In this document: piece by piece, positions 1-64,000 of the stretch
Layout: each line of letters starts with the position of its first letter
Position numbering within the stretch: the stretch's first letter is position 1
Assembly: GCF_044324785.1 (NCBI RefSeq)
Contig: NZ_CP172127.1
Reading direction: 5' to 3' (one strand)
Origin: Escherichia coli
GTDB lineage: Bacteria > Pseudomonadota > Gammaproteobacteria > Enterobacterales > Enterobacteriaceae
Length of the DNA: 64,000 nucleotides
Notes under the pieces: model-generated
What the model was told of the DNA's origin: nothing
The model's database searches: none
What the model saw: the letters and a program-made list of their open reading frames with translations, nothing else
Translations under genes and position numbers: made by a program

Positions 1-2301
1 ATGGCCGTTAAAGCCTCCGGGCGTTTTGTCCCTCCGTCAGCATTTGCCGCAGGCACCGGTAAGGCGTTTACCGGTGCTTATGCATGGAACGCGCCACGCG
101 AGGCTGTCGGGCGCGAAAGACCCCTTACACGTGACGAGATGCGTCAGGTGCAAGGTGTTTTATCCACGATTAACCGCCTGCCTTACTTTTTGCGCTCGCT
201 GTTTACTTCACGCTATGACTACATCCGGCGCAATAAAAGCCCGGTGCACGGGTTTTATTTCCTCACATCCACTTTTCAGCGTCGTTTATGGCCGCGCATT
301 GAGCGTGTGAATCAGCGCCATGAAATGAACACCGACGCGTCGTTGCTGTTTCTGGCAGAGCGTGACCACTATGCGCGCCTGCCGGGAATGAATGACAAGG
401 AGCTGAAAAAGTTTGCTGCCCGTATCTCATCGCAGCTTTTCATGATGTATGAGGAACTCTGCGATGCCTGGGTGGATGCGCATGGCGAAAAAGAATCGCT
501 GTTTACGGATGAGGCGCAGGCACATCTGTATGGTCATGTTGCTGGCGCTGCACGTGCTTTCAATATTTCCCCGCTTTACTGGAAAAAATACCGTAAAGGG
601 CAGATGACCACGAGGCAGGCATATTCTGCCATTGCCCGCCTGTTTAACGATGAGTGGTGGACTCATCAGCTTAAAGGCCAGCGTATGCGCTGGCATGAGG
701 CGTTACTGATTGCTGTCGGGGAGGTCAATAAAGACCGTTCTCCTTATGCCAGTAAACATGCCATTCGTGATGTGCGTGCGCGCCGCCAGGCAAATCTGGA
801 ATTTCTTAAATCGTGTGACCTTGAAAACAAGGAAACCGGCGAGCGCATCGACCTTATCAGTAAGGTGATGGGCAGTATTTCTAATCCAGAAATTCGCCGG
901 ATGGAGCTGATGAACACCATCGCCGGTATTGAGCGTTACGCCGCCGCAGAGGGTGATGTAGGGATGTTTATCACGCTGACCGCGCCGTCAAAGTATCACC
1001 CGACACGTCAGGTCAGAAAAGGCGAAAGTAAAACCGTCCAGCTAAATCACGGCTGGAACGATGAGGCATTTAATCCAAAGGATGCGCAGCGTTATCTCTG
1101 CCGTATCTGGAGCCTGATGCGCACGGCATTCAAGGATAATGATTTACAGGCCTACGGTTTGCGTGTTGTTGAACCACACCACGACGGAACGCCGCACTGG
1201 CATATGATGCTTTTTTGTAATCCACGCCAGCGTAACCAGATTATTGAAATCATGCGTCGCTACGCGCTCAAAGAGGATGGCGACGAAAGAGGAGCTGCGC
1301 GAAACCGTTTTCAGGCAAAACACCTTAACCGGGGCGGTGCTGCGGGATATATCGCGAAATACATCTCAAAAAACATCGACGGCTATGCACTGGATGGTCA
1401 GCTCGATAATGATACCGGTAGACCGCTGAAAGACACAGCTGCGGCTGTTACCGCATGGGCGTCAACGTGGCGCATTCCGCAATTTAAAACGGTTGGTCTG
1501 CCGACAATGGGGGCTTACCGTGAACTACGCAAATTGCCTCGCGGCGTCAGCATTGCTGATGAGTTTGACGAGCGCGTCGAGGCTGCACGCGCCGCTGCAG
1601 ACAGTGGTGATTTTGCGTTGTATATCAGCGCGCAGGGCGGGGCAAATGTCCCGCGCGATTGCCAGACTGTCAGGGTCGCCCGTAGCCCGTCGGATGACGT
1701 TAACGAGTACGAGGAAGAAGTCGAGAGAGTGGTCGGCATTTACGCGCCGCATCTCGGCGCGCGTCATATTCATATCACCAGAACGACGGACTGGCGCATT
1801 GTTCCGAAAGTGCCGGTCGTTGAGCCTTTGACTTTAAAAAGCGGCATCGCCGCGCCTCGGAGTCCTGTCAATAACTGTGGAAAGCTCACCGGTGGTGATA
1901 CTTCGTTACCGGCTCCCACACCTTCTGAGCACGCCGCAGCAGTGCTTAATCTGGTTGATGACGGTGTTATTGAATGGAATGAACCGGAGGTCGTGAGGGC
2001 GCTCAGGGGCGCATTAAAACACGGCCTGAGAAGACCAAACCGTCAGCAAAGAAACGGAAGCCCGTTAAAACCGCATGAAATAGCGCCATCGGCCAGACTG
2101 ACCCGGTCGGAACGAATGCAAATTACCCGTATCCGCGTTGACCTTGCTCAGAACGGTATCAGGCCACAGCGATGGGAGCTTGAGGCGCTGGCGCGTGGTG
2201 CGATGGTGATATTCGATGATAAAAAATATAAGTATGTGGCAAGTAATGTCGATGAGTGGCAGGGTTTTAGTAATGAGTACTTCAGCAAAGAGCTCAAGTA
2301 A
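1..2301 (+). CDS. A: P2-type replication initiator, rolling-circle nicking endonuclease gpA (766 aa)
   Basis: ORF starts with ATG at position 1. HUH-type motif PHWHMML and tyrosine pair GYIAKYISK are visible in the translation. Colinear with the downstream P2-like gene set. Promoter lies outside the window. Confidence 0.9.
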   Translation: MAVKASGRFVPPSAFAAGTGKAFTGAYAWNAPREAVGRERPLTRDEMRQVQGVLSTINRLPYFLRSLFTSRYDYIRRNKSPVHGFYFLTSTFQRRLWPRIERVNQRHEMNTDASLLFLAERDHYARLPGMNDKELKKFAARISSQLFMMYEELCDAWVDAHGEKESLFTDEAQAHLYGHVAGAARAFNISPLYWKKYRKGQMTTRQAYSAIARLFNDEWWTHQLKGQRMRWHEALLIAVGEVNKDRSPYASKHAIRDVRARRQANLEFLKSCDLENKETGERIDLISKVMGSISNPEIRRMELMNTIAGIERYAAAEGDVGMFITLTAPSKYHPTRQVRKGESKTVQLNHGWNDEAFNPKDAQRYLCRIWSLMRTAFKDNDLQAYGLRVVEPHHDGTPHWHMMLFCNPRQRNQIIEIMRRYALKEDGDERGAARNRFQAKHLNRGGAAGYIAKYISKNIDGYALDGQLDNDTGRPLKDTAAAVTAWASTWRIPQFKTVGLPTMGAYRELRKLPRGVSIADEFDERVEAARAAADSGDFALYISAQGGANVPRDCQTVRVARSPSDDVNEYEEEVERVVGIYAPHLGARHIHITRTTDWRIVPKVPVVEPLTLKSGIAAPRSPVNNCGKLTGGDTSLPAPTPSEHAAAVLNLVDDGVIEWNEPEVVRALRGALKHGLRRPNRQQRNGSPLKPHEIAPSARLTRSERMQITRIRVDLAQNGIRPQRWELEALARGAMVIFDDKKYKYVASNVDEWQGFSNEYFSKELK

Positions 2302-2351
2302 TGGTAGAATTAAATATTGTTGTCTAAATATACATATATGGTTAACTGAAC

Positions 2352-3503
2352 ATGAATGTGGTTGATTTATACTCAGGGGTAGGTGGTTTAAGCTTGGGAG
2401 CATCACGGGCAGGCTTTAACTTGGTTGGTGCCGTTGAGTTGGATAAGCATGCAATATTTTCCCATGCTCTTAATTTCCCAAATTCAACACATTTACATAA
2501 AGATGTTAGCAAACTTTCTGCTCATGATATTCTAACAGCTTGTAATGTTAGTAATATTGATTGTGTCATCGGTGGACCACCTTGTCAGGGATTTAGTACA
2601 ATTGGTAAAGGGATGGCTAATGACGTCAGAAATGAATTGTATATTCATTTTTTTAGGTTGGTGAGCGAGTTATCACCTGTTTGTTTCTTGGCAGAGAATG
2701 TTCCTGGGATAATGAATGAAAAATATGATGCAGTTAGAGAAAAAGCATTCTCATTAGTAAAAGACCGATATGTAATATTGAGCCCAATAAAAGTGAATGC
2801 GTCTAATTATGGAGCTCCTACAACTAGAACTAGGATTTTTTTTATCGGATTCAAAAAGGAATTAGCTAATTGTTTAAAAGAATCTGATTTCTTTCCTGTG
2901 CAAGATATTGAGCAAACCTTAGTTAAAGATGCTTTATACGGTATTCCTCGTGTTATAAGAAAAGAATGGCAGCAAGAGGAACAAGGCTGGCGTGAAGTTA
3001 AGATGGATAGGCAAGGATATTTTTTTGATAGACTTTGGAGTAATGTTCCGAATAATGTTGGTGATCCGGAATCTTTAGAAAAATTAAAAAAAGGGTTGGT
3101 CTCCGGTTTCTTGGGAACAATACATACAGATGAGGTTATTAATAGATATAAAAAACTCTCTTTTGGCGAAACTGATAAAATTTCACGATCTCAGAGGTTA
3201 AATCCAAATGGTTTCTGTCCGACGCTAAGGGCTGGAACTGGCAGCGATAAGGGCAGTTATCAAGCAGTTAGGCCGATCCATCCAACGCAGGCTAGAGTTA
3301 TTACTCCACGTGAGGCTGCTCGATTACAAGGTTTTCCTGATTGGTTTAGGTTTCACCCTACTAAGTGGCATAGTTTCAGGCAAATCGGTAATAGCGTTAG
3401 CCCATTAGTAGCTGAAGCTATGCTATTACCGTTATATAAATTATGTCAGTTTTCTAAAGAAGAACTTTCGAATACCACGGAATTACTTTGTAATACTCAA
3501 TAA
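2352..3503 (+). CDS. DNA (cytosine-5)-methyltransferase (383 aa)
   Basis: Canonical C5-MTase motifs in order: motif I DLYSGVGG, motif IV GGPPCQGFS, motif VI FLAENVPG, motif VIII-like TTRTRIFFIG, motif X IGNSVSP. AT-rich relative to flanking phage genes. Starts 51 bp after the gpA stop. Confidence 0.85.
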   Translation: MNVVDLYSGVGGLSLGASRAGFNLVGAVELDKHAIFSHALNFPNSTHLHKDVSKLSAHDILTACNVSNIDCVIGGPPCQGFSTIGKGMANDVRNELYIHFFRLVSELSPVCFLAENVPGIMNEKYDAVREKAFSLVKDRYVILSPIKVNASNYGAPTTRTRIFFIGFKKELANCLKESDFFPVQDIEQTLVKDALYGIPRVIRKEWQQEEQGWREVKMDRQGYFFDRLWSNVPNNVGDPESLEKLKKGLVSGFLGTIHTDEVINRYKKLSFGETDKISRSQRLNPNGFCPTLRAGTGSDKGSYQAVRPIHPTQARVITPREAARLQGFPDWFRFHPTKWHSFRQIGNSVSPLVAEAMLLPLYKLCQFSKEELSNTTELLCNTQ

Positions 3504-3915
3504 AGTTTTTAAGGTTACTATTAGCCTCGGCTTCATCATCTCCAATGTAAAAGCCGAGGTCGTTGGTAATTTCTTCATGGTCTTTTGTAGGAAGTCGTTC
3601 CTCAATAAAGATTCTCTCACGTAAAGACATCGTGGGAACACTAATGTTTTTGACGGTGCCCCAGTCTCCAGAATAAAAGGGCCAAAAATTAATTCGAGAA
3701 TTTTGAAGGAAGCTATCTAATTGCATATCACTGTTTTCGAGAACAATGGCAGTAAAGGTAAGCATTTGCTGACCATCTTTGTAAATAAAATTACATAAAG
3801 GATGGATCATTATATCTGGTCTACCTGTTAATCCAATACTTATGGCACGTTGAGCTGCTTTTATTAAAAGGTGTGGGTACCTTTTAAAAGTGACATCATC
3901 AACAGTTAGATTCAC
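3454..3915 (-). CDS. Hypothetical protein (153 aa), third gene of GHKL-ATPase operon
   Basis: GTG start overlaps the stop of the upstream 177-aa ORF by 4 nt (GTGA). No recognisable motif. 3' end overlaps the MTase 3' end convergently by 50 bp. Confidence 0.55.
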   Translation of the reverse strand: MNLTVDDVTFKRYPHLLIKAAQRAISIGLTGRPDIMIHPLCNFIYKDGQQMLTFTAIVLENSDMQLDSFLQNSRINFWPFYSGDWGTVKNISVPTMSLRERIFIEERLPTKDHEEITNDLGFYIGDDEAEANSNLKNFIEYYKVIPWYSKVLL

Positions 3916-4445
3916 TGGGCAATAATCTTGAGTAAGTAAAGATTGTATTTTTTTAATCGAAAACGCCTAGGGTCTCTTTCTTGAAAATCTCTTCCTAAAG
4001 TTTCAGGAGTTGCATTTAAAGTTATTTTAAATATATCTTTTGGCTTTAACTTACTTACCAATTGAGCAATGTCATTCATTTGCTCATATATTTGGCTTGG
4101 TATGGCATAGTCAAGCCAAATTAGAGAAGGTGCAGCGAAGTCGCTTTGAGTAATAAATTCACTGCTACTTAAAGGTTCTTCTCCTAAATCAATACATGAT
4201 ATAGGTTTGTTAAATTTTTGTCGTTTATGAACGTTAGCATCTACCTCTAGAGAGATCATGTTATTGATTTTTAAAGCATTATGCAGTTGTTTGAAGTCTT
4301 CTAGAAAAGGGCCACCAAACCCGATATAAACATAATCGGATATGTTTACATAGTTGTTGAGTTTTCTGAGCAACTCAATGAATAGATTTCTTTCGACAGC
4401 TTTGTGTTGTCGAAGATGATAAGGAATACTTCCCCCAGTACTCAT
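3912..4445 (-). CDS. Hypothetical protein (177 aa), second gene of GHKL-ATPase operon
   Basis: ATG overlaps the stop of the 488-aa ORF by 4 nt (ATGA). Weak glycine-rich stretch YVYIGFGGPF could be a nucleotide- or SAM-binding loop, but no confident family assignment. Confidence 0.55.
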   Translation of the reverse strand: MSTGGSIPYHLRQHKAVERNLFIELLRKLNNYVNISDYVYIGFGGPFLEDFKQLHNALKINNMISLEVDANVHKRQKFNKPISCIDLGEEPLSSSEFITQSDFAAPSLIWLDYAIPSQIYEQMNDIAQLVSKLKPKDIFKITLNATPETLGRDFQERDPRRFRLKKYNLYLLKIIAQ

Positions 4446-5908
4446 TTTTTTGCCCTCTCTAAAAAATCTTCAAAGCAATAATTACCAATTTCTGTCGGAG
4501 GAACAGAATCATCATCGAAAATGAAAGTGGCAACAGTTTTTATCTCACTCAATCTTCTACTAAATTTTATTTGCTTTAAAGGGTCTGTTTCTTTAGGTAT
4601 TGGCAATGTTGGTTTGAAACTATTCCCACCAATGGATCTATGCACCCGAGACCATTTATCTTCAGGTACTATGCTATCTAGTTTGTCGTTTGTAAGAGGA
4701 ATTGTTTTAGATGTGGAACTAAACATTTGCTGGCGTTCTGGAGAGTTACTTTTCCATCTGTTAGTAAAATCTGTAAATATTTTCAAGCCTTCACGCATGA
4801 AATCTTTAGTAGCCAAATAGATATCAGAATTACCATCAATGCCTCTCTTGGTAGTAGTAATAGGTAATTTTTCAGCTTCATTAGATGTAAAAATAGCTAC
4901 GCCTGCAATTCCAACAAATTGTGTGTGATATTGTGGAACTCCTGCTTCACCCCATCCGGTAAGACGTGTCTTGTCCGCATGAACAACAACACGATCATTG
5001 CAGATAATAGTCCATCCGGCTTTCTCGGAAGTGTTACGTCCAGTAAGGAATGAATTTTCCTCATCTTCTGTCACAAAATCTCTATAGAATCCAACTGCGA
5101 TCTTTATTGAAACTCCATTAGTTTCACCTCTGTAAAAATAAGGCGTGATACCACCTTTTTTCGCTGACACAAGAGCTTCGGTATCGATAATTAATGATGT
5201 CAGATTTGGCTTGACTTCTATATCATTAATATAGACCTTGAAACCTTTATTAAGAATTAGGCTATAATGGTTTGAAACAGAATTGATTAATTTTTGTTGA
5301 AAATCACGATCAACTTTGAAATGGTTTTTTACATCGTCTCTGAGATCGTTAACTATAATTTTTACGCCCGTTGTTTTTAAATCGACATTACCACGTTCGA
5401 GATCTAGTTTCCAGTTTTTATCATTGGATAACCATTCTGGAGAAATTGTAACTTTAAATTCCTCGTCTTTTGTTTTACTTAATACTTGCGATGAAGTGCC
5501 CAACTTAAAAATAGCTCGCTTCATACCTATCCCATAAACACCAATGGTTGGGATATTATCTATGTCTCTTTCATTTGGTCTTCCCATTCGGAAAGCATAG
5601 CTTGTTGCTAAGCTTCCCGAAATTCCGCCACAATTATCTTCAATTGTAAAACCATCTTCATTAAAATTTATTTTTGAGTAAAAACCGTGGTATTTATTTT
5701 CTTCGTTTATTTCTTCATTCGATGATGAAATGGAACGAAGAGCGCCATCAAGACAGTTGTCTAATAAGTCAAGAATAGCATCTTGGAGTTCGATATCCCT
5801 GGTTAACATTTCTACAAAGAAACGTTTTGCAGGAAAAGCTTCGATGATATCGTTTGCCATAGTTATTTTAGTTCCATCTGTGTGATTACTTATAGATATG
5901 TTTACCAT
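4442..5908 (-). CDS. GHKL-superfamily (MutL/GyrB/MORC-like Bergerat fold) ATPase (488 aa)
   Basis: N-box AILDLLDNCLDGA, G1 box IEDNCGGISG and G2 box IGVYGIGMKRA occur in the expected order and spacing in the N-terminal ~130 residues. C-terminal ~350 residues unassigned. First gene of a 3-gene coupled operon. Confidence 0.7.
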   Translation of the reverse strand: MVNISISNHTDGTKITMANDIIEAFPAKRFFVEMLTRDIELQDAILDLLDNCLDGALRSISSSNEEINEENKYHGFYSKINFNEDGFTIEDNCGGISGSLATSYAFRMGRPNERDIDNIPTIGVYGIGMKRAIFKLGTSSQVLSKTKDEEFKVTISPEWLSNDKNWKLDLERGNVDLKTTGVKIIVNDLRDDVKNHFKVDRDFQQKLINSVSNHYSLILNKGFKVYINDIEVKPNLTSLIIDTEALVSAKKGGITPYFYRGETNGVSIKIAVGFYRDFVTEDEENSFLTGRNTSEKAGWTIICNDRVVVHADKTRLTGWGEAGVPQYHTQFVGIAGVAIFTSNEAEKLPITTTKRGIDGNSDIYLATKDFMREGLKIFTDFTNRWKSNSPERQQMFSSTSKTIPLTNDKLDSIVPEDKWSRVHRSIGGNSFKPTLPIPKETDPLKQIKFSRRLSEIKTVATFIFDDDSVPPTEIGNYCFEDFLERAKK

Positions 5909-6136
5909 AAAACAAGGTACAGATCATCGATGTTTAGCACAACATCTTGAGAGTTTCTTGGTAGCATGAGGGGGATTATGCCGCTTATTTTATGATTTTC
6001 AGCTTTGTGCTAATGCATCTAACTGGTGCATGAGTTTGCATTCGCTTTTATTTCAAAGCATGTGGGGGCGTGCTAGTGTTGGTAGAGCTCTGATTTCCTG
6101 ATGCAACTGCATTAAAACCGCCCCATGAAGCGGGCG

Positions 6137-6155
6137 GGCGAGGCGGGGAAAGCAC
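6137..6155. other. cos: P2-type cos site (19-nt cohesive end GGCGAGGCGGGGAAAGCAC)
   Basis: Exact 19-mer present in the GC-rich spacer between the cargo operon and the portal gene Q, where cos lies in P2. The P2 cohesive-end sequence is recalled from memory. Confidence 0.7.
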
Positions 6156-6297
6156 TGCGCGCTGGCGGTGGTGCTGATTTTATTTTTTCAGCGTCTCAGC
6201 GCGTCGTGACGGCGCTTAGTCTGCCCGTTGAGGCGTTGGTGTGTCTGCGGGGTGTTTTGTGCGGTGGTGAGCGTGTGAGGGCGTGATGACGGGGTGT

Positions 6298-6320
6298 AAA
6301 AAAGCCGCCCGCAGGCGGCG
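6298..6320 (-). terminator. Rho-independent terminator downstream of Q
   Basis: Minus-strand hairpin CGCCGCC-TGC-GGGCGGC followed by a T6 run, immediately after the Q stop codon. Confidence 0.65.
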
Positions 6321-6324
6321 ATGT

Positions 6325-7359
6325 TCAGCCGTTGTCAGTGTCCAGTGAGTAGTTTTTAAATCGGATGACCTCCTGACCGAGCCAGCCGTTTATCTCGCGG
6401 ATCCTGTCCTGTAACGGGATAAGCTCATTGCGGACAAAGACCTTTGCCACTTTCTCAATATCACCCAGCGACCCGACGTTCTCCGGCTTGCCGCCCATCA
6501 ACTGAAAGGGGATGCGGTGCGCGTCCAGCAGGTCTGCGGCGCTGGCTTTTTTGATATTAAAAAAATCGTCTTTCGTCGCCACTTCACTGAGCGGGATAAT
6601 TTTAATGCCGTCGGCTTTTCCCTGCGGGGCGTAGAGAAACAGATTTTTAAAGTTGTTGCGGCCTTTCGACTTCACCATGTTTTCGCGGAGCATTTCGATA
6701 TCGTTGCGATCCTGCACGGCGTCGGTGACGTACATGATGTATCCGGCATGTGCGCCGTTTTCGTAATACTTGCGGCGGAACAGCGTGGCCGACTCATTCA
6801 GCCAGGCAGAGTTAAGGGCGCTGAGATATTCCGGCAGGCCGTACAGCTCCTGATTGATATCCGGCTCCAGCAGGTGAAATACGGAGCCGGGCGCGAAGGC
6901 TGTCGGTTCGTTGAAGGACGGCACCCACCAGTAAACATCCTCTTCCACCCCACGGCGGGTATATTTTGCCGGTGAGGTTTCCAGTCTGATGACCTTACCG
7001 GTGGTGCTGTAACGCTTTTCCAGAAACGCATTGCCGAACACCAGAAAATCCAGCACAAAGCGGCTGAAATCCTGCTGGGAAAGCCACGGATGCGGGATAA
7101 ATGTCGAGGCCAGAATATTGCGTTTGACGTAAATCGGTGAGCTGTGATGCACGGCAGCACGCAGACTTTTTGCCAGCCCGGTAAAGCTGACCGGCGGCTC
7201 ATACCATCTGCCGTTACTGATGCATTCGACGTAATCCAGAATGTCACGGCGGTCGAGTACCGGCACCGGCTCGCCAAAGGTGAATGCCTCCATTTTCGGG
7301 GCGCTGGCAGTCATTTTTTTTGCCGCAGGTTGCGGTGTTTTCCCTTTTTTCTTGCTCAT
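6325..7359 (-). CDS. Q: Portal protein gpQ (344 aa)
   Basis: Size, position next to cos and terminase, and sequence are typical of the P2 portal protein. Confidence 0.9.
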   Translation of the reverse strand: MSKKKGKTPQPAAKKMTASAPKMEAFTFGEPVPVLDRRDILDYVECISNGRWYEPPVSFTGLAKSLRAAVHHSSPIYVKRNILASTFIPHPWLSQQDFSRFVLDFLVFGNAFLEKRYSTTGKVIRLETSPAKYTRRGVEEDVYWWVPSFNEPTAFAPGSVFHLLEPDINQELYGLPEYLSALNSAWLNESATLFRRKYYENGAHAGYIMYVTDAVQDRNDIEMLRENMVKSKGRNNFKNLFLYAPQGKADGIKIIPLSEVATKDDFFNIKKASAADLLDAHRIPFQLMGGKPENVGSLGDIEKVAKVFVRNELIPLQDRIREINGWLGQEVIRFKNYSLDTDNG

Positions 7360-9131
7360 CAGTAAAACTCCAGAATGGTGGATGTCAGCGGGGTGCTGAT
7401 ACCGGCGGTGAGTGGCTCATTTAACAGGGCGTGCATGGTCGCCCAGGCGAGGTCGGCGTGGCTGGCTTCCTCGCTGCGGCTGGCTTCATAGGTGGCGCTG
7501 CGTCCGCTGCTGGTCATGGTCTTGCGGATAGCCATAAACGAGCTGGTGATGTCGGTGGCGCTGACGTCATATTCCAGACAGCCACGGCGGATAACGTCTT
7601 TTGCCTTGAGCACCATTGCGGTTTTCATTTCCGGCGTGTAGCGGATATCACGCGCGGCGGGATAGAACGAGCGCACGAGCTGGAACACGCCGACACCGAG
7701 GCCGGTGGCATCAATACCGATGTATTCGACGTTGTATTTTTCGGTGAGTTTGCGGATGGATTCAGCTTGGGTGGCAAAGTCCATGCCTTTCCACTGGTGA
7801 CGCTCAAGTATTCTGAATTTGCCACCGGCCACCACCGGCGGTGCCAGTACCACGCATCCGGCGCTGTCGCCACGGTGTGACGGGTCGTAACCAATCCATA
7901 CCGGGCGGGAGCCGAACGGATTGGCGGCAAACGGCGCATAGTCTTCCCATTCTTCCAGCGTGTCGACCATGCAGCGTTGCAGCTCCTCGAACGGGAACAC
8001 CGATGCCTTGTCGTCAACAAATTCACACATGAACAGGTTTTTAAAATCGTCGGCGCTGTTTTCGCGTTTGAGCTGCTCAATGTCGAACAGCGTGCAGCCG
8101 CCTTTCAGGGCATCCTCAATGGTGACAATCTGCCGCCACTGGCCGTCCGCACAGAGAAGCCCACCGGCAAGGGCGTTATGACTGACGTCGATTTCCACAC
8201 GTTCGGCGGCGCTGGCGCGTCCCCGGTTGAACAGTTCACCTGACCAGAACGGGTAGGCGTCGTGCGCCAGCGTGGACGGGGTGGAGAAATAGGTCGAGCG
8301 CAGGTGACTCTGTGAGGCCATACCTGATGCCACCTTACGCAGTACCTGAAAATTCGGGATCCAGAAAATCTCATCGACGTACAGGTCGCCGTTATGGCTC
8401 TGCGCGGTGTTGGAGTTTGTGCCGAGAAAAATCAGTTTTGCGCCGTTATTGCCCAGGACAATCGGGTCACCGGTCAGGTCAACGTCAACCAGACGGGCAA
8501 AGGCGATGATGTATTCACGGAATACATACGCCTGCGTTTTACTGGCCGACAGAAAAATCTGGTTATGGCCGGTTTTCAGGGCGCGCAGCAGCGCCTCGCG
8601 GGAAAAATAAAACGTTGCGCCAATCTGGCGGGATTTCAGGATATCGCGGATGCGGTGCTCAAGCCCGGCGCGATACCAGTGCAACTGATAGTCGAAAGAC
8701 TGCTCAAAGAAAATCTGCTCCAGCTTTTCGATGGCCTCGTCACTGAAAAAATTCTTTTTCGGTTTGCGACGCCCGCCTTTGTTGCGGTTAGCGACGTTCG
8801 GATTAAGGTCTGCCTCGTTGCCGGTCTGACTGTAGCGGTTTATCCGTGCCAGTCGTTCAATCTGGCGTCCGAGCAGGTCAATTTCCTTGAAGTCACCACC
8901 GGTTTTCTGCGGTTTGATGATGAGCTGGGTCAGTCGCGCTTCCAGACTCATTTCGACACGGCTGATGGGGGCAACGCTGTCCCAGCCGTCGCGCTGTTTC
9001 CAGCTCTGCACCGTCGGGCGTTTCATCTGCAACATGGCGGCAATCTGCGGCACGGAAAACCCCTGCCAGTACAGCAGCGCCGCCTGACGACGCGGGTCGT
9101 GTAAAAGAGTGGTGTCTGTGGTGATGGTCAT
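7359..9131 (-). CDS. P: Terminase large (ATPase) subunit gpP (590 aa)
   Basis: ORF track gives 7359..9161. Start trimmed to the internal Met (MTITTDTTLL) that matches the P2 gpP N-terminus and length. Confidence 0.9.
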   Translation of the reverse strand: MTITTDTTLLHDPRRQAALLYWQGFSVPQIAAMLQMKRPTVQSWKQRDGWDSVAPISRVEMSLEARLTQLIIKPQKTGGDFKEIDLLGRQIERLARINRYSQTGNEADLNPNVANRNKGGRRKPKKNFFSDEAIEKLEQIFFEQSFDYQLHWYRAGLEHRIRDILKSRQIGATFYFSREALLRALKTGHNQIFLSASKTQAYVFREYIIAFARLVDVDLTGDPIVLGNNGAKLIFLGTNSNTAQSHNGDLYVDEIFWIPNFQVLRKVASGMASQSHLRSTYFSTPSTLAHDAYPFWSGELFNRGRASAAERVEIDVSHNALAGGLLCADGQWRQIVTIEDALKGGCTLFDIEQLKRENSADDFKNLFMCEFVDDKASVFPFEELQRCMVDTLEEWEDYAPFAANPFGSRPVWIGYDPSHRGDSAGCVVLAPPVVAGGKFRILERHQWKGMDFATQAESIRKLTEKYNVEYIGIDATGLGVGVFQLVRSFYPAARDIRYTPEMKTAMVLKAKDVIRRGCLEYDVSATDITSSFMAIRKTMTSSGRSATYEASRSEEASHADLAWATMHALLNEPLTAGISTPLTSTILEFY

Positions 9132-9304
9132 GAATACCTCGCCGTGATGAATACACGGCAAGGCTACTGAGTCGCGCCCTGCGATTCGCTAAGGTGCTGT
9201 TGTGTCAGTGATAAGCCATCCGGGACTGATGGCGGAGGATGCGCATCGTCGGGAAACTGATGCCGACATGTGACTCCTCTAATCACTATTCAGGACTCCT
9301 GACA
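9132..9304. promoter_or_regulatory. Divergent late promoter region between P (leftward) and O (rightward)
   Basis: Intergenic spacer between divergently oriented late operons. In P2 this spacer holds the Ogr-dependent late promoters. Individual promoter elements not resolved by eye. Confidence 0.5.
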
Positions 9305-10159
9305 ATGGCAAAAAAAGTCTCAAAATTCTTTCGTATCGGCGTTGAGGGTGACACCTGTGACGGGCGTGTCATCAGTGCGCAGGATATTCAGGAAATGGCC
9401 GAAACCTTTGACCCGCGTGTCTATGGTTGCCGCATTAACCTGGAACATCTGCGCGGCATCCTGCCTGACGGCATTTTTAAACGTTATGGCGATGTGGCCG
9501 AACTGAAGGCCGAAAAGATTGACGATGATTCGGCGCTGAAAGGCAAATGGGCGCTGTTTGCGAAAATCACCCCGACCGATGACCTTATCGCGATGAACAA
9601 GGCCGCGCAGAAGGTCTACACCTCAATGGAAATTCAGCCGAACTTTGCCAACACCGGCAAATGTTATCTGGTGGGGCTGGCCGTCACCGATGACCCGGCA
9701 AGCCTCGGCACGGAATACCTGGAATTCTGCCGCACGGCAAAACACAACCCTCTGAACCGCTTCAAATTAAGCCCTGAAAACCTGATTTCAGTGGCAACGC
9801 CTGTTGAGCTGGAATTTGAAGACCTGCCTGAAACCGTGTTCACCGCCCTGACCGAAAAGGTGAAGTCCATTTTTGGCCGCAAACAGGCCAGCGATGATGC
9901 CCGTCTGAATGACGTGCATGAAGCGGTGACCGCTGTTGCTGAACATGTGCAGGAAAAACTGAGCGCCACTGAGCAGCGCCTCGCGGAGATGGAAACCGCC
10001 TTTTCCGCACTTAAGCAGGAGGTGACTGACAGGGCGGATGAAACCAGCCAGGCATTCACCCGCCTGAAAAACAGTCTCGACCACACCGAAAGTCTGACCC
10101 AGCAGCGCCGCAGCAAGGCCACCGGCGGTGGCGGTGACGCCCTGATGACGAACTGCTGA
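9305..10159 (+). CDS. O: Capsid scaffolding protein gpO (284 aa)
   Basis: ORF track starts at 9239. Trimmed to MAKKVSKFF, which matches the P2 gpO start and length. Confidence 0.9.
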   Translation: MAKKVSKFFRIGVEGDTCDGRVISAQDIQEMAETFDPRVYGCRINLEHLRGILPDGIFKRYGDVAELKAEKIDDDSALKGKWALFAKITPTDDLIAMNKAAQKVYTSMEIQPNFANTGKCYLVGLAVTDDPASLGTEYLEFCRTAKHNPLNRFKLSPENLISVATPVELEFEDLPETVFTALTEKVKSIFGRKQASDDARLNDVHEAVTAVAEHVQEKLSATEQRLAEMETAFSALKQEVTDRADETSQAFTRLKNSLDHTESLTQQRRSKATGGGGDALMTNC

Positions 10160-10216
10160 CCGGCATCAGTCATCCGGGAAAACCTTCACGATTAACCCTT
10201 AATTTCAGGAAAAACT

Positions 10217-11290
10217 ATGCGCCAGGAAACCCGCTTTAAATTTAATGCCTACCTGTCCCGTGTTGCCGAACTGAACGGCATCGACGCCGGTGATGTGTCG
10301 AAAAAATTCACCGTTGAACCGTCGGTCACCCAGACCCTGATGAACACCATGCAGGAGTCCTCTGACTTTCTGACCCGCATCAACATTGTGCCGGTCAGCG
10401 AAATGAAAGGGGAAAAAATTGGCATCGGTGTCACCGGCTCCATCGCCAGCACCACCGACACCGCCGGTGGCACCGAGCGTCAGCCGAAGGACTTCTCGAA
10501 GCTGGCGTCAAACAAGTACGAATGCGACCAGATTAACTTCGATTTTTATATCCGCTACAAAACGCTTGACCTGTGGGCGCGTTATCAGGATTTCCAGCTC
10601 CGTGTCCGTAACGCCATTATCAAACGCCAGTCCCTTGATTTCATCATGGCCGGTTTTAACGGCGTGAAGCGTGCCGAAACCTCTGACCGCAGCAGCAATC
10701 CGATGTTGCAGGATGTGGCGGTCGGCTGGCTGCAGAAATACCGCAATGAAGCACCGGCGCGCGTGATGAGCAAGGTCACTGACGAGGAAGGTCACACGAC
10801 CTCTGAGGTCATCCGCGTGGGTAAGGGCGGTGATTATGCCAGCCTTGATGCACTGGTGATGGATGCGACCAACAACCTGATCGAACCGTGGTATCAGGAA
10901 GACCCTGACCTTGTGGTGATAGTGGGACGTCAGTTACTGGCGGACAAGTATTTCCCCATCGTTAACAAGGAGCAGGACAACAGCGAAATGCTGGCCGCTG
11001 ACGTCATCATCAGCCAGAAACGCATCGGCAACCTGCCAGCGGTACGCGTCCCGTACTTCCCGGCGGATGCGATGCTCATCACGAAGCTGGAAAACCTGTC
11101 CATCTACTACATGGATGACAGCCATCGCCGCGTGATTGAGGAAAACCCGAAACTCGACCGCGTGGAGAACTACGAGTCAATGAACATTGATTACGTGGTG
11201 GAGGACTACGCCGCCGGTTGTCTGGTGGAAAAAATTAAGGTCGGTGATTTCTCCACACCGGCTAAAGCGACCGCAGAGCCGGGAGCGTAA
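10217..11290 (+). CDS. N: Major capsid protein gpN (357 aa)
   Basis: Length and position in the O-N-M-L head module. Confidence 0.9.
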   Translation: MRQETRFKFNAYLSRVAELNGIDAGDVSKKFTVEPSVTQTLMNTMQESSDFLTRINIVPVSEMKGEKIGIGVTGSIASTTDTAGGTERQPKDFSKLASNKYECDQINFDFYIRYKTLDLWARYQDFQLRVRNAIIKRQSLDFIMAGFNGVKRAETSDRSSNPMLQDVAVGWLQKYRNEAPARVMSKVTDEEGHTTSEVIRVGKGGDYASLDALVMDATNNLIEPWYQEDPDLVVIVGRQLLADKYFPIVNKEQDNSEMLAADVIISQKRIGNLPAVRVPYFPADAMLITKLENLSIYYMDDSHRRVIEENPKLDRVENYESMNIDYVVEDYAAGCLVEKIKVGDFSTPAKATAEPGA

Positions 11291-11293
11291 CCG

Positions 11294-12037
11294 ATGACGA
11301 GTCCCGCACAGCGCCACATGATGCGGGTCTCGGCAGCGATGACCGCGCAGCGGGAAGCCGCCCCGCTGCGACATGCAACTGTCTATGAGCAGATGCTGGT
11401 CAAGCTGGCCGCAGACCAGCGCACACTGAAAGCGATTTATTCAAAAGAGCTGAAGGCCGCGAAAAAACGCGAACTGCTGCCGTTCTGGTTGCCGTGGGTG
11501 AACGGCGTGCTGGAGCAGGGCAAAGGTGCACAGGATGACATTCTGATGACGGTCATGCTGTGGCGTCTGGATACCGGCGATATTGCCGGTGCGCTGGAGA
11601 TTGCCCGTTATGCCCTGAAGTACGGTCTGACCATGCCGGGTAAACACCGCCGCACCCCGCCGTACATGTTCACCGAGGAGGTGGCGCTTGCGGCCATGCG
11701 CGCTCACGCTGCCGGTGAGTCTGTGGATACCCGCCTGCTGACGGACACCCTTGAACTGACCGCCACGGCTGACATGCCTGATGAAGTGCGCGCAAAGCTG
11801 CACAAAATCACCGGTCTGTTTCTGCGTGACGCTGGTGATGCCGCAGGGGCGCTGGCGCACCTGCAACGTGCGACACAGCTCGACTGTCAGGCAGGCGTCA
11901 AAAAAGAGATTGAACGACTGGAGCGGGAACTGAAACCGAAGCCGGAGCCACAGCCAAAAGCGGCCACCCGCGCCCCGCGTAAGACCCGGAGTGCGACACC
12001 GGCAAAACGTGGACGCCCGAAAAAGAAAGCCAGTTAA
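11294..12037 (+). CDS. M: Terminase small (endonuclease) subunit gpM (247 aa)
   Basis: Position after N. Basic C-terminal tail. Confidence 0.9.
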   Translation: MTSPAQRHMMRVSAAMTAQREAAPLRHATVYEQMLVKLAADQRTLKAIYSKELKAAKKRELLPFWLPWVNGVLEQGKGAQDDILMTVMLWRLDTGDIAGALEIARYALKYGLTMPGKHRRTPPYMFTEEVALAAMRAHAAGESVDTRLLTDTLELTATADMPDEVRAKLHKITGLFLRDAGDAAGALAHLQRATQLDCQAGVKKEIERLERELKPKPEPQPKAATRAPRKTRSATPAKRGRPKKKAS

Positions 12038-12136
12038 CAACCGAATGCGCCCCGCGCCAGGGCGGCACGCCGGTCAGTGAGGGTGAATCACCTGACACTG
12101 CACCGGCGTCCACCGCCCGACTTTTCAGAGGTAGTC

Positions 12137-12646
12137 ATGATGACGCTGATTATTCCGCGAAAGGAGGCTCCCGTGTCCGGTGAGGGTACGGTGGTCATCC
12201 CGCAACCGGCAGGCGACGAGCCGGTGATTAAAAACACGTTCTTTTTTCCCGATATCGACCCGAAGCGCGTCCGGGAACGTATGCGCCTTGAGCAGACCGT
12301 CGCCCCCGCCCGTCTGCGAGAGGCCATCAAGTCAGGCATGGCTGAAACGAATGCGGAGCTGTACGAGTACCGCGAACAGAAAATTGCTGCCGGTTTTACG
12401 CGTCTGGTGGACGTCCCGGCGGACGACATCGACGGTGAAAGCATCAAAGTTTTTTATTACGAGCGCGCCGTGTGTGCGATGGCGACCGCGTCGCTTTATG
12501 AACGTTATCGCGGTGTGGATGCCAGTGCGAAAGGCGACAAGAAGGCCGACAGCATTGACAGCACCATTGATGAACTGTGGCGGGATATGCGCTGGGCGGT
12601 GGCGCGTATCCAGGACAAGCCACGCTGCATCGTGAGTCAAATCTGA
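12137..12646 (+). CDS. L: Head completion protein gpL (169 aa)
   Basis: ORF track starts at 12077. Trimmed to MMTLIIPRKE, consistent with P2 gpL length. Confidence 0.85.
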   Translation: MMTLIIPRKEAPVSGEGTVVIPQPAGDEPVIKNTFFFPDIDPKRVRERMRLEQTVAPARLREAIKSGMAETNAELYEYREQKIAAGFTRLVDVPADDIDGESIKVFYYERAVCAMATASLYERYRGVDASAKGDKKADSIDSTIDELWRDMRWAVARIQDKPRCIVSQI

Positions 12647-12849
12647 TGAAGACCTTTGCGCTACAGGGCGACACGCTCGACGCCATTTGTGTCCGGTATT
12701 ACGGGCGCACTGAGGGCGTGGTCGAGGCCGTGCTCGCCGCAAATCCGGGACTGGCTGAACTGGGTGCGGTGCTGCCGCACGGCACCGCCGTCGAACTGCC
12801 CGACGTTCAGACCGCGCCCGTGGCTGAAACTGTCAATCTGTGGGAGTAA
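12646..12849 (+). CDS. X: Tail protein gpX (67 aa)
   Basis: ATG overlaps the L stop (ATGA). Translation MKTFALQGDTLDAICVRYYGR. Confidence 0.85.
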   Translation: MKTFALQGDTLDAICVRYYGRTEGVVEAVLAANPGLAELGAVLPHGTAVELPDVQTAPVAETVNLWE

Positions 12850-12852
12850 CAC

Positions 12853-13134
12853 ATGACAGCAGAAGAAAAAAGCGTCCTGTCGCTTTTCATGATTGGGGTG
12901 CTGATTGTTGTCGGCAAGGTGCTTGCCGGTGGTGAACCCATTACCCCGCGTCTGTTTATCGGGCGCATGTTGCTCGGTGGTTTTGTCTCGATGGTTGCCG
13001 GTGTTGTTCTGGTGCAGTTCCCTGACCTGTCACTGCCTGCGGTGTGCGGCATCGGCTCCATGCTGGGTATCGCCGGTTATCAGGTGATTGAGATTGCCAT
13101 TCAGCGCCGCTTTAAGGGCAGGGGGAAACAGTAA
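12853..13134 (+). CDS. Y: Holin gpY (93 aa)
   Basis: Small hydrophobic protein with transmembrane segments, immediately upstream of the endolysin. Confidence 0.85.
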   Translation: MTAEEKSVLSLFMIGVLIVVGKVLAGGEPITPRLFIGRMLLGGFVSMVAGVVLVQFPDLSLPAVCGIGSMLGIAGYQVIEIAIQRRFKGRGKQ

Positions 13135-13631
13135 TGCAGGTAATTAACACGCATCAGAATATCGCCGCCTTTCTCGACATGCTGGCCGTGTCCGAAGGGA
13201 CGGCGAATCATCCGCTGACGAAAAACCGGGGCTATGACGTGATAGTCACCGGACTGGACGGAAAGCCGGAAATTTTCACCGACTACAGTGACCACCCGTT
13301 CGCACATGGCCGACCGGCGAAGGTGTTTAACCGTCGCGGTGAAAAATCAACGGCCTCCGGTCGCTATCAGCAGCTTTACCTGTTCTGGCCGCATTACCGC
13401 AAACAGCTTGCCCTGCCGGATTTCAGTCCGTTGTCACAGGACAGACTCGCCATTCAGTTGATCCGCGAACGCGGTGCACTGGATGACATCCGGGCGGGAC
13501 GTATTGAGCGCGCCATTTCACGCTGTCGCAATATCTGGGCGTCCCTGCCGGGTGCCGGTTACGGTCAGCGTGAGCATTCACTGGAAAAACTGGTCACCGT
13601 CTGGCGTACCGCTGGCGGCGTACCGGCTTAA
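13134..13631 (+). CDS. K: Endolysin (lysozyme-like) gpK (165 aa)
   Basis: Position in the lysis cassette, size, and start overlapping the holin stop. Confidence 0.9.
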   Translation: MQVINTHQNIAAFLDMLAVSEGTANHPLTKNRGYDVIVTGLDGKPEIFTDYSDHPFAHGRPAKVFNRRGEKSTASGRYQQLYLFWPHYRKQLALPDFSPLSQDRLAIQLIRERGALDDIRAGRIERAISRCRNIWASLPGAGYGQREHSLEKLVTVWRTAGGVPA

Positions 13632-13645
13632 ACGGAGTAAACACC

Positions 13646-14071
13646 ATGAAGAAATTATCCCTTTCACTGATGCTGAACGTGTCGCTGGCGCTGATGCTGG
13701 CACTGTCCCTGATTTACCCGCAGAGCGTGGCCGTCAGTTTTGTCGCTGCCTGGGCGATTCTGGCGACGGTTATCTGTGTGGTTGCCGGTGGTGTCGGCGT
13801 TTATGCCACTGAGTATGTGCTGGAACGCTACGGGCGGGAGCTGCCGCCGGAGTCGCTGGCCGTGAAGATTGTCATGTCGCTGTTTTTGCAGCCAGTGCCG
13901 TGGTGCAGACGGGCGGCGGCTCTGGTGGTGATGGTGGCGACATTTATCTCGCTGGTCGCTGCCGGGTGGATTTTTACCGCGCTGATTTATCTCGTGGCGT
14001 CGGTGTTCTTCCGGCTGATACGTACGGCCTGCCGTCAACGTCTTGAGGGGCGGGAACCATGTCAAAGCTGA
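13646..14071 (+). CDS. lysA: Lysis timing protein LysA (141 aa, membrane)
   Basis: Hydrophobic ORF following K, as in P2. Confidence 0.8.
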   Translation: MKKLSLSLMLNVSLALMLALSLIYPQSVAVSFVAAWAILATVICVVAGGVGVYATEYVLERYGRELPPESLAVKIVMSLFLQPVPWCRRAAALVVMVATFISLVAAGWIFTALIYLVASVFFRLIRTACRQRLEGREPCQS

Positions 14072-14484
14072 TGATTGTGATGGTTGTGTTGTTATCGCTG
14101 GCGGTGGCGGGGCTGTTTCTGGCGAAGCATGAAAACGCCAGCCTGCGCGCCTCGCTGGACAGGGTGAACAACGTCGCCAGTGAACAGCAGACGACCATCA
14201 CCATGCTGAAAAATCAGCTTCATGTTGCCCTCACCAGGGCAGACAAAAACGAGCTGGCGCAGGTGGCACTGCGTCAGGAACTGGAGAACGCCGCGAAGCG
14301 TGAAGCACAGCGCGAGAAAACCATCACGAGGTTACTTAATGAAAACGAAGATTTTCGCCGCTGGTACGGCGCTGACCTGCCTGATGCTGTGCGCCGGTTG
14401 CACCAGCGCCCCGCCTGCACCGACGCCAGTGATTGTCCACAACGCCTGCCCGAAAGTGAGCCTTTGCCCGATGCCGGGCAGTGA
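14059..14484 (+). CDS. lysB: LysB, Rz-like inner-membrane spanin (141 aa)
   Basis: N-terminal transmembrane segment followed by a coiled-coil-like region. Position after lysA. Confidence 0.8.
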   Translation: MSKLMIVMVVLLSLAVAGLFLAKHENASLRASLDRVNNVASEQQTTITMLKNQLHVALTRADKNELAQVALRQELENAAKREAQREKTITRLLNENEDFRRWYGADLPDAVRRLHQRPACTDASDCPQRLPESEPLPDAGQ

Positions 14485-14629
14485 CCCGCAGACGAACGGT
14501 GATTTAAGTGCCGATATCCGGCAGCTTGAGAACGCGCTGGCACGCTGTGCCAGCCAGGTAAAAATGATTAAACACTGTCAGGACGAAAACGATGCTCAAA
14601 CCCGACAGCCTGCGCAGGGCGCTGACTGA
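14339..14629 (+). CDS. lysC: LysC, Rz1-like outer-membrane lipoprotein spanin (96 aa), embedded out of frame in lysB
   Basis: Internal start MKTKIFAAGTALTCLMLCAGC with lipobox LCAGC. Lies in the +1 frame overlapping the 3' part of lysB and the start of R. Confidence 0.7.
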   Translation: MKTKIFAAGTALTCLMLCAGCTSAPPAPTPVIVHNACPKVSLCPMPGSDPQTNGDLSADIRQLENALARCASQVKMIKHCQDENDAQTRQPAQGAD

Positions 14630-15059
14630 TGCCGTCACGGTGCTGAAAACCAGTCCCGAGATGTTGCGGATATTCGTGGATAACGGGAGTATTGCCTCCA
14701 CGCTGGCGACGTCGTTGTCATTCGAAAAGCGTTACACGCTCAATGTGATTGTGACCGACTTTACCGGTGATTTTGACCTGCTCATCGTGCCGGTGCTGGC
14801 GTGGCTGCGGGAAAATCAGCCCGACATCATGACCACCGACGAAGGTCAGAAAAAAGGTTTCACGTTTTATGCAGACATCAACAATGACAGCAGCTTTGAT
14901 ATCAGCATCAGCCTGATGCTGACCGAGCGCACGCTGGTCAGTGAGGTGGACGGCGCGCTGCATGTGAAGAATATCCCGGAACCCACGCCGCCGGAGCCGG
15001 CCACCCGCCCGATGGAGCTTTATATCAATGGCGAACTGGTGAGCAAGTGGGATGAATGA
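14592..15059 (+). CDS. R: Tail completion protein gpR (155 aa)
   Basis: Position and size. Confidence 0.85.
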   Translation: MLKPDSLRRALTDAVTVLKTSPEMLRIFVDNGSIASTLATSLSFEKRYTLNVIVTDFTGDFDLLIVPVLAWLRENQPDIMTTDEGQKKGFTFYADINNDSSFDISISLMLTERTLVSEVDGALHVKNIPEPTPPEPATRPMELYINGELVSKWDE

Positions 15060-15504
15060 GTTTAAGCGTTTTGAAGACCGGCTGACCGGACTGACTGAGT
15101 CGCTGTCACCGTCAGGGCGTCGGCGACTGAGCGCCGAACTGGCGAAACGTCTGCGGCAGAGTCAGCAGCGTCGGGTGATGGCACAGAAAGCCCCGGATGG
15201 CACACCCTATGCGCCACGCCAGCAGCAGAGCGCCAGAAAAAAGACCGGTCGTGTTAAGCGAAAAATGTTTGCGAAACTTATCACCAGTCGTTTTTTGCAT
15301 ATCCGCGCCAGCCCGGAACAGGCATCAATGGAATTTTACGGCGGGAAGTCGCCGAAAATCGCCAGTGTGCATCAGTTCGGTCTGTCGGAAGAAACCCGGA
15401 AAGACGGTAAGAAAATTGATTATCCGGCGCGTCCTCTGCTCGGCTTTACCGGTGAGGATGTGCAGATGATTGAAGAGATTATCCTGGCTCACCTTGAGCG
15501 TTAG
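15052..15504 (+). CDS. S: Tail completion protein gpS (150 aa)
   Basis: Position and size. Overlaps the R stop. Confidence 0.85.
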   Translation: MNEFKRFEDRLTGLTESLSPSGRRRLSAELAKRLRQSQQRRVMAQKAPDGTPYAPRQQQSARKKTGRVKRKMFAKLITSRFLHIRASPEQASMEFYGGKSPKIASVHQFGLSEETRKDGKKIDYPARPLLGFTGEDVQMIEEIILAHLER

Positions 15505-16131
15505 TTTTATCCAGGCAGAGGCTGATGCGCAATTAAACATTGAGCGGCCATGCTGGTCGCTCAATGTTTAGAGGTTTATGAGTGATTTTTATTTGATGCT
15601 TTGTATTCTAAAACCTTCTTATTGGCGTAAAAGAATTTTGTATATGACAGGAATATAACCAGACCTGAAGTGAAATAGACGAGGGATAGTATTAATAATG
15701 CTTTTTTGTGACTGTTATTATCTTTAATCTCCTGGCTTAACCATTCGGAGTCCTCCTCGTTTAGCTGTAAGAGCTTATTGCAGGCGATCTCAGGAAGTGT
15801 GTCTTTTATAAATACGTTTTGCAGTCTCTTGCAATCGGCAAGGCTATAAGTTTTATTAAATTCAACTGCTTTATTTTTGAAGGATAAAAGAACTTTGTCA
15901 CTATAAACATAGTACATCATGTTTTTATATGGTATGCCTATGGCATCCCTTACTATAACGGATTGTACGTTGTGTATGTAACATGCGAGGAGAATGTAAA
16001 AAATACTGGCCAGAATTACAATTATTGTTTTAATTATGTGTAGACTGGCCCCCTGAATCTCCAGACAACCAATATCACTTAAATAAGTGATAGTCTTAAT
16101 ACTAGTTTTTAGACTAGTCATTGGAGAGCAG

Positions 16132-16497
16132 ATGATTGATGTCTTAGGACCGGAGAAACGCAGACGGCGTACTACACAGGAAAAGATCGCTATTGTTCAG
16201 CAGAGTTTTGAACCGGGAATGACGGTCTCCCTTGTTGCCCGGCAACACGGTGTGGCAGCCAGCCAGTTATTTCTCTGGCGCAAGCAATACCAGGAGGGAA
16301 GTCTTACTGCTGTGGCCGCAGGAGAGCAGGTCGTTCCTGCCTCTGAACTTGCTGCTGCCATGAAGCAGATTAAAGAACTCCAGCGCCTGCTCGGCAAAAA
16401 AACGATGGAAAATGAACTCCTTAAAGAAGCCGTTGAATACGGGCGTGCAAAAAAGTGGATAGCGCACGCGCCCTTATTGCCCGGGGATGGGGAGTAA
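16132..16497 (+). CDS. insC: IS2 transposase OrfA, InsC (121 aa)
   Basis: Start [24 protein letters not shown] with upstream GGAGAG Shine-Dalgarno. HTH-containing N-terminus. The GTG at 16087 in the ORF track is rejected as the start. Confidence 0.9.
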
Positions 16498-17360
16498 GCT
16501 TAGTCAGCCGTTGTCTCCGGGTGTCGCGTGCGCAGTTGCACGTAATTCTCAGACGAACCGATGACTGGAAAGATGGTCGCCGCAGCCGTCACTCAGATGA
16601 TACGGATGTGCTTCTCCGTATACACCATGTTATCGGAGAGCTGCCCACGTATGGTTATCGTCGGGTATGGGCGCTGCTTCGCAGACAGGCCGAACTTGAT
16701 GGTATGCCTGCGATCAATGCCAAACGTGTTTACCGGATCATGCGCCAGAATGCGCTGTTGCTTGAGCGAAAAACCGCTGTACCGCCATCGAAACGGGCAC
16801 ATACTGGCAAAGTGGCCGTGAAAGAAAGCAATCAACGATGGTGCTCTGACGGGTTCGAGTTCCGCTGTGATAACGGAGAAAAACTGCGAGTCACGTTCGC
16901 GCTGGACTGCTGTGACCGTGAGGCACTGCACTGGGCAGTCACTACGGGCGGCTTCGACAGTGAAACAGTACAGGACGTAATGCTGGGAGCGGTGGAACGC
17001 CGCTTCGGCAACGAGCTTCCGGCGTCTCCAGTAGAGTGGCTGACGGATAATGGTTCATGCTACCGGGCTAATGAAACACGGCAGTTTGCCCGGATGTTGG
17101 GGCTTGAACCGAAGAACACGGCGGTGCGGAGTCCGGAGAGTAACGGCATAGCAGAGAGCTTCGTGAAAACGATAAAGCGTGACTACATCAGTATCATGCC
17201 TAAACCAGACGGGTTAACGGCAGCAAAGAACCTTGCAGAGGCGTTCGAGCATTATAACGAATGGCATCCGCATAGTGCACTGGGTTATCGCTCGCCACGG
17301 GAATATCTGCGGCAGCAGGCCAGTAATGGGTTAAGTGATAACAGGTGTCTGGAAATATAG
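16455..17360 (+). CDS. insD: IS2 transposase OrfB, InsD (301 aa, DDE catalytic domain)
   Basis: Overlaps insC in the -1 frame, the typical IS3-family frameshift arrangement. Translation [19 protein letters not shown].... Confidence 0.9.
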
Positions 17361-17780
17361 GGGCAAATCCAATGTGTGGTGGTTTTGTTATGTCACCCCA
17401 GATGCGAGTAAGAAAAAAATACGATGTTTTTAGTTTTCCATCAATCAGTCCCTGCTGTATCATTCTCACATTTTCAATGCCTGATACATTGATTCCGTTA
17501 ATTATTTTAAATAGTTGAATGTCGCGCCACTCGCGGTCAAGTCTTTTTAATTTTTTGTCTGAATATCCAAAATTGAAATAATGTGCAATAAGCCTCATAA
17601 GGTTACTTTTACCAAAGCTAAAAAATGCTAATACTGCAAAGCTACAAAGGAAAAAAACGATTAGCCCCCACACATTAGTCACATTATAGCTGACCATTAC
17701 GCTCTCCTTGAATGTTGTCTGGTAGTTCTACAAATGAATCCAGATAGCATAACTTTTATATATTGTGCAATCTCACATGC

Positions 17781-18416
17781 ATGAACACTCTCGCAAATAT
17801 TCAGGAACTCGCGCGTGCACTGCGCAACATGATCCGCACCGGTATTATCGTCGAAACCGACCTTAACGCCGGTCGCTGCCGTGTGCAGACCGGCGGCATG
17901 TGCACCGACTGGCTTCAGTGGCTGACCCATCGCGCCGGACGTTCGCGCACATGGTGGGCACCTTCCGTGGGGGAACAGGTGCTGATTCTGGCCGTGGGCG
18001 GTGAACTCGACACGGCGTTCGTTCTGCCGGGGATTTATTCCGGCGATAACCCCGCGCCGTCTGCGTCGGCGGATGCCCTGCATATCCGTTTCCCTGACGG
18101 GGCGGTGATTGAGTATGAACCTGAAACCAGTGCGCTCACGGTAAGCGGAGTTAAAACGGCCAGCGTGATGGCTTCTGATTCTGTTACTGCCACGGTGCCG
18201 GTGGTTATGGTGAAAGCATCAACCCGCATCACCCTGGACACACCGGAAGTGGTCTGCACCAACAAACTGACTACCGGCACGCTGGAAGTGCAGAAGGGCG
18301 GGACGATGCGCGGCAACATTGAACACACCGGCGGTGAACTCTCATCAAACGGTAAGGTACTGCATACCCATAAACACCCCGGCGACAGCGGCGGCACAAC
18401 CGGGAGTCCTTTATGA
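17781..18416 (+). CDS. V: Baseplate spike/assembly protein gpV (211 aa)
   Basis: ORF track starts at 17763. Trimmed to MNTLANIQELARALRN. Confidence 0.9.
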   Translation: MNTLANIQELARALRNMIRTGIIVETDLNAGRCRVQTGGMCTDWLQWLTHRAGRSRTWWAPSVGEQVLILAVGGELDTAFVLPGIYSGDNPAPSASADALHIRFPDGAVIEYEPETSALTVSGVKTASVMASDSVTATVPVVMVKASTRITLDTPEVVCTNKLTTGTLEVQKGGTMRGNIEHTGGELSSNGKVLHTHKHPGDSGGTTGSPL

Positions 18417-18760
18417 CAGCGCGTTATCTCGGAATGAATCGCAGTGATGGCCTGACTGTCACTGACCTTGAGCATATCAGCCAGAGTATCGGCGATATCC
18501 TGCGCACACCGGTCGGCTCACGGGTGATGCGTCGTGATTACGGCTCGTTGCTGGCATCAATGATTGACCAGCCGCAGACCCCGGCGCTTGAGTTGCAGAT
18601 TAAGGTCGCCTGTTACATGGCGGTGCTGAAATGGGAACCCCGCGTCACCCTGTCATCCGTCACCACTGAGCGCAGTTTTGACGGGCGAATGACGGTCACG
18701 TTAACCGGCCAGCACAACGACACCGGCCAGCCACTTTCATTAACCATCCCTGTGAGTTGA
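18413..18760 (+). CDS. W: Baseplate protein gpW (115 aa)
   Basis: Position and size. Overlaps the V stop. Confidence 0.9.
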   Translation: MTARYLGMNRSDGLTVTDLEHISQSIGDILRTPVGSRVMRRDYGSLLASMIDQPQTPALELQIKVACYMAVLKWEPRVTLSSVTTERSFDGRMTVTLTGQHNDTGQPLSLTIPVS

Positions 18761-18764
18761 AACC

Positions 18765-19673
18765 ATGCCGATTATCGACCTGAACCAGCTACCCGCACCG
18801 GATGTGGTCGAGGAGCTGGACTTTGAAAGCATTCTCGCTGAACGCAAGGCGACACTGATTTCCCTTTACCCGGAAGATCAGCAGGAGGCGGTCGCCCGTA
18901 CCCTGACACTGGAATCTGAGCCTCTCGTCAAACTGCTGGAAGAAAATGCTTATCGTGAGCTTATCTGGCGTCAGCGTGTGAATGAGGCCGCACGGGCGGT
19001 GATGCTGGCCTGTGCCGCCGGTAATGACCTTGATGTGATTGGTGCCAATTACAACACCACGCGCCTGACTATCACCCCGGCAGATGATTCGACCATTCCG
19101 CCGACACCGGCAGTGATGGAATCTGACACCGATTATCGGCTGCGTATTCAGCAGGCGTTTGAAGGTTTAAGCGTCGCCGGGTCGGTGGGTGCCTATCAGT
19201 ATCATGGCCGCAGTGCCGACGGGCGTGTCGCGGATATCTCTGTCACCAGTCCGTCTCCGGCCTGCGTCACTATCTCTGTGCTGTCACGTGAAAATAACGG
19301 CGTCGCATCCGAAGACCTGCTGGCTGTGGTGCGTAACGCCCTTAATGGCGAGGACGTCAGGCCGGTGGCCGACCGCGTGACCGTGCAGTCTGCCGCCATC
19401 GTTGAATACCAGATAAACGCCACGCTTTACCTTTACCCTGGTCCCGAAAGCGAACCCATCCGCGCTGCCGCTGTGAAAAAGCTGGAAGCGTATATCACGG
19501 CACAGCACAGGCTGGGGCGCGACATCCGTCTGTCTGCCATTTATGCCGCTTTGCATGTGGAAGGTGTGCAGCGTGTCGAACTGGCTGCACCACTGGCCGA
19601 CATCGTGCTCAACAGTACGCAGGCGTCTTTCTGTACCGAATACCGCGTCGTGACCGGAGGCTCGGATGAGTGA
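18765..19673 (+). CDS. J: Baseplate protein gpJ (302 aa)
   Basis: Position and size. Confidence 0.9.
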   Translation: MPIIDLNQLPAPDVVEELDFESILAERKATLISLYPEDQQEAVARTLTLESEPLVKLLEENAYRELIWRQRVNEAARAVMLACAAGNDLDVIGANYNTTRLTITPADDSTIPPTPAVMESDTDYRLRIQQAFEGLSVAGSVGAYQYHGRSADGRVADISVTSPSPACVTISVLSRENNGVASEDLLAVVRNALNGEDVRPVADRVTVQSAAIVEYQINATLYLYPGPESEPIRAAAVKKLEAYITAQHRLGRDIRLSAIYAALHVEGVQRVELAAPLADIVLNSTQASFCTEYRVVTGGSDE

Positions 19674-20196
19674 TTCGCGACTGCTGCCGACCGGCTCATC
19701 ACCGCTTGAGGTCGCCGCCGCAAAAGCCTGTGCGGAAATTGAAAAAACGCCGGTCAGTATTCGTGAGCTGTGGAACCCGGACACCTGTCCGGCAAATCTG
19801 CTGCCGTGGCTGGCGTGGGCGTTTTCGGTCGACAGGTGGGATGAAAAGTGGCCGGAAGCGACAAAACGCGCCGTTATCCGCGATGCGTATTTCATCCACT
19901 GTCATAAAGGCACAATAGGTGCAATCCGGCGTGTGGTGGAGCCGCTCGGCTATCTCATCAACGTGACGGAGTGGTGGGAAAACAGTGACCCGCCCGGCAC
20001 CTTCCGGCTTGATATTGGTGTACTGGAAAGCGGCATCACAGAGGCAATGTATCAGGAAATGGAACGGCTGATTGCTGATGCCAAACCTGCAAGCCGCCAC
20101 CTTATTGGCCTGAACATTACCCGGGACATTCCCGGCTACCTGTTCGCCGGTGGTGTGGCTTACGACGGCGATGTAATTACGGTTTACCCCGGATAA
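19666..20196 (+). CDS. I: Baseplate/tail fibre attachment protein gpI (176 aa)
   Basis: Position and size. Overlaps the J stop. Confidence 0.9.
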   Translation: MSDSRLLPTGSSPLEVAAAKACAEIEKTPVSIRELWNPDTCPANLLPWLAWAFSVDRWDEKWPEATKRAVIRDAYFIHCHKGTIGAIRRVVEPLGYLINVTEWWENSDPPGTFRLDIGVLESGITEAMYQEMERLIADAKPASRHLIGLNITRDIPGYLFAGGVAYDGDVITVYPG

Positions 20197-20206
20197 GTGA
20201 GGAATA

Positions 20207-22525
20207 ATGAGCACAAAATTCAGAACCGTTATCACCACTGCCGGTGCAGCAAAGCTGGCAGCGGCAACCGCACCGGGAGGGCGGAAGGTCAACATTACCA
20301 CGATGGCCGTCGGGGATGGCGGTGGTAAATTGCCTGTCCCGGATGCCGGACAGACCGGGCTTATCCACGAAGTCTGGCGACATGCGCTGAACAAAATCAG
20401 CCAGGACAAACGAAACAGTAATTATATTATCGCAGAGCTGGTTATTCCGCCGGAGGTGGGCGGTTTCTGGATGCGTGAGCTTGGCCTGTACGATGATGCG
20501 GGAACGTTAATTGCTGTGGCGAACATGGCCGAAAGTTATAAGCCAGCTCTCGCCGAAGGCTCAGGGCGTTCGCAGACCTGTCGCATGGTCATCATCGTCA
20601 GCAGTGTGGCCTCAGTGGAGCTGACCATTGACACCACAACAGTGATGGCGACGCAGGATTACGTTGATGACAAAATTGCAGAGCACGAACAGTCACGACG
20701 TCACCCGGACGCCTCGCTGACCGCCAAAGGTTTTACTCAGTTAAGCAGTGCGACCAACAGCACGTCTGAAACACTGGCCGCAACGCCGAAAGCGGTAAAG
20801 GCCGCGTATGACCTTGCTAACGGGAAATATACTGCGCAGGATGCCACCACAGCGCGAAAAGGTCTTGTCCAGCTCAGTAGTGCCACCAACAGCACGTCTG
20901 AAACGCTCGCTGCAACACCAAAAGCGGTAAAAGCAGCATATGACCTGGCTAACGGGAAATATACCGCACAGGACGCCACCACCGCGCGAAAAGGCCTTGT
21001 CCAGCTAAGTAGCGTCACCAACAGCGATTCTGAAACGCTTGCGGCAACGCCAAAGGCGGTTAAGACAGCGTATGACCTTGCTAACGGGAAATACACTGCA
21101 CAGGATGCCACCACAGCGCGAAAAGGGCTTGTCCAGCTCAGTAGCGCCACCAACAGTGATTCTGAAACCCTCGCGGCAACGCCAAAAGCAGTGAAGTCTG
21201 CCTATGACAATGCTGAAAAACGTCTTCAGAAAGATCAGAACGGTGCGGATATTCCGGGAAAGGATACCTTCACGAAAAATATCGGTGCCTGTCGTGCTTA
21301 TAGCGGCGCTTTGAGCACTGAAGCCGGAAACTGGACAACCGCTCAGTTTATTGAATGGCTGGATTCCCGTGGTGCATTTAATCATCCGTACTGGATGTGC
21401 AAAGGCTCCTGGTCATATGCAAATAACAAAATCATTACGGATACCGGATGTGGTGATATCCACCTGGCTGGTTGTGTCGTCGAGGTCATGGGAACTAAAT
21501 CTGCAATCACTATCCGAGTGACCACGCCGACAACATCAAGCGGTGGCGGTACAACCAGCGCGCAATTCACTTACATTAATCATGGGGACGGCTACTCCCC
21601 CGGCTGGCGTCGTGACTGGAATCGTCAGGGCGACGCAATGACCGGAACGATTAATCAGGATGGCGGAAGCCAGAATGCCTATATGTCTACGGCCTTATGT
21701 TCAGGCACCAGAGGCGGCAAAAAATATCTCAGAAAGTTTCGTGGTGGAGAAGGAGACACTATCTGGCATGAAACAGTACAGGGCGGGGTAGTTCGCTGGG
21801 CGACTGGTAATACTGATGCTCAGGAAGAATTATCACTCAGCTCCGCTTATGGTCTCCGTTCAAGAGGTGAGATTACATCAAGCAGTGCTAATGGTCTGCG
21901 CATTGCTTATGGCAATTATGGATTCTTTATCAGGAATGATGGCAGCAGCACTTATTTTATGTTGACTAAATCAGGTGACAGATTAGGCACTTATAATAAT
22001 TTAAGACCACTGATTATAAATGATGCCACGGGTGCTGTATCAATGGGGCATGGCCTGAGTGTTACTGGTGATATTGCCTCAAGTACCAAAGTACGTGCCG
22101 GTAGCGGGAAAAAATTCACGGTCAGCAGCAGTAATACATCCACGAAGGAAGCCGCATTCAATTTGTGGGGAAACTCAAGTCGTCCGGTGGTGGCTGAATT
22201 AGGTGATGATGCAGGCTGGCATTTTTACAGTCAGAGAAATACAGATAACAGCATCACTTTTGCTGTTAACGGGCAGGTATCACCATCTAACTATAGTAAT
22301 TTTGATTCACGCTATGTCCGGGATATCCGGCTTGGTGGTGCTGCCACATACAAACCTGCGAACAATGGCATGACATGGACACATCAGGCACCGTCCGGGT
22401 GTGTATATTCCGGCATTATTGTTCAGGATACCGGCTCAAACTCTGCCGATAACATTGGTGGCGTATATTACAGACCGGTGCAGAAATACATTAACGGGAC
22501 ATGGTATAACGTGGCACAGGTATAA
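20207..22525 (+). CDS. H: Tail fibre protein gpH (772 aa) with internal tandem repeats and divergent distal half
   Basis: Conserved N-terminus MSTKFRTVITTAGAAKLAAA, then a repeat block, then an AT-richer C-terminal half. Confidence 0.85.
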   Translation: MSTKFRTVITTAGAAKLAAATAPGGRKVNITTMAVGDGGGKLPVPDAGQTGLIHEVWRHALNKISQDKRNSNYIIAELVIPPEVGGFWMRELGLYDDAGTLIAVANMAESYKPALAEGSGRSQTCRMVIIVSSVASVELTIDTTTVMATQDYVDDKIAEHEQSRRHPDASLTAKGFTQLSSATNSTSETLAATPKAVKAAYDLANGKYTAQDATTARKGLVQLSSATNSTSETLAATPKAVKAAYDLANGKYTAQDATTARKGLVQLSSVTNSDSETLAATPKAVKTAYDLANGKYTAQDATTARKGLVQLSSATNSDSETLAATPKAVKSAYDNAEKRLQKDQNGADIPGKDTFTKNIGACRAYSGALSTEAGNWTTAQFIEWLDSRGAFNHPYWMCKGSWSYANNKIITDTGCGDIHLAGCVVEVMGTKSAITIRVTTPTTSSGGGTTSAQFTYINHGDGYSPGWRRDWNRQGDAMTGTINQDGGSQNAYMSTALCSGTRGGKKYLRKFRGGEGDTIWHETVQGGVVRWATGNTDAQEELSLSSAYGLRSRGEITSSSANGLRIAYGNYGFFIRNDGSSTYFMLTKSGDRLGTYNNLRPLIINDATGAVSMGHGLSVTGDIASSTKVRAGSGKKFTVSSSNTSTKEAAFNLWGNSSRPVVAELGDDAGWHFYSQRNTDNSITFAVNGQVSPSNYSNFDSRYVRDIRLGGAATYKPANNGMTWTHQAPSGCVYSGIIVQDTGSNSADNIGGVYYRPVQKYINGTWYNVAQV
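20726..21225 (+). repeat. About 3.8 tandem copies of a 132-bp (44-aa) unit inside H
   Basis: Peptide unit QLSSATNS(T/D)SETLAATPKAVKAAYDLANGKYTAQDATTARKGLV recurs with Q codons at 20738, 20870, 21002 and 21134. Confidence 0.9.
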
Positions 22526-22528
22526 TTT

Positions 22529-23056
22529 ATGCAGCATTTGATAAATATAACCGCGGGTAATCCAAAAACGGTTGAACAATATCAATTGACAAAGGACTTT
22601 GATGTTGTCTGGTTTTTTACAGAAGATGGTAAGAACTGGTACGAAGAACAAAAGTATTTTGCTGATGACACGATAAAAATAGCGTACGACAAGGATAATA
22701 TTATCCGCTATGTGGAAAAAGATGTGACAGCTATCAGACCAGATGGATTAAGTGTGGTTGAAGTGGCGGATATTACTGCTAACCGACGGGCGGACATTTC
22801 AGGGAACTGGATGTTTAAGGACGGCAAAGTGATTAAACGCATTTATACGGCAGAGGAATTGCAGCAGCAGGCAGAAAACCGGAAAGCCAGACTTCTTGCA
22901 GATGCTGAATCCGTGATTTTGCCACTGGAGCGCGCTGTCAGGCTGAACATGGCAACAGATGAGGAGCGTAGCCGACTGGAAGCATGGGAACGCTACAGTG
23001 TTCTGGTCAGCCGTGTGGATCCTGCAAATCCTGAATGGCCGGAAATGCCGCAATAA
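22529..23056 (+). CDS. G: Tail fibre assembly chaperone gpG (175 aa)
   Basis: Immediately downstream of H. AT-rich like the distal part of H. Confidence 0.8.
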
Positions 23057-23381
23057 GTGATATGATCTCTTGTGTTAGTTAACATAGCTATAGTACAGAG
23101 TAAGGCCTAATCTGACAGTCCGCTCTGTGCTAGGAGCGGACATTATCAACATCATGCTATGTTAATGTATAAAGTGAAGATAAATTGATATAATAAGGCC
23201 ACCATGAATATTTCAGAACCTTGTCAAAAGGTTTGCACATACTCTAGTCTTGCAATGTGTAGTTGATAGTTCCACTGAGGAGGTTCTTCGACATTCTTTA
23301 TAAAAATGTACATTTTCATCAATAATAAGAGGTAAAAGGGCTTTAATGGTTTTTTGTGGATGTTATTTCTACTCATAAATT

Positions 23382-23410
23382 TTGAGATAAGTATTGAGTT
23401 GAGATAAAAT
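23382..23410 (+). promoter_or_regulatory. Putative sigma70 promoter for the 175-aa cargo gene
   Basis: -35 TTGAGA at 23382..23387, 17-bp spacer, -10 TAAAAT at 23405..23410. AAGGA Shine-Dalgarno about 8 nt before the ATG at 23446. Confidence 0.4.
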
Positions 23411-23445
23411 TAAACTCGTTAAATTCACCTTTAAAAGGATAAAGC

Positions 23446-23973
23446 ATGGACTGGAAAGATCTTGCATCAACCGCTGTGTATACAGGTATGACTGATGAAA
23501 ATGAAAGCATATGGGAACGTGTTGATGGGGTTGACGTTGCCTTCATAGGTGCCTTTCTTACTGCGCACTTGAGCCTTGAAAAGTATATTACTGATTATCT
23601 TGGATTAAGATATCCTTCGTTAGCTTGGGGTGATGCAAAACTCACATTTTCACAAAAAATAGCTTTAATACAACATGAGCCTGCAACCCCCCCTTATGAT
23701 GAAATATATTTAAGAATAAAAGACTTTAACAGCATAAGAAATAAAATCAGTCATCAATTGAATTATCAGATTACGGATAAAGAAAAAAGTAAGTTTGTGG
23801 ACTTCTACATGAAGATTACTAAAGCCAGTAAAACTAAACCAAATATTGATATTGATAACATGGCAGATTTGTTGGATTTTTTCGTATCGATGACAAAATC
23901 CTATTTTGCTAGTGCTATTTCTTGTTATCACTATAATAAAAAGGTTGCAGGTAAAAGTAATAAAATTGATTAA
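23446..23973 (+). CDS. Hypothetical cargo protein (175 aa) with Rx4H HEPN-like motif
   Basis: Very AT-rich gene in the G-to-FI gap, where P2 carries Z/fun. Motif IRNKISH (R-x4-H) in the middle of the protein. Good Shine-Dalgarno. Confidence 0.55.
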   Translation: MDWKDLASTAVYTGMTDENESIWERVDGVDVAFIGAFLTAHLSLEKYITDYLGLRYPSLAWGDAKLTFSQKIALIQHEPATPPYDEIYLRIKDFNSIRNKISHQLNYQITDKEKSKFVDFYMKITKASKTKPNIDIDNMADLLDFFVSMTKSYFASAISCYHYNKKVAGKSNKID

Positions 23974-24271
23974 TAAAACTGGACTTAGGGATAATTAATA
24001 TATAGACGTTCTATCATTTTTAGAGTGTGCGGCAGCTCCATACATTCATGCGGATGTCAGCACCTCGCTCAAAGCAGACAGTCAGATTTGATAGCGTTTG
24101 GACTATGTAAATAGTCAGTTGGAAAATGAGTGAGTACAAATCAGGACAGGCGGGCGAATTGCCCGCCTTTTCTTTATCTGTTGTTTCATCCACTGACCAG
24201 CCAGGTCAAATAGCGTCTCATGCTCTGCCCAACAGAAAATAGTTGCACCCATTAACCACGGAGTTAAACGG

Positions 24272-25462
24272 ATGAGTGACTATCATCACGGCGTGCAGGT
24301 GCTGGAGATTAACGACGGCACCCGCGTCATTTCCACCGTATCCACGGCCATTGTCGGCATGGTCTGCACGGCCAGCGATGCGGATGCGGAAACCTTCCCC
24401 CTCAATAAACCGGTGCTGATTACCAATGTGCAGAGCGCAATTGCAAAGGCTGGTAAAAAAGGCACGCTGGCGGCATCGTTGCAGGCCATCGCCGACCAGT
24501 CAAAACCGGTCACCGTTGTCGTGCGTGTGGAAGACGGCACCGGCGACGACGAGGAAACGAAACTCGCGCAGACCGTTTCCAATATCATCGGCACCACCGA
24601 CGAAAACGGTCAGTACACCGGACTGAAAGCCCTGCTGGCGGCGGAGTCGGTAACCGGTGTTAAACCGCGTATTCTCGGCGTGCCGGGACTGGACACCAAA
24701 GAGGTGGCTGTTGCACTGGCATCAGTCTGTCAGAAGCTGCGCGCTTTCGGGTATATCAGCGCATGGGGCTGTAAAACTATTTCCGAGGTGAAAGCCTACC
24801 GCCAGAATTTCAGCCAGCGTGAGTTGATGGTCATCTGGCCGGATTTCCTCGCATGGGATACGGTCACCAGTACCACCGCCACCGCGTATGCCACCGCCCG
24901 TGCGCTGGGTCTGCGCGCTAAAATCGACCAGGAGCAGGGCTGGCATAAAACACTGTCCAACGTTGGGGTGAACGGTGTTACCGGCATCAGCGCCTCTGTA
25001 TTCTGGGATTTGCAGGAGTCCGGCACCGATGCTGACCTGCTTAATGAGTCAGGCGTCACTACGCTGATTCGCCGCGACGGTTTCCGCTTCTGGGGTAACC
25101 GTACCTGCTCTGATGATCCGCTGTTCCTCTTTGAAAACTACACCCGCACCGCGCAGGTGCTGGCCGACACGATGGCTGAGGCGCACATGTGGGCGGTGGA
25201 CAAGCCCATCACCGCAACGCTGATTCGCGACATCGTTGACGGCATCAATGCCAAATTCCGTGAGCTGAAAACAAACGGCTATATCGTGGATGCGACCTGC
25301 TGGTTCAGCGAAGAATCCAACGATGCGGAAACCCTCAAGGCCGGAAAACTGTATATCGACTACGACTATACACCGGTGCCTCCTCTCGAAAACCTGACCC
25401 TGCGCCAGCGTATTACCGATAAATACCTGGCAAATCTGGTCACCTCGGTTAACAGCAATTAA
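24272..25462 (+). CDS. FI: Tail sheath protein gpFI (396 aa)
   Basis: Size and position. Confidence 0.9.
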   Translation: MSDYHHGVQVLEINDGTRVISTVSTAIVGMVCTASDADAETFPLNKPVLITNVQSAIAKAGKKGTLAASLQAIADQSKPVTVVVRVEDGTGDDEETKLAQTVSNIIGTTDENGQYTGLKALLAAESVTGVKPRILGVPGLDTKEVAVALASVCQKLRAFGYISAWGCKTISEVKAYRQNFSQRELMVIWPDFLAWDTVTSTTATAYATARALGLRAKIDQEQGWHKTLSNVGVNGVTGISASVFWDLQESGTDADLLNESGVTTLIRRDGFRFWGNRTCSDDPLFLFENYTRTAQVLADTMAEAHMWAVDKPITATLIRDIVDGINAKFRELKTNGYIVDATCWFSEESNDAETLKAGKLYIDYDYTPVPPLENLTLRQRITDKYLANLVTSVNSN

Positions 25463-25474
25463 GGAGCCTGACCG

Positions 25475-25993
25475 ATGGCAATGCCGCGCAAACTCAAGTT
25501 AATGAACGTCTTTCTGAACGGCTACAGCTATCAGGGCGTTGCAAAGTCCGTCACGCTGCCAAAACTGACCCGTAAGCTCGAAAACTATCGCGGTGCGGGG
25601 ATGAACGGCAGCGCACCGGTAGACCTCGGCCTTGATGACGATGCGCTGTCAATGGAGTGGTCGCTCGGTGGTTTCCCGGATTCGGTTATCTGGGAGCTTT
25701 ACGCAGCAACCGGTGTGGATGCCGTGCCGATTCGTTTTGCAGGCTCTTACCAGCGCGACGATACCGGCGAAACGGTGGCCGTCGAGGTAGTCATGCGTGG
25801 ACGTCAGAAAGAAATCGACACCGGAGAGGGTAAACAGGGAGAAGACACCGAGTCGAAAATCTCCGTGGTCTGCACCTATTTCCGGCTGACGATGGACGGT
25901 AAGGAGCTGGTCGAAATCGACACCATCAACATGATTGAGAAGGTGAACGGCGTCGACCGGCTGGAGCAACACCGCCGCAATATCGGCCTGTGA
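25475..25993 (+). CDS. FII: Tail tube protein gpFII (172 aa)
   Basis: Size and position. Confidence 0.9.
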   Translation: MAMPRKLKLMNVFLNGYSYQGVAKSVTLPKLTRKLENYRGAGMNGSAPVDLGLDDDALSMEWSLGGFPDSVIWELYAATGVDAVPIRFAGSYQRDDTGETVAVEVVMRGRQKEIDTGEGKQGEDTESKISVVCTYFRLTMDGKELVEIDTINMIEKVNGVDRLEQHRRNIGL

Positions 25994-26049
25994 TTTTCAT
26001 CCGGTCAGCCAGGCTGACCGGTTAACCCTGATTCAGAAGTGAGAAAACC

Positions 26050-26325
26050 ATGAACAAAGAAAATGTGATTACCCTGGACAATCCGGTCAAGCGTGGTGAG
26101 CAGGTTATCGAACAGGTCACGCTGATGAAACCCAATGCCGGGACGCTGCGCGGTGTCAGTCTGGCTGCGGTCGCGAACTCCGAAGTCGATGCACTGATTA
26201 AAGTGCTGCCGCGCATGACGGCACCGATGCTGACCGAACAGGAGGTCGCCGCGCTGGAACTGCCTGACCTTGTGGCGCTGGCCGGTAAGGTGGTCGGTTT
26301 TTTGTCGCCGAACTCGGTGCAGTGA
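26050..26325 (+). CDS. E: Tail assembly chaperone gpE (91 aa)
   Basis: Position between FII and T. Ends ...KVVGFLSPNSVQ. Confidence 0.85.
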   Translation: MNKENVITLDNPVKRGEQVIEQVTLMKPNAGTLRGVSLAAVANSEVDALIKVLPRMTAPMLTEQEVAALELPDLVALAGKVVGFLSPNSVQ

Positions 26326-26477
26326 CGTTTCCGAAAAATCTCTCGGTCGATGACCTGATGGCGGATGTGGCAGTGATATTTCACTGGCCGCCATCAGAAC
26401 TGTATCCCATGAGCCTGACCGAACTCATCACATGGCGCGAAAAGGCGCTCCGGCGAAGCGGAAACACGAATGAGTAA
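26050..26477 (+). CDS. E': gpE+E' product of programmed -1 frameshift (about 142 aa)
   Basis: Slippery T-run GGTTTTTTG at about 26296..26304 near the end of E. The -1 frame stays open to TAA at 26475..26477, overlapping the T start. Matches the known P2 E/E' arrangement. Confidence 0.6.
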
Positions 26478-28917
26478 CAATGTAAAATTACAGGTATTGC
26501 TCAGGGCTGTTGACCAGGCATCCCGCCCGTTTAAATCCATCCGCACAGCGAGCAAATCGCTGTCGGGGGATATCCGGGAAACACAAAAATCACTGCGCGA
26601 GCTGAACGGTCACGCATCCCGTATTGAGGGATTCCGCAAGACCAGTGCACAGCTCGCCGTGACTGGTCAGGAACTGAAAAAAGCCAGACAGGAAGCCGCA
26701 GCTCTGGCTGTCCAGTTTAAAAATACTGAACGACCGACAAATGCACAGGCAAAGGCAATGGAAGCCGCGCGTAAAAATGCGTCTGAGTTACAGGTGAAAT
26801 ATAACAGCCTGAGATTGTCGGTACAGCGCCAGCGTCAGGAATTGAGTCAGGCGGGTATTAATACCCGTAATCTGGCGCATGATGAACGAGGACTGAAAAA
26901 CCGTATCAGTGAAACCACCGCACAGCTTAACCGGCAGCGTGACGCGCTGGCGCGTGTCAGTGCACAACAGGCAAAACTTAACGCAGTAAAACAGCGTTAT
27001 CAGGCCGGAAAGGAACTGGCCGGAAATATGGCCTCGGTGGGCGCTGCCGGTGTGGGGATTGCGGCGGCGGGAACGATGGCCGGAGTTAAGCTGCTGATGC
27101 CCGGTTATGAGTTTGCGCAGAAAAACTCAGAATTGCAGGCCGTGCTCGGTGTGGCAAAAGACTCCACCGAAATGGCTGCACTACGCAAGCAGGCGCGTCA
27201 GCTCGGCGACAATACCGCAGCCTCGGCAGATGATGCAGCTGGTGCGCAGATTATTATTGCGAAAGCCGGTGGGGATGTTGATGCCATTCAGGCGGCAACG
27301 CCGGTCACGCTGAATATGGCGCTGGCGAACCGTCGCACAATGGAAGAAAACGCCGCCCTGCTGATGGGGATGAAATCCGCCTTTCAGCTTTCAAACGATA
27401 AGGTCGCTCATATCGGGGATGTTCTCTCCATGACGATGAACAAAACCGCCGCTGATTTTGACGGCATGAGCGATGCGCTGACCTATACCGCACCAGTGGC
27501 AAAAAATGCCGGTGTCAGCATTGAAGAAACCGCCGCAATGGTCGGGGCGCTGCATGATGCAAAAATCACAGGCTCAATGGCGGGGACGGGAAGCCGTGCC
27601 GTGTTAAGCCGCCTGCAGGCACCGACGGGAAAAGCATGGGATGCACTCAAAGAGCTTGGTGTGAAAACCTCAGACAGCAAGGGAAACACCCGACCAGTAT
27701 TTACCATTCTGAAAGAAATGCAGGCCAGTTTTGAGAAAAACCGGCTCGGTACTGCCCAGCAGGCTGAATACATGAAAACCATTTTCGGGGAGGAGGCCAG
27801 TTCAGCCGCCGCCGTGCTGATGACTGCCGCCTCAACCGGAAAGCTGGACAAACTGACCGCTGCGTTTAAAGCCTCAGACGGAAAGACCGCAGAGCTGGTA
27901 AATATCATGCAGGACAACCTCGGCGGTGAATTTAAGGAGTTTCAGTCCGCTTATGAGGCGGTGGGGACTGACCTGTTTGACCAGCAGGAAGGCGCACTGC
28001 GTAAGCTCACGCAGACGGCCACAAAGTATGTGTTAAAACTCGACGGCTGGATCCAGAAAAACAAATCACTGGCGTCAACCATCGGCCTCATTGTCGGTGG
28101 CGCGCTGGCGCTTATTGGCATCATCGGTGCCATTGGTCTGGTAGCCTGGCCGGTTATCACCGGCATCAATGCCATCATCGCGGCAGCAGGCGCAATGGGG
28201 GCAATCTTCACGACGGTTGGCAGTGCTGTTATGACCGCCATCGGGGCGATTAGCTGGCCGGTTGTGGCCGTGGTGGCCGCAATTGTCGCCGGGGCGTTGC
28301 TTATCCGTAAATACTGGGAGCCTGTCAGCGCATTCTTTGGCGGTGTGGTTGAAGGGCTGAAAGTGGCATTTGCGCCGGTGGGGGAACTGTTCACGCCACT
28401 TAAGCCGGTGTTTGACTGGCTGGGTGAAAAGTTACAGGCCGCGTGGCAGTGGTTTAAAAACCTGATTGCCCCGGTCAAAGCCACTCAGGACACCCTGAAC
28501 AGTTGCCGTGACACGGGGGTCATGTTCGGGCAGGCACTGGCTGACGCGCTGATGCTGCCGCTTAATGTGTTCAACAAACTGCGCAGCGGTATTGACTGGG
28601 TACTGGAAAAACTCGGCGTCATCAACAAAGAGTCTGACGCACTTGACCAGACTGCCGCCAGAACTCATGCCGCCACGTATGGCACAGGTGATTATATTCC
28701 GGCGACCGGCTCTTATGCGGGGTATCAGGCTTACCAGCCGGTCACGGCACCGGCTGGCCGCTCTTATGTGGACCAGAGTAAAAACGAATATCACATCAAT
28801 CTGACGGGCGGTACTGCGCCGGGGACACAGCTCGACCGCCATTTACAGGATGCGCTCGAAAAATACGAGCGGGATAAACGTGCGCGCGCCCGTGCCAGCA
28901 TGATGCATGACGGTTAA
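26470..28917 (+). CDS. T: Tail tape measure protein gpT (815 aa)
   Basis: Size, coiled-coil N-terminus, hydrophobic glycine/alanine-rich central segment. Confidence 0.9.
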   Translation: MSNNVKLQVLLRAVDQASRPFKSIRTASKSLSGDIRETQKSLRELNGHASRIEGFRKTSAQLAVTGQELKKARQEAAALAVQFKNTERPTNAQAKAMEAARKNASELQVKYNSLRLSVQRQRQELSQAGINTRNLAHDERGLKNRISETTAQLNRQRDALARVSAQQAKLNAVKQRYQAGKELAGNMASVGAAGVGIAAAGTMAGVKLLMPGYEFAQKNSELQAVLGVAKDSTEMAALRKQARQLGDNTAASADDAAGAQIIIAKAGGDVDAIQAATPVTLNMALANRRTMEENAALLMGMKSAFQLSNDKVAHIGDVLSMTMNKTAADFDGMSDALTYTAPVAKNAGVSIEETAAMVGALHDAKITGSMAGTGSRAVLSRLQAPTGKAWDALKELGVKTSDSKGNTRPVFTILKEMQASFEKNRLGTAQQAEYMKTIFGEEASSAAAVLMTAASTGKLDKLTAAFKASDGKTAELVNIMQDNLGGEFKEFQSAYEAVGTDLFDQQEGALRKLTQTATKYVLKLDGWIQKNKSLASTIGLIVGGALALIGIIGAIGLVAWPVITGINAIIAAAGAMGAIFTTVGSAVMTAIGAISWPVVAVVAAIVAGALLIRKYWEPVSAFFGGVVEGLKVAFAPVGELFTPLKPVFDWLGEKLQAAWQWFKNLIAPVKATQDTLNSCRDTGVMFGQALADALMLPLNVFNKLRSGIDWVLEKLGVINKESDALDQTAARTHAATYGTGDYIPATGSYAGYQAYQPVTAPAGRSYVDQSKNEYHINLTGGTAPGTQLDRHLQDALEKYERDKRARARASMMHDG

Positions 28918-28931
28918 GGAGGTGACGAAAA

Positions 28932-29411
28932 ATGATGCTCGCGTTAGGTATGTTTGTTTTTATGCGCCAGACGCTGCCACACCAGACCATGCAGCGTGAA
29001 TCAGATTATCGCTGGCCGTCAAATTCCCGTATCGGTAAACGGGACGCCTACCAGTTTCTCGGTGTGGGTGAGGAAAACATCACGCTTGCCGGTGTGCTTT
29101 ATCCAGAACTGACCGGCGGCAAGCTGACGATGACCACGCTCAGGCTGATGGCAGAGGAAGGCCGGGCGTGGCCGTTGCTGGATGGCACCGGCATGATTTA
29201 CGGCATGTATGTCATCAGCAGGGTGAGTGAAACAGGGAGTATTTTCTTTGCAGACGGCACACCCCGGAAAATTGATTTTACGTTGTCGCTCACCCGCGTT
29301 GATGAATCACTGGCCGCGCTTTATGGCGATATCGGTAAACAGGCGGAATCGCTCATCGGTAAGGCTGGCAGTATGGCGACTAAATTCACGGGTATGACGG
29401 GGGCGGGATAA
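28932..29411 (+). CDS. U: Tail protein gpU (159 aa)
   Basis: Position and size. Confidence 0.9.
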   Translation: MMLALGMFVFMRQTLPHQTMQRESDYRWPSNSRIGKRDAYQFLGVGEENITLAGVLYPELTGGKLTMTTLRLMAEEGRAWPLLDGTGMIYGMYVISRVSETGSIFFADGTPRKIDFTLSLTRVDESLAALYGDIGKQAESLIGKAGSMATKFTGMTGAG

Positions 29412-30574
29412 TGCTGGACGCGCTGACATTTGATGCAGGCAGTACGCTGACGCCGGATTACATGCTGATGCTCGACAGCAGGGATATTACCGGCAATATC
29501 AGCGACCGTCTGATGAGCATGACCCTGACGGATAACCGGGGCTTTGAGGCTGACCAGCTTGATATTGAACTGAACGATGCCGACGGGCAGGTCGGGCTGC
29601 CGGTTCGTGGCGCTGTCCTGACGGTGTATATCGGCTGGAAAGGTTTTGCCCTGGTATGCAAAGGGAAATTTACCGTTGATGAGGTTGAACACCGGGGCGC
29701 ACCGGATGTGGTCACCATCCGCGCCCGGAGTGCAGATTTCCGCGGGACGCTCAATTCCCGCCGTGAAGGCTCCTGGCATGACACCACGCTCGGTGCGATT
29801 GTTGAGGCGATAGCCTCCCGTAACAGACTGGAAGCCAGTGTCGCTCCGTCACTGGCCGGAATTAAAATCCCGCACATCGACCAGTCGCAGGAGTCTGATG
29901 CGAAATTCCTGACCCGTCTTGCAGAACGCAACGGCGGTGAGGTGTCGGTAAAAATGGGAAAACTGCTGTTTCTCAAAGCGGGGCAGGGGGTGACTGCCAG
30001 CGGTAAAAAAATCCCGCAGATTACCATCACCCGCAGCGACGGTGACCGTCATCATTTTGCGATTGCTGACCGTGGCGCCTATACCGGCGTAACGGCAAAG
30101 TGGTTACACACCAAAGACCCGAAGCCACAAAAGCAGAAGGTAAAACTGAAACGCAAAAAGAAAGAGAAACACCTGCGCGCACTGGAGCACCCGAAAGCGA
30201 AACCAGTCACGCAGAAGAAAGCGCCAAAAGTACCGGAAGCACGCGAAGGTGAATACATGGCTGGTGAGGCTGACAACGTTTTTGCCCTGACCACGGTATA
30301 TGCCACGAAAGCGCAGGCCATGCGCGCCGCTCAGGCGAAGTGGGATAAGCTGCAACGGGGCGTTGCGGAGTTCTCCATCAGTCTGGCTACTGGTCGGGCA
30401 GATATTTACACGGAAACGCCGGTCAAAGTGTCAGGCTTTAAGCGCGTCATAGACGAGCAGGACTGGACAATCACTAAGGTGACACATTTTCTGAATAATA
30501 GCGGCTTCACGACGTCCTTAGAGCTTGAGGTCAGGCTTTCTGATGTGGAGTACGAAACAGAAGATGATGAGTGA
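29411..30574 (+). CDS. D: Tail protein gpD (387 aa)
   Basis: Position and size. Start overlaps the U stop. Confidence 0.9.
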   Translation: MLDALTFDAGSTLTPDYMLMLDSRDITGNISDRLMSMTLTDNRGFEADQLDIELNDADGQVGLPVRGAVLTVYIGWKGFALVCKGKFTVDEVEHRGAPDVVTIRARSADFRGTLNSRREGSWHDTTLGAIVEAIASRNRLEASVAPSLAGIKIPHIDQSQESDAKFLTRLAERNGGEVSVKMGKLLFLKAGQGVTASGKKIPQITITRSDGDRHHFAIADRGAYTGVTAKWLHTKDPKPQKQKVKLKRKKKEKHLRALEHPKAKPVTQKKAPKVPEAREGEYMAGEADNVFALTTVYATKAQAMRAAQAKWDKLQRGVAEFSISLATGRADIYTETPVKVSGFKRVIDEQDWTITKVTHFLNNSGFTTSLELEVRLSDVEYETEDDE

Positions 30575-30655
30575 TGTCTTTATTTTATCTGTTTGTTTTA
30601 TAAGGATAAATTAACTAAAATGGCACCATCAACAAAACCGGAAGAGGTGCTCGCG

Positions 30656-30874
30656 ATGTTTCATTGTCCTTTATGCCAGCATGCCGCACATGCGCGTACA
30701 AGCCGCTATATCACTGACACGACAAAAGAGCGTTATCACCAGTGTCAGAACGTGAATTGCAGCGCCACGTTCATCACTTATGAGTCGTTACAGCGATACA
30801 TCGTGAAGCCGGGAGAAGTCCACGCCGTAAGACCGCACCCGTTGCCGTCAGGGCAGCAAATTATGTGGATGTAA
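30656..30874 (+). CDS. ogr: Late gene transcriptional activator Ogr, zinc finger (72 aa)
   Basis: MFHCPLCQHAAHARTSRY...CQNVNCSATF with a four-Cys zinc motif. ORF track start at 30593 trimmed to the internal Met. Confidence 0.9.
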   Translation: MFHCPLCQHAAHARTSRYITDTTKERYHQCQNVNCSATFITYESLQRYIVKPGEVHAVRPHPLPSGQQIMWM

Positions 30875-30885
30875 TTACAAACAGG

Positions 30886-30911
30886 AAGCCCCTCAGTCGA
30901 GGGGCTTTTTT
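30886..30911 (+). terminator. Rho-independent terminator after ogr
   Basis: Hairpin AGCCCCTC-AGTC-GAGGGGCT followed by a T6 run. Confidence 0.7.
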
Positions 30912-30975
30912 GTCGATGTGGTCAATGTGTGGACGTGACCAGAAATAAATCCTTTTATTTCATTGTATTACGCGT

Positions 30976-31002
30976 AAAAAATAAGCCCGTGTAAGGGAGA
31001 TT
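30976..31002. other. attR: Prophage attR core (P2 27-bp att core AAAAAATAAGCCCGTGTAAGGGAGATT)
   Basis: Exact 27-mer at the junction between ogr and the host gene yegQ. Coincides with the 3' end of cyaR. The P2 core sequence is recalled from memory. Confidence 0.7.
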
Positions 31003-31062
31003 ACACAGGCTAAGGAGGTGGTTCCTGGTACAGCTAGCATTTTATGGGTTATGTTTTTCAGC
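30976..31062 (-). ncRNA. cyaR: CyaR (RyeE) Hfq-dependent small RNA, 87 nt
   Basis: Minus strand reads GCTGAAAAACATAACCCATAAAATGCTAGCTGTACCAGGAACCACCTCCTTAGCCTGTGTAATCTCCCTTACACGGGCTTATTTTTT: a CCUCCUU seed loop and a terminal hairpin with U-run. Lies between yegQ and the prophage end, as in K-12. Confidence 0.85.
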
Positions 31063-31146
31063 GAAACGGATGATAACCTTAATAAATGCAGCTGTATGTG
31101 ATCGGTTTCTAAGAATTTTCCATCCGGGAAAAATAATCGAAATTAA

Positions 31147-32508
31147 TCACTTACCGTGGGGGTTACGCGTGGTTTCCCCGGAGAAATTACGCATCAGCAG
31201 CGCGTAATTTAGCTCAAGATCCTGCGGCACCGGGATCCACACAGTATAACCATCGCCCGGTGCGACCGGCATTGCTTCGCCTTTGGCGTTTTCCATGTGC
31301 TCAAGGGTAAAGTTAATGTTCCCTTGCGGCGTCATCAGCTCAAGGCTGTCGCCAACGGAGAATTTATTTTTCACCGCTACCGCCGCGAGGTCGCCCTTGC
31401 GCTCACCGGTAAACTCACCAACAAACTGCTGGCGGTCAGAAACTGAATAACCGTATTCGTAGTTCTGATAATCGTCGTGAGTATGACGACGCAGGAAACC
31501 TTCGGTATAGCCACGATGCGCCAGACCTTCCAGAGTTTCCAGCAGGCTGGTATCGAACGGTTTGCCCGCAGCGGCGTCATCGATAGCTTTACGGTAAACC
31601 TGTGCGGTGCGTGCGCAATAGTAGAAAGATTTAGTACGGCCTTCGATTTTCAGCGAATGCACGCCCATTTTGGTCAGGCGTTCAACGTGGGCGATAGCGC
31701 GCAGATCTTTCGAGTTCATGATGTAAGTGCCGTGCTCATCTTCAAACGCGGTCATATACTCGCCCGGACGCTGGGCTTCTTCGATCATAAACACTTTGTC
31801 GGTTGGCGCGCCGATACCCAGCGTCGGCTCAACATTTTGCACCGGAATCGGCTCGTACTTGTGCACGATGTTGCCAACGTCATCTTCTTTCCCTTCCTGG
31901 ACGTTGTACTCCCAGCGGCAGGCGTTGGTGCAGGTGCCCTGGTTCGGGTCGCGCTTGTTGATATAGCCAGAGAGCAGGCAGCGACCGGAGTAGGCCATGC
32001 ACAGCGCGCCGTGAACGAAGATTTCGATCTCCATATCTGGCACCTGATTGCGGATCTCTTCAATCTCTTCCAGCGACAGCTCGCGAGAGAGGATCACGCG
32101 GGTCAGGCCCATTTGCTGCCAGAATTTCACCGTCGCCCAGTTCACGGCGTTAGCCTGTACCGAGAGATGGATCGGCATTTCAGGGAAGTGCTCACGCACC
32201 AGCATAATCAGCCCAGGATCGGACATTATCAGCGCATCCGGCCCCATTTCCACCACCGGTTTCAGGTCACGGATAAAGGTTTTCAGCTTGGCGTTGTGCG
32301 GTGCAATGTTGACCACGACATAAAACTTTTTCCCCAGCGCATGGGCTTCATTAATGCCGAGCTGAAGATTTTCGTGGTTGAATTCGTTGTTGCGCACACG
32401 CAGGGAGTAACGCGGCTGGCCCGCATAAACAGCATCTGCGCCATAAGCGAAAGCGTAACGCATATTTTTCAGCGTTCCCGCCGGGGAAAGGAGTTCCGGT
32501 TTAAACAT
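31147..32508 (-). CDS. yegQ: Peptidase U32-family protein YegQ (RlhA, 23S rRNA hydroxycytidine synthase), 453 aa
   Basis: Full-length translation is recognisable as E. coli YegQ. Confidence 0.9.
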   Translation of the reverse strand: MFKPELLSPAGTLKNMRYAFAYGADAVYAGQPRYSLRVRNNEFNHENLQLGINEAHALGKKFYVVVNIAPHNAKLKTFIRDLKPVVEMGPDALIMSDPGLIMLVREHFPEMPIHLSVQANAVNWATVKFWQQMGLTRVILSRELSLEEIEEIRNQVPDMEIEIFVHGALCMAYSGRCLLSGYINKRDPNQGTCTNACRWEYNVQEGKEDDVGNIVHKYEPIPVQNVEPTLGIGAPTDKVFMIEEAQRPGEYMTAFEDEHGTYIMNSKDLRAIAHVERLTKMGVHSLKIEGRTKSFYYCARTAQVYRKAIDDAAAGKPFDTSLLETLEGLAHRGYTEGFLRRHTHDDYQNYEYGYSVSDRQQFVGEFTGERKGDLAAVAVKNKFSVGDSLELMTPQGNINFTLEHMENAKGEAMPVAPGDGYTVWIPVPQDLELNYALLMRNFSGETTRNPHGK

Positions 32509-32709
32509 AATTCTCTCGTTCTGATGACAGGTCAGATCCGCTTCACCTGATGAAGCGGCCAGGGGAGTGCCCCCACTTTAAGGGCGGGCATTGTAGCGCA
32601 ATCGTTGGGGTTGGCTCCAGTGTAATTGTGATGAGCTTTTCGATGCCTGGCGTACAATTGACATCAGAATTGAGTATATTTACGACCGTGAATGCTAAGG
32701 AGTTAAAAC

Positions 32710-33315
32710 ATGTGGATGTTAAAGAAGGGAATCACGCTGGCTCTGTTGGTTCTGTTTTCTCTGCCCGCTACTGCCGGTCTTTCGCTGGAGGAGACTGCTC
32801 GTAAGGTGATTATCGGCTTTCAGCAAAAAGATGCTCAATTAATCAACTCGTTAATTGATAAAAAAACGGGGTTGTATGTTCTCTTCCAGCGTGGCGCTTC
32901 GATGGATGTCGAAAATTTTAAGTCAATTGATTTTAAAACGCCTGTTCCCGAGTATTTGCTGTGGCCTTCGGCAGGGGAACATATTCCGCGAGATGAAGAG
33001 TTTGATAAGAAAACTATCCCGGAATTTGACTGTGAACGTGGTTGGAATAAGCACGGATATTTTATTAGCAGCAGCGATACACACCATAAAGTCAGCCGTA
33101 ATTTGGTCTTCACGCAGATGTTTGGTTCACCGCGAAACACTATTTCTGATGCGCAGATTGCCGCAGCGCGTCGAATGGAGTACGGGGCCGTGCGTGTGGT
33201 CGCTGCGCCAGAAGGGGGTAGCGATGGACTGGTATTTTATTTAAGTCAACTTTACGGTTATGACCGTGACTGGTATCTGACGGTGGTGGATCAGATTGGT
33301 GATTGTGGGGCGTGA
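32710..33315 (+). CDS. Hypothetical secreted protein (201 aa)
   Basis: N-terminal signal peptide MLKKGITLALLVLFSLPATA. No recognisable family. In an islet that, as far as I recall, is absent from the K-12 yegP-yegQ interval. Confidence 0.6.
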   Translation: MWMLKKGITLALLVLFSLPATAGLSLEETARKVIIGFQQKDAQLINSLIDKKTGLYVLFQRGASMDVENFKSIDFKTPVPEYLLWPSAGEHIPRDEEFDKKTIPEFDCERGWNKHGYFISSSDTHHKVSRNLVFTQMFGSPRNTISDAQIAAARRMEYGAVRVVAAPEGGSDGLVFYLSQLYGYDRDWYLTVVDQIGDCGA

Positions 33316-33345
33316 TAAAGATTTATTCGCCCGCAAGCAGTGATG

Positions 33346-34746
33346 CTATTTAAAAGGTATGTAACCCCTTAATCTGTTGTGAAGTTCCGGATTGCGGGTA
33401 AAAAGCGCCTGAAGTTGCTGACGCTGGGGAGCATTCGGTTGAATGCCCGAAAGATTGAAATTGCGTTGCCATATTGCGAGCTGTTTATCTGCAAATTCTT
33501 CAGTTAGTTTGTGTTGCGATTGCAGAAGAAGAATTAAACCGTCCCATTTGTTCAAGTTATGATACAACCGACAATATGCGCAAGCATGTTTAACTGACGG
33601 TGCGTTTTCCAGCAACTGACGTATTTCCTCGAACGTGAGCGGAACGCGACACCATACACAGATGTTAACCATAAATCGAAGCCCGGAGGCGTCCGGGTTA
33701 GCCAGTGTGGTCAGAATAATCCCTTTGGCACCACCATCAGGATTGGCTTTCGCAAGAATATACATAGCGGCTAATCGCAGTGGGAATACATCCTGTGATA
33801 ATCCCCATTCAGCCAGTTTTAAAATATTGGCATCATGAATGGAGTCCAGCCCGTATAAAGCTGCCCGGCGCTGTGAGGGAGTATATTCAGTCGAGGTGAC
33901 AACATGACGCCAGAATTGCGCAACATCCATGACGTCATTAAGCATGTTTTTAGCGCGTAGACGGATCAACATATTGTTATCCAGCAGTAATGCGCTGTAC
34001 AACGCCGGAGGAATTTCTATAGCTCGGTCAGTAAGGCTAAACAACGTTGCTTGTCGAATACGCGGCCAGCGGTCTTTTAACAGACGAGTTAATACCGCTT
34101 CGCTTAACGGTAATTGTTGACGCAGCCAGTGGGTGACCGCCAGCATTCGTAAACCTTCGTCGGGCTGCTTGAGTATTAAAAGCAGCGAAGATTCATCATT
34201 AAAGTAGCCATATTCAATCAGCGTTTGTAATACTGCGCGGGAGAGTTTTTTATCAGGGCAAGTAAGCCAACACGTTAATTGTGGACGGCTATTTTCTGTC
34301 AATAAAAATCTAAGTATCTCGTCTACAAATGCACGGTGATCGTAACGCTGGCATTGGAGAAGGTTACGTATCATGGGAAGATTAACGGCAAATGCCGCTG
34401 CATTCTTATCCTTCTTTAAATGACGTAACGCTATGGTTGCAGCAAGGCGAACCTCTTTTACCCAGTCATTAGCTGCAAGTAATAATTCTTCTATAGCTGC
34501 AACATCCTCTTTTTGTCCCAGACATTGCACGGCCTTTTCTCGTATATATCCATTGTGGTGATGGGTAAGCTGGCAAAGAACCAGAGTATCGTTGAGATCA
34601 CAATCATGCGCTATATAATTGCCTGGATCGGCTATCATCGCCTGGAGTTGTTGCTGGATAAGAAATAATTCACAGTCAACAGAATTATTCATTTCGACAT
34701 TAAACAAAACCCTGCGTGTAAATAATGTACGCAATCCTTTGAGCAT
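33346..34746 (-). CDS. Hypothetical HEAT/ARM-like repeat protein (466 aa)
   Basis: Recurrent approximately VRxxAxxAL helical-repeat signatures (KEVRLAATIALRHL, WPRIRQATLFSL, FPLRLAAMYILAK). Lower GC than flanking core genes. Confidence 0.6.
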   Translation of the reverse strand: MLKGLRTLFTRRVLFNVEMNNSVDCELFLIQQQLQAMIADPGNYIAHDCDLNDTLVLCQLTHHHNGYIREKAVQCLGQKEDVAAIEELLLAANDWVKEVRLAATIALRHLKKDKNAAAFAVNLPMIRNLLQCQRYDHRAFVDEILRFLLTENSRPQLTCWLTCPDKKLSRAVLQTLIEYGYFNDESSLLLILKQPDEGLRMLAVTHWLRQQLPLSEAVLTRLLKDRWPRIRQATLFSLTDRAIEIPPALYSALLLDNNMLIRLRAKNMLNDVMDVAQFWRHVVTSTEYTPSQRRAALYGLDSIHDANILKLAEWGLSQDVFPLRLAAMYILAKANPDGGAKGIILTTLANPDASGLRFMVNICVWCRVPLTFEEIRQLLENAPSVKHACAYCRLYHNLNKWDGLILLLQSQHKLTEEFADKQLAIWQRNFNLSGIQPNAPQRQQLQALFTRNPELHNRLRGYIPFK

Positions 34747-34868
34747 AATTTTCCTTATCAGTTATGAGGAGAAAACTCATTTCATGATTAATAATTTCTT
34801 GAGGGATAGTAACTCTGTGGTGAGAGAAAATAAAGCCGGACGCCAACAACCCACGCCCGGCATCGTAA

Positions 34869-35201
34869 TTACGTATTGTCTTTCACCGTCTGGCTTGTGC
34901 CATTGGCTTTAACGGAGGCAATTCCGGTTTCACGAGATTGCGCGGTGGCGTACATCTGGCTGGAGCCGATAATTTGATGATTGGCGGCTTTCAGATTGAA
35001 ATAGAATTTGCCGTTGCTTGCCGTTTTTTTCTCATAGCGTTCTTCTTGCGGGCTGTTGCTACGCACCGACGCGATGCCCTTTTCCGCAGAGGCTTTTGAT
35101 GTATACAGCTCGCTGGTGAGGATAGTCTCACCATTGCCCGCTTTTAGCACAAACCGAAATTGATTATCACTGCTCTTACTGAGTTCAAACCAACCAGCCA
35201 T
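34869..35201 (-). CDS. yegP: DUF1508-family protein YegP (110 aa)
   Basis: MAGWFELSKSSDNQFRFVLKAGNGE.... ORF track start at 35240 trimmed. Confidence 0.85.
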   Translation of the reverse strand: MAGWFELSKSSDNQFRFVLKAGNGETILTSELYTSKASAEKGIASVRSNSPQEERYEKKTASNGKFYFNLKAANHQIIGSSQMYATAQSRETGIASVKANGTSQTVKDNT

Positions 35202-35380
35202 AATGACTCCTTGATTGAAATTGCGTATCGAAAACAGCATCTAAAAGGACTGTTTACCGATTAAAGTATGAGCGATTTTCTGGTGCCTGCCAGGGCGAAG
35301 AGATAATGTCAGTTTGCTGACCATGCGTGGAATAATGTTGCCGGATGCGGCGTGAATGCCTTCTCCGGCAGGTAAAAATG

Positions 35381-36103
35381 TTAAACGATGCGGCAGGCGT
35401 CGGCTTCCCAGCGGTAACCGACGCCGTAAACGGCGCGGATAAATGACTGTTCGGCGTCGAGAGATTCCAGCTTGCGACGCAGGTTTTTAATGTGGCTGTC
35501 GATGGTGCGGTCGGTTACTACGCGGTAGTCGTCATAAAGATGATTGAGCAATTGCTCGCGGGAGAACACTTTTCCTGGTTCATGAGAGAGCGTTTTCAGC
35601 AGACGAAATTCCGCAGGCGTCAGGTCAAGCATTTTACCGCGCCATGAAGCCTGAAAACGACCTTCGTCGATAATCAACGGGCTTTCAGCATCCTGTTGCT
35701 GCAACTCACGCTGCGGTTTGCAACGGCGCAAAATGGTTTTGACGCGCGCTACCACTTCCCGTGGGCTGTACGGTTTGCAGATGTAGTCATCTGCGCCAAT
35801 TTCCAGCCCCAGCAGGCGGTCGATCTCTTCGATTTTTGCTGTCACCATCACGATCGGAATGTCAGAAAAATGACGAATCTCCCGACACAGCGTCAGGCCA
35901 TCGGTACCTGGCAGCATCAGATCGAGCAGGATCAGATCCGGCGGCGACTGGTGAACGTAGGGCAGTACCTGATCGCCGTGGCTGATAAGCGTCGGCGCAT
36001 AGCTCGCAGCACGCAGATAATCAATGAGCAACTGCCCCAGCTTCGGTTCATCTTCCACGATCAAAATACGCGGTGTGTTTTCGTCGATTGGTAACTCGGT
36101 CAT
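35381..36103 (-). CDS. baeR: Envelope-stress response regulator BaeR (240 aa)
   Basis: OmpR-family receiver plus winged-helix domains. Overlaps the baeS stop. Confidence 0.95.
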
Positions 36104-37503
36104 ACTTCTCTCTGTAAATCCCGTTCCAGCGGTAACTCTACTGTAATGCTTACCCCGCCAAAAGGCGAATGGGCAGCAATAATGCGGCCATTATGGGCTT
36201 CAACAATGTTCAGGCAAATCGCCAGCCCCAGCCCGGAACCGCCGCTGGCGCGGTTGCGGGAACCTTCGGTGCGATAAAAACGTTCAAACAATTTTTGTAG
36301 CTGATCGTCACTGACGCCCGGCGCGCTGTCAGCAAAGGTCAGGCGCACCGTTTTGTCGTGCTGCTCGGCAGAGATTTTCAGGCTGCCGCCACTGTCAGTG
36401 TAGCGCAGGCTGTTTTCCAGTAAGTTATTGAATAACTGCATTAAACGGTCGCGATCGCCAAATACGGTAATACTGTCTGGCAGGGAAAATTGCAGTTTCA
36501 GGCCACGGCTGGCGAATCGTTCGCGAAATGCGCCGCCCGCCACTTCCAGCAGTGGGATCAAATCTACCGGTGCTTTTTGATAGGCGAGAGCGCCTTCATC
36601 AGACATCGACAACTGATGGAGATCGTCAACCAGTTTGGTCAGTGTACCGACCTCCGCCTGTAAAGACGCCACCGTCTCCGGCGTGAATTTACGCACGCCA
36701 TCCTGAATGGCTTCCAGTTCACCGCGCAGCACCGCTAATGGCGTACGCAGTTCGTGAGAAATATCGGCCATAAAATCGCGCCGCATTTGCTGGTTTTTCT
36801 CCAGCGTGCTGGCAAGCTGGTTGAAGTCTTGCGCCAGTTTGCCCAGTTCATCTTCACTGGTGGGCGTCACGCGGGTTGTGAAATCGCCCGCCGCCAGTTT
36901 GTGCGTGCCGTCCACCAGCCGTTTGACCGGGGCCAACAGACCACGCGCCAGCAGAAAGGTGGCGAGCGCCGCGAGTAACGTTGCCAGGGCGACAATCAGC
37001 CAGCTGGTTTGCCGCTGTTGTTTATCGAAATTGATATCAGTATTGCGGGTCAGTCGCTCAACAGGGGAGGCAATCACCGCACCCACTTCCGCACCGTTGA
37101 CCAGAATGGGTCGCCGTGTACCGTCAGGTGGAATCGGCGCTCGCGGACCAACCAGCACTTTGTTGTTTTGATCAACCACCCAGAACTGAGTACGCCAGCC
37201 GTGTGGTGGCATACCCGGGCCGGGTTTATCTTCCGAATTATCGTGTTCAAATGAGCGCAGGATCTGAAAGACAAAGCGATCATTGTTGCGCAGGAAGCGC
37301 CAGTTGCCATGCTGCGCATACTGCTCGCCAAGCGCATCACTTAACAGTTGTAATCGCTGTTCATTACCATGCTTGATGTAATCAATAAAGCCACGCTCAA
37401 AACTGATACGCACCGCCCAGTGCATACTGATCAGCAAGACAATGCAGGTGGCGAAAATCGCCAGAAACAGTTTACCGGTAATACCGGGTCGCCAGAACTT
37501 CAT
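36100..37503 (-). CDS. baeS: Sensor histidine kinase BaeS (467 aa)
   Basis: Transmembrane segments, HAMP, H-box HELRTPL and ATPase domain. Upstream of baeR. Confidence 0.95.
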
Positions 37504-38915
37504 TGCGCGCTCCTTTTTCGCCGCGAAATAGCTACATTTTGATGCGTATCGTTCGGCACTCTGGCAAAGATGAACGCCGGAAGGGCGATGATCAACGCCA
37601 TGCTAAGCCAGGTGTACATAAAGACGGTTTGTGTGGTGCCGCTGTCGATGCTGACATGCTGCGAACCAAAAAGCCCCAGCAACAGCCCGGCGATGGTGAC
37701 GCCGATACTCATCGACAATTGCATAATCATCGACAGCAGACTGTTGCCGCTGCTCGCCAGATTGTCCGGAAGATCTTTCAGCGTCAGGGTGTTCATGGAG
37801 GAGAAACGGGTCGAGTTGACCATCCCTTGTAAAAACAGGACGAACGGCAAAACGTAGTACCAGCCCAGCAGAGCGGTAGTCATAAACAATAGGGTGACCA
37901 GCGACAGACCCAGCGTGGTCGCCACCAGTACCCGACGATAACCAAAGCGATTCACTACCTGTACCACAATTCGCTTCATCCCCATGCTGCCGAGCACCAT
38001 CGGGATCATCATCAGTCCGGCATGAAACGGTGAGAAGCCAAGGCCAATTTGCAGGAAAACCGGCGTCATAAAGGGCAACATGCCGCTACCGATACGTCCG
38101 GCAAAACTCCCCGCCAGGCCCAGCGAAAAGGTACGAGTGCGGAACAGTTTCAGACTGAAAAGAGCGCGGTTGTTATTTCTGGCGTGCAGCAGATAAAGCA
38201 CCAGTGCTACCACGCCAACAGCGACCAGGCCAGTAATCGCCAGCGGCGATAAACCTGTACCTTTACTGCCATCCAGCGCCAGGGTTAATACCGCCATGCC
38301 AACCGCCAGCAATAAAAAGCCGGAAAGATCAAAGCGCCGCGTCTGCATGGTGTAGTTCGGCATCAACATTAGTGTTGCGATCGCACCGATAATCCCCACC
38401 GGAATGTTGATCAAAAAGATCCAGTGCCACGATGCGTACTCCACCAGCAGACCGCCGAGCGCCGGACCCAGCAGCGGACCGACCTGACCGGGCAGTGTGA
38501 CAAAGGTCATCGCCGCCATATATTGCTCGCGCGGTACGATTTTCATCACCGTCAATCTGCCGACCGGCACCATCATCGCACCGCCAACGCCCTGTAACGC
38601 GCGTGCCAGCAACAGTTCGTTTAGCGTGCCGGAAAGCGCGCAAAACAGTGAACCGAGAGTAAACAGTACGATGGCGGTAAAGAAAATATTGCGCACGCCG
38701 ACTTTGTCCGCCAGCCAGCCGCTGGCGGGCAGCATCACCGCCACGGTCAGCACATAAGAGACAATGACCATGTGCATATGCAACGGACTTTCCCCGAGGC
38801 TTTGCGCCATTGAGGGAAGCGCGGTGTTGACGATGGTGGTGTCCAGCGACTGCATAAAGAAGCCGAAAGCCACAATCCACAATTGCCAGCGGGTGCTGTC
38901 GGGAAGATCTGTCAT
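37500..38915 (-). CDS. mdtD: MFS transporter MdtD (471 aa)
   Basis: Polytopic MFS protein. Position in the mdtABCD-baeSR operon. Confidence 0.95.
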
Positions 38916-41900
38916 TTACTCGGTTACCGTTTGTTTAGGTTTACGCGAAAAACGCAGCCGCAGACGGTCGAAAAAGAGATACACCACCGGCGTGGTATAC
39001 AGCGTCAGAAGCTGGCTCATTACCAGACCGCCGACAATGGTGATCCCCAGGGGTTGGCGCAGCTCCGAACCGTCACCGCCCGACAATACCAGCGGCAGCG
39101 CGCCAAACAGCGCCGCCAGGGTAGTCATCATAATCGGGCGAAAACGCAGCAGACAGGCCTGGAAAATAGCTTCCTGCGGCGTCAGGTTACCGTGCCGTTG
39201 GGCTTCAAGCGCAAAATCGACCATCATAATGGCGTTTTTCTTCACGATGCCGATTAATAGCATGATCCCTATCAGGGCGATTAGGCTGAACGGGGCATTG
39301 AACAGCTCCAGCGCCAACAGCGCTCCAACGCCCGCCGAGGGCAGGGTGGAGAGAATCGTCAGCGGATGTACGTAACTCTCGTAAAGGATACCCAGCACGA
39401 TATACACCGTGGCGATGGCGGCGATAATCAGGATCACCTGCGAGTTCATCGTCTCCTGGAACACCTGCGCTGTTCCGGCAAAACTGCCGCGCACCGTCGA
39501 AGGCACGCCAAGTTGCGTCATTGCGCGATCGATCGCCGCACTGGCGTCCGAGAGCGATTTTCCGGTCGGCAGGTTAAACGAAATGGTCGAGGCTGCCGAT
39601 AACCCCTGATGATTCACCGACAGCGGAGCATTCGCCGGTTGCCATTTAGCGAAATACGACAGCGGGATCGCTTTTCCTTCGTTATTGATAACGAACATTT
39701 TTTCCAGCGCACTGATGTCCTGGGTATAGCGCGGATCCACTTCCATCACCACTTTATACTGGTTCATCGGCTGGTAAATGGTCGAGATTTGTCGCTGACC
39801 GAAGGCGTTATTTAACAGGCTGTTGGCGGCCTGCACGTCGATTCCCAGCCGTGCCATAGTGTCGCGGTCGTAAACCAGATTCATCTCCGCGCCGTTATCC
39901 TGCTGGTCGGAGTTCACGTCCGCCAGTTCCGGCAATGTCGCCAGTTTTTTGCGGATTTTCGGCTCCCATTCGCGCAGTGCCGCCAGGTCGTCGGACAGCA
40001 ACGTGTACTGATAGCTGGCGTTCGACTGACGTCCGCCAACGCGAATATCCTGTACCGCCATCAGGAACAGATTCGCCCCCGGTTCTTTCGCCAGCTTCAC
40101 CCGCAGACGGTCGATAATTTGCTGCGCCGTTTCGCTGCGTTCGCCGCGTGGCTTGAGGGTGATAAACATCATCCCGCTGTTCACCCGCGAACCGCCGGTA
40201 AATCCGGTGACATTATCCACTGCCGGATCGTCACGGATAATTTTCATGAAATCCTGCAACTTACCGCGCATCGCCTGAAACGAAATACTCTGATCCGCCT
40301 GTATCCCGCCCATCAACACGCCGGTGTCCTGCTCCGGGAAGAAGGTTTTCGGGATCGAGATATATAGCCAGATATTCAGCGCAATGGTGCCAAGCAGCAC
40401 CACGCCCACCAGACGGGTATGATTGAGCACCCATTTCAGTGACTTGCCGTAGCTTTGTTGCAGGGCTACCAACATGCGACCAAAACCACGCAGACGCTTT
40501 TGCTCGCGCGGCTTGCTGGCTTTCAGCATCCAGCCGCACATCATCGGCGTTAGCGTCAGGGAAACCAGCAACGAAATCCCAATGGCGACAGAAAGCGTCA
40601 CGGCAAATTCGCGTAACAGGCGGCCCGGCAATCCGCCCATCAACAGTAGCGGCAGGAACACCGCCACCAGTGACAGACTCATTGATAGCACCGTAAAGCC
40701 GACTTCACGGGTGCCTTGCAGCGCGGCCTGTAGCGGTTTCATCCCCGCTTCCAGATGACGGGCAATGTTTTCCAGCACCACGATGGCGTCATCCACCACA
40801 AAGCCAGTGGCGATGGTGAGCGCCATTAACGACAGGTTATTGAGACTGAATCCGCACAGGTACATCGCCGCAAAAGTACCAATCAGCGAAACCGGCACCG
40901 CAACGGCGGGAATAATAGTGGCGCGACCCGAGCGTAGGAATAAAAAGACCACCAGAATCACCAGCGCCACCGAGATAATCAACGTTTGCTCGACTTCCTC
41001 CAGCGAGGCGCGAATGGTGGGGGAGCGATCCTGAGCAATTTGCAGATCAATCGCCGCCGGAATGGTCTCCTGCAACTCCGGTAATTTTGCCCGGATGCTG
41101 TCAACCGTCTGGATAATATTGGCTTCCGGCAGCTTGCGGATCATCAGCAAAATAGCCGGTTTGGCGTTGGTCATCCCGGCGTTGCGCACATCCTGCACTG
41201 AGTCGGTCACCGTCGCCACATCGCCCAGACGAACCGCGCCGCCGTTGTTGTAATGAATAATTAACGGCTGATATTCAGCGGCGGTTTTTAGCTCATCATT
41301 GGTCTGGATCTGCCAGCGGTGAGTGCTATCTTCCAGCGCCCCCTGCGGTTTACGCACGTTGGCATTGCTGATGGCAGTGCGAACATCGTCCAGCGACACG
41401 CCCTGATTAAACAGCGCCTGCGGATTCAGCCCGACGCGCACGGCGGGCAGTGAGCTGCCGCCAACATCGACATCACCGACACCGTCGATTTGCGAAATCG
41501 TCGGAGCCAGCTGCGTCGAGGCGAAATCGTACAGTTCACCCTGCGAATAAGTATCGGATGTCAGCGTGAGGATCATAATTGGCGCATCCGACGGGTTCGC
41601 TTTGCGATAGGTCGGACGGCTGGGCATCCCACTGGGCAGCAAACTTTGTGCAGCGTTGATCGCCGCCTGCACATCACGCGCTGCGCCGTTGATATCCCGG
41701 TCAAAATCAAACTGCAAAATAATGCGCGTGCTGCCGAGCGAACTACTGGAGGTCATTTCACTAACCCCGGCAATGCGCCCAAGTGAGCGTTCCAGCGGTG
41801 TGGCAACGGAAGACGCCATTGTCTCCGGCGATGCACCGGGCAGCGAGGCGCTGACCATAATCACCGGAAAATCGACCTGTGGCAGCGGGGCGACCGGCAG

Positions 41901-41993
41901 CATACGGAAGCCCAGTATGCCGCACAGGGTAATGGCGACCGACAGTAAAATCGTCGCCACCGGGCGGTAAATGAAGAGGGCAAAAAACTTCAC
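38916..41993 (-). CDS. mdtC: RND multidrug efflux pump subunit MdtC (1025 aa)
   Basis: RND architecture. Operon position. Confidence 0.95.
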
Positions 41994-44900
41994 TTACGCC
42001 TCCTCTTCATGACGAGCAAAGCGGCTTTTGGTCCACAATGCCAGACGGTCGAATAGCAGATAAATCACCGGCGTGGTAAACAGCGTCAGCACCTGGCTGA
42101 CAATCAGACCGCCGACCATGCCGATCCCTAACGGACGACGCAGTTCCGCGCCGACCCCGGTACTCAACATCAGCGGCAGCGCGCCAAGCAGAGCCGCCAG
42201 GGTGGTCATCAGGATCGGACGAAAACGCAACAGACAAGCCTGGTAGATTGCATCGCGTGGCGACATGCCTTGCTCGCGCTCAGCAGCCAGCGCGAAGTCG
42301 ATCATCATGATGGCGTTCTTCTTCACGATACCGATCAGCAAAATAATGCCGATAATCGCAATCACATCCAGCTCGCTACCGGCAATCAGTAGCGCCAGCA
42401 GTGCGCCGACCCCTGCGGTGGGTAGCGTCGAGAGAATGGTGATCGGGTGAATAAAGCTCTCGTACAGAATGCCGAGCACGATATACATCGCCACCACCGC
42501 CGCGACAATCAGCCAGACAGTGCTGCCAAGCGCCGACTGGAAGGCGAGGGTGCTGCCCTGGAACTGCGTGGTGATATCCACTGGCAGATTCAGCGTCTTC
42601 TCGGTGTCCATAATCGCCTGCACCGCATCGCCCAGCGAATAGTTATCCGGCACGTTAAAGGAGATGGTCGTTACCGGGAACTGATCCAGATGGTTGATGG
42701 AAAGCGGCGCAAAACGCTGCTCAATTTTGGCAATTGAGCTTAACGGCACCACGCCACCGTCGCTGCTGGTCAGGCGAATGGTATCCAGCGCCGCGAGGCC
42801 TGGGGTATTTTCGGTGTTGTGTTCCAGCACTACGCGATACTGGTTAGCCTGAGTATAAATAGTGGAAATCAGCCGCTGACCAAACGCGTTGTACAGGGCG
42901 TTATCGACATCCGCCATGCTGATCCCCAGACGGCTGGCGCTGTCGCGATCAACGTTGACATACGCCACCAGCCCTTGGTCCTGCCAGTCGCTGGAGACAT
43001 CAGAAAGCTGTGGCAGTTGCTGGAGTTTTTCCATCAACTGTGGCACCCAGGTACTGAGCGCATCCAGTGACGTGGCCTGTAAGGTAAACTGGTACTGGGT
43101 GCGGCTGACCTGAGTATCAATAGTCAGGTCCTGCGTTGGTTGCAGGAAGAGATCGACGCCCGGCACTTTATCTACTGCCGTTTGCAAACGAGCGATGACT
43201 TTTTGCACCCGATCATCACGTTCATCCAACGGTTTGAGGTTGATCTGTAAACGCGCACTGTTCAGCGACGGGTTAGTGCCATCAACGCCAACAAATGAGG
43301 TCAGGCTTTGCACTGCCGGATCCTGCAAAATCACATCCGCGACCTGGCGTTGCCGCTGGGCCATATTGGCAAAGGAGCTGGATTGCGGTGCCTGCAAAGT
43401 GCCCTGAATAATGCCGTTGTCCTGTACCGGGAAGAAACCTTTCGGAATGAACACCCACAACAGCACGCTAAGCAGCAGCGTGCTGAGCGCCACGCTTAAG
43501 GTCAGCCACGGATGATTCAGCACTTTCGCCAGTCCCTGACCATAGGCGGCGATTATCCTGTCGAACATTTTTTCCGAGGCACGGGAGAAGCGGTTCTGTT
43601 TACGCAGCGACTCCTGGCTGAGCATCCGCGCACACATCATCGGTGTCAGGGTCAGCGACACCACGGCTGAGATCAAAATCGCGACTGCCAGAGTAATAGC
43701 AAATTCGCGGAACAGTCGCCCGACGATATCGCCCATAAATAGCAGTGGGATCAACACTGCAATCAGTGAGAAGGTCAGCGAGATAATGGTAAAGCCGATT
43801 TCACCCGCGCCCTTGAGCGCCGCCGCCAGCGGTTTTTCGCCTTTTTCGATATAGCGGGAAATGTTTTCGATTACCACGATGGCGTCATCGACCACGAATC
43901 CGGTGGCGATAGTTAACGCCATCAGCGTCAGGTTATTGATTGAAAAATCGAGAAACACCATAACCGCAAAGGTGCCAATTAACGACAGCGGCACTGCGAC
44001 GCCAGGAATGATGGTCGCCGGAATATTGCGCAAAAACAGGTAGATAATCATGACTACCAGCGCGATAGCCATCATCAGTTCAAACTGGGTATCGTCGACC
44101 GATGCGCGGATGTTGGTGGTGCGGTCAGAAAGCACCGTCACTTTTACCGATTTCGGCAAACTCTCGGTGAGTTGTGGCAGCATCTGCCGGATGCTGTCGG
44201 CGGTGGAGATAATGTTAGCACCGGGCTGGCGCTGAACATTCATCACAATGGCCTGTTCTTTGTTCGCCCACGCGCCGAGCCAGCTGTTTTCTGCTCCTTG
44301 CTCTACGGTTGCGACATCGCCCAGACGAATCGGCGCGCCGTTCTGGTAGGCGATGATCAGCTGGCGATACTCTTCGGCGGATTGCATCTGGTCGTTCGCG
44401 GAAAGTGTGACCGCACGAGAAGGGCCGTCGAGGCTACCTTTTGCCGAGTTAACGTTAGCGCCGGTAATAGCGGTGCGCACGGTTTCGCTGGTCAGGCCGA
44501 GGGCGGCAATCGCCTGGGCGTTAAGTTTGACGCGAACAGCCGGACGCTGGCCGCCGGAAAGCGTCACCAGGCCGACGCCGGAAATCTGCGAGATTTTCTG
44601 CGCGACGCGGGTTTCCACCATATCTTCCACTTGCGTCATTGGCATGGCGGTTGAGGTGACGGCGAGCGTCATGATTGGTGGATCTGCCGGGTTCACTTTG
44701 CTGTAAACCGGCGGGTTAGGCAGATCGCCCGGCAACAAGTTGGTCGCAGCGTTAATCGCGGCCTGCACCTCCTGCTCGGCGACATCGAGCGGTAATGTTA
44801 GCTGGAACTGCAAAGTGATAACTGACGCACCGCCGGAACTTTGCGACGACATCTGTTTCAGGCCGGACATCTGCCCGAACTGGCGTTCGAGCGGCGCGGT

Positions 44901-45116
44901 AACGGCAGAGGTCATGACATCCGGGCTCGCACCTGGGTAGAGCGTGACCACCTGAATGGTCGGATAGTCCACTTCCGGCAGCGCCGAAACGGGCAGGGCG
45001 CGATAACCGATAATCCCGGCGAGTAAGATCGCCACCATCAGCAGCGTGGTGGCGACAGGACGCATAATAAACAGGCGCGACGGGCCGCCTGTGCTGCTAG
45101 GAGGTAACACCTGCAT
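41994..45116 (-). CDS. mdtB: RND multidrug efflux pump subunit MdtB (1040 aa)
   Basis: RND architecture. Operon position. Confidence 0.95.
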
Positions 45117-46363
45117 CAGGAGCGTGCTCCTTTTTTCGCGTATTCGCGGCTGGTGGCTTTCTCTTCCGGAGTGGTGGCGCTCTGGGCTTCCACCACTTCC
45201 ACTTTCGCCCCTTCGGTCAGGCGATCAATGCCGTCTGTCACCACGCGGTCGCCCGCAGAAATACCTGCGCGGATCACCACTTTCTGACTGTCCTGAATGC
45301 CCGGCGTCACCAGATGTTTGCTGACCTTGTTTTCGCTATTCAGCACCCAGACAAAATGGCCTTCATTGCCCATTTGCAGGGCGGCGGTGGGGATCACCAC
45401 GGCGTTTTGTTCGGTGTCGACTAACATACGCGCGTTAACAAACTGATTGGGAAACAGCGCATCCTCCTGATTATTAAAGCGTGCTTTCACTTTAATCGTA
45501 CCGGTAGTGGCATCGATTTGGTTATCGAGACTTAACAGCGTGCCTTCACTTAATTTCTTCGAGTTGGTGCGATCCCAGGCTTCAACAACCAGCGGTTTTC
45601 CGGCTTTTTGCGCCTGTACTACGGTAGTGATATCGCTTTCCGGCAGGGTAAAGAGCAAATCGATAGGATGCGTCTGGGTGATCACCACAATCCCGGTGGT
45701 ATCACCACTGGAGATTTGGTTACCAACATCAACCTGCTTGAGACCAACGCGACCATCGACTGGTGCGGTGATGCGGCTCCAGTCGAGTTGCAGCTGCGCG
45801 CTGGCGACGCTTGCTTCATCAGCCTTAATGGTGCCTTCTGTTTCACTGACCAGCGCTTGTTGGGCATCCAGTTCCTGACGAGATACGAGATTGGTTTTTA
45901 CCAGTTGTTGATAACGCGCCAGGTCACGGCGGGCGTTGGCAAGCGTGGCTTTATCTTTTGCCAGTTGGCCCTGGGCTTGTGCTAATGCAACTTTGAACTG
46001 GCTGGGGTCAATTTCTGCCAATAAATCGCCTGCTTTGACCTGCTGGCCTTCCTGGAAATGTAACGCCATCAGTTGACCGTCCACGCGGCTGCGCACCGTA
46101 ACGGTATTAGCGGCGGTAATGGTGCCAAGCCCGGTGAGATAACGTGGCACAGCTTGTTCTACGGCAGTCGCCGCCTGAACCGGGGCTAATGGGCCGGCAC
46201 GCATACCACGGCGACCACCCGCTGGCGATTGCTGCGCTTGTTTGGTCGCCCCTGGGGCTGCACTCTGGGAGTCATTGCGGCCTTGCCAGAACCAGAATGC
46301 GGCGATGGCGGCGATAACCACCACGATTACGATTACCCAACGGGATTTATAACTGCCTTTCAT
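45116..46363 (-). CDS. mdtA: RND efflux membrane fusion protein MdtA (415 aa)
   Basis: ORF track start at 46510 trimmed to [15 protein letters not shown] (signal/anchor). Confidence 0.9.
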
Positions 46364-46587
46364 CGTTAAGAGTTTCTCTTCCTGAAACGTTTCGCGGAAT
46401 GATACTAGTGTAGCCAGCCAATAAGGGAGAAAAATGGAGGAATTATGAAACACTGTCGGGAATCGTCTGAATGACGGGCACATTTGCGAGCACGCATCCA
46501 GTAATAACACATGAAACTATTTTATCTACGCGTTAGCGATAGACTGCTTGCATGGCGAAAGGAGGTAAGCCGACGATTTCAGCGGGA

Positions 46588-46735
46588 CGCTGAAACGGGA
46601 AAGCCCCTCCCGAGGAAGGGGCCATAAATAAGGAAAGGGTCATGATGAAGCTACTCATCATCGTGGTGCTCTTAGTGATTAGCTACCCAGCATACTAAGA
46701 CTACCAGGGCGGGGGAAACCCCGCTCTACCCTCAC
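46588..46735 (-). ncRNA. sibB: Sib antisense sRNA, antitoxin to the first ibs (boundaries approximate)
   Basis: In the Ibs/Sib family the antitoxin RNA is encoded antisense and spans the whole toxin ORF. Minus-strand hairpin GGCCCCTTCC-TCG-GGAGGGGC at about 46596..46619 is a plausible 3' terminator. Ends not determined. Confidence 0.4.
46642..46698 (+). CDS. ibsB: Ibs-family type I toxin peptide (18 aa, MMKLLIIVVLLVISYPAY)
   Basis: Short hydrophobic ORF with AAGGAAAGGG Shine-Dalgarno. Copy adjacent to mdtA. Symbol assigned by synteny and similarity to K-12 IbsB as recalled. Confidence 0.7.
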   Translation: MMKLLIIVVLLVISYPAY

Positions 46736-46914
46736 TCCTGAAAGTATGCCTTCACGATAAGATTGTCAATCTGCAGGCTTTGCAGTCTGCGATCCTGCCA
46801 GCAAATATTCTTTGCGAGACGTTACGCAATAATCACATGTGAAACTATTTTATCCGCAAGTCAGCGATAGACTGCATTCAGGGCGAAAGGAGGTAAGCCG
46901 ATGATTTCAGCGGG

Positions 46915-47062
46915 ACGCTGAAACGGGAAAGCCCCTCCCGAGGAAGGGGCCTTAAATAAGGAAAGGGTCATGATGAAGTGGATCATCATCGTGGTGCTCT
47001 TAGTCATAAGCTTCCCGGCTTACTAAGACTACCAGGGCGGGGGAACCCCCGCTCTACCCTCA
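46915..47062 (-). ncRNA. Sib antisense sRNA for the middle ibs copy (boundaries approximate)
   Basis: Same architecture as the first unit, shifted by one repeat period. Confidence 0.4.
46969..47025 (+). CDS. Ibs-family type I toxin peptide (18 aa, MMKWIIIVVLLVISFPAY), middle copy
   Basis: Second repeat unit. Same architecture as the other two copies. Confidence 0.7.
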
Positions 47063-47244
47063 CTCCTGAAAGTATGCCTTCACGATAAGATTGTCAATCT
47101 GCAGGCTTTGCAGTCTGCGATCCTGCCAGCAAATATTCTTTGCGAGTCGTTACGCAATAATCACAGAGGAAACTATTTTGTTCACGCGTTAGCGATAGAC
47201 TGCATTCAGGGCGAAAGGAGGTAAGCCGACGATTTCAGCGGGAC

Positions 47245-47392
47245 GCTGAAACGGGAAACCCTCTCCCGGAGAAGAGGGCTTTTAATAAGGAAAGGGTTAT
47301 GATGAAGCACGTCATCATACTGGTGATACTCTTAGTGATTAGCTTCCAGGCTTACTAAGAACACCAGGGGGAGGGGGAAACCTCTCCCTAAC
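47245..47392 (-). ncRNA. sibA: Sib antisense sRNA for the third ibs copy (boundaries approximate)
   Basis: Same architecture as the first unit, shifted by two repeat periods. Confidence 0.4.
47299..47358 (+). CDS. ibsA: Ibs-family type I toxin peptide (19 aa, MMKHVIILVILLVISFQAY)
   Basis: Third repeat unit adjacent to yegL. IbsA-like. Confidence 0.7.
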   Translation: MMKHVIILVILLVISFQAY

Positions 47393-47578
47393 CCTCACTC
47401 CTGAAATTATGTCACTCCGCCCTTAGTGTCAATCGACGGCTCTCCGTTCTTGCGAGGCGAATAGCAAAATTTTCTGCGCCGCCGGGCCTAATTCTGAAAG
47501 TTTCTTCGTTTGCTCTTATTTCATTGTTGCGGTCGGTATGATACCGGGCCTCAATAATTCTCTAAGAAAGGATTTCTT

Positions 47579-48238
47579 ATGAGCGAACAAATCACGTTTG
47601 CCACCAGCGATTTTGCCAGTAACCCGGAACCACGTTGCCCCTGCATTTTGCTGTTGGATGTTTCTGGTTCGATGAGTGGTAGACCTATTAATGAACTTAA
47701 CGCCGGATTGGTTACCTTTCGCGATGAACTGCTTGCCGACCCGCTGGCCTTAAAAAGAGTGGAACTCGGCATTGTGACGTTCGGCCCGGTGCATGTGGAA
47801 CAACCCTTTACCAGCGCCGCTAATTTTTTCCCGCCCATCCTGTTTGCCCAAGGCGATACACCAATAGGCGCTGCCATTACCAAAGCCCTGGATATGGTAG
47901 AGGAGCGCAAACGTGAGTATCGTGCAAATGGTATTTCGTATTATCGCCCGTGGATTTTCCTGATCACCGATGGCGCTCCAACCGATGAGTGGCAGGCTGC
48001 CGCCAACAAAGTGTTTCAGGGGGAAGAAGATAAGAAGTTTGCCTTCTTTTCCATCGGTGTTCAGGGGGCGGATATGAAGACTTTGGCACAAATCAGCGTT
48101 CGTCAGCCTTTTCCACTGCAGGGATTACAATTCCGTGAACTGTTTAGCTGGTTATCCAGTTCACTGCGTTCGGTTTCCCGCTCCACGCCGGGAACGGAAG
48201 TTGTGCTGGAAGCGCCAAAAGGCTGGACGTCAGTGTGA
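47579..48238 (+). CDS. yegL: von Willebrand factor A domain protein YegL (219 aa)
   Basis: MIDAS motif [11 protein letters not shown] near the N-terminus. Confidence 0.9.
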
Positions 48239-48996
48239 GCTGGCGTCTGGTCTATGCATCAACCGTTGGAACGTCGCACATCAGCGCGGACTTGCCTTGC
48301 CAGGATGCCTGCCAGATGCAGGTTGCCTGGTTAAATGACCAGCAGCCATTATTGTCGGTATTTGTCGCTGATGGCGCAGGCAGTGTCTCGCAGGGTGGCG
48401 AAGGCGCGATGCTCGCCGTCAATGAAGCGATGGCTTATATGTCGCAAAAAGTGCAGGGCGGGGAATTGGGGCTTAATGATGTCCTCGCCACGGATATTGT
48501 GCTGACCGTTCGTCAGCGACTTTTTGCCGAGGCGGAAGCCAAAGAATTAGCTGTTCGCGATTTTGCCTGCACGTTTCTGGGACTGATTTCATCGCCTAAC
48601 GGCACCCTGATTATGCAGATTGGCGATGGCGGCGTGGTGGTAGATTTGGGGCACGGTCTGCAACTGCCGCTCACGCCGATGGTGGGTGAATATGTCAACA
48701 TGACGCACTTCATTACCGATGAAGATGCGGTTTCCAGACTGGAAACTTTCACCAGCACTGAGCGTGCGCACAAAGTTGCAGCATTTACGGATGGTATCCA
48801 GCGGCTGGCGTTAAATATGCTGGATAATTCTCCCCATGTGCCTTTCTTTACCCCGTTTTTCAATGGGCTGGCGTCAGCAACGCAGGAACAACTCGATTTA
48901 TTACCTGAATTGTTAAAGCAGTTTTTGTCCAGCCCGGCGGTAAACGAGCGTACCGATGATGATAAAACGTTGGCACTGGCGCTGTGGACAGAATGA
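48235..48996 (+). CDS. yegK: PP2C-type Ser/Thr phosphatase YegK/PphC (253 aa)
   Basis: Overlaps the yegL stop. PP2C-like aspartate-rich motifs (FVADGAGS). Confidence 0.85.
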
Positions 48997-49060
48997 ACAT
49001 CGCATGGCGGTTGAAGACAACAGTTCAACCGCCAGTTTAAGCAATCAATATAATGGCTGG

Positions 49061-49522
49061 TTAGCGAACTAATTTTGCTCTTAGCTCGTCGGCTTCTTCT
49101 TTTGGATAGGTGACCAATAAAGGATCAATGGTATAACCGCCGTAAATTTTATCCCCGCGTGTATACATCCAGTCTGAAATATCTTCTTTCTTGATTTTCC
49201 ACTCCTGACCATATTCTACGTTTGTAACAATACCAGGGTCATTGCTTATTACGCCAATAAACATGCCGTTAGAATAAGTGACATCCGTGAGCCAGAAATG
49301 CTCGGTTCTTCCGTGATCGGTTATCGGGGCTTTGACTGCGAAAGTATCGGCATCTTTTTTATTCATAACCTCGATGAATTTATCAGTTTCTTTCCGCGCA
49401 TGTTGAATGGCGTCAGACATCGCTTGTTTATCATAACCTCCCGTCACTAACGTATCCGAAACTTCACTAAAGCCCGCGGTAGTAAAAAATAGCAGACTCA
49501 ACATAAGTAATATCTTTTTCAT
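49061..49522 (-). CDS. yegJ: Secreted DUF2314-family protein YegJ (153 aa)
   Basis: Signal peptide MKKILLMLSLLFFTTAGFS. Position. Confidence 0.85.
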   Translation of the reverse strand: MKKILLMLSLLFFTTAGFSEVSDTLVTGGYDKQAMSDAIQHARKETDKFIEVMNKKDADTFAVKAPITDHGRTEHFWLTDVTYSNGMFIGVISNDPGIVTNVEYGQEWKIKKEDISDWMYTRGDKIYGGYTIDPLLVTYPKEEADELRAKLVR

Positions 49523-49722
49523 TTTTTCTCCAGAATCCCTGTGTAGTAAAAGTTAGCAATAAACCTGTGGAAGTGAATCATTATCAGGTTGGAATTGAAT
49601 TGTATCCTGATGAAATTGCATTATCATTTTTATTCTTGAGTGGGACTCTTCCCATATAGAAATAATTATAATAGGCAGTGTTATTATTCATTGAAATATA
49701 ATATGACTGCCCTTGAAACATT

Positions 49723-51669
49723 ATGAAGACAAATATAAAAGTATTTACATCGACAGGTGAATTGACCACTCTCGGGCGTGAACTGGGCAAAGGTGGCGAA
49801 GGCGCGGTTTATGATATCGAGGAGTTAGTCGATAGCGTCGCCAAGATTTATCACACGCCGCCACCCGCCTTAAAACAGGACAAACTTGCCTTTATGGCTG
49901 CGACAGCTGATGCGCAGTTGCTGAATTATGTCGCCTGGCCGCAGGCAACGCTTCACGGTGGACGAGGCGGAAAAGTAATCGGTTTTATGATGCCAAAAGT
50001 TTCTGGTAAAGAACCGATTCATATGATCTATAGCCCGGCACATCGTCGTCAACGTTACCCTCATTGTGCGTGGGATTTTCTACTCTATGTTGCGCGCAAT
50101 ATTGCTTCATCTTTTGCTACGGTTCACGAGCACGGGCATGTCGTGGGTGACGTAAACCAGAACAGCTTTATGGTAGGCCGTGACAGCAAAGTGGTGTTGA
50201 TTGATAGCGACTCCTTTCAGATTAACGCCAATGGCACACTGCATTTATGCGAAGTCGGCGTGTCGCATTTTACGCCGCCAGAGCTGCAAACCTTGCCATC
50301 ATTTGTCGGCTTTGAACGCACCGCGAATCACGATAATTTTGGCCTTGCGTTGCTGATTTTTCACGTCTTGTTTGGTGGTCGGCATCCTTATTCCGGTGTA
50401 CCGCTTATCTCTGATGCGGGTAATGCACTGGAGACGGATATTGCCCATTTCCGTTATGCCTACGCATCAGATAATCAGCGACGTGGTTTAAAACCGCCGC
50501 CACGATCTATTCCGCTGTCGATGTTACCAGGTGATGTTGAAGCCATGTTTCAGCAGGCATTCACGGAAAGTGGCGTGGCAACCGGGCGTCCGACGGCAAA
50601 AGCGTGGGTAGCGGCACTTGATTCTCTACGCCAACAGTTAAAGAAATGTACCGTTTCGGCAATGCATGTTTACCCCGGTCATTTGACTGACTGCCCGTGG
50701 TGTGCGCTGGATAATCAAGGCGTTATCTATTTTATTGATCTCGGCGAAGAGGTCATTACCACCAGCGGTGATTTTGTGCTGGCGAAAGTCTGGGCGATGG
50801 TGATGGCGTCAGTTGCACCACCAGCATTGCAACTGCCATTACCCGATCATTTCCAACCGACTGGCAGGCCGCTTCCTTTAGGCCTGTTACGGCGTGAATA
50901 CATCATTCTGATTGAGATCGGACTGTCAGCGTTATCGCTGTTGCTTTGCGGCCTTCAGGCAGAACCGCGTTATATTATTTTGGTTCCTGTGCTGGCGGCT
51001 ATCTGGATTATTGGCAGCCTGACAAGCAAAGCGTACAAAGCAGAAATCCAGCAACGCCGTGAGGCGTTTAATCGCGCGAAAATGGACTATGACCATTTAG
51101 TCAGCCAGATCCAACGGTTGGGCGGGCTGGAAGGTTTTATCGCCAAACGGACGATGCTCGAAAAAATGAAGGACGAAATTCTTGGGTTACCGGAAGAAGA
51201 GAAACGCGCTCTGGCAGCACTTCAGGACACCGCAAGGGAACGGCAGAAGCAGAAGTTTCTGGAGGGATTTTTTATTGATGTTGCCTCTATTCCCGGCGTT
51301 GGCCCTGCGCGTAAAGCGGCGTTACGGTCCTTTGGTATTGAAACGGCGGCAGACGTTACCCGACGGAGCGTTAAGCAAGTTAGAGGTTTTGGTGATCATC
51401 TGACCCAGGCGGTTATCGACTGGAAAGCAAGTTGCGAACGCCGTTTTGTGTTCAGGCCGAATGAAGCGGTAACGCCAGCAGACAGACAAGCGGTAATGGC
51501 AAAAATGGCCGCCAAACGACATCGGCTGGAATCGACGTTGACTGTCGGCGCGACAGAGTTGCAGCGATTCCGCCTTCATGCTCCAGCACGGACCATGCCG
51601 TTGATGGAACCTTTACGTCAGGCGGCAGAAAAACTGGCTCAGGCGCAGGCTGATTTAAGCCGTTGCTGA
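49723..51669 (+). CDS. yegI: Eukaryotic-like Ser/Thr protein kinase YegI (648 aa)
   Basis: Glycine-rich loop LGKGGEGAVY, catalytic-loop-like HGHVVGDVNQNSFMV, C-terminal transmembrane and coiled-coil region. Confidence 0.9.
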   Translation: MKTNIKVFTSTGELTTLGRELGKGGEGAVYDIEELVDSVAKIYHTPPPALKQDKLAFMAATADAQLLNYVAWPQATLHGGRGGKVIGFMMPKVSGKEPIHMIYSPAHRRQRYPHCAWDFLLYVARNIASSFATVHEHGHVVGDVNQNSFMVGRDSKVVLIDSDSFQINANGTLHLCEVGVSHFTPPELQTLPSFVGFERTANHDNFGLALLIFHVLFGGRHPYSGVPLISDAGNALETDIAHFRYAYASDNQRRGLKPPPRSIPLSMLPGDVEAMFQQAFTESGVATGRPTAKAWVAALDSLRQQLKKCTVSAMHVYPGHLTDCPWCALDNQGVIYFIDLGEEVITTSGDFVLAKVWAMVMASVAPPALQLPLPDHFQPTGRPLPLGLLRREYIILIEIGLSALSLLLCGLQAEPRYIILVPVLAAIWIIGSLTSKAYKAEIQQRREAFNRAKMDYDHLVSQIQRLGGLEGFIAKRTMLEKMKDEILGLPEEEKRALAALQDTARERQKQKFLEGFFIDVASIPGVGPARKAALRSFGIETAADVTRRSVKQVRGFGDHLTQAVIDWKASCERRFVFRPNEAVTPADRQAVMAKMAAKRHRLESTLTVGATELQRFRLHAPARTMPLMEPLRQAAEKLAQAQADLSRC

Positions 51670-51681
51670 GCAAGTTTTCAA

Positions 51682-53034
51682 TTAACGAAACACCACTTCC
51701 GCCCAGCGTGCCAGCCCGGCGGTGACGGAGCCAAAGTCATCGCCACCTGCAATCGGAATGCCCGGCAACTGTTCTGTCAGCGCTTTTTTAATCAGCGGTG
51801 AACGGGCGCTACCGCCGGTCAGATAGATAACATCCGGTTTTTCCTGGGCGTTATCCAGCGCCAGTTGCACCTGTTCCAGAATCCGCGCCAGCGGCTGGCT
51901 GAGGGCGCTTTCCAGCCCTTGTCGGCTAATCAGCGTTGCCAATTCATCGCTGATAAACGGCAGTGAGGCGCGGGTTTCCGCTACGCTTGAAAGCGCAATT
52001 TTGCTCTCTTCTGCGCTGCGCACCAGGCGATAGCTTAAACGCTGACGCCAGACTTTCTGTAACAGGGCCACTTTCTCCGGTTCGCGGGCATCGCGTACCA
52101 GATCGTTAAGCAGACGACCGTTGGCACTACTGTAGAAATCACTTTGCGCAGGGACGTCGTTGATGGCAACCGCATTCCACCACGGCAGGATCGGCAGGGC
52201 GATGCCTTTTTCGGTTTCGCCACCCATGCCAAGTAACGGCATCAGGTTTTTAAACGCCAGCGCGATATCCAGATCGTTACCACCAATACGGCAACCACTG
52301 TGACCCAGCAGGCTGGCTTCACGATCGAGACGCGAACGCCACTGCGGCCCCATCAGCAGCAATGAACAGTCAGTCGTACCACCGCCGATATCCACCACCA
52401 GCACCCGTTTTTCTTCCTGCAAGGTGGCTTCGTAATCCAGCCCAGCCGCGACCGGCTCGTACTGGAATACCACGTCCCTGAATCCGGCACGCTTCGCCGC
52501 GCGTTCCAGAATCCCTTGCGCCTGGGCGTTTGCTTCATCGCCGCCCAGCCCCTGGAAGTTGATCGGGCGACCAATCACCGCCTGAGTAATCGCTTCTGGC
52601 AGCTGCGCCTGCGCCTGCTGGCGAATGTGCAACATCATTGCGCAGACCAGATCCTCAAACAGCGCTACCTGCTGCGGTTTTAAGCCGCTGGCACCGAGGA
52701 ACGATTTTGGTGATTTCACAAACCACACTTCTTCTGGATCATCAATGTACTGTGCCAGTGAGGAAAGACCGAACTGCACGCTTTTCGCCGTAACATCGAT
52801 ATCTTCTTCGCGGTTATAACGAATCGCCCGACGCAACAGCGCCTGCGTTTCATCGTCGTCTGCCGGAACATCATGATGGCGGTACAGCCATTCGCTTACC
52901 GCTTCACGCGTTGGCGCGCAAAGCATTGAAGGCAGCAGCGTGCTGTCGTTTTCCATTTTTAGCAAGTGCGGTTTACCGTCACGCATGACCGCCACTGAAC
53001 AGTTTGCTGTACCGTAATCAAAACCAATAAACAC
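51682..53034 (-). CDS. yegD: Hsp70/actin-fold ATPase YegD (450 aa)
   Basis: GTG start giving (M)FIGFDYGTANCSVAV. DxGGGTTD phosphate-2 motif present. ORF track start at 53097 rejected. Confidence 0.9.
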   Translation of the reverse strand: MFIGFDYGTANCSVAVMRDGKPHLLKMENDSTLLPSMLCAPTREAVSEWLYRHHDVPADDDETQALLRRAIRYNREEDIDVTAKSVQFGLSSLAQYIDDPEEVWFVKSPKSFLGASGLKPQQVALFEDLVCAMMLHIRQQAQAQLPEAITQAVIGRPINFQGLGGDEANAQAQGILERAAKRAGFRDVVFQYEPVAAGLDYEATLQEEKRVLVVDIGGGTTDCSLLLMGPQWRSRLDREASLLGHSGCRIGGNDLDIALAFKNLMPLLGMGGETEKGIALPILPWWNAVAINDVPAQSDFYSSANGRLLNDLVRDAREPEKVALLQKVWRQRLSYRLVRSAEESKIALSSVAETRASLPFISDELATLISRQGLESALSQPLARILEQVQLALDNAQEKPDVIYLTGGSARSPLIKKALTEQLPGIPIAGGDDFGSVTAGLARWAEVVFR

Positions 53035-53167
53035 GAAATAATCCCCATGCCGGTGAAGAAGGGGCGTGACTTTAGCGAAATGTTGCCGTCGCGACAACCG
53101 GAATATGAAAGCAAAGCGTAGCGTCTGAATAACGTTTATGCTGAAAGCGGATTAACAAGGAGATGCG

Positions 53168-54025
53168 ATGTATACCCTGAACTGGCAGCCGCCATATGAC
53201 TGGTCGTGGATGTTGGGATTTCTCGCCGCCCGTGCGGTGAGCGGTGTTGAAACGGTTGCGGACGATTATTATGCCCGTAGTCTGGAGGTGGGCGAATATC
53301 GCGGCGTGGTGACTGCTATTCCGGATATAGCCAGCCATACTCTGCACATAAATTTAAGTGCAGGTTTAGAACCTGTTGCCGCTGAGTGTCTGGCGAAAAT
53401 GAGCCGCCAGTTTGATCTGCAATGTCACCCGCAGATTGTTAACGGTGCGTTGGGCAAGTTAGGCGCGGCGCGGCCCGGATTGCGTTTACCCGGCAGTGTT
53501 GATGCTTTTGAGCAGGGCGTGCGGGCGATTTTAGGCCAACTGGTGAGCGTGGCGATGGCGGCAAAATTGACCGCCAGAGTGGCACAGCTTTATGGCGAAC
53601 GGCTGGATGATTTTCCGGACTATGTCTGCTTCCCCACGCCTCAGCGGCTGGCTGCAGCCGACCCGCAGGCATTAAAAGCGTTAGGTATGCCGTTGAAACG
53701 GGCAGAGGCACTGATTCATCTGGCAAATGCGGCGCTGGAGGGCACCTTACCAATGACAATTCCGGGCGACGTAGAACAAGCGATGAAAACGCTGCAAACT
53801 TTTCCGGGTATCGGGCGCTGGACGGCGAATTATTTCGCCTTACGTGGCTGGCAGGCGAAAGATGTTTTCCTGCCGGATGATTATCTGATTAAACAGCGAT
53901 TTCCGGGAATGACACCGGCACAAATCCGCCGTTATGCCGAACGCTGGAAGCCCTGGCGTTCTTATGCGCTGTTGCATATCTGGTATACGGAAGGCTGGCA
54001 ACCAGACGGAACGGACGAATTGTAG
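53168..54025 (+). CDS. alkA: 3-methyladenine DNA glycosylase II AlkA (285 aa)
   Basis: MYTLNWQPPYDWSWMLGFLAARAV.... HhH-GPD motif GIGRWTANYFALRG with catalytic Asp context. Confidence 0.9.
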   Translation: MYTLNWQPPYDWSWMLGFLAARAVSGVETVADDYYARSLEVGEYRGVVTAIPDIASHTLHINLSAGLEPVAAECLAKMSRQFDLQCHPQIVNGALGKLGAARPGLRLPGSVDAFEQGVRAILGQLVSVAMAAKLTARVAQLYGERLDDFPDYVCFPTPQRLAAADPQALKALGMPLKRAEALIHLANAALEGTLPMTIPGDVEQAMKTLQTFPGIGRWTANYFALRGWQAKDVFLPDDYLIKQRFPGMTPAQIRRYAERWKPWRSYALLHIWYTEGWQPDGTDEL

Positions 54026-54062
54026 GCCTGATACGCCGCATCAGTCGATGGGGAAGCACGCC

Positions 54063-57000
54063 TTAGTTAATCGCGAAATAACTGCTATTCACCAGCAAAT
54101 CCAGCGGTTGGGCATCGGCAATCACATCGCCATAAATCAGATCGACGCCGATGCCAGAAAGCGTATCCATCACCAGGGGTAAAACGACTGGCCCGGCGAT
54201 GGTCTTCATCCCGAGCCGCTGAGCGTGCCCCTGAATGATCGTAATCAGCATCTCATCCATCAAATTTCCCTGCACGTTGGCGCATAACTCACCATCAAGT
54301 AGCAGATAATCTGCCATATTTGCTTTCAGCGAGTTGAAGATTTGCAGATCGCGGCCCACCTGACTGAATACGATCCGACATCCCGCCAGCCGCAGTTTTT
54401 GCACGCTTTCTGCGTGATCTAAAATCGCGTCTGCCGGAATAATCAGATGTAATAACCGTGGTGGTATAGGGCTATTTTCCAGCTGCTCAATTAGTTCATT
54501 CACCAGCGTGGCGCTACTCAAACCGGCAACGGAAAGGGGGAGGGCGATGCTTAAGCCTTTACTGGCAATCGCTTTTGCGGCCTGCTGGAAAAAATCGTGG
54601 AATACCCGTCGGTCAAGAGCATGGCTAAGTGCCGGATCGCTGAAGCTACGACGAAATGTTTGTTCATCAATAATCTCGCCTTCGCAACTCCAGAGCTTAA
54701 GTGAAATCAGCCACAAATTACGTGCTTCCGGGATCCGCGGCGAAGCGACACCGTGGGCGATCATCATCAACTGATTTTCTTTAATCATCCGCCACTGTTC
54801 ATCAAGCGATATCGCCGCCCGTTCGCTATGTGCGGCAGCTTGCTGTGGTTCGTAAACCGTCACGCGGCCCCGTCCACCATTTTTGGAGGCATAACAGGCG
54901 ATATCAGCCTGCGACATCACTTCTGCCGCCTGATGATTGTTGTCATCAATCAAGGTAATCCCGGCACTGGCACCTACCCGATGTACACGTCCTTCCCATA
55001 TAAAGTGATAGTCATTCACGGCACTGATAATGCGTGTAGCGATAAAACGCGCGCTTTCAACATTACAGTCTGGTAGCAGCAGACCAAATTCATCCCCACC
55101 GAGTCGCGCCAGCACGTCGCTGGAGCGCAGCATACTCAGCATCAACGACGCCAGTTCGCGCAGCAAAGCGTCGCCAGCGGCGTGCCCGGCGCTGTCATTC
55201 ACCGCTTTAAAGCGATCAAGATCGATAAACACCAGTGCATGTCGCTGATGTGTACTGTTTACCGTTTGCAGCAGGATGCGTAGTTGTTTCTCAAAACTGG
55301 CGCGGTTGGCGAGATGCGTCAGTGCATCATGGGAGGCGCTGTAGCTCAGCTGGCGCAGCATTTTACGCGATTCGGTGACGTCCTGAATCACCAGAACCGA
55401 ACCAATATTGCTGCCGTCCAGAGTACTTAACGGCGTAATACTGTAATGCACGTCGTAGCTGCCGCCGCTTCGGCAGTGCAACACCACATCTTGTTCAATC
55501 GCGGAACGTGAGGTGTCGGCACTGTAAATGTTCTCCATTAATGGTCCGTTGTCGCCAAAAGTAATATGCAACACCGTCAGGAGTGGAACACCTAACGCTT
55601 CTTCCTGCGTCCAGCCGCTCATCTTCTCCGCCACCGGATTCATAAAGGTAATTTTCATTGCCATATCAATACAGACCACGGCTTCGCCGATGGAATCCAG
55701 CGTTATGTGCAGGCGCTCTTTTTCCTGAAACAATGCCTCGTTAAGCTGTTTCACTTCGGTCATATCCATATTAATGCCGAGCAGGCGTTCGACTTCGCCT
55801 TCTTTATTCAGTACCCGGTTGGCGAGGGCGCGGATATGGCGAATACCGTCTTTCACGGTAATGCGAAATTCCAGTTTAAAGGGAGAGCGTGATTGCAATG
55901 AATCGCGAATCACTTTTTCGGCGTGCTGGCGATCTTCCGGCAGCACGCAGTCGTACCACACCTGCCAGTTCGGTTTGATATGCGGAGGAATTTCATACAG
56001 CTCGAACATCCGCTTATCCCAGCTAAAAATATTCGGCTTAAGCTCCCACTCCCAGATGCCAATCCCGCCCGCTTCGTTAGCCAGCGTGATGCGCTCCATC
56101 AGTTGCTGGTTCACCTGTTCGGTGCGTTTTAGCTCGTTAATGTCTTCAATCTGAGCGATAAAATAGAGCGGCGTGCCATCCGTGTGGCGCACCAGTGAGA
56201 CGGCAAGCAACGCCCAGACAACATCGCCATTGCGGTTGTAGTAGCGTTTTTCCATTGAATAGGTGTTTATTTCACCGCTTATCAGCTTTTCAACCTGTTG
56301 GAGATCTTTATTGAGATCCTCCGGCCAGGTCAGTTGCTGAAAGGTGAGTCCGCGCAGCTCTTCCTGACTGTAACCGAGAAACTGGCAGAGCGCTTTGTTG
56401 GATTGCAGCCATTGCCCCTCGGTGCCCACTAATGCCATGCCGATGGCGGAATATTCCATGGCATTACGAAAACGGGTTTCGCTTTCAGAGATGTGTTTGC
56501 GTTCCGCACGAAAGGCATACATCACCATCGTCATGATGTTGGCGGGCAGCAGGATCAGCAAAAACGGTAGCCACGGCATATGGCTCATCAGGTATGTACG
56601 CGGCGTAGCAAGCAGGGAGGGATCAGCGGCCATCATCAGTGACACCATCATCACCGTGGTAAGGAAGATCAAAAAGGCTTCCATTCGTGGCAGGCGCACG
56701 GCGCTCCACATCAACAGCACAATAATGAAAGTAAAAGGCCACGGCAGATACAGCATCGAAAGCCAGCTTAACGTCAGTGTGATGGCCAACGTGAGCAGCG
56801 ACTCAAAAAGCAACCGTGGGTTGCGATGGCGCAGCAGATAGTGTGGTTTAAATAACAATCCCAGCGGCACCAGTGCCAGTGCGCCGATGGATTCTGAAAG
56901 TACCCATATCAAAAATGCCCTGAGAGGATCGTCTCCGGGCGTCAGCAGGACAACCAGAACACCCCCCAACAGAGGCGGAACAATGGCGCTGCCGAGTGCC

Positions 57001-57380
57001 AGACGCAGCCAGTCAGCCAGATTTTGCAATGGGTTATACCACGGCAGCAATTTACGCAGTAGCACTGCCCCGACCACGGCTTCAACAATATTGATGGTCG
57101 TCCAGGTCATGTTCAGCGAGCTGGTGGAAAAAAGCAGGATGGATGCGGCGATATTTCCCAGTGAGCAGCTCAGCGCAATCCCCGGCCACATGCGCCCGGC
57201 ATGGCGATAAAACGCCACCATCATGATGGACGTCGGGAACCACAGTGGGGCGAGTTGGGTGCCAAACTGCGAAAGCTCAAGCGAGAAAAGGGTAAAGATA
57301 AACGAGACTAAACCTAAACTGACCAGGTGAAGCAGCGGGTGGGGCAGGGCAATTAATACATGCTGTGATTGTTTGCTCAT
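54063..57380 (-). CDS. dgcE: Diguanylate cyclase DgcE (YegE), MASE1-PAS-GGDEF-EAL (1105 aa)
   Basis: N-terminal polytopic membrane domain, PAS repeats, GGDEF motif (RLGGDEFGLLL) and EAL-like C-terminus. Confidence 0.9.
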   Translation of the reverse strand: MSKQSQHVLIALPHPLLHLVSLGLVSFIFTLFSLELSQFGTQLAPLWFPTSIMMVAFYRHAGRMWPGIALSCSLGNIAASILLFSTSSLNMTWTTINIVEAVVGAVLLRKLLPWYNPLQNLADWLRLALGSAIVPPLLGGVLVVLLTPGDDPLRAFLIWVLSESIGALALVPLGLLFKPHYLLRHRNPRLLFESLLTLAITLTLSWLSMLYLPWPFTFIIVLLMWSAVRLPRMEAFLIFLTTVMMVSLMMAADPSLLATPRTYLMSHMPWLPFLLILLPANIMTMVMYAFRAERKHISESETRFRNAMEYSAIGMALVGTEGQWLQSNKALCQFLGYSQEELRGLTFQQLTWPEDLNKDLQQVEKLISGEINTYSMEKRYYNRNGDVVWALLAVSLVRHTDGTPLYFIAQIEDINELKRTEQVNQQLMERITLANEAGGIGIWEWELKPNIFSWDKRMFELYEIPPHIKPNWQVWYDCVLPEDRQHAEKVIRDSLQSRSPFKLEFRITVKDGIRHIRALANRVLNKEGEVERLLGINMDMTEVKQLNEALFQEKERLHITLDSIGEAVVCIDMAMKITFMNPVAEKMSGWTQEEALGVPLLTVLHITFGDNGPLMENIYSADTSRSAIEQDVVLHCRSGGSYDVHYSITPLSTLDGSNIGSVLVIQDVTESRKMLRQLSYSASHDALTHLANRASFEKQLRILLQTVNSTHQRHALVFIDLDRFKAVNDSAGHAAGDALLRELASLMLSMLRSSDVLARLGGDEFGLLLPDCNVESARFIATRIISAVNDYHFIWEGRVHRVGASAGITLIDDNNHQAAEVMSQADIACYASKNGGRGRVTVYEPQQAAAHSERAAISLDEQWRMIKENQLMMIAHGVASPRIPEARNLWLISLKLWSCEGEIIDEQTFRRSFSDPALSHALDRRVFHDFFQQAAKAIASKGLSIALPLSVAGLSSATLVNELIEQLENSPIPPRLLHLIIPADAILDHAESVQKLRLAGCRIVFSQVGRDLQIFNSLKANMADYLLLDGELCANVQGNLMDEMLITIIQGHAQRLGMKTIAGPVVLPLVMDTLSGIGVDLIYGDVIADAQPLDLLVNSSYFAIN

Positions 57381-57697
57381 TACCGCTTTATCCGCAAGAC
57401 CAGGTCGCCAGTATTCGTTTCTGTGTTTATGCTAGTACAAAAGTTTTACATTTTATATGCGAATTGCTCATAAAGTGACGTAAAGGCGGATAATTTGCGC
57501 AACTGCGTATAACAATTTTTACCTTGTATAAAACTGATCAACGTAATTTGCCACCGGGAATTCTTCGTCAACAATTAACTCTGAGCGCGCGGCAACGCTA
57601 TTCGACTGGTATCAGGCGGATGAAATCCCTATAATTGCCGCGTTTGGCGCTTCGTCGCCCCCTTCCTAACATCCAGGTTAATCAGGTCGCTAAATAT

Positions 57698-58339
57698 ATG
57701 ACTGATCAGTCTCATCAGTGCGTCATTATCGGTATCGCTGGCGCATCGGCTTCCGGCAAGAGTCTTATTGCCAGTACCCTTTATCGTGAATTACGTGAGC
57801 AAGTCGGTGATGAACACATCGGCGTAATTCCCGAAGACTGCTATTACAAAGATCAAAGCCATCTGTCGATGGAAGAACGCGTTAAGACCAACTACGACCA
57901 TCCCAGCGCGATGGATCACAGCCTGCTGCTTGAGCATTTACAAGCGTTGAAACGCGGCTCGGCAATTGACCTGCCGGTTTACAGCTATGTTGAACATACG
58001 CGTATGAAAGAAACGGTGACGGTTGAGCCGAAGAAAGTCATCATTCTCGAAGGCATTTTGCTGCTGACGGATGCGCGTTTGCGTGACGAACTTAACTTCT
58101 CAATTTTCGTTGATACCCCGCTGGATATCTGCCTGATGCGCCGCATCAAGCGTGACGTTAACGAGCGTGGGCGTTCAATGGATTCAGTGATGGCGCAATA
58201 TCAAAAAACCGTGCGCCCGATGTTCCTGCAATTCATTGAGCCTTCTAAACAATATGCGGACATTATCGTGCCGCGCGGCGGGAAAAACCGCATCGCCATC
58301 GATATATTGAAAGCGAAAATAAGTCAGTTCTTTGAATAA
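57698..58339 (+). CDS. udk: Uridine/cytidine kinase Udk (213 aa)
   Basis: P-loop [14 protein letters not shown] track start at 57635 trimmed to MTDQSHQ. Confidence 0.9.
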
Positions 58340-58430
58340 GCTTGATAAATTGTGTACCGTTCAGTGATAACCTGGTATGCCCTTGACGTAATTGGCGTTA
58401 AGGGAGTGATGCACGAAAGGAGAAAATGCC

Positions 58431-59012
58431 ATGCGTCTGTGTGACCGAGATATTGAAGCCTGGCTTGATGAAGGCCGTTTGTCGATCAACCCACGTCCGC
58501 CAGTGGAGCGTATTAACGGCGCGACGGTGGATGTGCGCCTGGGCAATAAATTTCGTACCTTCCGTGGTCACACGGCAGCGTTTATCGATCTGAGCGGTCC
58601 CAAAGATGAAGTGAGCGCCGCGCTTGACCGCGTGATGAGCGATGAGATCGTACTCGATGAAAGCGAGGCGTTTTATCTTCACCCAGGAGAGCTGGCGCTG
58701 GCGGTGACGCTGGAGTCGGTGACGCTGCCAGCCGATCTGGTGGGATGGCTGGACGGTCGTTCCTCACTGGCGCGTCTGGGGCTGATGGTGCACGTCACCG
58801 CGCACCGTATCGATCCGGGCTGGTCTGGCTGTATTGTGCTGGAGTTCTACAACTCCGGTAAGCTGCCGCTGGCGCTGCGTCCGGGCATGTTAATTGGTGC
58901 GCTGAGCTTTGAGCCGCTTTCCGGCCCGGCGGCGCGACCTTACAACCGCCGTGAAGATGCGAAATATCGCAACCAGCAGGGCGCGGTAGCCAGCCGAATC
59001 GATAAAGACTAA
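58431..59012 (+). CDS. dcd: dCTP deaminase Dcd (193 aa)
   Basis: [21 protein letters not shown]..., a highly conserved enzyme. Confidence 0.95.
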
Positions 59013-59033
59013 TTCAGGCCCATTGAGGATACC

Positions 59034-60887
59034 ATGAGACGATTTCTGACGACGCTGATGATACTCCTGGTCGTGCTGGTGGCCGGGTTATCTGCGTTAG
59101 TGTTGCTGGTGAATCCGAATGATTTCCGCGACTATATGGTCAAGCAAGTTGCTGCACGTAGCGGTTATCAATTGCAGCTCGACGGGCCACTGCGTTGGCA
59201 CGTTTGGCCGCAGCTTAGTATCCTCTCCGGGCGAATGTCTCTCACTGCCCAGGGCGCGAGCCAGCCACTGGTTCGCGCAGACAACATGCGTCTGGACGTG
59301 GCGCTTTTACCACTGCTGAGTCATCAACTGAGCGTTAAGCAGGTGATGCTAAAAGGGGCAGTGATCCAACTGACGCCGCAGACGGAAGCGGTACGCAGTG
59401 AAGATGCCCCGGTTGCACCACGCGACAATACCTTGCCGGATCTGTCAGATGATCGCGGATGGTCGTTTGATATATCCAGTCTTAAGGTGGCGGACAGCGT
59501 GCTGGTGTTCCAGCATGAAGATGACGAGCAGGTGACAATCCGCAATATCCGCCTGCAAATGGAACAAGATCCCCAACATCGTGGCTCATTTGAGTTCTCC
59601 GGGCGGGTTAATCGCGATCAGCGCGATCTCACGATATCCCTTAACGGTACGGTAGATGCTTCTGATTATCCGCATGATTTAACGGCGGCTATTGAACAAA
59701 TTAACTGGCAGTTGCAGGGTGCAGATTTACCAAAACAAGGTATTCAGGGGCAGGGGAGTTTCCAGGCCCAGTGGCAGGAGTCACATAAACGCCTTTCATT
59801 TAACCAAATCAGTTTGACCGCCAATGACAGTACGCTGAGCGGGCAAGCACAGGTCACGCTGACAGAGAAACCGGAATGGCAGCTGAGGCTGCAATTCCCG
59901 CAACTGAATCTTGACAACCTCATCCCGCTTAAAGAAACAGCGAACGGTGAAAACGGTGCCGCGCAGCAGGGGCAGAGCCAATCCACGTTGCCGCGCCCGG
60001 TCATTTCTTCGCGTATTGATGAACCGGCCTATCAGGGATTGCAAGGCTTTACGGCTGATATTTTGTTGCAGGCCAGTAACGTGCGCTGGCGCGGAATGAA
60101 TTTTACAGATGTTGCCACGCAAATGACCAACAAATCGGGTCTGCTGGAAATTACTCAACTGCAGGGCAAACTTAACGGTGGGCAGGTTTCACTGCCGGGC
60201 ACGCTGGACGCGACATCAATAAATCCGCGGATAAACTTCCAGCCACGGCTGGAAAACGTTGAGATTGGTACCATTCTGAAGGCGTTTAACTATCCGATTT
60301 CGTTGACCGGAAAAATGTCACTGGCTGGTGATTTCTCCGGTGCTGACATAGATGCCGACGCATTCCGCCACAACTGGCAAGGACAGGCACATGTCGAAAT
60401 GACCGACACACGCATGGAAGGGATGAACTTCCAGCAGATGATTCAGCAAGCGGTAGAGCGTAATGGTGGTGATGTGAAGGCCGCTGAAAACTTCGATAAC
60501 GTGACGCGTCTTGACCGCTTTACCACCGATTTGACGTTGAAGGATGGCGTCGTGACGTTAAACGACATGCAAGGTCAATCGCCTGTGCTGGCGCTTACAG
60601 GGGAAGGTATGTTGAATCTGGCAGATCAAACCTGCGATACCCAGTTTGATATTCGGGTCGTGGGTGGCTGGAACGGGGAAAGCAAACTGATTGATTTCCT
60701 CAAAGAAACGCCAGTACCGCTGCGGGTTTATGGCAACTGGCAGCAACTTAATTACAGCCTGCAAGTGGATCAGTTACTGCGTAAACACTTACAGGACGAA
60801 GCGAAACGTCGCCTGAATGACTGGGCCGAGCGGAATAAAGATTCCCGCAATGGCAAAGATGTGAAGAAGTTGCTGGAGAAGATGTAA
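59034..60887 (+). CDS. asmA: Outer-membrane assembly protein AsmA (617 aa)
   Basis: N-terminal signal/anchor, then a long beta-rich domain. Position after dcd. Confidence 0.9.
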   Translation: MRRFLTTLMILLVVLVAGLSALVLLVNPNDFRDYMVKQVAARSGYQLQLDGPLRWHVWPQLSILSGRMSLTAQGASQPLVRADNMRLDVALLPLLSHQLSVKQVMLKGAVIQLTPQTEAVRSEDAPVAPRDNTLPDLSDDRGWSFDISSLKVADSVLVFQHEDDEQVTIRNIRLQMEQDPQHRGSFEFSGRVNRDQRDLTISLNGTVDASDYPHDLTAAIEQINWQLQGADLPKQGIQGQGSFQAQWQESHKRLSFNQISLTANDSTLSGQAQVTLTEKPEWQLRLQFPQLNLDNLIPLKETANGENGAAQQGQSQSTLPRPVISSRIDEPAYQGLQGFTADILLQASNVRWRGMNFTDVATQMTNKSGLLEITQLQGKLNGGQVSLPGTLDATSINPRINFQPRLENVEIGTILKAFNYPISLTGKMSLAGDFSGADIDADAFRHNWQGQAHVEMTDTRMEGMNFQQMIQQAVERNGGDVKAAENFDNVTRLDRFTTDLTLKDGVVTLNDMQGQSPVLALTGEGMLNLADQTCDTQFDIRVVGGWNGESKLIDFLKETPVPLRVYGNWQQLNYSLQVDQLLRKHLQDEAKRRLNDWAERNKDSRNGKDVKKLLEKM

Positions 60888-60939
60888 GACAAGTTATGCA
60901 GATGGCGGCGTCAATTTGTCGCCATCTGTATTTATAGTA

Positions 60940-61230
60940 CTAAGCAGCATGTGGATATTGAACTTCAATACGTTGAATATGCAATCCTGCATGAGCCATC
61001 ATGGTGATCAATTTATCGATACTAAAGATCTGGATCTTACCTCTGGCAAGTTCAGATATGCGAGGTTGAGTGACCCCTAAAGCAGACGCTGCCTGAGCCT
61101 GGCTAAACCCTTGTTGTTCAATCCAGTTATTAATGATCGTAACAAGTTCGGCACGGATCCGCATATTTTCCGCTTGTTCAGGGGTGTCACTCACCGCATC
61201 CCACACACTATCAAAGGTTTCAATTTTCAT
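60940..61230 (-). CDS. XRE-family HTH antitoxin (HigA-like), 96 aa
   Basis: HTH segment FSQAQAASALGVTQPRISELARGK. Start at the internal Met with strong AGGAG Shine-Dalgarno. Directly downstream of the toxin gene. Confidence 0.7.
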   Translation of the reverse strand: MKIETFDSVWDAVSDTPEQAENMRIRAELVTIINNWIEQQGFSQAQAASALGVTQPRISELARGKIQIFSIDKLITMMAHAGLHIQRIEVQYPHAA

Positions 61231-61513
61231 TTTTCCGCTCCTGAACAAGTTCTTTATAGCGTCGTTTGGCTAAATCAATATCCGATTGACTGGTAGTCTG
61301 TGTTTTCTTTTGAAAACAATGCAATACGTAAACCGCTTCTTCAAATTTTGCGACATACATGACGCGATAGATCCCATCAGCATCGCGAGTACGAATCTCT
61401 CGCACACCAGGGCCGATAGTTGAAAAAGGTTTCCAGTCGTATGGGTTTAACCCTTGTTGGATCCTGTCGAGACGATTCTGGAAATGCGCGTAAATCGTCA
61501 AGACTGGTATCAA
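61220..61513 (-). CDS. RelE/ParE-superfamily toxin (HigB/Gp49-like), 97 aa
   Basis: Small basic protein with C-terminal region ...GIYRVMYVAKFEEAVYVLHCFQKKTQ.... Toxin-first gene order typical of higBA modules. Confidence 0.65.
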   Translation of the reverse strand: MIPVLTIYAHFQNRLDRIQQGLNPYDWKPFSTIGPGVREIRTRDADGIYRVMYVAKFEEAVYVLHCFQKKTQTTSQSDIDLAKRRYKELVQERKNEN

Positions 61514-61609
61514 GAAAAGCCAGCTTTTTTCTCATTACTCCATCCTTAGATTATACTAAATTTTGTATAAATCAAATGCGCAGTTTGAACCTGCGCATTT
61601 GATGTTTTA

Positions 61610-63193
61610 TCACACCTCGTACTCCATCTCGCCATCCTTACGCAGCGGAATAATTTGCACCTTCTGCACGCGATGGCTTTCCACCTGCAACGTTTTAAGC
61701 AAATAATCTCCCACCTGCACTTCTTCGCCAGGTTTTGGAATGCGCTGCAAATATTCCATCAATAGCCCGGCAATGGTGTGATATTCACGTTTCTCGTCCA
61801 GCGGCAGCGGCACATATTGCACCAGATCCTCCAGCGGCATATGACCATTCGCCGTCCAGGAACCGTCCGCATTCTTCTGAATATCATGGCGGGCGTCGAT
61901 CTCTTCCACTTCGTTCGGTAAGTTACCGGCAATGGTTTCTGTGACATCACTTAATGTCACAATCCCTTCCACCGAGCCAAACTCATCCACCACAAAAGCA
62001 AAGTGTGTGCGGGCATTACGGAACTGCTCCAGGGCAGGTAACAACGGCAAGGTTTCCGGGAACACCAGCGGCTGGCGAATCAACACCCGCAGGTTGAGCG
62101 GTTCGCCGCGCAGAGACTGTTGTAGCAGGTCGATAACGTGAACAACACCGAGCAAATCTTCCGCGTCGTCACCGTCGGTAACCACCAGCCGCGTATGCTG
62201 ATTTCGCTCCAGCAACTGGCGGATTTCCTCTTCCGGCGCGTTGAGATCGATATGCTCAATATCGTGGCGCGACGTCATAATGCTGCTGACGGTACGCTGG
62301 TTAAGATTAAGGACCCGCTCAATCATCCGCCGCTCCTGCGGATTAAAGATCTGCTGGTTACCATGATCCACCAGCATGGACGCGGTTTCGGCGTCCAGTT
62401 CCGCATCTTCTTTTTGCCCGCTAAGCAGGCGCATTACCGCTTCGGTAGTCCGCTGGCGCAGCGTCTGGTTAGCGGAAAGAAAACGTCGCCGGTTAAAGAT
62501 AGCCAACTGATTGAGCGCCTCGATCATCACCGAGAAACCAATGGCAGCGTACAGGTAGCCTTTCGGAATGACGAAGCCGAAACCTTCCGCCACCAGGCTA
62601 AAGCCAATCATCAACAGGAAGCTTAAGCAGAGAATAACGATGGTCGGGTGACTGTTAACAAATTGCGTTAACGGCTTGCTGGCCATCAACATCAGGCTAA
62701 TAGCGATAACCACGGCGGCCATCATGACCAGTAAATGGTCGACCATCCCGACGGCGGTAATCACCGAGTCGAGTGAGAAGATGGCGTCCAGTACCACAAT
62801 TTGTGTCACCACCCCCCAGAACTTCGCACCTTTGCGTTGTGTGGGGTTATTGCTGTCTTTCCCCTCCAGCCGTTCGTTCAGCTCCATCGTGGCTTTGAAC
62901 AGCAGGAAGAAACCACCAAACAGCATGATTAAGTCGCGGGCGCTAAAGGTAAACGAGCGGAAGCTGAACAGCGGTTGAGTCAGGGTGACCAGCCAGGAGA
63001 TAGACGCCAGCAGTAACAGGCGCATTAACATCGCCAGCAGCAGCCCGGTAACCCGTGCGCGGTCGCGCTGCTTCGGCGGTAGTTTTTCGGCGAGGATGGC
63101 AATAAAGACCAGGTTATCAATGCCGAGGACCAGTTCGATCACAATCAGCGTGATTAACCCGGCCCAGATAGACGGATCGGCAATCCATTCCAT
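61610..63193 (-). CDS. yegH: TerC-family membrane protein with CBS/CorC domains, YegH (527 aa)
   Basis: Start trimmed to [12 protein letters not shown]. TerC-like transmembrane N-terminus and CBS pair in the C-terminal half. Confidence 0.85.
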
Positions 63194-63661
63194 AGTAAGT
63201 ACAAAACCTATTCGTTGTATGACAAATGTCACAATTCGATCATGGATAAATCGGGGCAAAAATGCAATGTTGCAGCACTATTTATCTCATATTATTTGAG
63301 GGTAATAACCTCACATTATCCCTGAATTAAAAGTGGTAATAATAAAACATTATTTAAGAAATATCGCATGTGGAGACACAGTATTAAATATTGTCAACCT
63401 AAAGAAACTCCTAAAAAACATATTGAATGACACTTAATATAATTCTTAAAAATAGCCAATTGCCGAATTGTTACCTTGCCTGCTATTCCGTTAGCTGTAA
63501 CACTTCCTCCTGCATTATTGGAGAGCCAATATTCAATTACCATAATGTCACCTTATATTCGGAAGTTAATTTCCGCAATAACCCTTTCTCATCAACGATT
63601 GTATGCAGAGAGGGTTTGAAAAATTGAGCTAAATCAGTGTATTGGTAGCTAAAAAGCCAGG

Positions 63662-63673
63662 GGCGGTAGCGTG
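63662..63673 (+). promoter_or_regulatory. ops element (GGCGGTAGCGTG) within a JUMPstart sequence upstream of wza
   Basis: Exact ops 12-mer inside CAGTGTATTGGTAGCTAAAAAGCCAGGGGCGGTAGCGTG (63635..63673). Expected RfaH-dependent antitermination site of the colanic acid operon leader. Confidence 0.7.
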
Positions 63674-63851
63674 TCTGGATGCCTGAAAGACCAGTCTGAA
63701 TTATTCTGTCAATAGCCTGCGGATGAAATCAATTTTTTTAGGACTGATGCCAGTTAAATTTTTATTCAATTAACTGCAAGGTAAATGTGCATGGCGACAT
63801 TGCTATTAATAGTGCACAGGATAATTACTCTGCCAAAGTGATAAATAAACA

Positions 63852-64000
63852 ATGATGAAATCCAAAATGAAATTGATGCCATTATTGGTGTCAGTAACCT
63901 TGATAAGCGGTTGCACAGTACTTCCGGGCAGCAATATGTCTACGATGGGTAAAGACGTCATCAAACAGCAGGACGCTGATTTCGATCTCGACAAAATGGT
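63852..64000 (+). CDS. wza: Capsular polysaccharide export lipoprotein Wza, 5' end only (truncated by window)
   Basis: MMKSKMKLMPLLVSVTLISGCTVLPGS with lipobox ISGC. The ORF runs off the window end. Confidence 0.85.
   Translation, partial: MMKSKMKLMPLLVSVTLISGCTVLPGSNMSTMGKDVIKQQDADFDLDKM

Follow-up and report, generated by a model that had tools for sequence, protein, structure and literature searches.

The intergenic region between mdtA and yegL in the DNA analyzed here, a stretch of 64,000 nucleotides from Escherichia coli (the window), harbors a tandem array that we assign with high confidence to the chromosomal sibA/sibB locus of E. coli in its common three-unit form, consisting of three tandem and individually intact ibs/sib type I toxin-antitoxin modules. 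The three-unit array and its middle peptide are already known, common and annotated, and they represent an ordinary allele of a polymorphic locus. A mildly new angle is evolutionary only and concerns the mosaic make-up of the array, an apparently chimeric ibsB unit in K-12 and a divergence between units that seems to be focused on loops of the antisense RNA.

Analysis with Tandem Repeats Finder resolved the gap between mdtA and yegL (46364-47578, 1,215 bp) as one tandem array at 46502-47411 with a period of 328, 2.8 copies, 88% matches and a score of 1421, and the alignment of the three units gave a mean column identity of 89% (the array as a whole carries no strand). An earlier note on this DNA, made from the sequence alone, had placed three tandem ibs/sib type I units, one more than in K-12, at 46510-47490. 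This span proved adequate, and the number of units was borne out by the tandem repeat analysis, three Rfam matches and three open reading frames, compared to two units in MG1655. The observation is confirmed in every detail and far beyond chance. The left flank is formed by mdtA on the minus strand (45116..46363, start codon 46361-46363), as derived from the ORF list, a start-codon check and the PGAP annotation of strain N3 and a K-12 derivative. On the right, yegL on the plus strand (47579..48238; ORF list and annotated homologous regions) encodes an intact vWA-domain protein of 219 aa. The site of the array is that of sibA/ibsA and sibB/ibsB in MG1655, and the chromosomal context of this pair is kept in the window. 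The K-12 locus corresponds to the QUAD1a/b repeats. Within the array, units 1 and 2 are 92% identical and nearly the same in their 3' half (1 mismatch in ~108 nt), while either of them is ~72% identical to unit 3. As a side observation, yegL of strain N3, the closest relative (2779-3435 of the compared stretch), is annotated as a frameshifted pseudogene.

Each unit contains a short ibs open reading frame on the plus strand. The ORF of unit 1 (46642..46698) encodes 18 aa, MMKLLIIVVLLVISYPAY, identical to the peptide WP_001386901.1 and corresponding to K-12 IbsB with the exchange F15Y; the ORF of unit 2 (46970..47026), likewise of 18 aa, encodes MMKWIIIVVLLVISFPAY, identical to WP_012767741.1 and different from K-12 IbsB by L4W and L5I. 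The third ORF (47299..47358) is ibsA, whose 19-aa product MMKHVIILVILLVISFQAY is identical to K-12 IbsA (WP_010723109.1). In all three units the ORF comprises 18-19 codons, begins with MMK or MMR followed by a hydrophobic core and an aromatic C-terminus, and lies wholly within the Sib-complementary interval. It is preceded by the Shine-Dalgarno (SD) sequence AAGGAAAGGG, which was read directly at 4 nt upstream in unit 1. The claim that every unit combines a hydrophobic Ibs peptide of 18-19 aa with an antisense Sib RNA was found to be right, the peptides being as first written and the Sib RNAs following from Rfam homology.

It had further been stated that such tiny genes are usually missed by ORF callers. 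Historically this is correct, as Fozo et al. 2010 described tandem duplication of ibs-sib together with ORFs that were often overlooked by gene callers (PMC2887945), and the ibs ORFs were indeed absent from a generic ORF list of the window with a floor of 20 aa. It no longer applies to current annotation: RefSeq/PGAP labels all of these ORFs, the peptides of the window are identical to translated ORFs named Ibs family toxin in other genomes, and the same three ORFs are PGAP-annotated in N3, in O157:H7 and in many more genomes. The description of the middle copy as a distinct variant holds with respect to K-12 IbsB, from which the first copy differs likewise, so that neither B-type peptide of the window equals the K-12 peptide. 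The middle copy is not specific to this genome, since O157:H7, BL21(DE3), N3, PCP07083 and GPEC859 encode an identical peptide at the corresponding site of their arrays.

On the minus strand, an Rfam scan returned three matches to SIB_RNA (RF00113) at 46627-46769, 46955-47097 and 47284-47432 with 141.6, 137.8 and 149.5 bits, respectively, far above the gathering score of 56 (E-values of 3e-28 to 3e-31 for the whole window). All three are full-length, covering model positions 1-147, and beyond them the scan gave no Sib match in the 64-kb window. Model positions 1-30 of RF00113 correspond to the sib promoter (TTGACA...TAATTT), whereas the Sib terminator lies outside the model; because the model begins at the -35 box and lacks the terminator, the Rfam coordinates are shifted ~36 nt upstream of the RNA annotated in MG1655. 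The ends of the RNAs were consequently transferred from the MG1655 annotation of sibA (144 nt) and sibB (136 nt) by end-to-end alignment. In this annotation ibsA and ibsB are located wholly inside sibA and sibB on the opposite strand.

Thereby, a SibB-like RNA of 136 nt is predicted for unit 1 (46598..46733, minus strand) and another for unit 2 (46926..47061, minus strand), and unit 3 carries SibA with 144 nt (47253..47396, minus strand). The alignment to K-12 that the earlier note had proposed as a check gave 131/136 and 129/136 identical positions to SibB for units 1 and 2 (96% and 95% over the full length) and 143/144 to MG1655 sibA for unit 3. The predicted folds have free energies of -58.1, -62.2 and -58.5 kcal/mol, and the corresponding z-scores, taken against shuffled sequence, are -3.7, -4.5 and -4.9. 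The minimum free energy architecture is shared by all three RNAs and consists of a closing stem P1, three hairpins, a single-stranded anti-SD segment UCCUUAUU and a GC-rich terminator followed by UUUCC, the terminator hairpin of unit 1 being located at 46602-46623 on the minus strand. A consensus fold of 10 sequences, including K-12 SibA-E and two further alleles, contains 39 pairs, 8 of which exhibit compensatory changes.

Putative sib promoters were assigned on the minus strand of each unit. For unit 1 (46741..46769) the elements were read directly as TTGACA (46764-46769), a 17-nt spacer and TACTTT (46741-46746), with the +1 G at 46733. Unit 2 (47069..47097) exhibits TTGACA-17-TACTTT, and the promoter of sibA in unit 3 (47404..47432) TTGACA-17-TAATTT. 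In all three units the predicted promoter ends 7 nt upstream of the G that is homologous to the K-12 +1 position. In a generic scan of 46360-47580 for sigma-70 promoters and terminators, the number of sites did not exceed that in shuffled sequence, and neither the sib promoters, on account of their weak -10 boxes (3/6 matches in unit 1), nor the sib terminators were detected; both elements were therefore called from the folds and from their homology to the genes annotated in MG1655.

Since short reads can mis-assemble tandem repeats, the possibility had to be considered that a two-unit repeat had been falsely expanded. The units are only 72-92% identical and hence distinguishable, leaving no ambiguity for an assembler, the same arrangement is found in thousands of complete and mostly long-read genomes, and N3 matches the whole 1.7-kb interval in one piece with 99.5% identity. 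Because the units have diverged and the array recurs in complete genomes, a collapse or expansion of identical repeats is ruled out, and we regard the probability of any assembly artefact as negligible.

To place the locus among other genomes, the 1.3-kb interval was compared with 5,426 complete E. coli genomes and was matched in 5,419 of them. Among 60 records taken at even intervals from the 5,422 matching E. coli records, a sample that provides estimates and not full counts, ~25 carried three units (~42%), ~24-27 two units (~40-45%) and ~7 four units (~12%), and a separate evenly spaced sample of 40 rows agreed with these frequencies. The three-unit records of the larger sample span the same 1.7 kb; 15 of its two-unit records are K-12-like and 8 are devoid of an ibsA-type unit. 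ORFs designated as Ibs family toxin or ibsA were annotated by PGAP under every match in both samples. Evidently, the three-unit form is annotated and as common as the two-unit form, which makes the finding real but ordinary. Matches with at least 99% identity to the 136-nt Sib/ibs core are present in 816 E. coli records for unit 2 and in 1,504 for unit 1. Variation in gene number is also documented in the literature, seven Ibs genes having been counted in O157:H7 Sakai and five in K-12 (Fozo et al. 2010, PMC2887945).

The order of units can be followed by peptide residues 4-5 and 15. According to this code O157:H7 contains three units (IL..Y, WI..F, IbsA), BL21(DE3) and PCP07083 four (IL..Y, WI..F, LL..F, IbsA), GPEC859 also four (LL..Y, WI..F, IL..Y, IbsA), K-12 two (LL..F, IbsA) and RIVM_C040753 two (IL..Y, RL..W). 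The three-unit arrays of O157:H7 and N3 and the four-unit arrays of BL21(DE3), PCP07083 and GPEC859 possess the same organization as the window and the middle peptide WP_012767741.1. They differ from it in that unit 1 of O157 and BL21 carries I4 instead of the L4 present in the window, and in that the four-unit arrays contain one further B-type unit, LL..F in BL21 and IL..Y in GPEC859. Units 1, 2 and 3 of the window are 99.4%, 100% and 99.7% identical to units 1, 2 and 4 of GPEC859. Compared to K-12, the window shares the mdtA–yegL site, the orientation of toxin and antisense gene and an identical unit 3 peptide, but it contains three instead of two units, and K-12 IbsB is unlike the peptide of either B-type unit. 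As a separate observation, certain two-unit arrays without an ibsA-type unit end in a W15 variant, MMKRLIIVVLLVISWPAY or MMKILIIVVLLVISWPAY (RIVM_C040753, 1671-1727; Escherichia sp. E1V33), and the unit encoding this variant is intermediate between A and B types with 80-87% identity to both.

With respect to these data, it appears very improbable that unequal crossing-over recently duplicated the K-12 ibsB/sibB unit in this strain alone, which would make the array unusual. Both left units are SibB-like with 95-96% identity to K-12 SibB and share their near-identical 3' half, as would be expected from such a duplication. The two units are nevertheless only 92% identical, with 11 differences in the 136-nt Sib, at a locus whose flanks are 97-98% identical across E. 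coli; unit alleles with 99-100% identity occur in the unrelated strains GPEC859 and N3; the middle-unit peptide is common to O157:H7 and BL21(DE3); ~40% of the complete genomes in the 60-record sample carry three units; and the K-12 unit itself seems to be chimeric and derived. With units 1 and 2 diverged by 8% and their alleles common to unrelated strains, a recent private duplication is ruled out.

The variable-site table of 17 B-type units revealed that these units are mosaic. The clearest case is the ibsB unit of K-12 (1147-1282 of the MG1655 stretch), which was compared with units 1 and 3 of BL21(DE3). Over the 130 nt upstream it matches BL21 unit 1 with 0 mismatches and differs from BL21 unit 3 at 14 positions; the corresponding counts are 6 and 0 in the ORF and 5 and 2 downstream. 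Judged by these counts the K-12 unit is a clean chimera with an upstream part of the unit 1 type and an ORF as found in unit 3 of BL21-type arrays, and the K-12 array hence looks like a deletion product of a four-unit array. One crossover near the SD sequence and start codon between units 1 and 3 of such an array would delete two periods and generate the K-12 structure. The second unit of the window is mosaic as well, its upstream part showing 4 mismatches to BL21 unit 3 compared to 12 to BL21 unit 2, while its ORF is that of BL21 unit 2.

Unequal homologous recombination between units is thus supported as a mechanism by these sequence comparisons: the number of units (2, 3 or 4) would shift by recombination between the ~328-bp units, leaving mosaics behind. 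Of the earlier suggestion that copy number was expanded by unequal recombination, the recombination stands, as the mosaic units indicate. The direction is probably the reverse, given the K-12 chimera, the about equal frequency of three units and the existence of four-unit arrays, and K-12 is probably a deletion derivative, with a loss in K-12 rather than a gain in the window strain. For comparison, the sole outgroup found, Escherichia sp. E1V33, contains two B-type units between flanks of ~92-93% identity; it was the one locus returned by a search for the exact two-unit pattern in species-representative genomes, a pattern too strict to set the ancestral number.

How the units differ was analyzed with respect to the recognition elements described for SibC. 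As reported by Han et al. 2010 two independent elements of SibC start the pairing and set its specificity: TRD1 (+46 to +68), a loop that pairs within the ORF, and TRD2 (+99 to +115), which is single-stranded and pairs with the translation-initiation region with help of the P6 loop; both fall into the regions that vary most within the Sib family (PMC2943612). The RNA architecture of sibC/ibsC is the same as in the window, and TRD1 and TRD2 map onto segments that differ between the window units, although SibC is a single-copy gene at another locus with 56-60% nucleotide identity to the Sib RNAs of the window. Sib 1 and Sib 2 differ at 11 positions (16, 42, 45, 49, 54, 57, 80-83 and 110), corresponding to five in TRD1, four in the P6 loop, one in TRD2 and one in the P2 loop. 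Nine of these differences fall on unpaired positions (hypergeometric P = 0.0014, post hoc test). In TRD1 18 of 23 positions match between units 1 and 2 and the longest common run is 4 nt, whereas in TRD2 19 of 20 positions match and a perfect common run of 26 nt extends over the translation-initiation region.

A difference mainly in Sib loops and recognition elements fits the published model of cognate-pair discrimination, as far as it can be read from the two sequences. The B-type pairs are likely discriminated through TRD1, and cross-repression through TRD2 could take place. Taken together, we see about an even chance that the array consists of recombining, mosaic cassettes (2-4 units), that ibsB/sibB of K-12 is a chimera left by a deletion that joined units 1 and 3 within a four-unit array like that of B strains, and that selection focuses the divergence on the TRD1 and P6 loops and thereby keeps the pairs orthogonal, with cross-repression via TRD2 as a possibility.

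The toxicity of Ibs peptides involves membrane damage. In analogy to the K-12 pairs, each unit would produce Sib constitutively from its own minus-strand promoter. This RNA, predicted to be complementary to the entire ORF and translation-initiation region of ibs, would pair with the ibs mRNA from the same unit via TRD1 (ORF loop) and TRD2 (anti-SD). This pairing would block translation and trigger decay of the mRNA, whereas Ibs escaping repression would insert into the inner membrane and lead to a collapse of energy metabolism. For the units of the window we infer transcription, repression, toxicity and cognate specificity from the literature, in which repression and toxicity were shown experimentally only for the K-12 pairs (PMC2943612) and for Salmonella IbsA (10.1101/2025.05.26.656083). 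According to the latter preprint Salmonella IbsA inhibits Fo proton translocation and Fo ATP synthase (10.1101/2025.05.26.656083).

Alternatively, one or more units might be decaying relics that are silent or encode a non-toxic peptide, leaving the function of the two K-12 modules or fewer. It was reported that ibsA is tolerated by SibA-deficient cells (Han et al. 2010, PMC2943612), and IbsB of MG1655 is annotated merely as a putative toxic peptide, both in line with such a decay. All elements are nevertheless intact in every unit, namely the ORF, SD sequence, start codon, sib -35 box TTGACA, terminator and Sib fold, and the alleles of units 1 and 2 are conserved in the large number of records given above. 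Furthermore, the differences between the units avoid the Sib stems in the post hoc test already described, which argues for continued constraint on the RNA. We consider decay of one or more units unlikely and prefer three individually intact modules.

Small hydrophobic toxins with an sRNA antitoxin that are duplicated within one intergenic region are also known from ldr/rdl and zorO-orzO/zorP-orzP, and their copy number varies between strains as in the ibs/sib array (Fozo 2010, PMC2887945). Their sequences are unrelated to ibs/sib, and their antitoxins overlap only the 5' region or are divergently encoded. In contrast, Sib spans the whole ibs ORF and the translation-initiation region.

Beyond correct annotation the array is of little import, since the family, its mechanism, the tandem organization and the variation of copy number between strains are published and the exact ORFs are present in RefSeq. 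The comparison indicates that K-12 is not the reference state of the locus, three units being at least as common and the K-12 ibsB unit apparently recombinant. For work on Sib/Ibs specificity, or for a deletion of supposedly all ibs genes, strains other than K-12 contribute extra, sequence-distinct units that have to be counted in. The natural pair of units 1 and 2, which differ in TRD1 and the P6 loop and hardly in TRD2, lends itself directly to testing the two-domain recognition model.

A near-invariant block precedes each ibs ORF on the plus strand, defined by the columns of the three-unit alignment at 46536..46597, ~46864-46925 and ~47192-47252. It comprises ~60 nt outside the Sib transcript and hardly varies, even when A-type and B-type units are compared. 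By its position and conservation this block is presumed to be the ibs promoter and 5' UTR or leader; a search for an ibs promoter within it did not find a convincing -35/-10 pair. The block contains the motif AAGGAGGT at 46559, 46887 and 47215 (plus strand), a strong SD-like sequence ~83 nt before each ibs start codon. The motif might act as a standby or leader element, or it might have its partner in the CTCCT located just past the ORF. In unit 2 a C-to-T exchange at 46902 generates an ATG 6 nt past AAGGAGGT and with it a mini-ORF of 6 codons, MISAGR* (window 46887-46921). The corresponding position is ACG in units 1 and 3, and the same T is present in unit 2 of N3 and GPEC859.

With regard to the wider surroundings, the best match to the 20 kb around the locus (window 36000-56000) among the 5,426 complete E. 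coli genomes was strain N3 with 98.2%, followed by matches of at most 97.7%, and the strain analyzed here apparently represents an Escherichia lineage that has been little sampled. The Rfam scan of the window also detected the CyaR/RyeE sRNA at 30979-31064 on the minus strand (100.7 bits) and a JUMPstart element at 63635-63673 on the plus strand (57.3 bits), presumably upstream of the colanic-acid cluster, both of which are consistent with the gene order usual for E. coli in the surroundings of mdtABCD-baeSR.

Follow-up and report, generated by a model that had tools for sequence, protein, structure and literature searches.

The window analysed here, 64,000 nucleotides of Escherichia coli DNA (contig NZ_CP172127.1), carries between positions 47579 and 53034 five intact open reading frames, yegL, pphC (yegK), yegJ, yegI and yegD (Table 1). 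All five genes are already known and annotated, and the RefSeq annotation of matching genomes gives the identical five gene names. A sequence-only reading made earlier had named these genes and ascribed to their products a vWA domain with MIDAS, a PP2C phosphatase, a kinase and an Hsp70-like protein. The open reading frames, Pfam and NCBIfam searches and Foldseek comparisons bear out all of these assignments. The end coordinate of that reading, 53034, is the annotated start of yegD.

Table 1. Coordinates of the genes, insertions and YegI segments at the yegL-yegD locus, numbered within the window.
Feature	Positions	Strand	Description
Escherichia-specific insert relative to Salmonella	47416-51681		yegL-pphC-(yegJ)-yegI; preceded by the last Sib/Ibs type I toxin-antitoxin unit and followed by the stop codon of yegD
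yegL	47579-48238	+	219 aa; vWA with full MIDAS; TerY-like
pphC (yegK)	48235-48996	+	253 aa; PP2C-type Ser/Thr phosphatase; 4-nt overlap of its start with the yegL stop
yegJ insertion	about 48997-49722		low G+C (0.41-0.42); separates pphC from yegI
yegJ	49061-49522	-	153 aa; DUF2314; signal-peptide-like N-terminus
yegI	49723-51669	+	648 aa; kinase
YegI kinase domain, residues ~1-300	49723-50622	+	divergent Hanks-type; P-loop G24/E26, K41, catalytic D143/N145, DSD161-163 replacing DFG
YegI zinc-knuckle-like element, residues ~305-330	50635-50712	+	C-x5-H-x8-C-x2-C; C309, H315, C324, C327
YegI membrane hairpin (~395-441) leading into a long coiled-coil helix, residues ~391-513	50893-51261	+	model helices 391-411 and 417-467 onwards
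YegI (HhH)2 domain (515-575), then long C-terminal helix, residues ~515-647	51265-51663	+	fold match of the predicted structure
yegD	51682-53034	-	450 aa; Hsp70/actin-fold ATPase; convergent with yegI

The cluster belongs to the core genome of E. coli, as had been stated before. A match to the region was found in 5423 of 5426 complete genomes, and in 5381 of the 5426 the match covered at least 80% of the query. The dN/dS values of the locus genes against K-12 were 0.06-0.17, comparable to those of yegD and dgcE. Divergence of the locus was considered as the sign of an arms race and rejected, since the flanks are as similar to K-12 as the locus itself (~96.3% identity in both) and dN/dS is low.

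YegI and PphC are, to our knowledge, the sole Hanks-type kinase/PP2C pair in E. coli. YegI gave no match to Pfam Pkinase at E<=0.01, and it has VGD (VGD..Q.S) and DSD where HRD and DFG are canonical. Its AlphaFold model (pLDDT 90.6) superposes on the kinase domains of PknA, PknB and CaMKII (Foldseek, E ~1e-7, target TM 0.62-0.73), PknA and PknB being the nearest solved bacterial structures. Residues G24/E26, K41, D143/N145 and D161 do not vary among 32 relatives of 33-90% identity. The predicted bilobal fold and the catalytic residues identify YegI as a Hanks-type kinase. C309, H315, C324 and C327 of the zinc-knuckle-like element, which forms two short strands in the model, are invariant in the same 32 relatives, and the element would be expected to bind metal. 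The sequence of the hairpin region is hydrophobic and poorly conserved. PhoA-LacZ fusions have placed YegI in the inner membrane with two passes and both ends cytoplasmic; the same study described its kinase activity together with K39/D141 mutants (REL606 numbering), and characterized it as a Ser/Thr kinase that prefers Mn2+ and turns itself on by autophosphorylating serines of the activation loop (bioRxiv 10.1101/819920). PphC dephosphorylates YegI in vitro (bioRxiv 10.1101/303594). The physiological substrate had been called poorly defined, in agreement with the literature to 2026, where substrates and expression conditions are described as unknown (Rajagopalan & Dworkin, bioRxiv 10.1101/303594 and 10.1101/819920; Göpel et al. 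2026, PMC13232886).

YegL (Pfam VWA, E 5e-10) and PphC (Pfam PP2C_2, E 7e-52) are similarly preserved. The MIDAS residues of YegL, D27-x-S29-x-S31, T94 and D131, are at least 95% conserved in 68 relatives. The metal-binding Asp motifs D46G, D131G, D186G and D242D243 of PphC are also at least 95% conserved. The dN/dS of yegL against K-12 is 0.058. At its C-terminus YegL has a conserved Ser-rich segment, WLSxSxxSVSxSxPG, and a tail PxGWxxV. In tblastn it is 29-37% identical (E 1e-11 to 1e-17) to vWA/TerY proteins of the IncHI2 plasmid and Klebsiella ter clusters. The invariant or at least 95% conserved catalytic, MIDAS and PP2C metal residues and the low dN/dS were together counted as functional competence of yegL, pphC and yegI.

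The arrangement of these three genes was surveyed in 80 species-representative genomes from many phyla, archaea included. The vWA, PP2C and kinase genes stand in the same order and on the same strand, overlapping or nearly abutting, in 77 of the 80 loci; the remaining three are truncated contigs, the 77 being all the loci with enough upstream DNA. The hosts include Burkholderiales, Pseudomonas, Frankia, Georgenia, Paenibacillus, Planctomycetota, Acidobacteria, Chlorobiaceae, Synergistaceae and Methanoregula, and in more distant metagenomic relatives the arrangement is unchanged. At 50% identity and E<=1e-30 the YegI family falls into 3226 clusters, most of them full length, and a search of phage genomes returned no real relatives. 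No universal fourth gene that might encode an effector was found near the triad loci. The neighbours are clade-specific only, such as SNase at four loci, TetR at eight and a Cys-rich 221-aa ORF at eight.

The product of yegD (Pfam HSP70, E 1e-25; NCBIfam equivalog PRK11678, 810 bits, full length) does not follow the triad. A YegD homologue lies within 10 kb of the triad in Escherichia only and at none of the 76 non-Escherichia loci, and a search for an Hsp70-kinase/vWA co-module found no conserved co-occurrence of an Hsp70-like gene with the triad. YegD orthologues of 86-90% identity are present in Salmonella, Citrobacter and Leclercia, all three of which lack the triad. The sequence-only reading had combined all the genes into one signalling module with YegD as Hsp70-fold partner. 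That combination does not survive the comparison, since no surveyed locus from another genus has YegD close to the triad, and YegD occurs elsewhere without it; the partnership rests on adjacency in one genus. Judged by its distribution, yegD is a vertically inherited Enterobacteriaceae gene, an unrelated neighbour outside the triad.

Homology with Salmonella ends at window position 47415 and restarts at 51682. Because the Salmonella synteny is alkA-yegD-ibs-mdtA without the triad, the triad is regarded as an old insertion of ~3.5 kb. The earlier statement that these genes are not an insertion thus holds within E. coli but not against Salmonella, relative to which the triad is an insertion flanked by ibs/sib and the stop codon of yegD. 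Outside Escherichia the nearest YegI relatives, scattered among Klebsiella and Burkholderiales, are only ~62% identical. YegJ (Pfam DUF2314, E 2e-25) was found near the triad at none of the 80 related loci. Its gene is carried by 1924 of the 5426 E. coli genomes (35%) and missing from 65%. In O157, which is without yegJ, an ATGA overlap joins pphC to yegI; K-12 and this window have yegJ lying between the two. From these comparisons yegJ appears as a later, secondary insertion that splits the operon, rewrites the yegI start and would uncouple yegI from yegL-pphC. A promoter and terminator scan of the yegJ insert for a new yegI promoter gave no convincing plus-strand site.

The triad was compared with described systems. 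The TerY-P triad, introduced by Anantharaman, Iyer & Aravind 2012 and described in PMC11090510 and PMC4978471, joins in one operon the genes for a TerY-like vWA protein (MIDAS intact), a PP2C phosphatase and a Hanks-type Ser/Thr kinase. The triad described here has the same content, with a TerY-like vWA whose MIDAS is intact and PP2C in the same operon, and both are horizontally mobile. TerY-P triads are found beside restriction or other conflict systems, and so, by a qualitative comparison, are relatives of the triad outside Escherichia. Within the same accounts, the TerY-P kinase has a C-terminal zinc ribbon (CoCoNuT-associated), or the triad lies in ter or McrBC-like clusters. YegI differs from the described kinases (ZnR or OB) in having a Zn knuckle, membrane hairpin, coiled coil and (HhH)2 instead, and the Escherichia triad stands alone at a fixed chromosomal site. 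Neither the TerY-P classification nor the (HhH)2 domain of YegI nor the secondary nature of yegJ had been part of the earlier reading.

The stand-alone antiphage TerY-P systems (Gao et al. 2020; Costa et al. 2024, PMC10889362) are likened to the triad by gene content, a vWA/PP2C/kinase cassette without a separate effector. The kinase of the Gao 2020 system carries, according to PMC11090510, an OB fold, which YegI lacks. Protection by other TerY-P triads has been described against T7-like phages or against Autographiviridae, with survival of the infected cells (PMC11090510 and PMC7699616, citing Gao 2020; PMC10889362). The 'TerY-P variant' of Pseudomonas aeruginosa is that of Costa et al. 2024 (PMC10889362). 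No P. aeruginosa protein was found among the best 120 relatives of a Pseudomonas YegI homologue; the published cloning primers of the variant were absent from viral and metagenome contigs, and when translated they gave no match in the triad loci. PADLOC models matched neither YegL nor PphC. Canonical TerY proteins are likewise unmatched, so this result is uninformative on TerY-P membership.

With the eSTK/eSTP pairs PknB/PstP and PrkC/PrpC the system shares a Hanks kinase that is activated by autophosphorylation in its activation loop and switched back by a PP2C from the same operon. In contrast to kinases of the PknB/PrkC type, YegI has no extracellular PASTA or other sensor, carries VGD..Q.S/DSD, has cytoplasmic termini and is coupled to a vWA protein. 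The Deinococcus radiodurans genes DRA0331-0334 are likened by description, an operon of vWA, a Ser/Thr kinase presented as a DNA-damage sensor and an antagonistic PP2C; they differ, according to bioRxiv 10.64898/2026.01.23.701218, in an FHA protein, an FHA-PP2C fusion and another gene order.

Outside Escherichia the triad was found beside conflict-system genes in several contexts. In Klebsiella spallanzanii it adjoins BrnA, GmrSD, SymE and type I R-M; in Piscinibacter SNase, NYN, an SLFN-type helicase, MazG, ScoMcrA, BrxR and JetB; in Chromobacterium, within a Tn7-like element, AbiH and a KAP NTPase; and on a metagenomic contig type I R-M and Mrr. Among 110 neighbour ORFs from 17 triad loci, JetC was seen twice, type I R-M twice and AriA/Old-like genes three times. 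Wadjet genes are among these neighbours. This evidence is qualitative, resting on 17 loci or individual contigs, and some contexts have plain housekeeping neighbours. In Escherichia the flanks are sib/ibs and yegD rather than ter, DNA-processing or restriction-type conflict genes. Matches were also found in 52 plasmid records, 43 of them non-Escherichia (including Pseudomonas megaplasmids) and nine from Escherichia; 22 of the 52 are typed conjugative. Three evolutionary units rather than one module make up the cluster. The explanation as a whole, in which yegL-pphC-yegI is a self-contained TerY-P-type triad that was acquired horizontally by the Escherichia ancestor and has since been kept under purifying selection, is considered reasonably probable.

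Other explanations were weighed against it. Were YegL to detect a metal or metalloid at its vWA MIDAS and to set the kinase/phosphatase pair so as to tune membrane or redox physiology, as proposed for TerY of the ter operon, its TerY-like nature and the strong Mn2+ preference of YegI would be accommodated. DUF4236 proteins, which recur in ter clusters, lie near five triad loci, and TerY-P was first proposed as a metal-sensing switch, as relayed in PMC11090510 citing Anantharaman 2012. A tellurite-type stress sensor of this kind is nevertheless unlikely: neither E. coli nor the sampled loci have TerD, TerC or TerB adjoining the triad, the (HhH)2 domain is left unexplained, and the literature reports no metal phenotype. 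A housekeeping signalling module in which all the genes cooperate, YegI/PphC regulating a process such as envelope homeostasis or the recovery from stationary phase while YegD acts as partner chaperone and YegJ has a modulating part, agrees with the core position of the cluster in E. coli. It is quite improbable given the absence of YegD from 76/76 non-Escherichia loci and its conservation in genera without the triad, the absence of YegJ from 80/80 loci and from 65% of E. coli genomes, and the patchy, mobile distribution of the triad.

The triad could also be the cryptic leftover of an ancient mobile module, not transcribed and in effect without function in present-day E. coli. No expression condition is reported in the literature (bioRxiv 10.1101/819920; PMC13232886), the operon is broken by yegJ in 35% of genomes, two Escherichia species representatives (L014, L015) have yegI as two separate ORFs, and one E. 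coli genome has an IS3 insertion in the region. This is very unlikely in view of the retention of at least 80% of the region in nearly all complete genomes, dN/dS in the range of yegD and dgcE, and catalytic residues that are all intact in the window.

For the TerY-P-type triad itself, the most likely role, and a plausible one, would be that of a DNA-connected stress or defence switch responding to foreign DNA or phage entry or to DNA damage; a housekeeping pathway is less likely. In the proposed mechanism the kinase core of YegI (kinase domain and Zn knuckle) would be coupled through the hairpin and coiled coil to the (HhH)2 module, which may act as a sensor on the inner side of the membrane, binding nucleic acid without sequence specificity or else protein. 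(HhH)2 domains make protein-protein contacts (NusA-AR2) as well as binding DNA. YegL would bind an acidic or phosphorylated ligand through its MIDAS metal site, and the kinase may target the conserved Ser-rich helix at the C-terminus of YegL. YegL may then be a phosphorylation-dependent adaptor or activator, PphC the brake, and YegI both sensor and output.

In a screen of more than 4000 E. coli proteins, 208 induced SOS when overproduced, YegL and YegI both included; the neighbours MdtA and MdtB also scored (bioRxiv 10.1101/354589). A kinase output on DNA metabolism would explain such induction. Membrane proteins commonly induce SOS when they are overproduced, and this was counted against a DNA role. 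Counted against defence were the fixed and syntenic position of the triad across E. coli, unlike typical accessory defence systems, and the lack of a dedicated linked effector gene. The literature reports no phage, DNA-entry or stress phenotype for yegL, pphC or yegI of E. coli, and describes little or no expression of the locus in laboratory culture (bioRxiv 10.1101/819920; PMC13232886). E. coli B and K-12 are the classical T7 hosts and carry the triad, so its native expression is evidently no block to T7. That every E. coli would possess a core-genome, membrane-anchored immune or surveillance switch, in which the (HhH)2 domain of YegI detects foreign or damaged DNA, YegL licenses the kinase, PphC restrains it and the output falls on DNA metabolism, with yegJ as a natural on/off polymorphism across lineages, is a tentative and rather doubtful proposal.

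If the three-gene triad is the functional unit, the search for its function narrows, to be made with the yegJ-less allele and with YegL included. DNA-linked, phage and mobile-element challenges would then be favoured over chaperone biology, and the HhH-kinase subfamily, with its thousands of clusters, would gain a genetically tractable model organism.

Five intact ORFs lie between 47579 and 53034 in the window, with the strands and lengths implied by the sequence-only reading, and profile search confirms the vWA, PP2C_2, DUF2314 and Hsp70-like assignments. All five genes have names already, and some of their properties have been described. Of the 5,426 complete E. coli genomes compared by megablast, 5,423 contain the region, with identical gene names in the annotation; one further observation is an IS3 element inside it in strain ECE228. 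The closest match to the window is strain N3 (98.3%). Identity to K-12 is ~96.3%, flanks included, and the locus is thus not unusually divergent.

Features of the triad region and its upstream toxin-antitoxin (TA) units
Feature	Position	Strand	Length	Arrangement	Assignment
Sib/Ibs unit	46627-46769	-			type I TA
Sib/Ibs unit	46955-47097	-			type I TA
Sib/Ibs unit	47284-47432	-			type I TA
yegL			219 aa		vWA (profile search)
pphC/yegK			253 aa	4-nt overlap with yegL	PP2C_2 (profile search)
yegJ	49061-49522	-	153 aa	opposite strand, low-G+C patch	DUF2314 (profile search)
yegI			648 aa		kinase; threshold of Pfam kinase model not reached (profile search)
yegD			450 aa	convergent with yegI, stop codons 12 bp apart	Hsp70-like (profile search)

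Relatives of YegI were sought in one genome per species across ~100,000 species and were found in 407. Gene neighbourhoods were counted at the best 80 of these 407 loci, which come from Escherichia, Klebsiella spallanzanii, many Burkholderiales, Pseudomonas, Frankia, Georgenia, Paenibacillus, Planctomycetota, Acidobacteria, Chlorobiaceae, Synergistaceae and the archaeon Methanoregula. At 77 of the 80 the kinase gene is directly preceded by YegL and PphC homologues, in unchanged order and on its own strand; at the other three the contig ends too early upstream. A YegD homologue occurs within 10 kb of the triad at the four Escherichia loci only (0/76 elsewhere), and a YegJ homologue at none of the 80. 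The functional unit appears to be the yegL-pphC-yegI triad: the earlier grouping over-reaches in including yegD and yegJ. More distant metagenomic relatives (35–43% identity) likewise come with the triad. When 1,064 neighbouring ORFs were clustered, a fourth gene common to all loci did not emerge; the recurring neighbours (SNase, TetR, a Cys-rich ORF) are each clade-specific.

Three MAGs of the methanogenic archaeon Methanoregula (L068, L076, L083) carry full-length YegI-type kinases (37% identity) and PP2C genes, and in L076 and L083, where contigs reach far enough upstream, a vWA gene as well, an indication that the triad has moved between domains. In the Piscinibacter/Leptothrix clade (L005:7932-8474, L017, L018, L032, L073) the vWA gene is preceded at ~100 bp by a co-directional staphylococcal-nuclease-fold gene, a candidate clade-specific effector.

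Despite the Pfam miss, YegI is a kinase. G24/E26, K41, D143/N145, D161/D163/S164 and the APE-like P186-E187 are invariant in a 32-sequence alignment (33–90% identity), and the high-confidence AlphaFold2 model (mean pLDDT 90.6) can be superposed over residues 1 to ~300 on Hanks kinases, PknA and PknB among them. Published biochemistry agrees: autophosphorylation is Mn2+-preferring and abolished in the K39D and D141N mutants, the DSD motif that replaces DFG is essential, and the protein passes the membrane twice with both termini cytoplasmic (bioRxiv 10.1101/819920). PphC dephosphorylates autophosphorylated YegI (bioRxiv 10.1101/303594). Directly C-terminal to the kinase domain is a knuckle (C309/H315/C324/C327), invariant in the same alignment, and the model shows a helical hairpin continuing into a long coiled coil. 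An exhaustive HMMER search gave 3,226 family clusters at 50% identity (E<=1e-30), mostly aligned end to end; a minority of these kinases carry SH3, TPR or Cys-rich modules in place of the C-terminal module. No substrate, trigger or expression condition had been reported for YegI in the literature as of 2026.

The sequence-only reading held that these genes are not an insertion, which is true inside E. coli but not against Salmonella synteny. Salmonella, Citrobacter and Leclercia, among others, have YegD orthologues (86–90% identity), and in Salmonella the order is dgcE-alkA-yegD-ibs-mdtABC with the yegD-ibs interval empty; alignment places the insertion boundaries at ~47416 and 51681. YegI identity is at least 90% inside Escherichia but ~62% in the nearest relatives beyond the genus, which are sporadic Klebsiella, Piscinibacter and Chromobacterium, and the K. 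spallanzanii triad occupies a different chromosomal site. The triad was therefore horizontally acquired by an Escherichia ancestor, then fixed; yegD is a bystander. G+C content is now host-like. Judged by dN/dS against K-12 (yegL 0.058, pphC 0.173, yegI 0.089; for comparison mdtB 0.016, alkA 0.183), the triad genes are under purifying selection.

Three tandem Sib antitoxin RNA/Ibs toxin units stand directly upstream of yegL, the last abutting the insertion point; K-12 has two, O157 three and Salmonella, at the equivalent place, one. In the Escherichia species representatives MOD1-EC7003 and E1V33 (L014:8671-10620, L015:4500-6450) yegI is split into two ORFs, which could be pseudogenisation or assembly error.

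The yegJ gene is a second, later event than the triad insertion. In genomes that lack it (e.g. O157:H7) pphC and yegI overlap by ATGA; in yegJ-positive alleles the final pphC codons and the first ~15 yegI codons are replaced. The haplotype reaches into pphC: across 48175-48474 the window and K-12 are 99–100% identical, whereas both are 88–94% identical to O157. The dS of yegJ (0.065) is below that of its neighbours. Across 48175-49823, yegJ-positive and yegJ-negative alleles form two haplotypes extending beyond the insert into the 5' half of pphC. Distant family members have N-termini similar to the new one of YegI (MKTNIKVFTSTGEL...), a hint that it was imported by recombination and not simply inserted. 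The literature statement that yegJ is confined to K strains was ruled out, since 1,924 of 5,426 E. coli genomes carry it. The signal-peptide-like start of YegJ (MKKILLMLSLLFFTTAGFS...) is hard to reconcile with a published claim of binding to RNase E at its cytoplasmic catalytic domain, but agrees well with the membrane damage reported on YegJ overexpression (PMC13232886).

According to PMC11090510 and PMC4978471, the TerY-phosphorylation (TerY-P) triad comprises a TerY-like vWA protein, a PP2C phosphatase and a Ser/Thr kinase, components matched by YegL, PphC and YegI. YegL is 29–37% identical to vWA/TerY proteins of IncHI2 and Klebsiella ter clusters; its MIDAS is fully conserved, and it also has a Ser-rich C-terminal segment, likewise conserved, and a PxGWxxV tail. 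The PphC metal-binding motifs are conserved. The described kinases carry a zinc ribbon or OB fold, whereas YegI has a putative Zn knuckle, membrane hairpin, coiled coil and (HhH)2. The Escherichia triad is therefore filed as a TerY-P-type member with distinct kinase architecture. Nothing at the locus is categorically new; what the earlier reading missed is the ancient insertion and the mobility of the triad, a TerY-P-type module whose kinase bears (HhH)2.

DUF4236 proteins lie ~1 kb or less from YegLKI-type triads in five loci (L025:5569-6741, L034, L037, L072, L088), and in the IncHI2 ter cluster a DUF4236 gene (L094:6838-8046) immediately precedes terW and the TerY genes; TerY systems may thus share DUF4236 as an accessory. 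On the IncHI2 plasmid pCFSAN061772_02 (L094:12061-14548), mcr-1.1 and ISApl1 directly follow the ter/TerY cluster, and this colistin-resistance insertion appears to have landed at the expected PP2C/kinase position of a canonical TerY-P module.

Relatives of the triad adjoin GmrSD, type I R-M, SymE and BrnA in K. spallanzanii, BrxR, JetB, ScoMcrA-like, NYN and SNase genes in Piscinibacter, AbiH and a KAP NTPase inside a Tn7-like element in Chromobacterium, and type I R-M and Mrr on a metagenomic contig. They occur on 43 non-Escherichia plasmids; 22 of all 52 matching plasmid records, Escherichia included, are typed conjugative. In a qualitative tally, PADLOC detected Wadjet, type I R-M and OLD/AriA-like proteins among 110 ORFs neighbouring the triad at 17 loci. 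Protection against T7-like phages or Autographiviridae is described for other TerY-P triads in PMC11090510, PMC7699616 and PMC10889362; a sequence link from the experimentally tested systems to the YegI subfamily was sought and not found. Several points argue against a classical defence role: the triad is fixed in the core genome and silent in culture, an effector gene is not linked to it, and one relative sits in housekeeping surroundings. E. coli B and K-12 are, moreover, well known to be sensitive to T7.

In a genome-wide screen, 208 of >4,000 overproduced E. coli proteins induced SOS, YegL and YegI each among them; YegI raised SOS at least 5-fold and YegL is listed under strong phenotypes (bioRxiv 10.1101/354589). 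At a base rate of ~5%, two of three triad members would score by chance with a probability of roughly 0.7%, a rough estimate to be read with the fact that overproduced membrane proteins often score. Xia et al. also list MdtA and MdtB, encoded just upstream (41994-46510), as SOS-inducing 'DNA-damaging proteins', so that four genes inside ~10 kb scored; this clustering may partly be an effect of membrane-protein overproduction. We infer that the triad would act as a kinase/phosphatase switch with a vWA adaptor, in a role tied to DNA or foreign genetic elements. This gives a sharper, testable hypothesis on the function of the locus in the best-studied bacterium.

What the first reader, a model, noticed from the sequence alone, without database searches (positions are those of the whole stretch)
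60940..61513. HigB/HigA-like toxin-antitoxin pair between asmA and yegH
A toxin-first pair (RelE/ParE-fold Gp49-like toxin, then XRE-HTH antitoxin with a strong Shine-Dalgarno) sits in an interval that I recall being gene-free in K-12. This suggests a strain-variable addiction or abortive-infection module in the core backbone.
Basis: partly seen in the sequence, partly recalled or inferred. Interest (0 to 1): 0.4.

Follow-up and report, generated by a model that had tools for sequence, protein, structure and literature searches.

The report
Decayed HigBA-like toxin-antitoxin pair
Between asmA and yegH this genome carries a known type of toxin-antitoxin cassette (toxin gene first, Gp49/HigB-like, then an HTH antitoxin), but a 23-base deletion has broken the toxin gene, leaving an ordinary decayed module with only the antitoxin intact.

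Summary
The pair is real and lies on the minus strand. The antitoxin (60940-61230, 96 aa, Pfam HTH_37) is intact. The toxin (Pfam Gp49/PF05973, RelE/ParE fold) is not.

The toxin gene starts at ATG 61535. A 23-bp deletion between two 10-bp direct repeats (CTCGACAGGA) shifts the frame after codon 24. RefSeq marks the same allele as 'frameshifted' in other strains.

Among 5,426 complete E. coli genomes:
- 732 carry the undeleted junction.
- 57 carry this 23-bp deletion, on at least four haplotype backgrounds.
- 1 carries a 23-bp duplication at the same repeats.
- 117 have lost the toxin's 5' half but keep the antitoxin.

A draft genome has no base difference from the window over 6.85 kb except for these 23 bp, and it has the intact toxin.

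The family is the known Tad-Ata / Gp49-type HigBA group, which is common on plasmids. In this genome the module cannot act as an addiction or abortive-infection system. I found no evidence for a phage-defence role. This is an ordinary finding. The only mildly new point is that the deletion recurs at a microhomology hotspot.

The parts
60940..61230 (-). Antitoxin gene, intact (96 aa, HTH_37 / HigA-Ata type). It has its own GGAG Shine-Dalgarno, and its ATG overlaps the toxin stop by 11 nt.
   Evidence: Pfam PF13744 scores 77.8 bits against a cut-off of 27. The protein is 100% identical to O157:H7 WP_000687872.1. The closest solved structure is 2a6c, E=3e-14.
61220..61535 (-). Toxin pseudogene (Gp49/PF05973, HigB/Tad type). 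It is 316 nt instead of 339 nt, with a frameshift after codon 24.
   Evidence: Alignment with the intact O157 allele shows a 23-bp gap. Three-frame translation shows the break. Re-inserting the 23 bp restores a 112-aa protein identical to WP_001227701.1. PGAP labels the same allele 'frameshifted' in EC16, GN04275, O157:H7 4276 and ST540.
61462..61471 (-). The single remaining copy of the 10-bp direct repeat CTCGACAGGA, which is the deletion junction. Intact alleles have two copies 13 bp apart. One strain has three.
   Evidence: this is the only direct repeat of 8 bp or more in the gene.
61377..61535 (-). The residual ORF that is actually in frame with the toxin start. It encodes 24 native residues plus 28 out-of-frame residues, then a stop.
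61550..61569 (-). Candidate promoter -10 (TATAAT, 61550-61555) overlapped by the inverted repeat TATAC-N8-GTATA (61552-61569). This is the probable antitoxin operator.
   Evidence: The palindrome was found. The repeat half-sites and the -10 are conserved upstream of homologous pairs in Salmonella, Pantoea and Yersinia, while the flanks do not align. The consensus promoter scan did not call a -35.
61571..61603 (-). Stem-loop just downstream of yegH, a likely yegH terminator. It is part of the variable cassette.
60896..60931 (.). Hairpin between the convergent asmA and antitoxin 3' ends, a probable bidirectional terminator.
   Evidence: I4: 12-nt arms, 92% complementary.

Best explanation
The asmA-yegH spacer holds a horizontally acquired type II toxin-antitoxin cassette of the Gp49-domain HigBA / Tad-Ata kind.

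How the intact form works (as in O157:H7, APEC O1 and E. coli W). One promoter, overlapped by a TATAC-N8-GTATA operator, drives a 112-aa RelE-fold toxin and then a 96-aa HTH_37 antitoxin. The toxin is most likely a ribosome-dependent mRNA endonuclease like M. tuberculosis HigB1. The antitoxin is inferred to neutralise the toxin and to repress the operon.

What happened in this window. Slippage or recombination between two 10-bp direct repeats removed 23 bp of the toxin gene. Translation from the toxin start now ends after 52 codons. The catalytic part, including the conserved Lys84, is out of frame. The promoter/operator, the antitoxin's Shine-Dalgarno and the antitoxin gene are untouched. The locus is therefore a toxin pseudogene plus an orphan, presumably still autoregulated, antitoxin. 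It has no addiction or killing capacity.

Shown: gene families, fold, frameshift, allele census, recurrence of the deletion, and conservation of the operator-like repeat.

Inferred: RNase mechanism, neutralisation, autoregulation, and loss of function of the truncated product.
For: - Pfam Gp49 and HTH_37 both score above their cut-offs.
- The 23-bp gap is flanked by CTCGACAGGA repeats.
- PGAP gives 'frameshifted' notes on identical alleles.
- The AF2 model has pLDDT 91.9. Foldseek's top hits are HigB1 7awk/7nbu (TM 0.68), then other HigB/ParE/RelE toxins.
- hhalign puts the family-invariant K84 on HigB1 K95, the residue mutated in 7awk.
- Census: 732 undeleted junctions, 57 deletions, 1 duplication, 117 5'-truncated toxins with the antitoxin kept.
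- The draft genome GCA_958309045.1 has 0 mismatches with the window over 6.85 kb apart from the 23 bp, and it has the intact toxin.
- Literature: COG4679/COG5606 is the Tad-Ata system, with the toxin predicted to be a RelE-like interferase (PMC2701414). GP49-domain toxins are always encoded first. A. baumannii HigB2 is an RNase, and its HigA2 represses the promoter (PMC5906591).
Against: - No experiment was possible, so toxicity of the intact allele and non-toxicity of this allele are both inferred.
- A TTG-initiated 97-aa ORF (61513-61220) still encodes residues 30-112, including all putative catalytic residues. Weak expression of an N-terminally truncated protein is not formally excluded.
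- The consensus scan found no -35 element on the minus strand.
- Sequence similarity to solved HigB toxins is weak: phmmer E=0.01 to 6af3 and hhalign probability 47%.
Confidence: 0.86

Rival explanations
1. A fully functional toxin-antitoxin (addiction or abortive-infection) module in this genome.
For: Both Pfam domains are detectable. The antitoxin, Shine-Dalgarno and operator-like repeat are intact. 732 other genomes have an undeleted junction.
Against: The toxin start codon and the Gp49 domain are in different frames because of the 23-bp deletion. PGAP calls this allele a pseudogene. There is no convincing PADLOC defence-system match.
Confidence: 0.04
2. The truncated 97-aa ORF (TTG 61513) or a shorter internal product is a functional 'mini-toxin' that the antitoxin still controls.
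For: The ORF keeps residues 30-112, including the invariant E54, R56, R65, H80 and K84. The Pfam match covers profile positions 11-90 of 90.
Against: - It lacks strand beta1 (residues 4-7), helix 11-16 and half of helix 20-34 of the predicted fold.
- It has a TTG start with no Shine-Dalgarno in the sequence upstream.
- Most of the 120 listed homologues, out of 7,804 found, are 108-125 aa; the shorter ones looked at are disrupted alleles.
- Ribosomes loading at the real start terminate 147 nt before the antitoxin.
Confidence: 0.04
3. The deletion is an assembly or sequencing artefact, or a culture subpopulation, and the organism actually has the intact gene.
For: An otherwise identical draft genome (0 mismatches in 6.85 kb) has the intact gene. 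Direct repeats can mislead assemblers.
Against: The same 23-bp deletion occurs in 57 independent complete genomes on at least four backgrounds. It is therefore a real, recurrent allele. A clean 23-bp loss is not a typical sequencing error.
Confidence: 0.05

Closest known systems
Tad-Ata (Paracoccus aminophilus pAMI2; IncC plasmids), i.e. COG4679/DUF891(Gp49) toxin + COG5606 HTH antitoxin
   Same: The two domain families are the same (PF05973 + PF13744). The operon is toxin-first with overlapping genes. Protein sizes are about 110 and 96 aa. The association is plasmid or mobile: 637 plasmid records hold homologues. The family is described in PMC2701414, PMC7157771 and PMC8265657.
   Different: This copy is chromosomal and fixed in one intergenic site of E. 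coli. I did not compare it directly with the pAMI2 proteins. The copy in this window has a frameshifted toxin.
Mycobacterium tuberculosis HigB1 (Rv1955; PDB 7awk, 7nbu)
   Same: It is the best structural match (TM 0.68, probability 1.00). The C-terminal motif aligns, with K84 on the catalytic K95. It is a Gp49-type toxin encoded before its HTH antitoxin.
   Different: Sequence identity is only 19-21%. HigB1 belongs to a three-gene TAC system with a SecB-like chaperone, and there is no chaperone gene here (stated from general knowledge).
Acinetobacter baumannii HigBA2 (pAB120) and Vibrio cholerae HigBA2
   Same: Both are GP49-domain or HigB2-type RelE-fold toxins with an HTH antitoxin that represses its own promoter (PMC5906591). 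HigB2 structures are among the fold hits (5ja8 and 8a0x).
   Different: Sequence similarity is low, with no phmmer hit. The operator sequence here (TATAC-N8-GTATA) is specific to this enterobacterial subgroup.
E. coli K-12 HigBA (YgjN-YgjM) / Proteus vulgaris HigBA
   Same: The gene order is toxin first, and the logic is a RelE-superfamily toxin plus an HTH antitoxin.
   Different: The toxin Pfam family is different (PF05015, not PF05973; stated from general knowledge and from PMC5906591, which notes little similarity). This pair is not an orthologue.

Membership tests
Gp49-domain HigB/Tad toxins (PF05973, RelE/ParE superfamily) | Significant match to PF05973 above the gathering score | tested here: met
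   90.2 bits against a cut-off of 23.9, E=9e-26, even for the out-of-frame remainder. All listed homologues carry PF05973.
Gp49-domain HigB/Tad toxins (PF05973, RelE/ParE superfamily) | RelE/ParE fold (N-terminal strand and helices packed on an antiparallel sheet) | tested here: met
   The intact allele was modelled with pLDDT 91.9. Foldseek's top hits are HigB1, HigB, ParE2, HigB2, RelE and YafQ.
Gp49-domain HigB/Tad toxins (PF05973, RelE/ParE superfamily) | Conserved catalytic lysine equivalent to HigB1 K95 | tested here: met
   K84 is invariant in 41 homologues and aligns to K95. The hhalign probability is only 47%, so this is moderate support.
Gp49-domain HigB/Tad toxins (PF05973, RelE/ParE superfamily) | Uninterrupted reading frame of about 110 codons in this genome | tested here: not met
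   A 23-bp deletion causes a frameshift after codon 24 and a stop at 61377.
Gp49-domain HigB/Tad toxins (PF05973, RelE/ParE superfamily) | Growth arrest or mRNA cleavage on expression | not testable with these tools
   This needs an expression experiment.
HigA/Ata HTH_37 antitoxins | PF13744 domain in a protein of about 95 aa encoded immediately after, and overlapping, the toxin gene | tested here: met
   77.8 bits against a cut-off of 27. The overlap is the 11 nt ATGAAAATTGA. The same arrangement is seen in the Salmonella, Pantoea and Yersinia loci.
HigA/Ata HTH_37 antitoxins | Binds an operator in its own promoter and neutralises the cognate toxin | tested here: inconclusive
   The inverted repeat TATAC-N8-GTATA overlapping the -10 is conserved in four genera. 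That is suggestive only, because binding and neutralisation were not tested.
Functional type II TA addiction module (in this genome) | Both toxin and antitoxin genes intact | tested here: not met
   The toxin is a pseudogene. The antitoxin is intact.
Known anti-phage defence systems (PADLOC-DB v2) | Significant match of the proteins to a defence-system model | tested here: not met
   The toxin's best hit is NsnC at E=1.4e-3 over 47 residues. The antitoxin's best hit is the candidate PDC-M64C at E=6e-5.

The most novel reading that the evidence does not exclude
The two 10-bp repeats inside the toxin gene act as a built-in, recurrently used off-switch. Deletion has occurred at least four times, and a potentially reversible duplication once. 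This would let lineages shed the toxin while keeping an orphan antitoxin that is selectively retained, for example as 'anti-addiction' immunity against the many plasmid-borne Tad/HigB relatives. The recurrence is shown here. Adaptive value, antitoxin retention by selection and cross-neutralisation are untested.
Probability: 0.12. Interest if true: 0.4.

Novelty: new member of a known kind. Interest (0 to 1): 0.2.

Why it matters
It matters little on its own. The result corrects an over-reading: automatic or by-eye ORF calling sees a 'toxin' where there is only a frameshifted remnant.

It also gives a clean natural series of TA decay at one chromosomal site in which the toxin is lost first: intact, then 23-bp deletion or duplication, then 5'-truncated toxin, then a bare remnant. 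For people who count TA systems, or who link them to persistence or phage defence in E. coli, it shows that presence of the pair does not mean function. About 19% of genomes that carry the antitoxin here have a visibly disrupted toxin.

Tried and rejected
- Full-text literature searches for this specific locus found nothing ('asmA' + 'yegH' + 'toxin-antitoxin', and WP_001227701).
- NCBIfam gave only sub-threshold hits (TIGR02683 at 27 bits against 62.85).
- phmmer and a 41-sequence profile against PDB found only a marginal HigB hit (6af3, E=0.01 and 0.0016). Fold comparison was needed.
- Rfam found nothing meaningful in the cassette (STnc40, E=0.81). In the K-12 spacer it found only a sub-threshold REP-derived naRNA4 match.
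- The promoter scan found no minus-strand sigma-70 match.
- I tried to identify the source strain. No complete E. coli genome is more than 98.3% identical over 59440-63500. Only a draft assembly matches exactly.
- I considered a plasmid-borne origin of the exact E. coli pair. The three near-identical 'plasmid' records are chromosome pieces that carry asmA-dcd-udk.
- I counted the Q83* toxin allele. It is absent from complete E. coli genomes.
- I did not run the expensive genome contigs or metagenome scans because the question did not justify them.

Full report
**What is in the sequence.**

The interval between the stop codons of the convergent genes asmA (59034-60887, +) and yegH (61610-63193, -) is 722 bp. 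It carries two small minus-strand genes.

The downstream gene (60940-61230, 96 aa) matches Pfam HTH_37 (PF13744, 77.8 bits, E=5e-22). The upstream ORF matches Gp49/DUF891 (PF05973, 90.2 bits, E=9e-26).

The coordinates need correcting. Translating the three minus-strand frames gives a different picture:
- An ATG at 61535, preceded by AAGGATGGAG, opens a frame reading MRKKLAFLDTSLDDLRAFPESSRQ... This frame stops at 61377 after 52 codons.
- The Gp49-matching sequence (...LDRIQQGLNPYDWKPF...) is in another frame.

**The toxin is a pseudogene here.**

A megablast of the interval against 5,426 complete E. coli genomes found the locus in about 910 of them. Most matches were 764 bp long against 741 bp in the window.

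In O157:H7 FRIK944 the toxin is an intact 339-nt, 112-aa gene (WP_001227701.1), followed by the 96-aa HTH protein. Alignment shows that the intact gene contains the 10-bp repeat CTCGACAGGA twice, 13 bp apart. The window has one copy and lacks the 23 bp in between.

Re-inserting the 23 bp gives a protein identical to the O157 toxin. The window's antitoxin is already identical to the O157 antitoxin.

RefSeq/PGAP annotates the same 316-nt allele as 'frameshifted' in EC16, GN04275, O157:H7 4276 and ST540.

Strain 06-00048 has the reciprocal lesion, a 23-bp duplication giving three repeat copies, and is also annotated as frameshifted.

**Allele census and recurrence.**

I searched with junction-specific short queries. 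Here 'intact' means only that the repeat region is undeleted; lesions elsewhere in the gene were not screened. The counts among 5,426 complete genomes are:

| Allele at asmA-yegH | Genomes |
|---|---|
| Undeleted two-repeat junction | 732 |
| 23-bp deletion | 57 |
| 23-bp duplication | 1 |
| Toxin 5' half replaced by K-12-type spacer DNA, antitoxin kept | 117 |
| Only a 104-bp remnant (WB61) | 1 |

These sum to 908, which matches the 906-910 genomes with any part of the cassette.

The deletion is homoplasic. SNP counts over 3,501 ungapped columns are:
- Window against an intact draft genome (GCA_958309045.1): 0 SNPs.
- O157:H7 4276 (deleted) against FRIK944 (intact): 1 SNP.
- GN04275 (deleted) against every other sequence: at least 65 SNPs.
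- The EC16/ST540 group (deleted) against the rest: at least 106 SNPs.

So there were at least four independent events. In the window's lineage the event is very recent: the draft genome shows 0 mismatches over 6.85 kb apart from the 23 bp.

The repeat pair is the only direct repeat of 8 bp or more in the gene. It is absent from the Salmonella homologue, so it is a chance microhomology hotspot of the E. coli allele.

Other routes of decay exist outside the complete-genome set:
- A Q83* allele, in one case with a frameshifted antitoxin as well.
- A deletion allele with a second 1-bp deletion that restores the frame, giving a 104-aa product.

**The K-12 state.**

In MG1655 yegH ends at 2139485 and asmA ends at 2139759.

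The 273-bp K-12 spacer shows no homology to the cassette. Homology stops at the two stop codons. The spacer contains a REP-like element, seen as a sub-threshold naRNA4 match. The polymorphism is therefore a replacement of the whole spacer, not a simple insertion.

The cassette has 41-45% G+C against 50-56% in the flanks, which fits foreign origin. Near-identical copies on E. coli 'plasmid' records are mislabelled chromosome pieces.

**What family it is and how the intact form should work.**

A search of the large protein collection found 7,804 homologues. The 120 listed all carry PF05973. Most are 108-125 aa; the shorter ones are disrupted E. coli alleles.

A 41-sequence alignment gave an AlphaFold model with mean pLDDT 91.9. 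Its elements are strand 4-7, helices 11-16 and 20-34, four strands, and a C-terminal helix 91-111.

Foldseek against the PDB ranks the hits as follows:
- M. tuberculosis HigB1, first (7awk, and 7nbu on the ribosome with cspA mRNA; TM 0.68).
- Then S. pneumoniae HigB, ParE2, V. cholerae HigB2, RelE and YafQ.

Profile alignment places the family-invariant K84 on HigB1 K95, the residue mutated in those entries. E54, R56 and R65 fall on E66, R68 and R77.

The pair of families (COG4679 + COG5606) is the published Tad-Ata system, predicted to be RelE-like interferases (PMC2701414). Gp49/HTH_37 pairs ride on Tn3-family transposons (PMC7157771) and IncC plasmids (PMC8265657). In A. baumannii the GP49-type HigB2 degrades RNA, and HigA2 represses the promoter with the toxin as co-repressor (PMC5906591).

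Homologues of this toxin occur on 637 plasmid records and in 23 phage records. The 79%-identical Salmonella diarizonae copy sits next to TraW/TraX-like conjugation genes.

Upstream of the toxin start, an exact TATAAT is overlapped by the inverted repeat TATAC-N8-GTATA (61552-69). The same half-sites and -10 are conserved upstream of the Salmonella, Pantoea and Yersinia pairs, while everything around them is unalignable. I take this as the antitoxin's operator. This is an inference, and the consensus scan found no -35.

**Consequence for this genome.**

Ribosomes starting at 61535 would make a 52-residue nonsense peptide.

The remaining frame (residues 30-112) has only a TTG with no Shine-Dalgarno upstream. 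It would also lack strand beta1, the first helix and half of the second.

The antitoxin keeps its own GGAG and start codon.

The most likely state is therefore a dead toxin plus an expressed, self-repressing orphan antitoxin, with no addiction, persistence or abortive-infection capacity. PADLOC gave no convincing defence-system match, so the abortive-infection suggestion has no support even for intact alleles.

**Verdict.**

The kind of system is well known and already annotated generically in RefSeq. This particular chromosomal pair is apparently uncharacterised.

The only modestly new point is the recurrent, microhomology-mediated inactivation of the toxin with retention of the antitoxin. 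Interest is low.

Noticed in passing
L003 (E. coli 06-00048, NZ_CP015229.1) 1841-2202: This is the reciprocal allele: a 23-bp duplication at the same CTCGACAGGA repeats, giving three copies with a 1-nt change in the middle one. It also frameshifts the toxin. In principle it can revert by slippage. It was seen in 1 of 5,426 genomes.
   Followed up: partly
L021 (GCA_019985215.1) 2501-2815; protein P0029: This is a 23-bp deletion allele with a second 1-bp deletion 14 nt downstream that restores the frame. The result is a 104-aa protein in which EIGYQLDRIQQGL is replaced by DATRV. It could be a chance event or a partial revertant. Its function is unknown.
   Followed up: partly
L017-L019 (e.g. GCA_900449645.1), same asmA-yegH locus; protein P0059: This lineage has a toxin nonsense mutation (Q83*, CAA to TAA) and many extra substitutions. 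In L017 the antitoxin is frameshifted too. The allele is common in the large collection (451 blocks) but absent from all 5,426 complete E. coli genomes, so it may belong to Shigella or another unsampled lineage.
   Followed up: partly
L006 (EcE.ESBL.COL) 3011-3400; L004 (K-12) 5487-5759: 117 genomes (including SMS-3-5) carry a hybrid spacer. It has the antitoxin and the toxin 3' half, joined at toxin codon ~57 to K-12-type spacer DNA plus about 170 bp of further unmatched sequence. It is unresolved which spacer type is ancestral and how the hybrids arose.
   Followed up: partly
L013 (Salmonella enterica subsp. diarizonae GCA_007463675.1) 4001-6504: Two different Gp49/HTH pairs lie within 2.5 kb of each other. 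They sit next to TraW/TraX-like and exclusion-determining genes on a conjugative element.
   Followed up: no
phage records MW314858.1 etc.: Mycobacterium abscessus prophages encode RelE-like toxins 58% identical to this enterobacterial toxin over 94% of its length. That is unusually high for such distant hosts.
   Followed up: no
NZ_CP083887.1 (L025), NZ_CP114132.1, CP137936.1: These records are labelled as E. coli plasmids, but L025, the one examined, carries asmA-dcd-udk with the cassette. They are probably chromosome fragments mis-assigned during assembly; the two larger records (438 and 365 kb) were not examined.
   Followed up: partly
window 63200-64000: This is an AT-rich stretch (33-40% G+C) upstream of yegH with no long ORF. 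I did not examine it.
   Followed up: no

Follow-up and report, generated by a model that had tools for sequence, protein, structure and literature searches.

The 64,000-nucleotide stretch of Escherichia coli DNA analysed here (the window) carries a JUMPstart element with an ops site in front of wza; the element is real, correctly identified, far beyond chance and ordinary. It is very probably the site at which RfaH loads onto the polymerase that transcribes the colanic acid (wza–wcaM) operon. The 39-nt JUMPstart, CAGTGTATTGGTAGCTAAAAAGCCAGGGGCGGTAGCGTG, occupies 63635–63673 on the plus strand, and the exact ops 12-mer GGCGGTAGCGTG forms its 3′ end (63662–63673, +). The position given in a preliminary description coincides to the base with a full-length match to Rfam family RF01707 (cmscan; model positions 1–38 of 38, exactly 63635–63673). 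The match scores 57.3 bits, above the curated gathering score of 35, and the E-value is 2.5e-12 for 1 kb and 1.6e-10 for the whole window; the sequence thus agrees with the JUMPstart consensus (RF01707; Hobbs & Reeves 1994). Concerning its location, the element is co-oriented with wza (+) and lies in non-coding DNA 5′ of a polysaccharide export and biosynthesis cluster, as is typical of JUMPstart. As had been described, it stands 5′ of wza: ops begins 190 nt 5′ of the ATG of this gene (63852) and is read on the coding (non-template) strand of that gene.

The ops site has the complete 12-nt consensus, including the recognition bases C3, G4, G5, T6, A7 and G8 and the pause bases U11 and G12. Based on the exact match, the loop bases contacted by RfaH, G4–A7, correspond to 63665–63668 (+) and the predicted pause position U11 to 63672 (+). 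The 5′ half of the JUMPstart (63642–63660, +) contains the Rfam consensus hairpin, formed by UUGGU (63642–63646) and GCCAG (63656–63660). The hexamer GGTAGC is found as a direct repeat, with the first copy in the 5′ half (63644–63649) and the second inside ops (63665–63670).

The 12-mer occurs only once in the window, even when one mismatch is allowed. With both strands counted, 64 kb would be expected to contain about 0.008 exact copies of a 12-mer (2 x 64000 / 4^12); the shuffle mean of 0.45 for the ops search also counts matches with one mismatch. We give practically no credence to the explanation that an ops-like 12-mer before wza is a functionless product of chance. The core 8-mer GGCGGTAG does occur four more times in the window (at 24796, 31377 and 51809 on the minus strand and at 63075 on the plus strand), and 34 intragenic ops-like sites in strain CFT073 do not bind RfaH (PMC9765446). 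Against chance stand the match to the whole 39-nt JUMPstart, with its low E-value for the whole window, and the position in a leader, on the sense strand, with conservation across species and genera. The RF01707 match, together with the conservation of the 39-mer in E. coli genomes, refutes a chance origin. The four other 8-mers were considered as ops sites and dismissed as chance occurrences, as they have no JUMPstart context; the one at 63075–63082 is inside yegH on the template strand of that gene, and the other three are at positions for which long ORFs are listed. The yegH copy belongs to an ops-like GGCGGTAGTTTT at 63075–63086 (+), antisense to the gene (codons for KLPPK). This sequence precedes the true ops by about 590 nt on the same strand, has no JUMPstart context and is probably due to chance.

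Looking at E. coli as a whole, the 39-mer is found in 4579 of the 5426 complete genomes (megablast) and is identical in 4140 of them; it has one mismatch in 437 genomes and two mismatches in 2. The comparison with the K-12 cps leader that had been proposed as a check shows the 39-mer to be identical, base for base, to that of MG1655, so that the window has the same element as the published K-12 JUMPstart/ops (RF01707; Stout 1996 J Bacteriol 178:4273, cited in PMC9976346). K-12 and the window also share the 178-nt spacer to the wza ATG, the 658-nt length of the yegH–wza intergenic region and the score of 57.3 bits. The whole stretch from JUMPstart to the wza ATG is identical in the window, K-12 MG1655 and an O157:H7 strain. 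In the 445 nt upstream of JUMPstart, 14 alignment columns vary among these three sequences; 13 substitutions separate the window from K-12 there, whereas none is found within the element or downstream. Among the complete E. coli genomes listed, RefSeq has no feature under the match ('none'), which bears out the earlier remark that ORF-based annotation misses the site. The window is E. coli chromosomal DNA, and at least 80% of the region is present in 4818 of the 5426 complete genomes. The best complete-genome identity to the region is 99.3%, and only 98.3% to the 25 kb upstream; since no complete genome is more than 99.3% identical, the lineage of this strain is not represented among those complete genomes.

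The element lies in the 658-nt, AT-rich intergenic region (63194–63851) between yegH and wza. The divergent neighbour yegH (61610–63193, −) encodes a protein of the TerC family and was assigned from the ORF list and RefSeq homologues. The 5′ end of wza, which encodes the outer-membrane polysaccharide export lipoprotein, is found at 63852–64000 (+), where the gene runs off the window. Its translation, MMKSKMKLMPLLVSVTLISGC, matches K-12 Wza (tblastn), and RefSeq annotates wza at the homologous positions of O157 and K-12. The gene is the first of the colanic acid operon, which in K-12 comprises 20 co-directional genes from wza to wcaM (22.7 kb), the kind of long operon that is served by RfaH. 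In K-12, wcaM is followed by galF and then by a second JUMPstart before rfbB. The rfaH gene is absent from the 64-kb window; E. coli carries rfaH. A type II toxin–antitoxin pair is located between asmA and yegH, with an HTH protein (XRE-like) at 60940–61248 (−) and a RelE/ParE-family toxin at 61220–61513 (−). This pair is annotated in the O157:H7 strain PV15-279 and is lacking in K-12 MG1655, where asmA and yegH are separated by 273 non-coding bases.

Other features of the window lie further upstream. Most of a complete P2-like prophage extends from position 1 to about 30900, with the gpA replication endonuclease, tail genes, late control D and the expected position of ogrK. It is inserted between yegR and trhP (yegQ), beside cyaR, where K-12 keeps only an ogrK remnant. 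Over 95% of the first 25 kb, the sequence is 99.8% identical to a prophage in E. coli EC77, and the window appears to be about 1.3 kb longer than EC77 somewhere within the prophage span. Cargo genes are found at 2352–5908, between the replication endonuclease (1–2301) and the portal gene (6325–7359, −). They encode a DNA cytosine methyltransferase (2352–3503, +), an O-methyltransferase-like region of two ORFs (3454–3915 and 3912–4445, both −) that EC77 carries as one CDS of 993 nt, and an ATP-binding protein (4442–5908, −); a second cargo ORF of the prophage is found at 15576–16121 (−). We take the position 2352–5908 to be that of P2 old/tin, a known hotspot for anti-phage systems, and the cargo is therefore a candidate defence cassette. 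The CyaR sRNA gene (30979–31064, −; RF00112, 100.7 bits) adjoins the right end of the prophage. Also, three tandem SIB antitoxin RNAs are encoded on the minus strand at 46627–46769, 46955–47097 and 47284–47432 (RF00113, 138–150 bits), each presumably opposite an ibs toxin ORF. K-12 has two (sibA and sibB) at the SIB locus upstream of mdtA.

Concerning the region upstream of JUMPstart (63194–63634, +), its AT-rich character is evident from the GC profile and it contains several blocks conserved across genera. The GC content is 27–39% in the yegH–wza intergenic DNA, compared with 50–59% in yegH, which is consistent with the H-NS binding reported for the wza region (PMC9765446). The first block, TAAGAAATATCGCA (63355–63368), resembles an RcsAB box, and its counterpart in the Atlantibacter alignment is the near-consensus AGGATATTCCTA. 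The RcsAB box consensus is said to be TaAGaatatTCctA, as reportedly given by Wehland & Bernhard in 2000. Further blocks in the cross-genus alignment are TTGTCAAC...TCCTAAAA (63391–63416), TTAATATAATTCTTAAAAA (63434–63452), which includes TATAAT at 63438–63443 and is a candidate promoter, and CCTTGCCTG...TTAGCTGTAACA (63474–63502). The last of these coincides largely with a candidate promoter-like arrangement, TTGCCT-17 nt-AACACT (63476–63504). The labels RcsAB box and promoter follow from this consensus, and these blocks are best read as candidate elements. The TATAAT block and the TTGCCT–AACACT block are both upstream of ops, so ops would be transcribed under either candidate start.

A consensus promoter scan of 63190–64000 returned one weak site (63519–63546), compared with 3.9 sites in shuffles. 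This site was rejected as a promoter, being weak, in a region with fewer sites than the shuffles, and not conserved in other genera. In the same scan, there were no promoter-like sites between ops and wza; together with the literature, this would place ops in the leader. In many E. coli genomes, RefSeq (PGAP) calls a 49-aa 'hypothetical protein' at the position homologous to 63394–63543 (−). This ORF, which shares sequence with the conserved promoter-like blocks of the AT-rich region in front of wza, has probably been called spuriously within the promoter region of that gene.

The bases on which RfaH recruitment depends are known from mutational work on ops. Recruitment is abolished by the substitutions G4C, G5A, A7T and G8C and cut about three-fold by C3G and T6A, and G12C removes the pause at U11 (PMC5995543). 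Direct reading of the window's ops finds the wild-type base at every position needed for recruitment or pausing in that study. On the non-template strand, the ops DNA folds into a small hairpin with a C3:G8 pair and a G4–A7 loop; the flipped-out T6 enters a pocket in the N-terminal domain of RfaH, with G5 packed next to it, and the refolded C-terminal domain of RfaH recruits the 30S subunit to leaders that have no Shine-Dalgarno sequence (PMC5995543). The DNA fold of ops and its flanks in the window is no more stable than shuffles (z = -0.50), as is expected for a structure stabilised by protein.

Concerning the wza locus itself, the most direct data come from CFT073, where an identical ops 12-mer is found at −190 of wza on the non-template strand (PMC9765446, Data set S2). 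An RfaH ChIP signal is present there in a delta-hns delta-stpA background and is lost in delta-rfaH, and sigma70 peaks are reported upstream of wza (PMC9765446). In wild-type CFT073 grown in rich medium, wza is bound by H-NS and untranscribed, RNA polymerase is below background and there is no RfaH signal; wza–wcaM is accordingly named a 'cryptic' locus of the RfaH regulon, for which a signal to initiate transcription is required (PMC9765446). The operon is also described as being under 'JUMPStart-RfaH antitermination', with citation of Stout 1996 and Hobbs & Reeves 1994 (PMC9976346), and PMC3673037 places cps under JUMPstart–RfaH antitermination, for which RfaH is 'presumably' needed. RfaH-dependent control of the colanic acid operon, as suggested in the preliminary description, is thus supported by its agreement with published data from other strains. 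Transcription through ops and RfaH dependence of the distal genes would extend to the present strain by analogy with the E. coli strains studied in those papers. Navasa 2014 (FEBS Lett 588:922) reportedly also belongs to this literature on other strains.

Taken together, the following course of events may be proposed. RcsAB would relieve the silencing of the AT-rich, H-NS-silenced promoter upstream, and transcription would start. RNA polymerase would then enter the wza leader and pause at U11 of ops (63672), where the exposed non-template (+) ops strand would fold into the small hairpin and present the loop bases G5 and T6 to the RfaH N-terminal domain for recognition. RfaH would replace NusG on the polymerase for the remainder of the roughly 23-kb operon and would counter pausing, Rho-dependent polarity and the elongation blocks imposed by H-NS. 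Its refolded C-terminal domain could also bring a ribosome to wza, which itself has no Shine-Dalgarno sequence. Since the locus is silent unless Rcs is activated or H-NS is lost (PMC9765446), RfaH would act after initiation driven by RcsAB, and its control would be conditional.

In the 20 kb of the K-12 operon that were scanned (positions 9600–29590 of the K-12 stretch, L124), sites resembling intrinsic terminators are not enriched (22, compared with 24.4 in shuffles), and no particular terminator stands out as a target for RfaH. For this reason, 'antitermination' here probably means the suppression of pausing, Rho polarity and H-NS blocks and not read-through of intrinsic terminators. Two internal non-coding features were found by Rfam in the K-12 operon, outside the window: an 'algC RNA' motif just 5′ of cpsG (L124 14985–15034, −) and a REP/naRNA4 in the 276-nt gap between wcaK and wzxC (L124 10525–10595, +). 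Both would have to be traversed by an RfaH-modified polymerase.

It is improbable, in our judgement, that the JUMPstart before wza is a conserved but functionally minor relic, with expression set by RcsAB initiation and with little added distally by RfaH. LPS-core mutants are mucoid, which would suggest that colanic acid is made when RfaH-dependent functions are impaired and would favour such a relic. The lack of excess intrinsic terminators within the K-12 operon, the word 'presumably' in PMC3673037 and the appearance of an RfaH signal at wza in CFT073 only when both H-NS and StpA are absent (PMC9765446) point in the same direction. On the other side, RfaH is physically recruited to this ops when the locus is transcribed, the 39-mer is invariant in the 4140 genomes mentioned above, and the spacing between JUMPstart and wza is kept across genera although the upstream DNA is only about 47% identical.

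For the comparison across genera, one genome per bacterial species was scanned for the pattern GGTAGC-N5-6-GCCAGGGGCGGTAGCGTG, which returned at least 120 stretches, nearly all from Enterobacterales. The loci were chosen by an exact 29–30-nt JUMPstart pattern, so that the sample covers only leaders with the element, conservation of the element itself is circular in it and only the flanks, the spacing and the leader were used. A Wza homologue begins within 2.5 kb after JUMPstart in 37 of the at least 120 stretches listed (tblastn with K-12 Wza). In 18 loci from several genera among the matches listed, ops ends 170–187 nt before the start codon of wza, mostly 176–178 nt. This colanic-type spacing is found in Escherichia coli, E. 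whittamii, several Citrobacter, Salmonella enterica subsp. arizonae and diarizonae, Atlantibacter, Kluyvera and other Enterobacteriaceae. The mean pairwise identity of the cross-genus loci is 47.5% in the 250 nt upstream, 66.4% in the leader between ops and ATG and 57.5% at the third codon positions of wza; invariant columns make up 46 of 194 in the leader (24%) and 18 of 150 at the third codon positions (12%). That the JUMPstart–wza arrangement is kept next to upstream DNA of about 47% identity, together with the invariance of the 39-mer, argues for selection.

The exact JUMPstart was also found on contigs labelled Arthrobacter, Bacillus, Chryseobacterium, Flavobacterium, Erysipelotrichia, Peptococcaceae, Lachnospiraceae and Tenericutes (L015, L024, L047, L094, L101, L108, L115 and L117). 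These contigs are mostly short, with the Chryseobacterium-labelled one reaching 799 kb; those labelled as Firmicutes or Tenericutes come from MAGs. Most likely, enterobacterial DNA has contaminated these public assemblies or was mis-binned there.

The leader between ops and the wza start codon is 178 nt long (63674–63851, +), and no other Rfam family matches it at E<=1. The leader alignments contain two blocks that are invariant across genera, TTTTTTTAGGACTGATGCCAGTTAAAT (about 63733–63759, +) and GCACAGGATAATTACTCTGCCAAAGTGATAAATAAACA (about 63814–63851, +). Read directly, the last 20 nt of the leader (CCAAAGTGATAAATAAACA) contain no tetramer resembling a Shine-Dalgarno sequence. These blocks, the fixed spacing and the lack of a Shine-Dalgarno sequence tentatively suggest a cis element in the wza leader that has not been described, although we regard this as rather unlikely. 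Such an element might couple an RfaH-loaded polymerase to ribosome recruitment at wza; alternatively, it might gate the translation of wza through pairing of UUGGUA in JUMPstart with UGCCAA.

RNA folding bears on a further explanation, in which JUMPstart is mainly an RNA element independent of RfaH and controls translation initiation or mRNA stability through the Rfam hairpin or the UUGGUA/UGCCAA pairing. All five pairs of the Rfam hairpin in the 5′ half (U-G, U-A, G-C, G-C and U-G) can form here, and no non-standard pair is flagged. RNAalifold on 17 cross-genus leaders predicts 16 pairs, among them a helix between UUGGUA (63642–63647) and UGCCAA (63831–63836, 16 nt before the wza ATG) that is kept in 15–17 of the 17 leaders; the UGCCAA block is almost invariant across genera and precedes a gene without a Shine-Dalgarno sequence. 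The folds themselves speak against this explanation: none of the predicted pairs has a compensatory change, the covariation term of +0.19 kcal/mol gives no support, and the RNA fold of the 39-mer does not exceed that of shuffles in stability (z = -0.03). A stretch of 200 nt may also easily contain a 6-nt complement by chance, and the ops half of the element is already explained by a mechanism at the DNA level (PMC5995543). In the cross-genus sample, the hairpin bases are fixed by the search pattern and hence uninformative for covariation; both sides of the UUGGUA/UGCCAA helix are invariant, so this helix is neither supported nor refuted. An RNA element could also act in addition to RfaH loading instead of replacing it, and as an alternative we hold it to be highly improbable, a little more so than the relic.

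Concerning novelty, the JUMPstart/ops before wza is already known: publications on the element go back to the 1990s, it has an Rfam family, and RfaH recruitment in CFT073 was reported in 2022. The only mildly new point is the combination of invariant leader blocks and a fixed ops–wza spacing in a leader that has no Shine-Dalgarno sequence. If these blocks are functional, they would offer a handle on RfaH-coupled translation start on such a leader. The site carries little weight as a discovery, and its practical value lies in the annotation of a position that RefSeq leaves blank; marking JUMPstart/ops there would flag wza–wcaM as an operon served by RfaH and explain the long conserved leader.

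Compared with known systems, the wza ops of CFT073 is the same GGCGGTAGCGTG, on the same strand and at the same distance from wza as in the window; the published RfaH occupancy data come from delta-hns delta-stpA cells of CFT073 (PMC9765446). The O-antigen (rfb) JUMPstart between galF and rfbB is also a member of RF01707 (60 bits in K-12); it shares the 3′ half GCCAGGGGCGGTAGCGTG with the wza element and likewise precedes a long polysaccharide operon. The 5′ halves differ, with a CAGTGCTCTGGTAGCTGTTAAG-type sequence at rfb against CAGTGTATTGGTAGCTAAAAAG at wza. Also, the rfb site is constitutively transcribed and bound by RfaH in wild-type cells, whereas at wza Rcs activation is required (PMC9765446). 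The ops sites of hly, kps, waa (rfaQ) and tra share the core GGCGGTAG, their place in a leader on the non-template strand and the mechanism of RfaH recruitment (PMC5995543, PMC9765446); compared over ops, those of hly and kps carry the variant 3′ ends GGCGGTAGCATG and GGCGGTAGCATA, respectively (PMC9765446). In the group 1 capsule and amylovoran/stewartan-type clusters (wzi-wza..., ams/cps), JUMPstart is also located 5′ of an export and synthesis operon that contains Wza, but the leader is longer or another gene comes first. The distance from ops to the start of Wza is about 400, 1300 or 1950 nt in Pantoea, Erwinia, Mixta, Brenneria and Tatumella, whereas in the window wza is the first gene and begins 178 nt after it.
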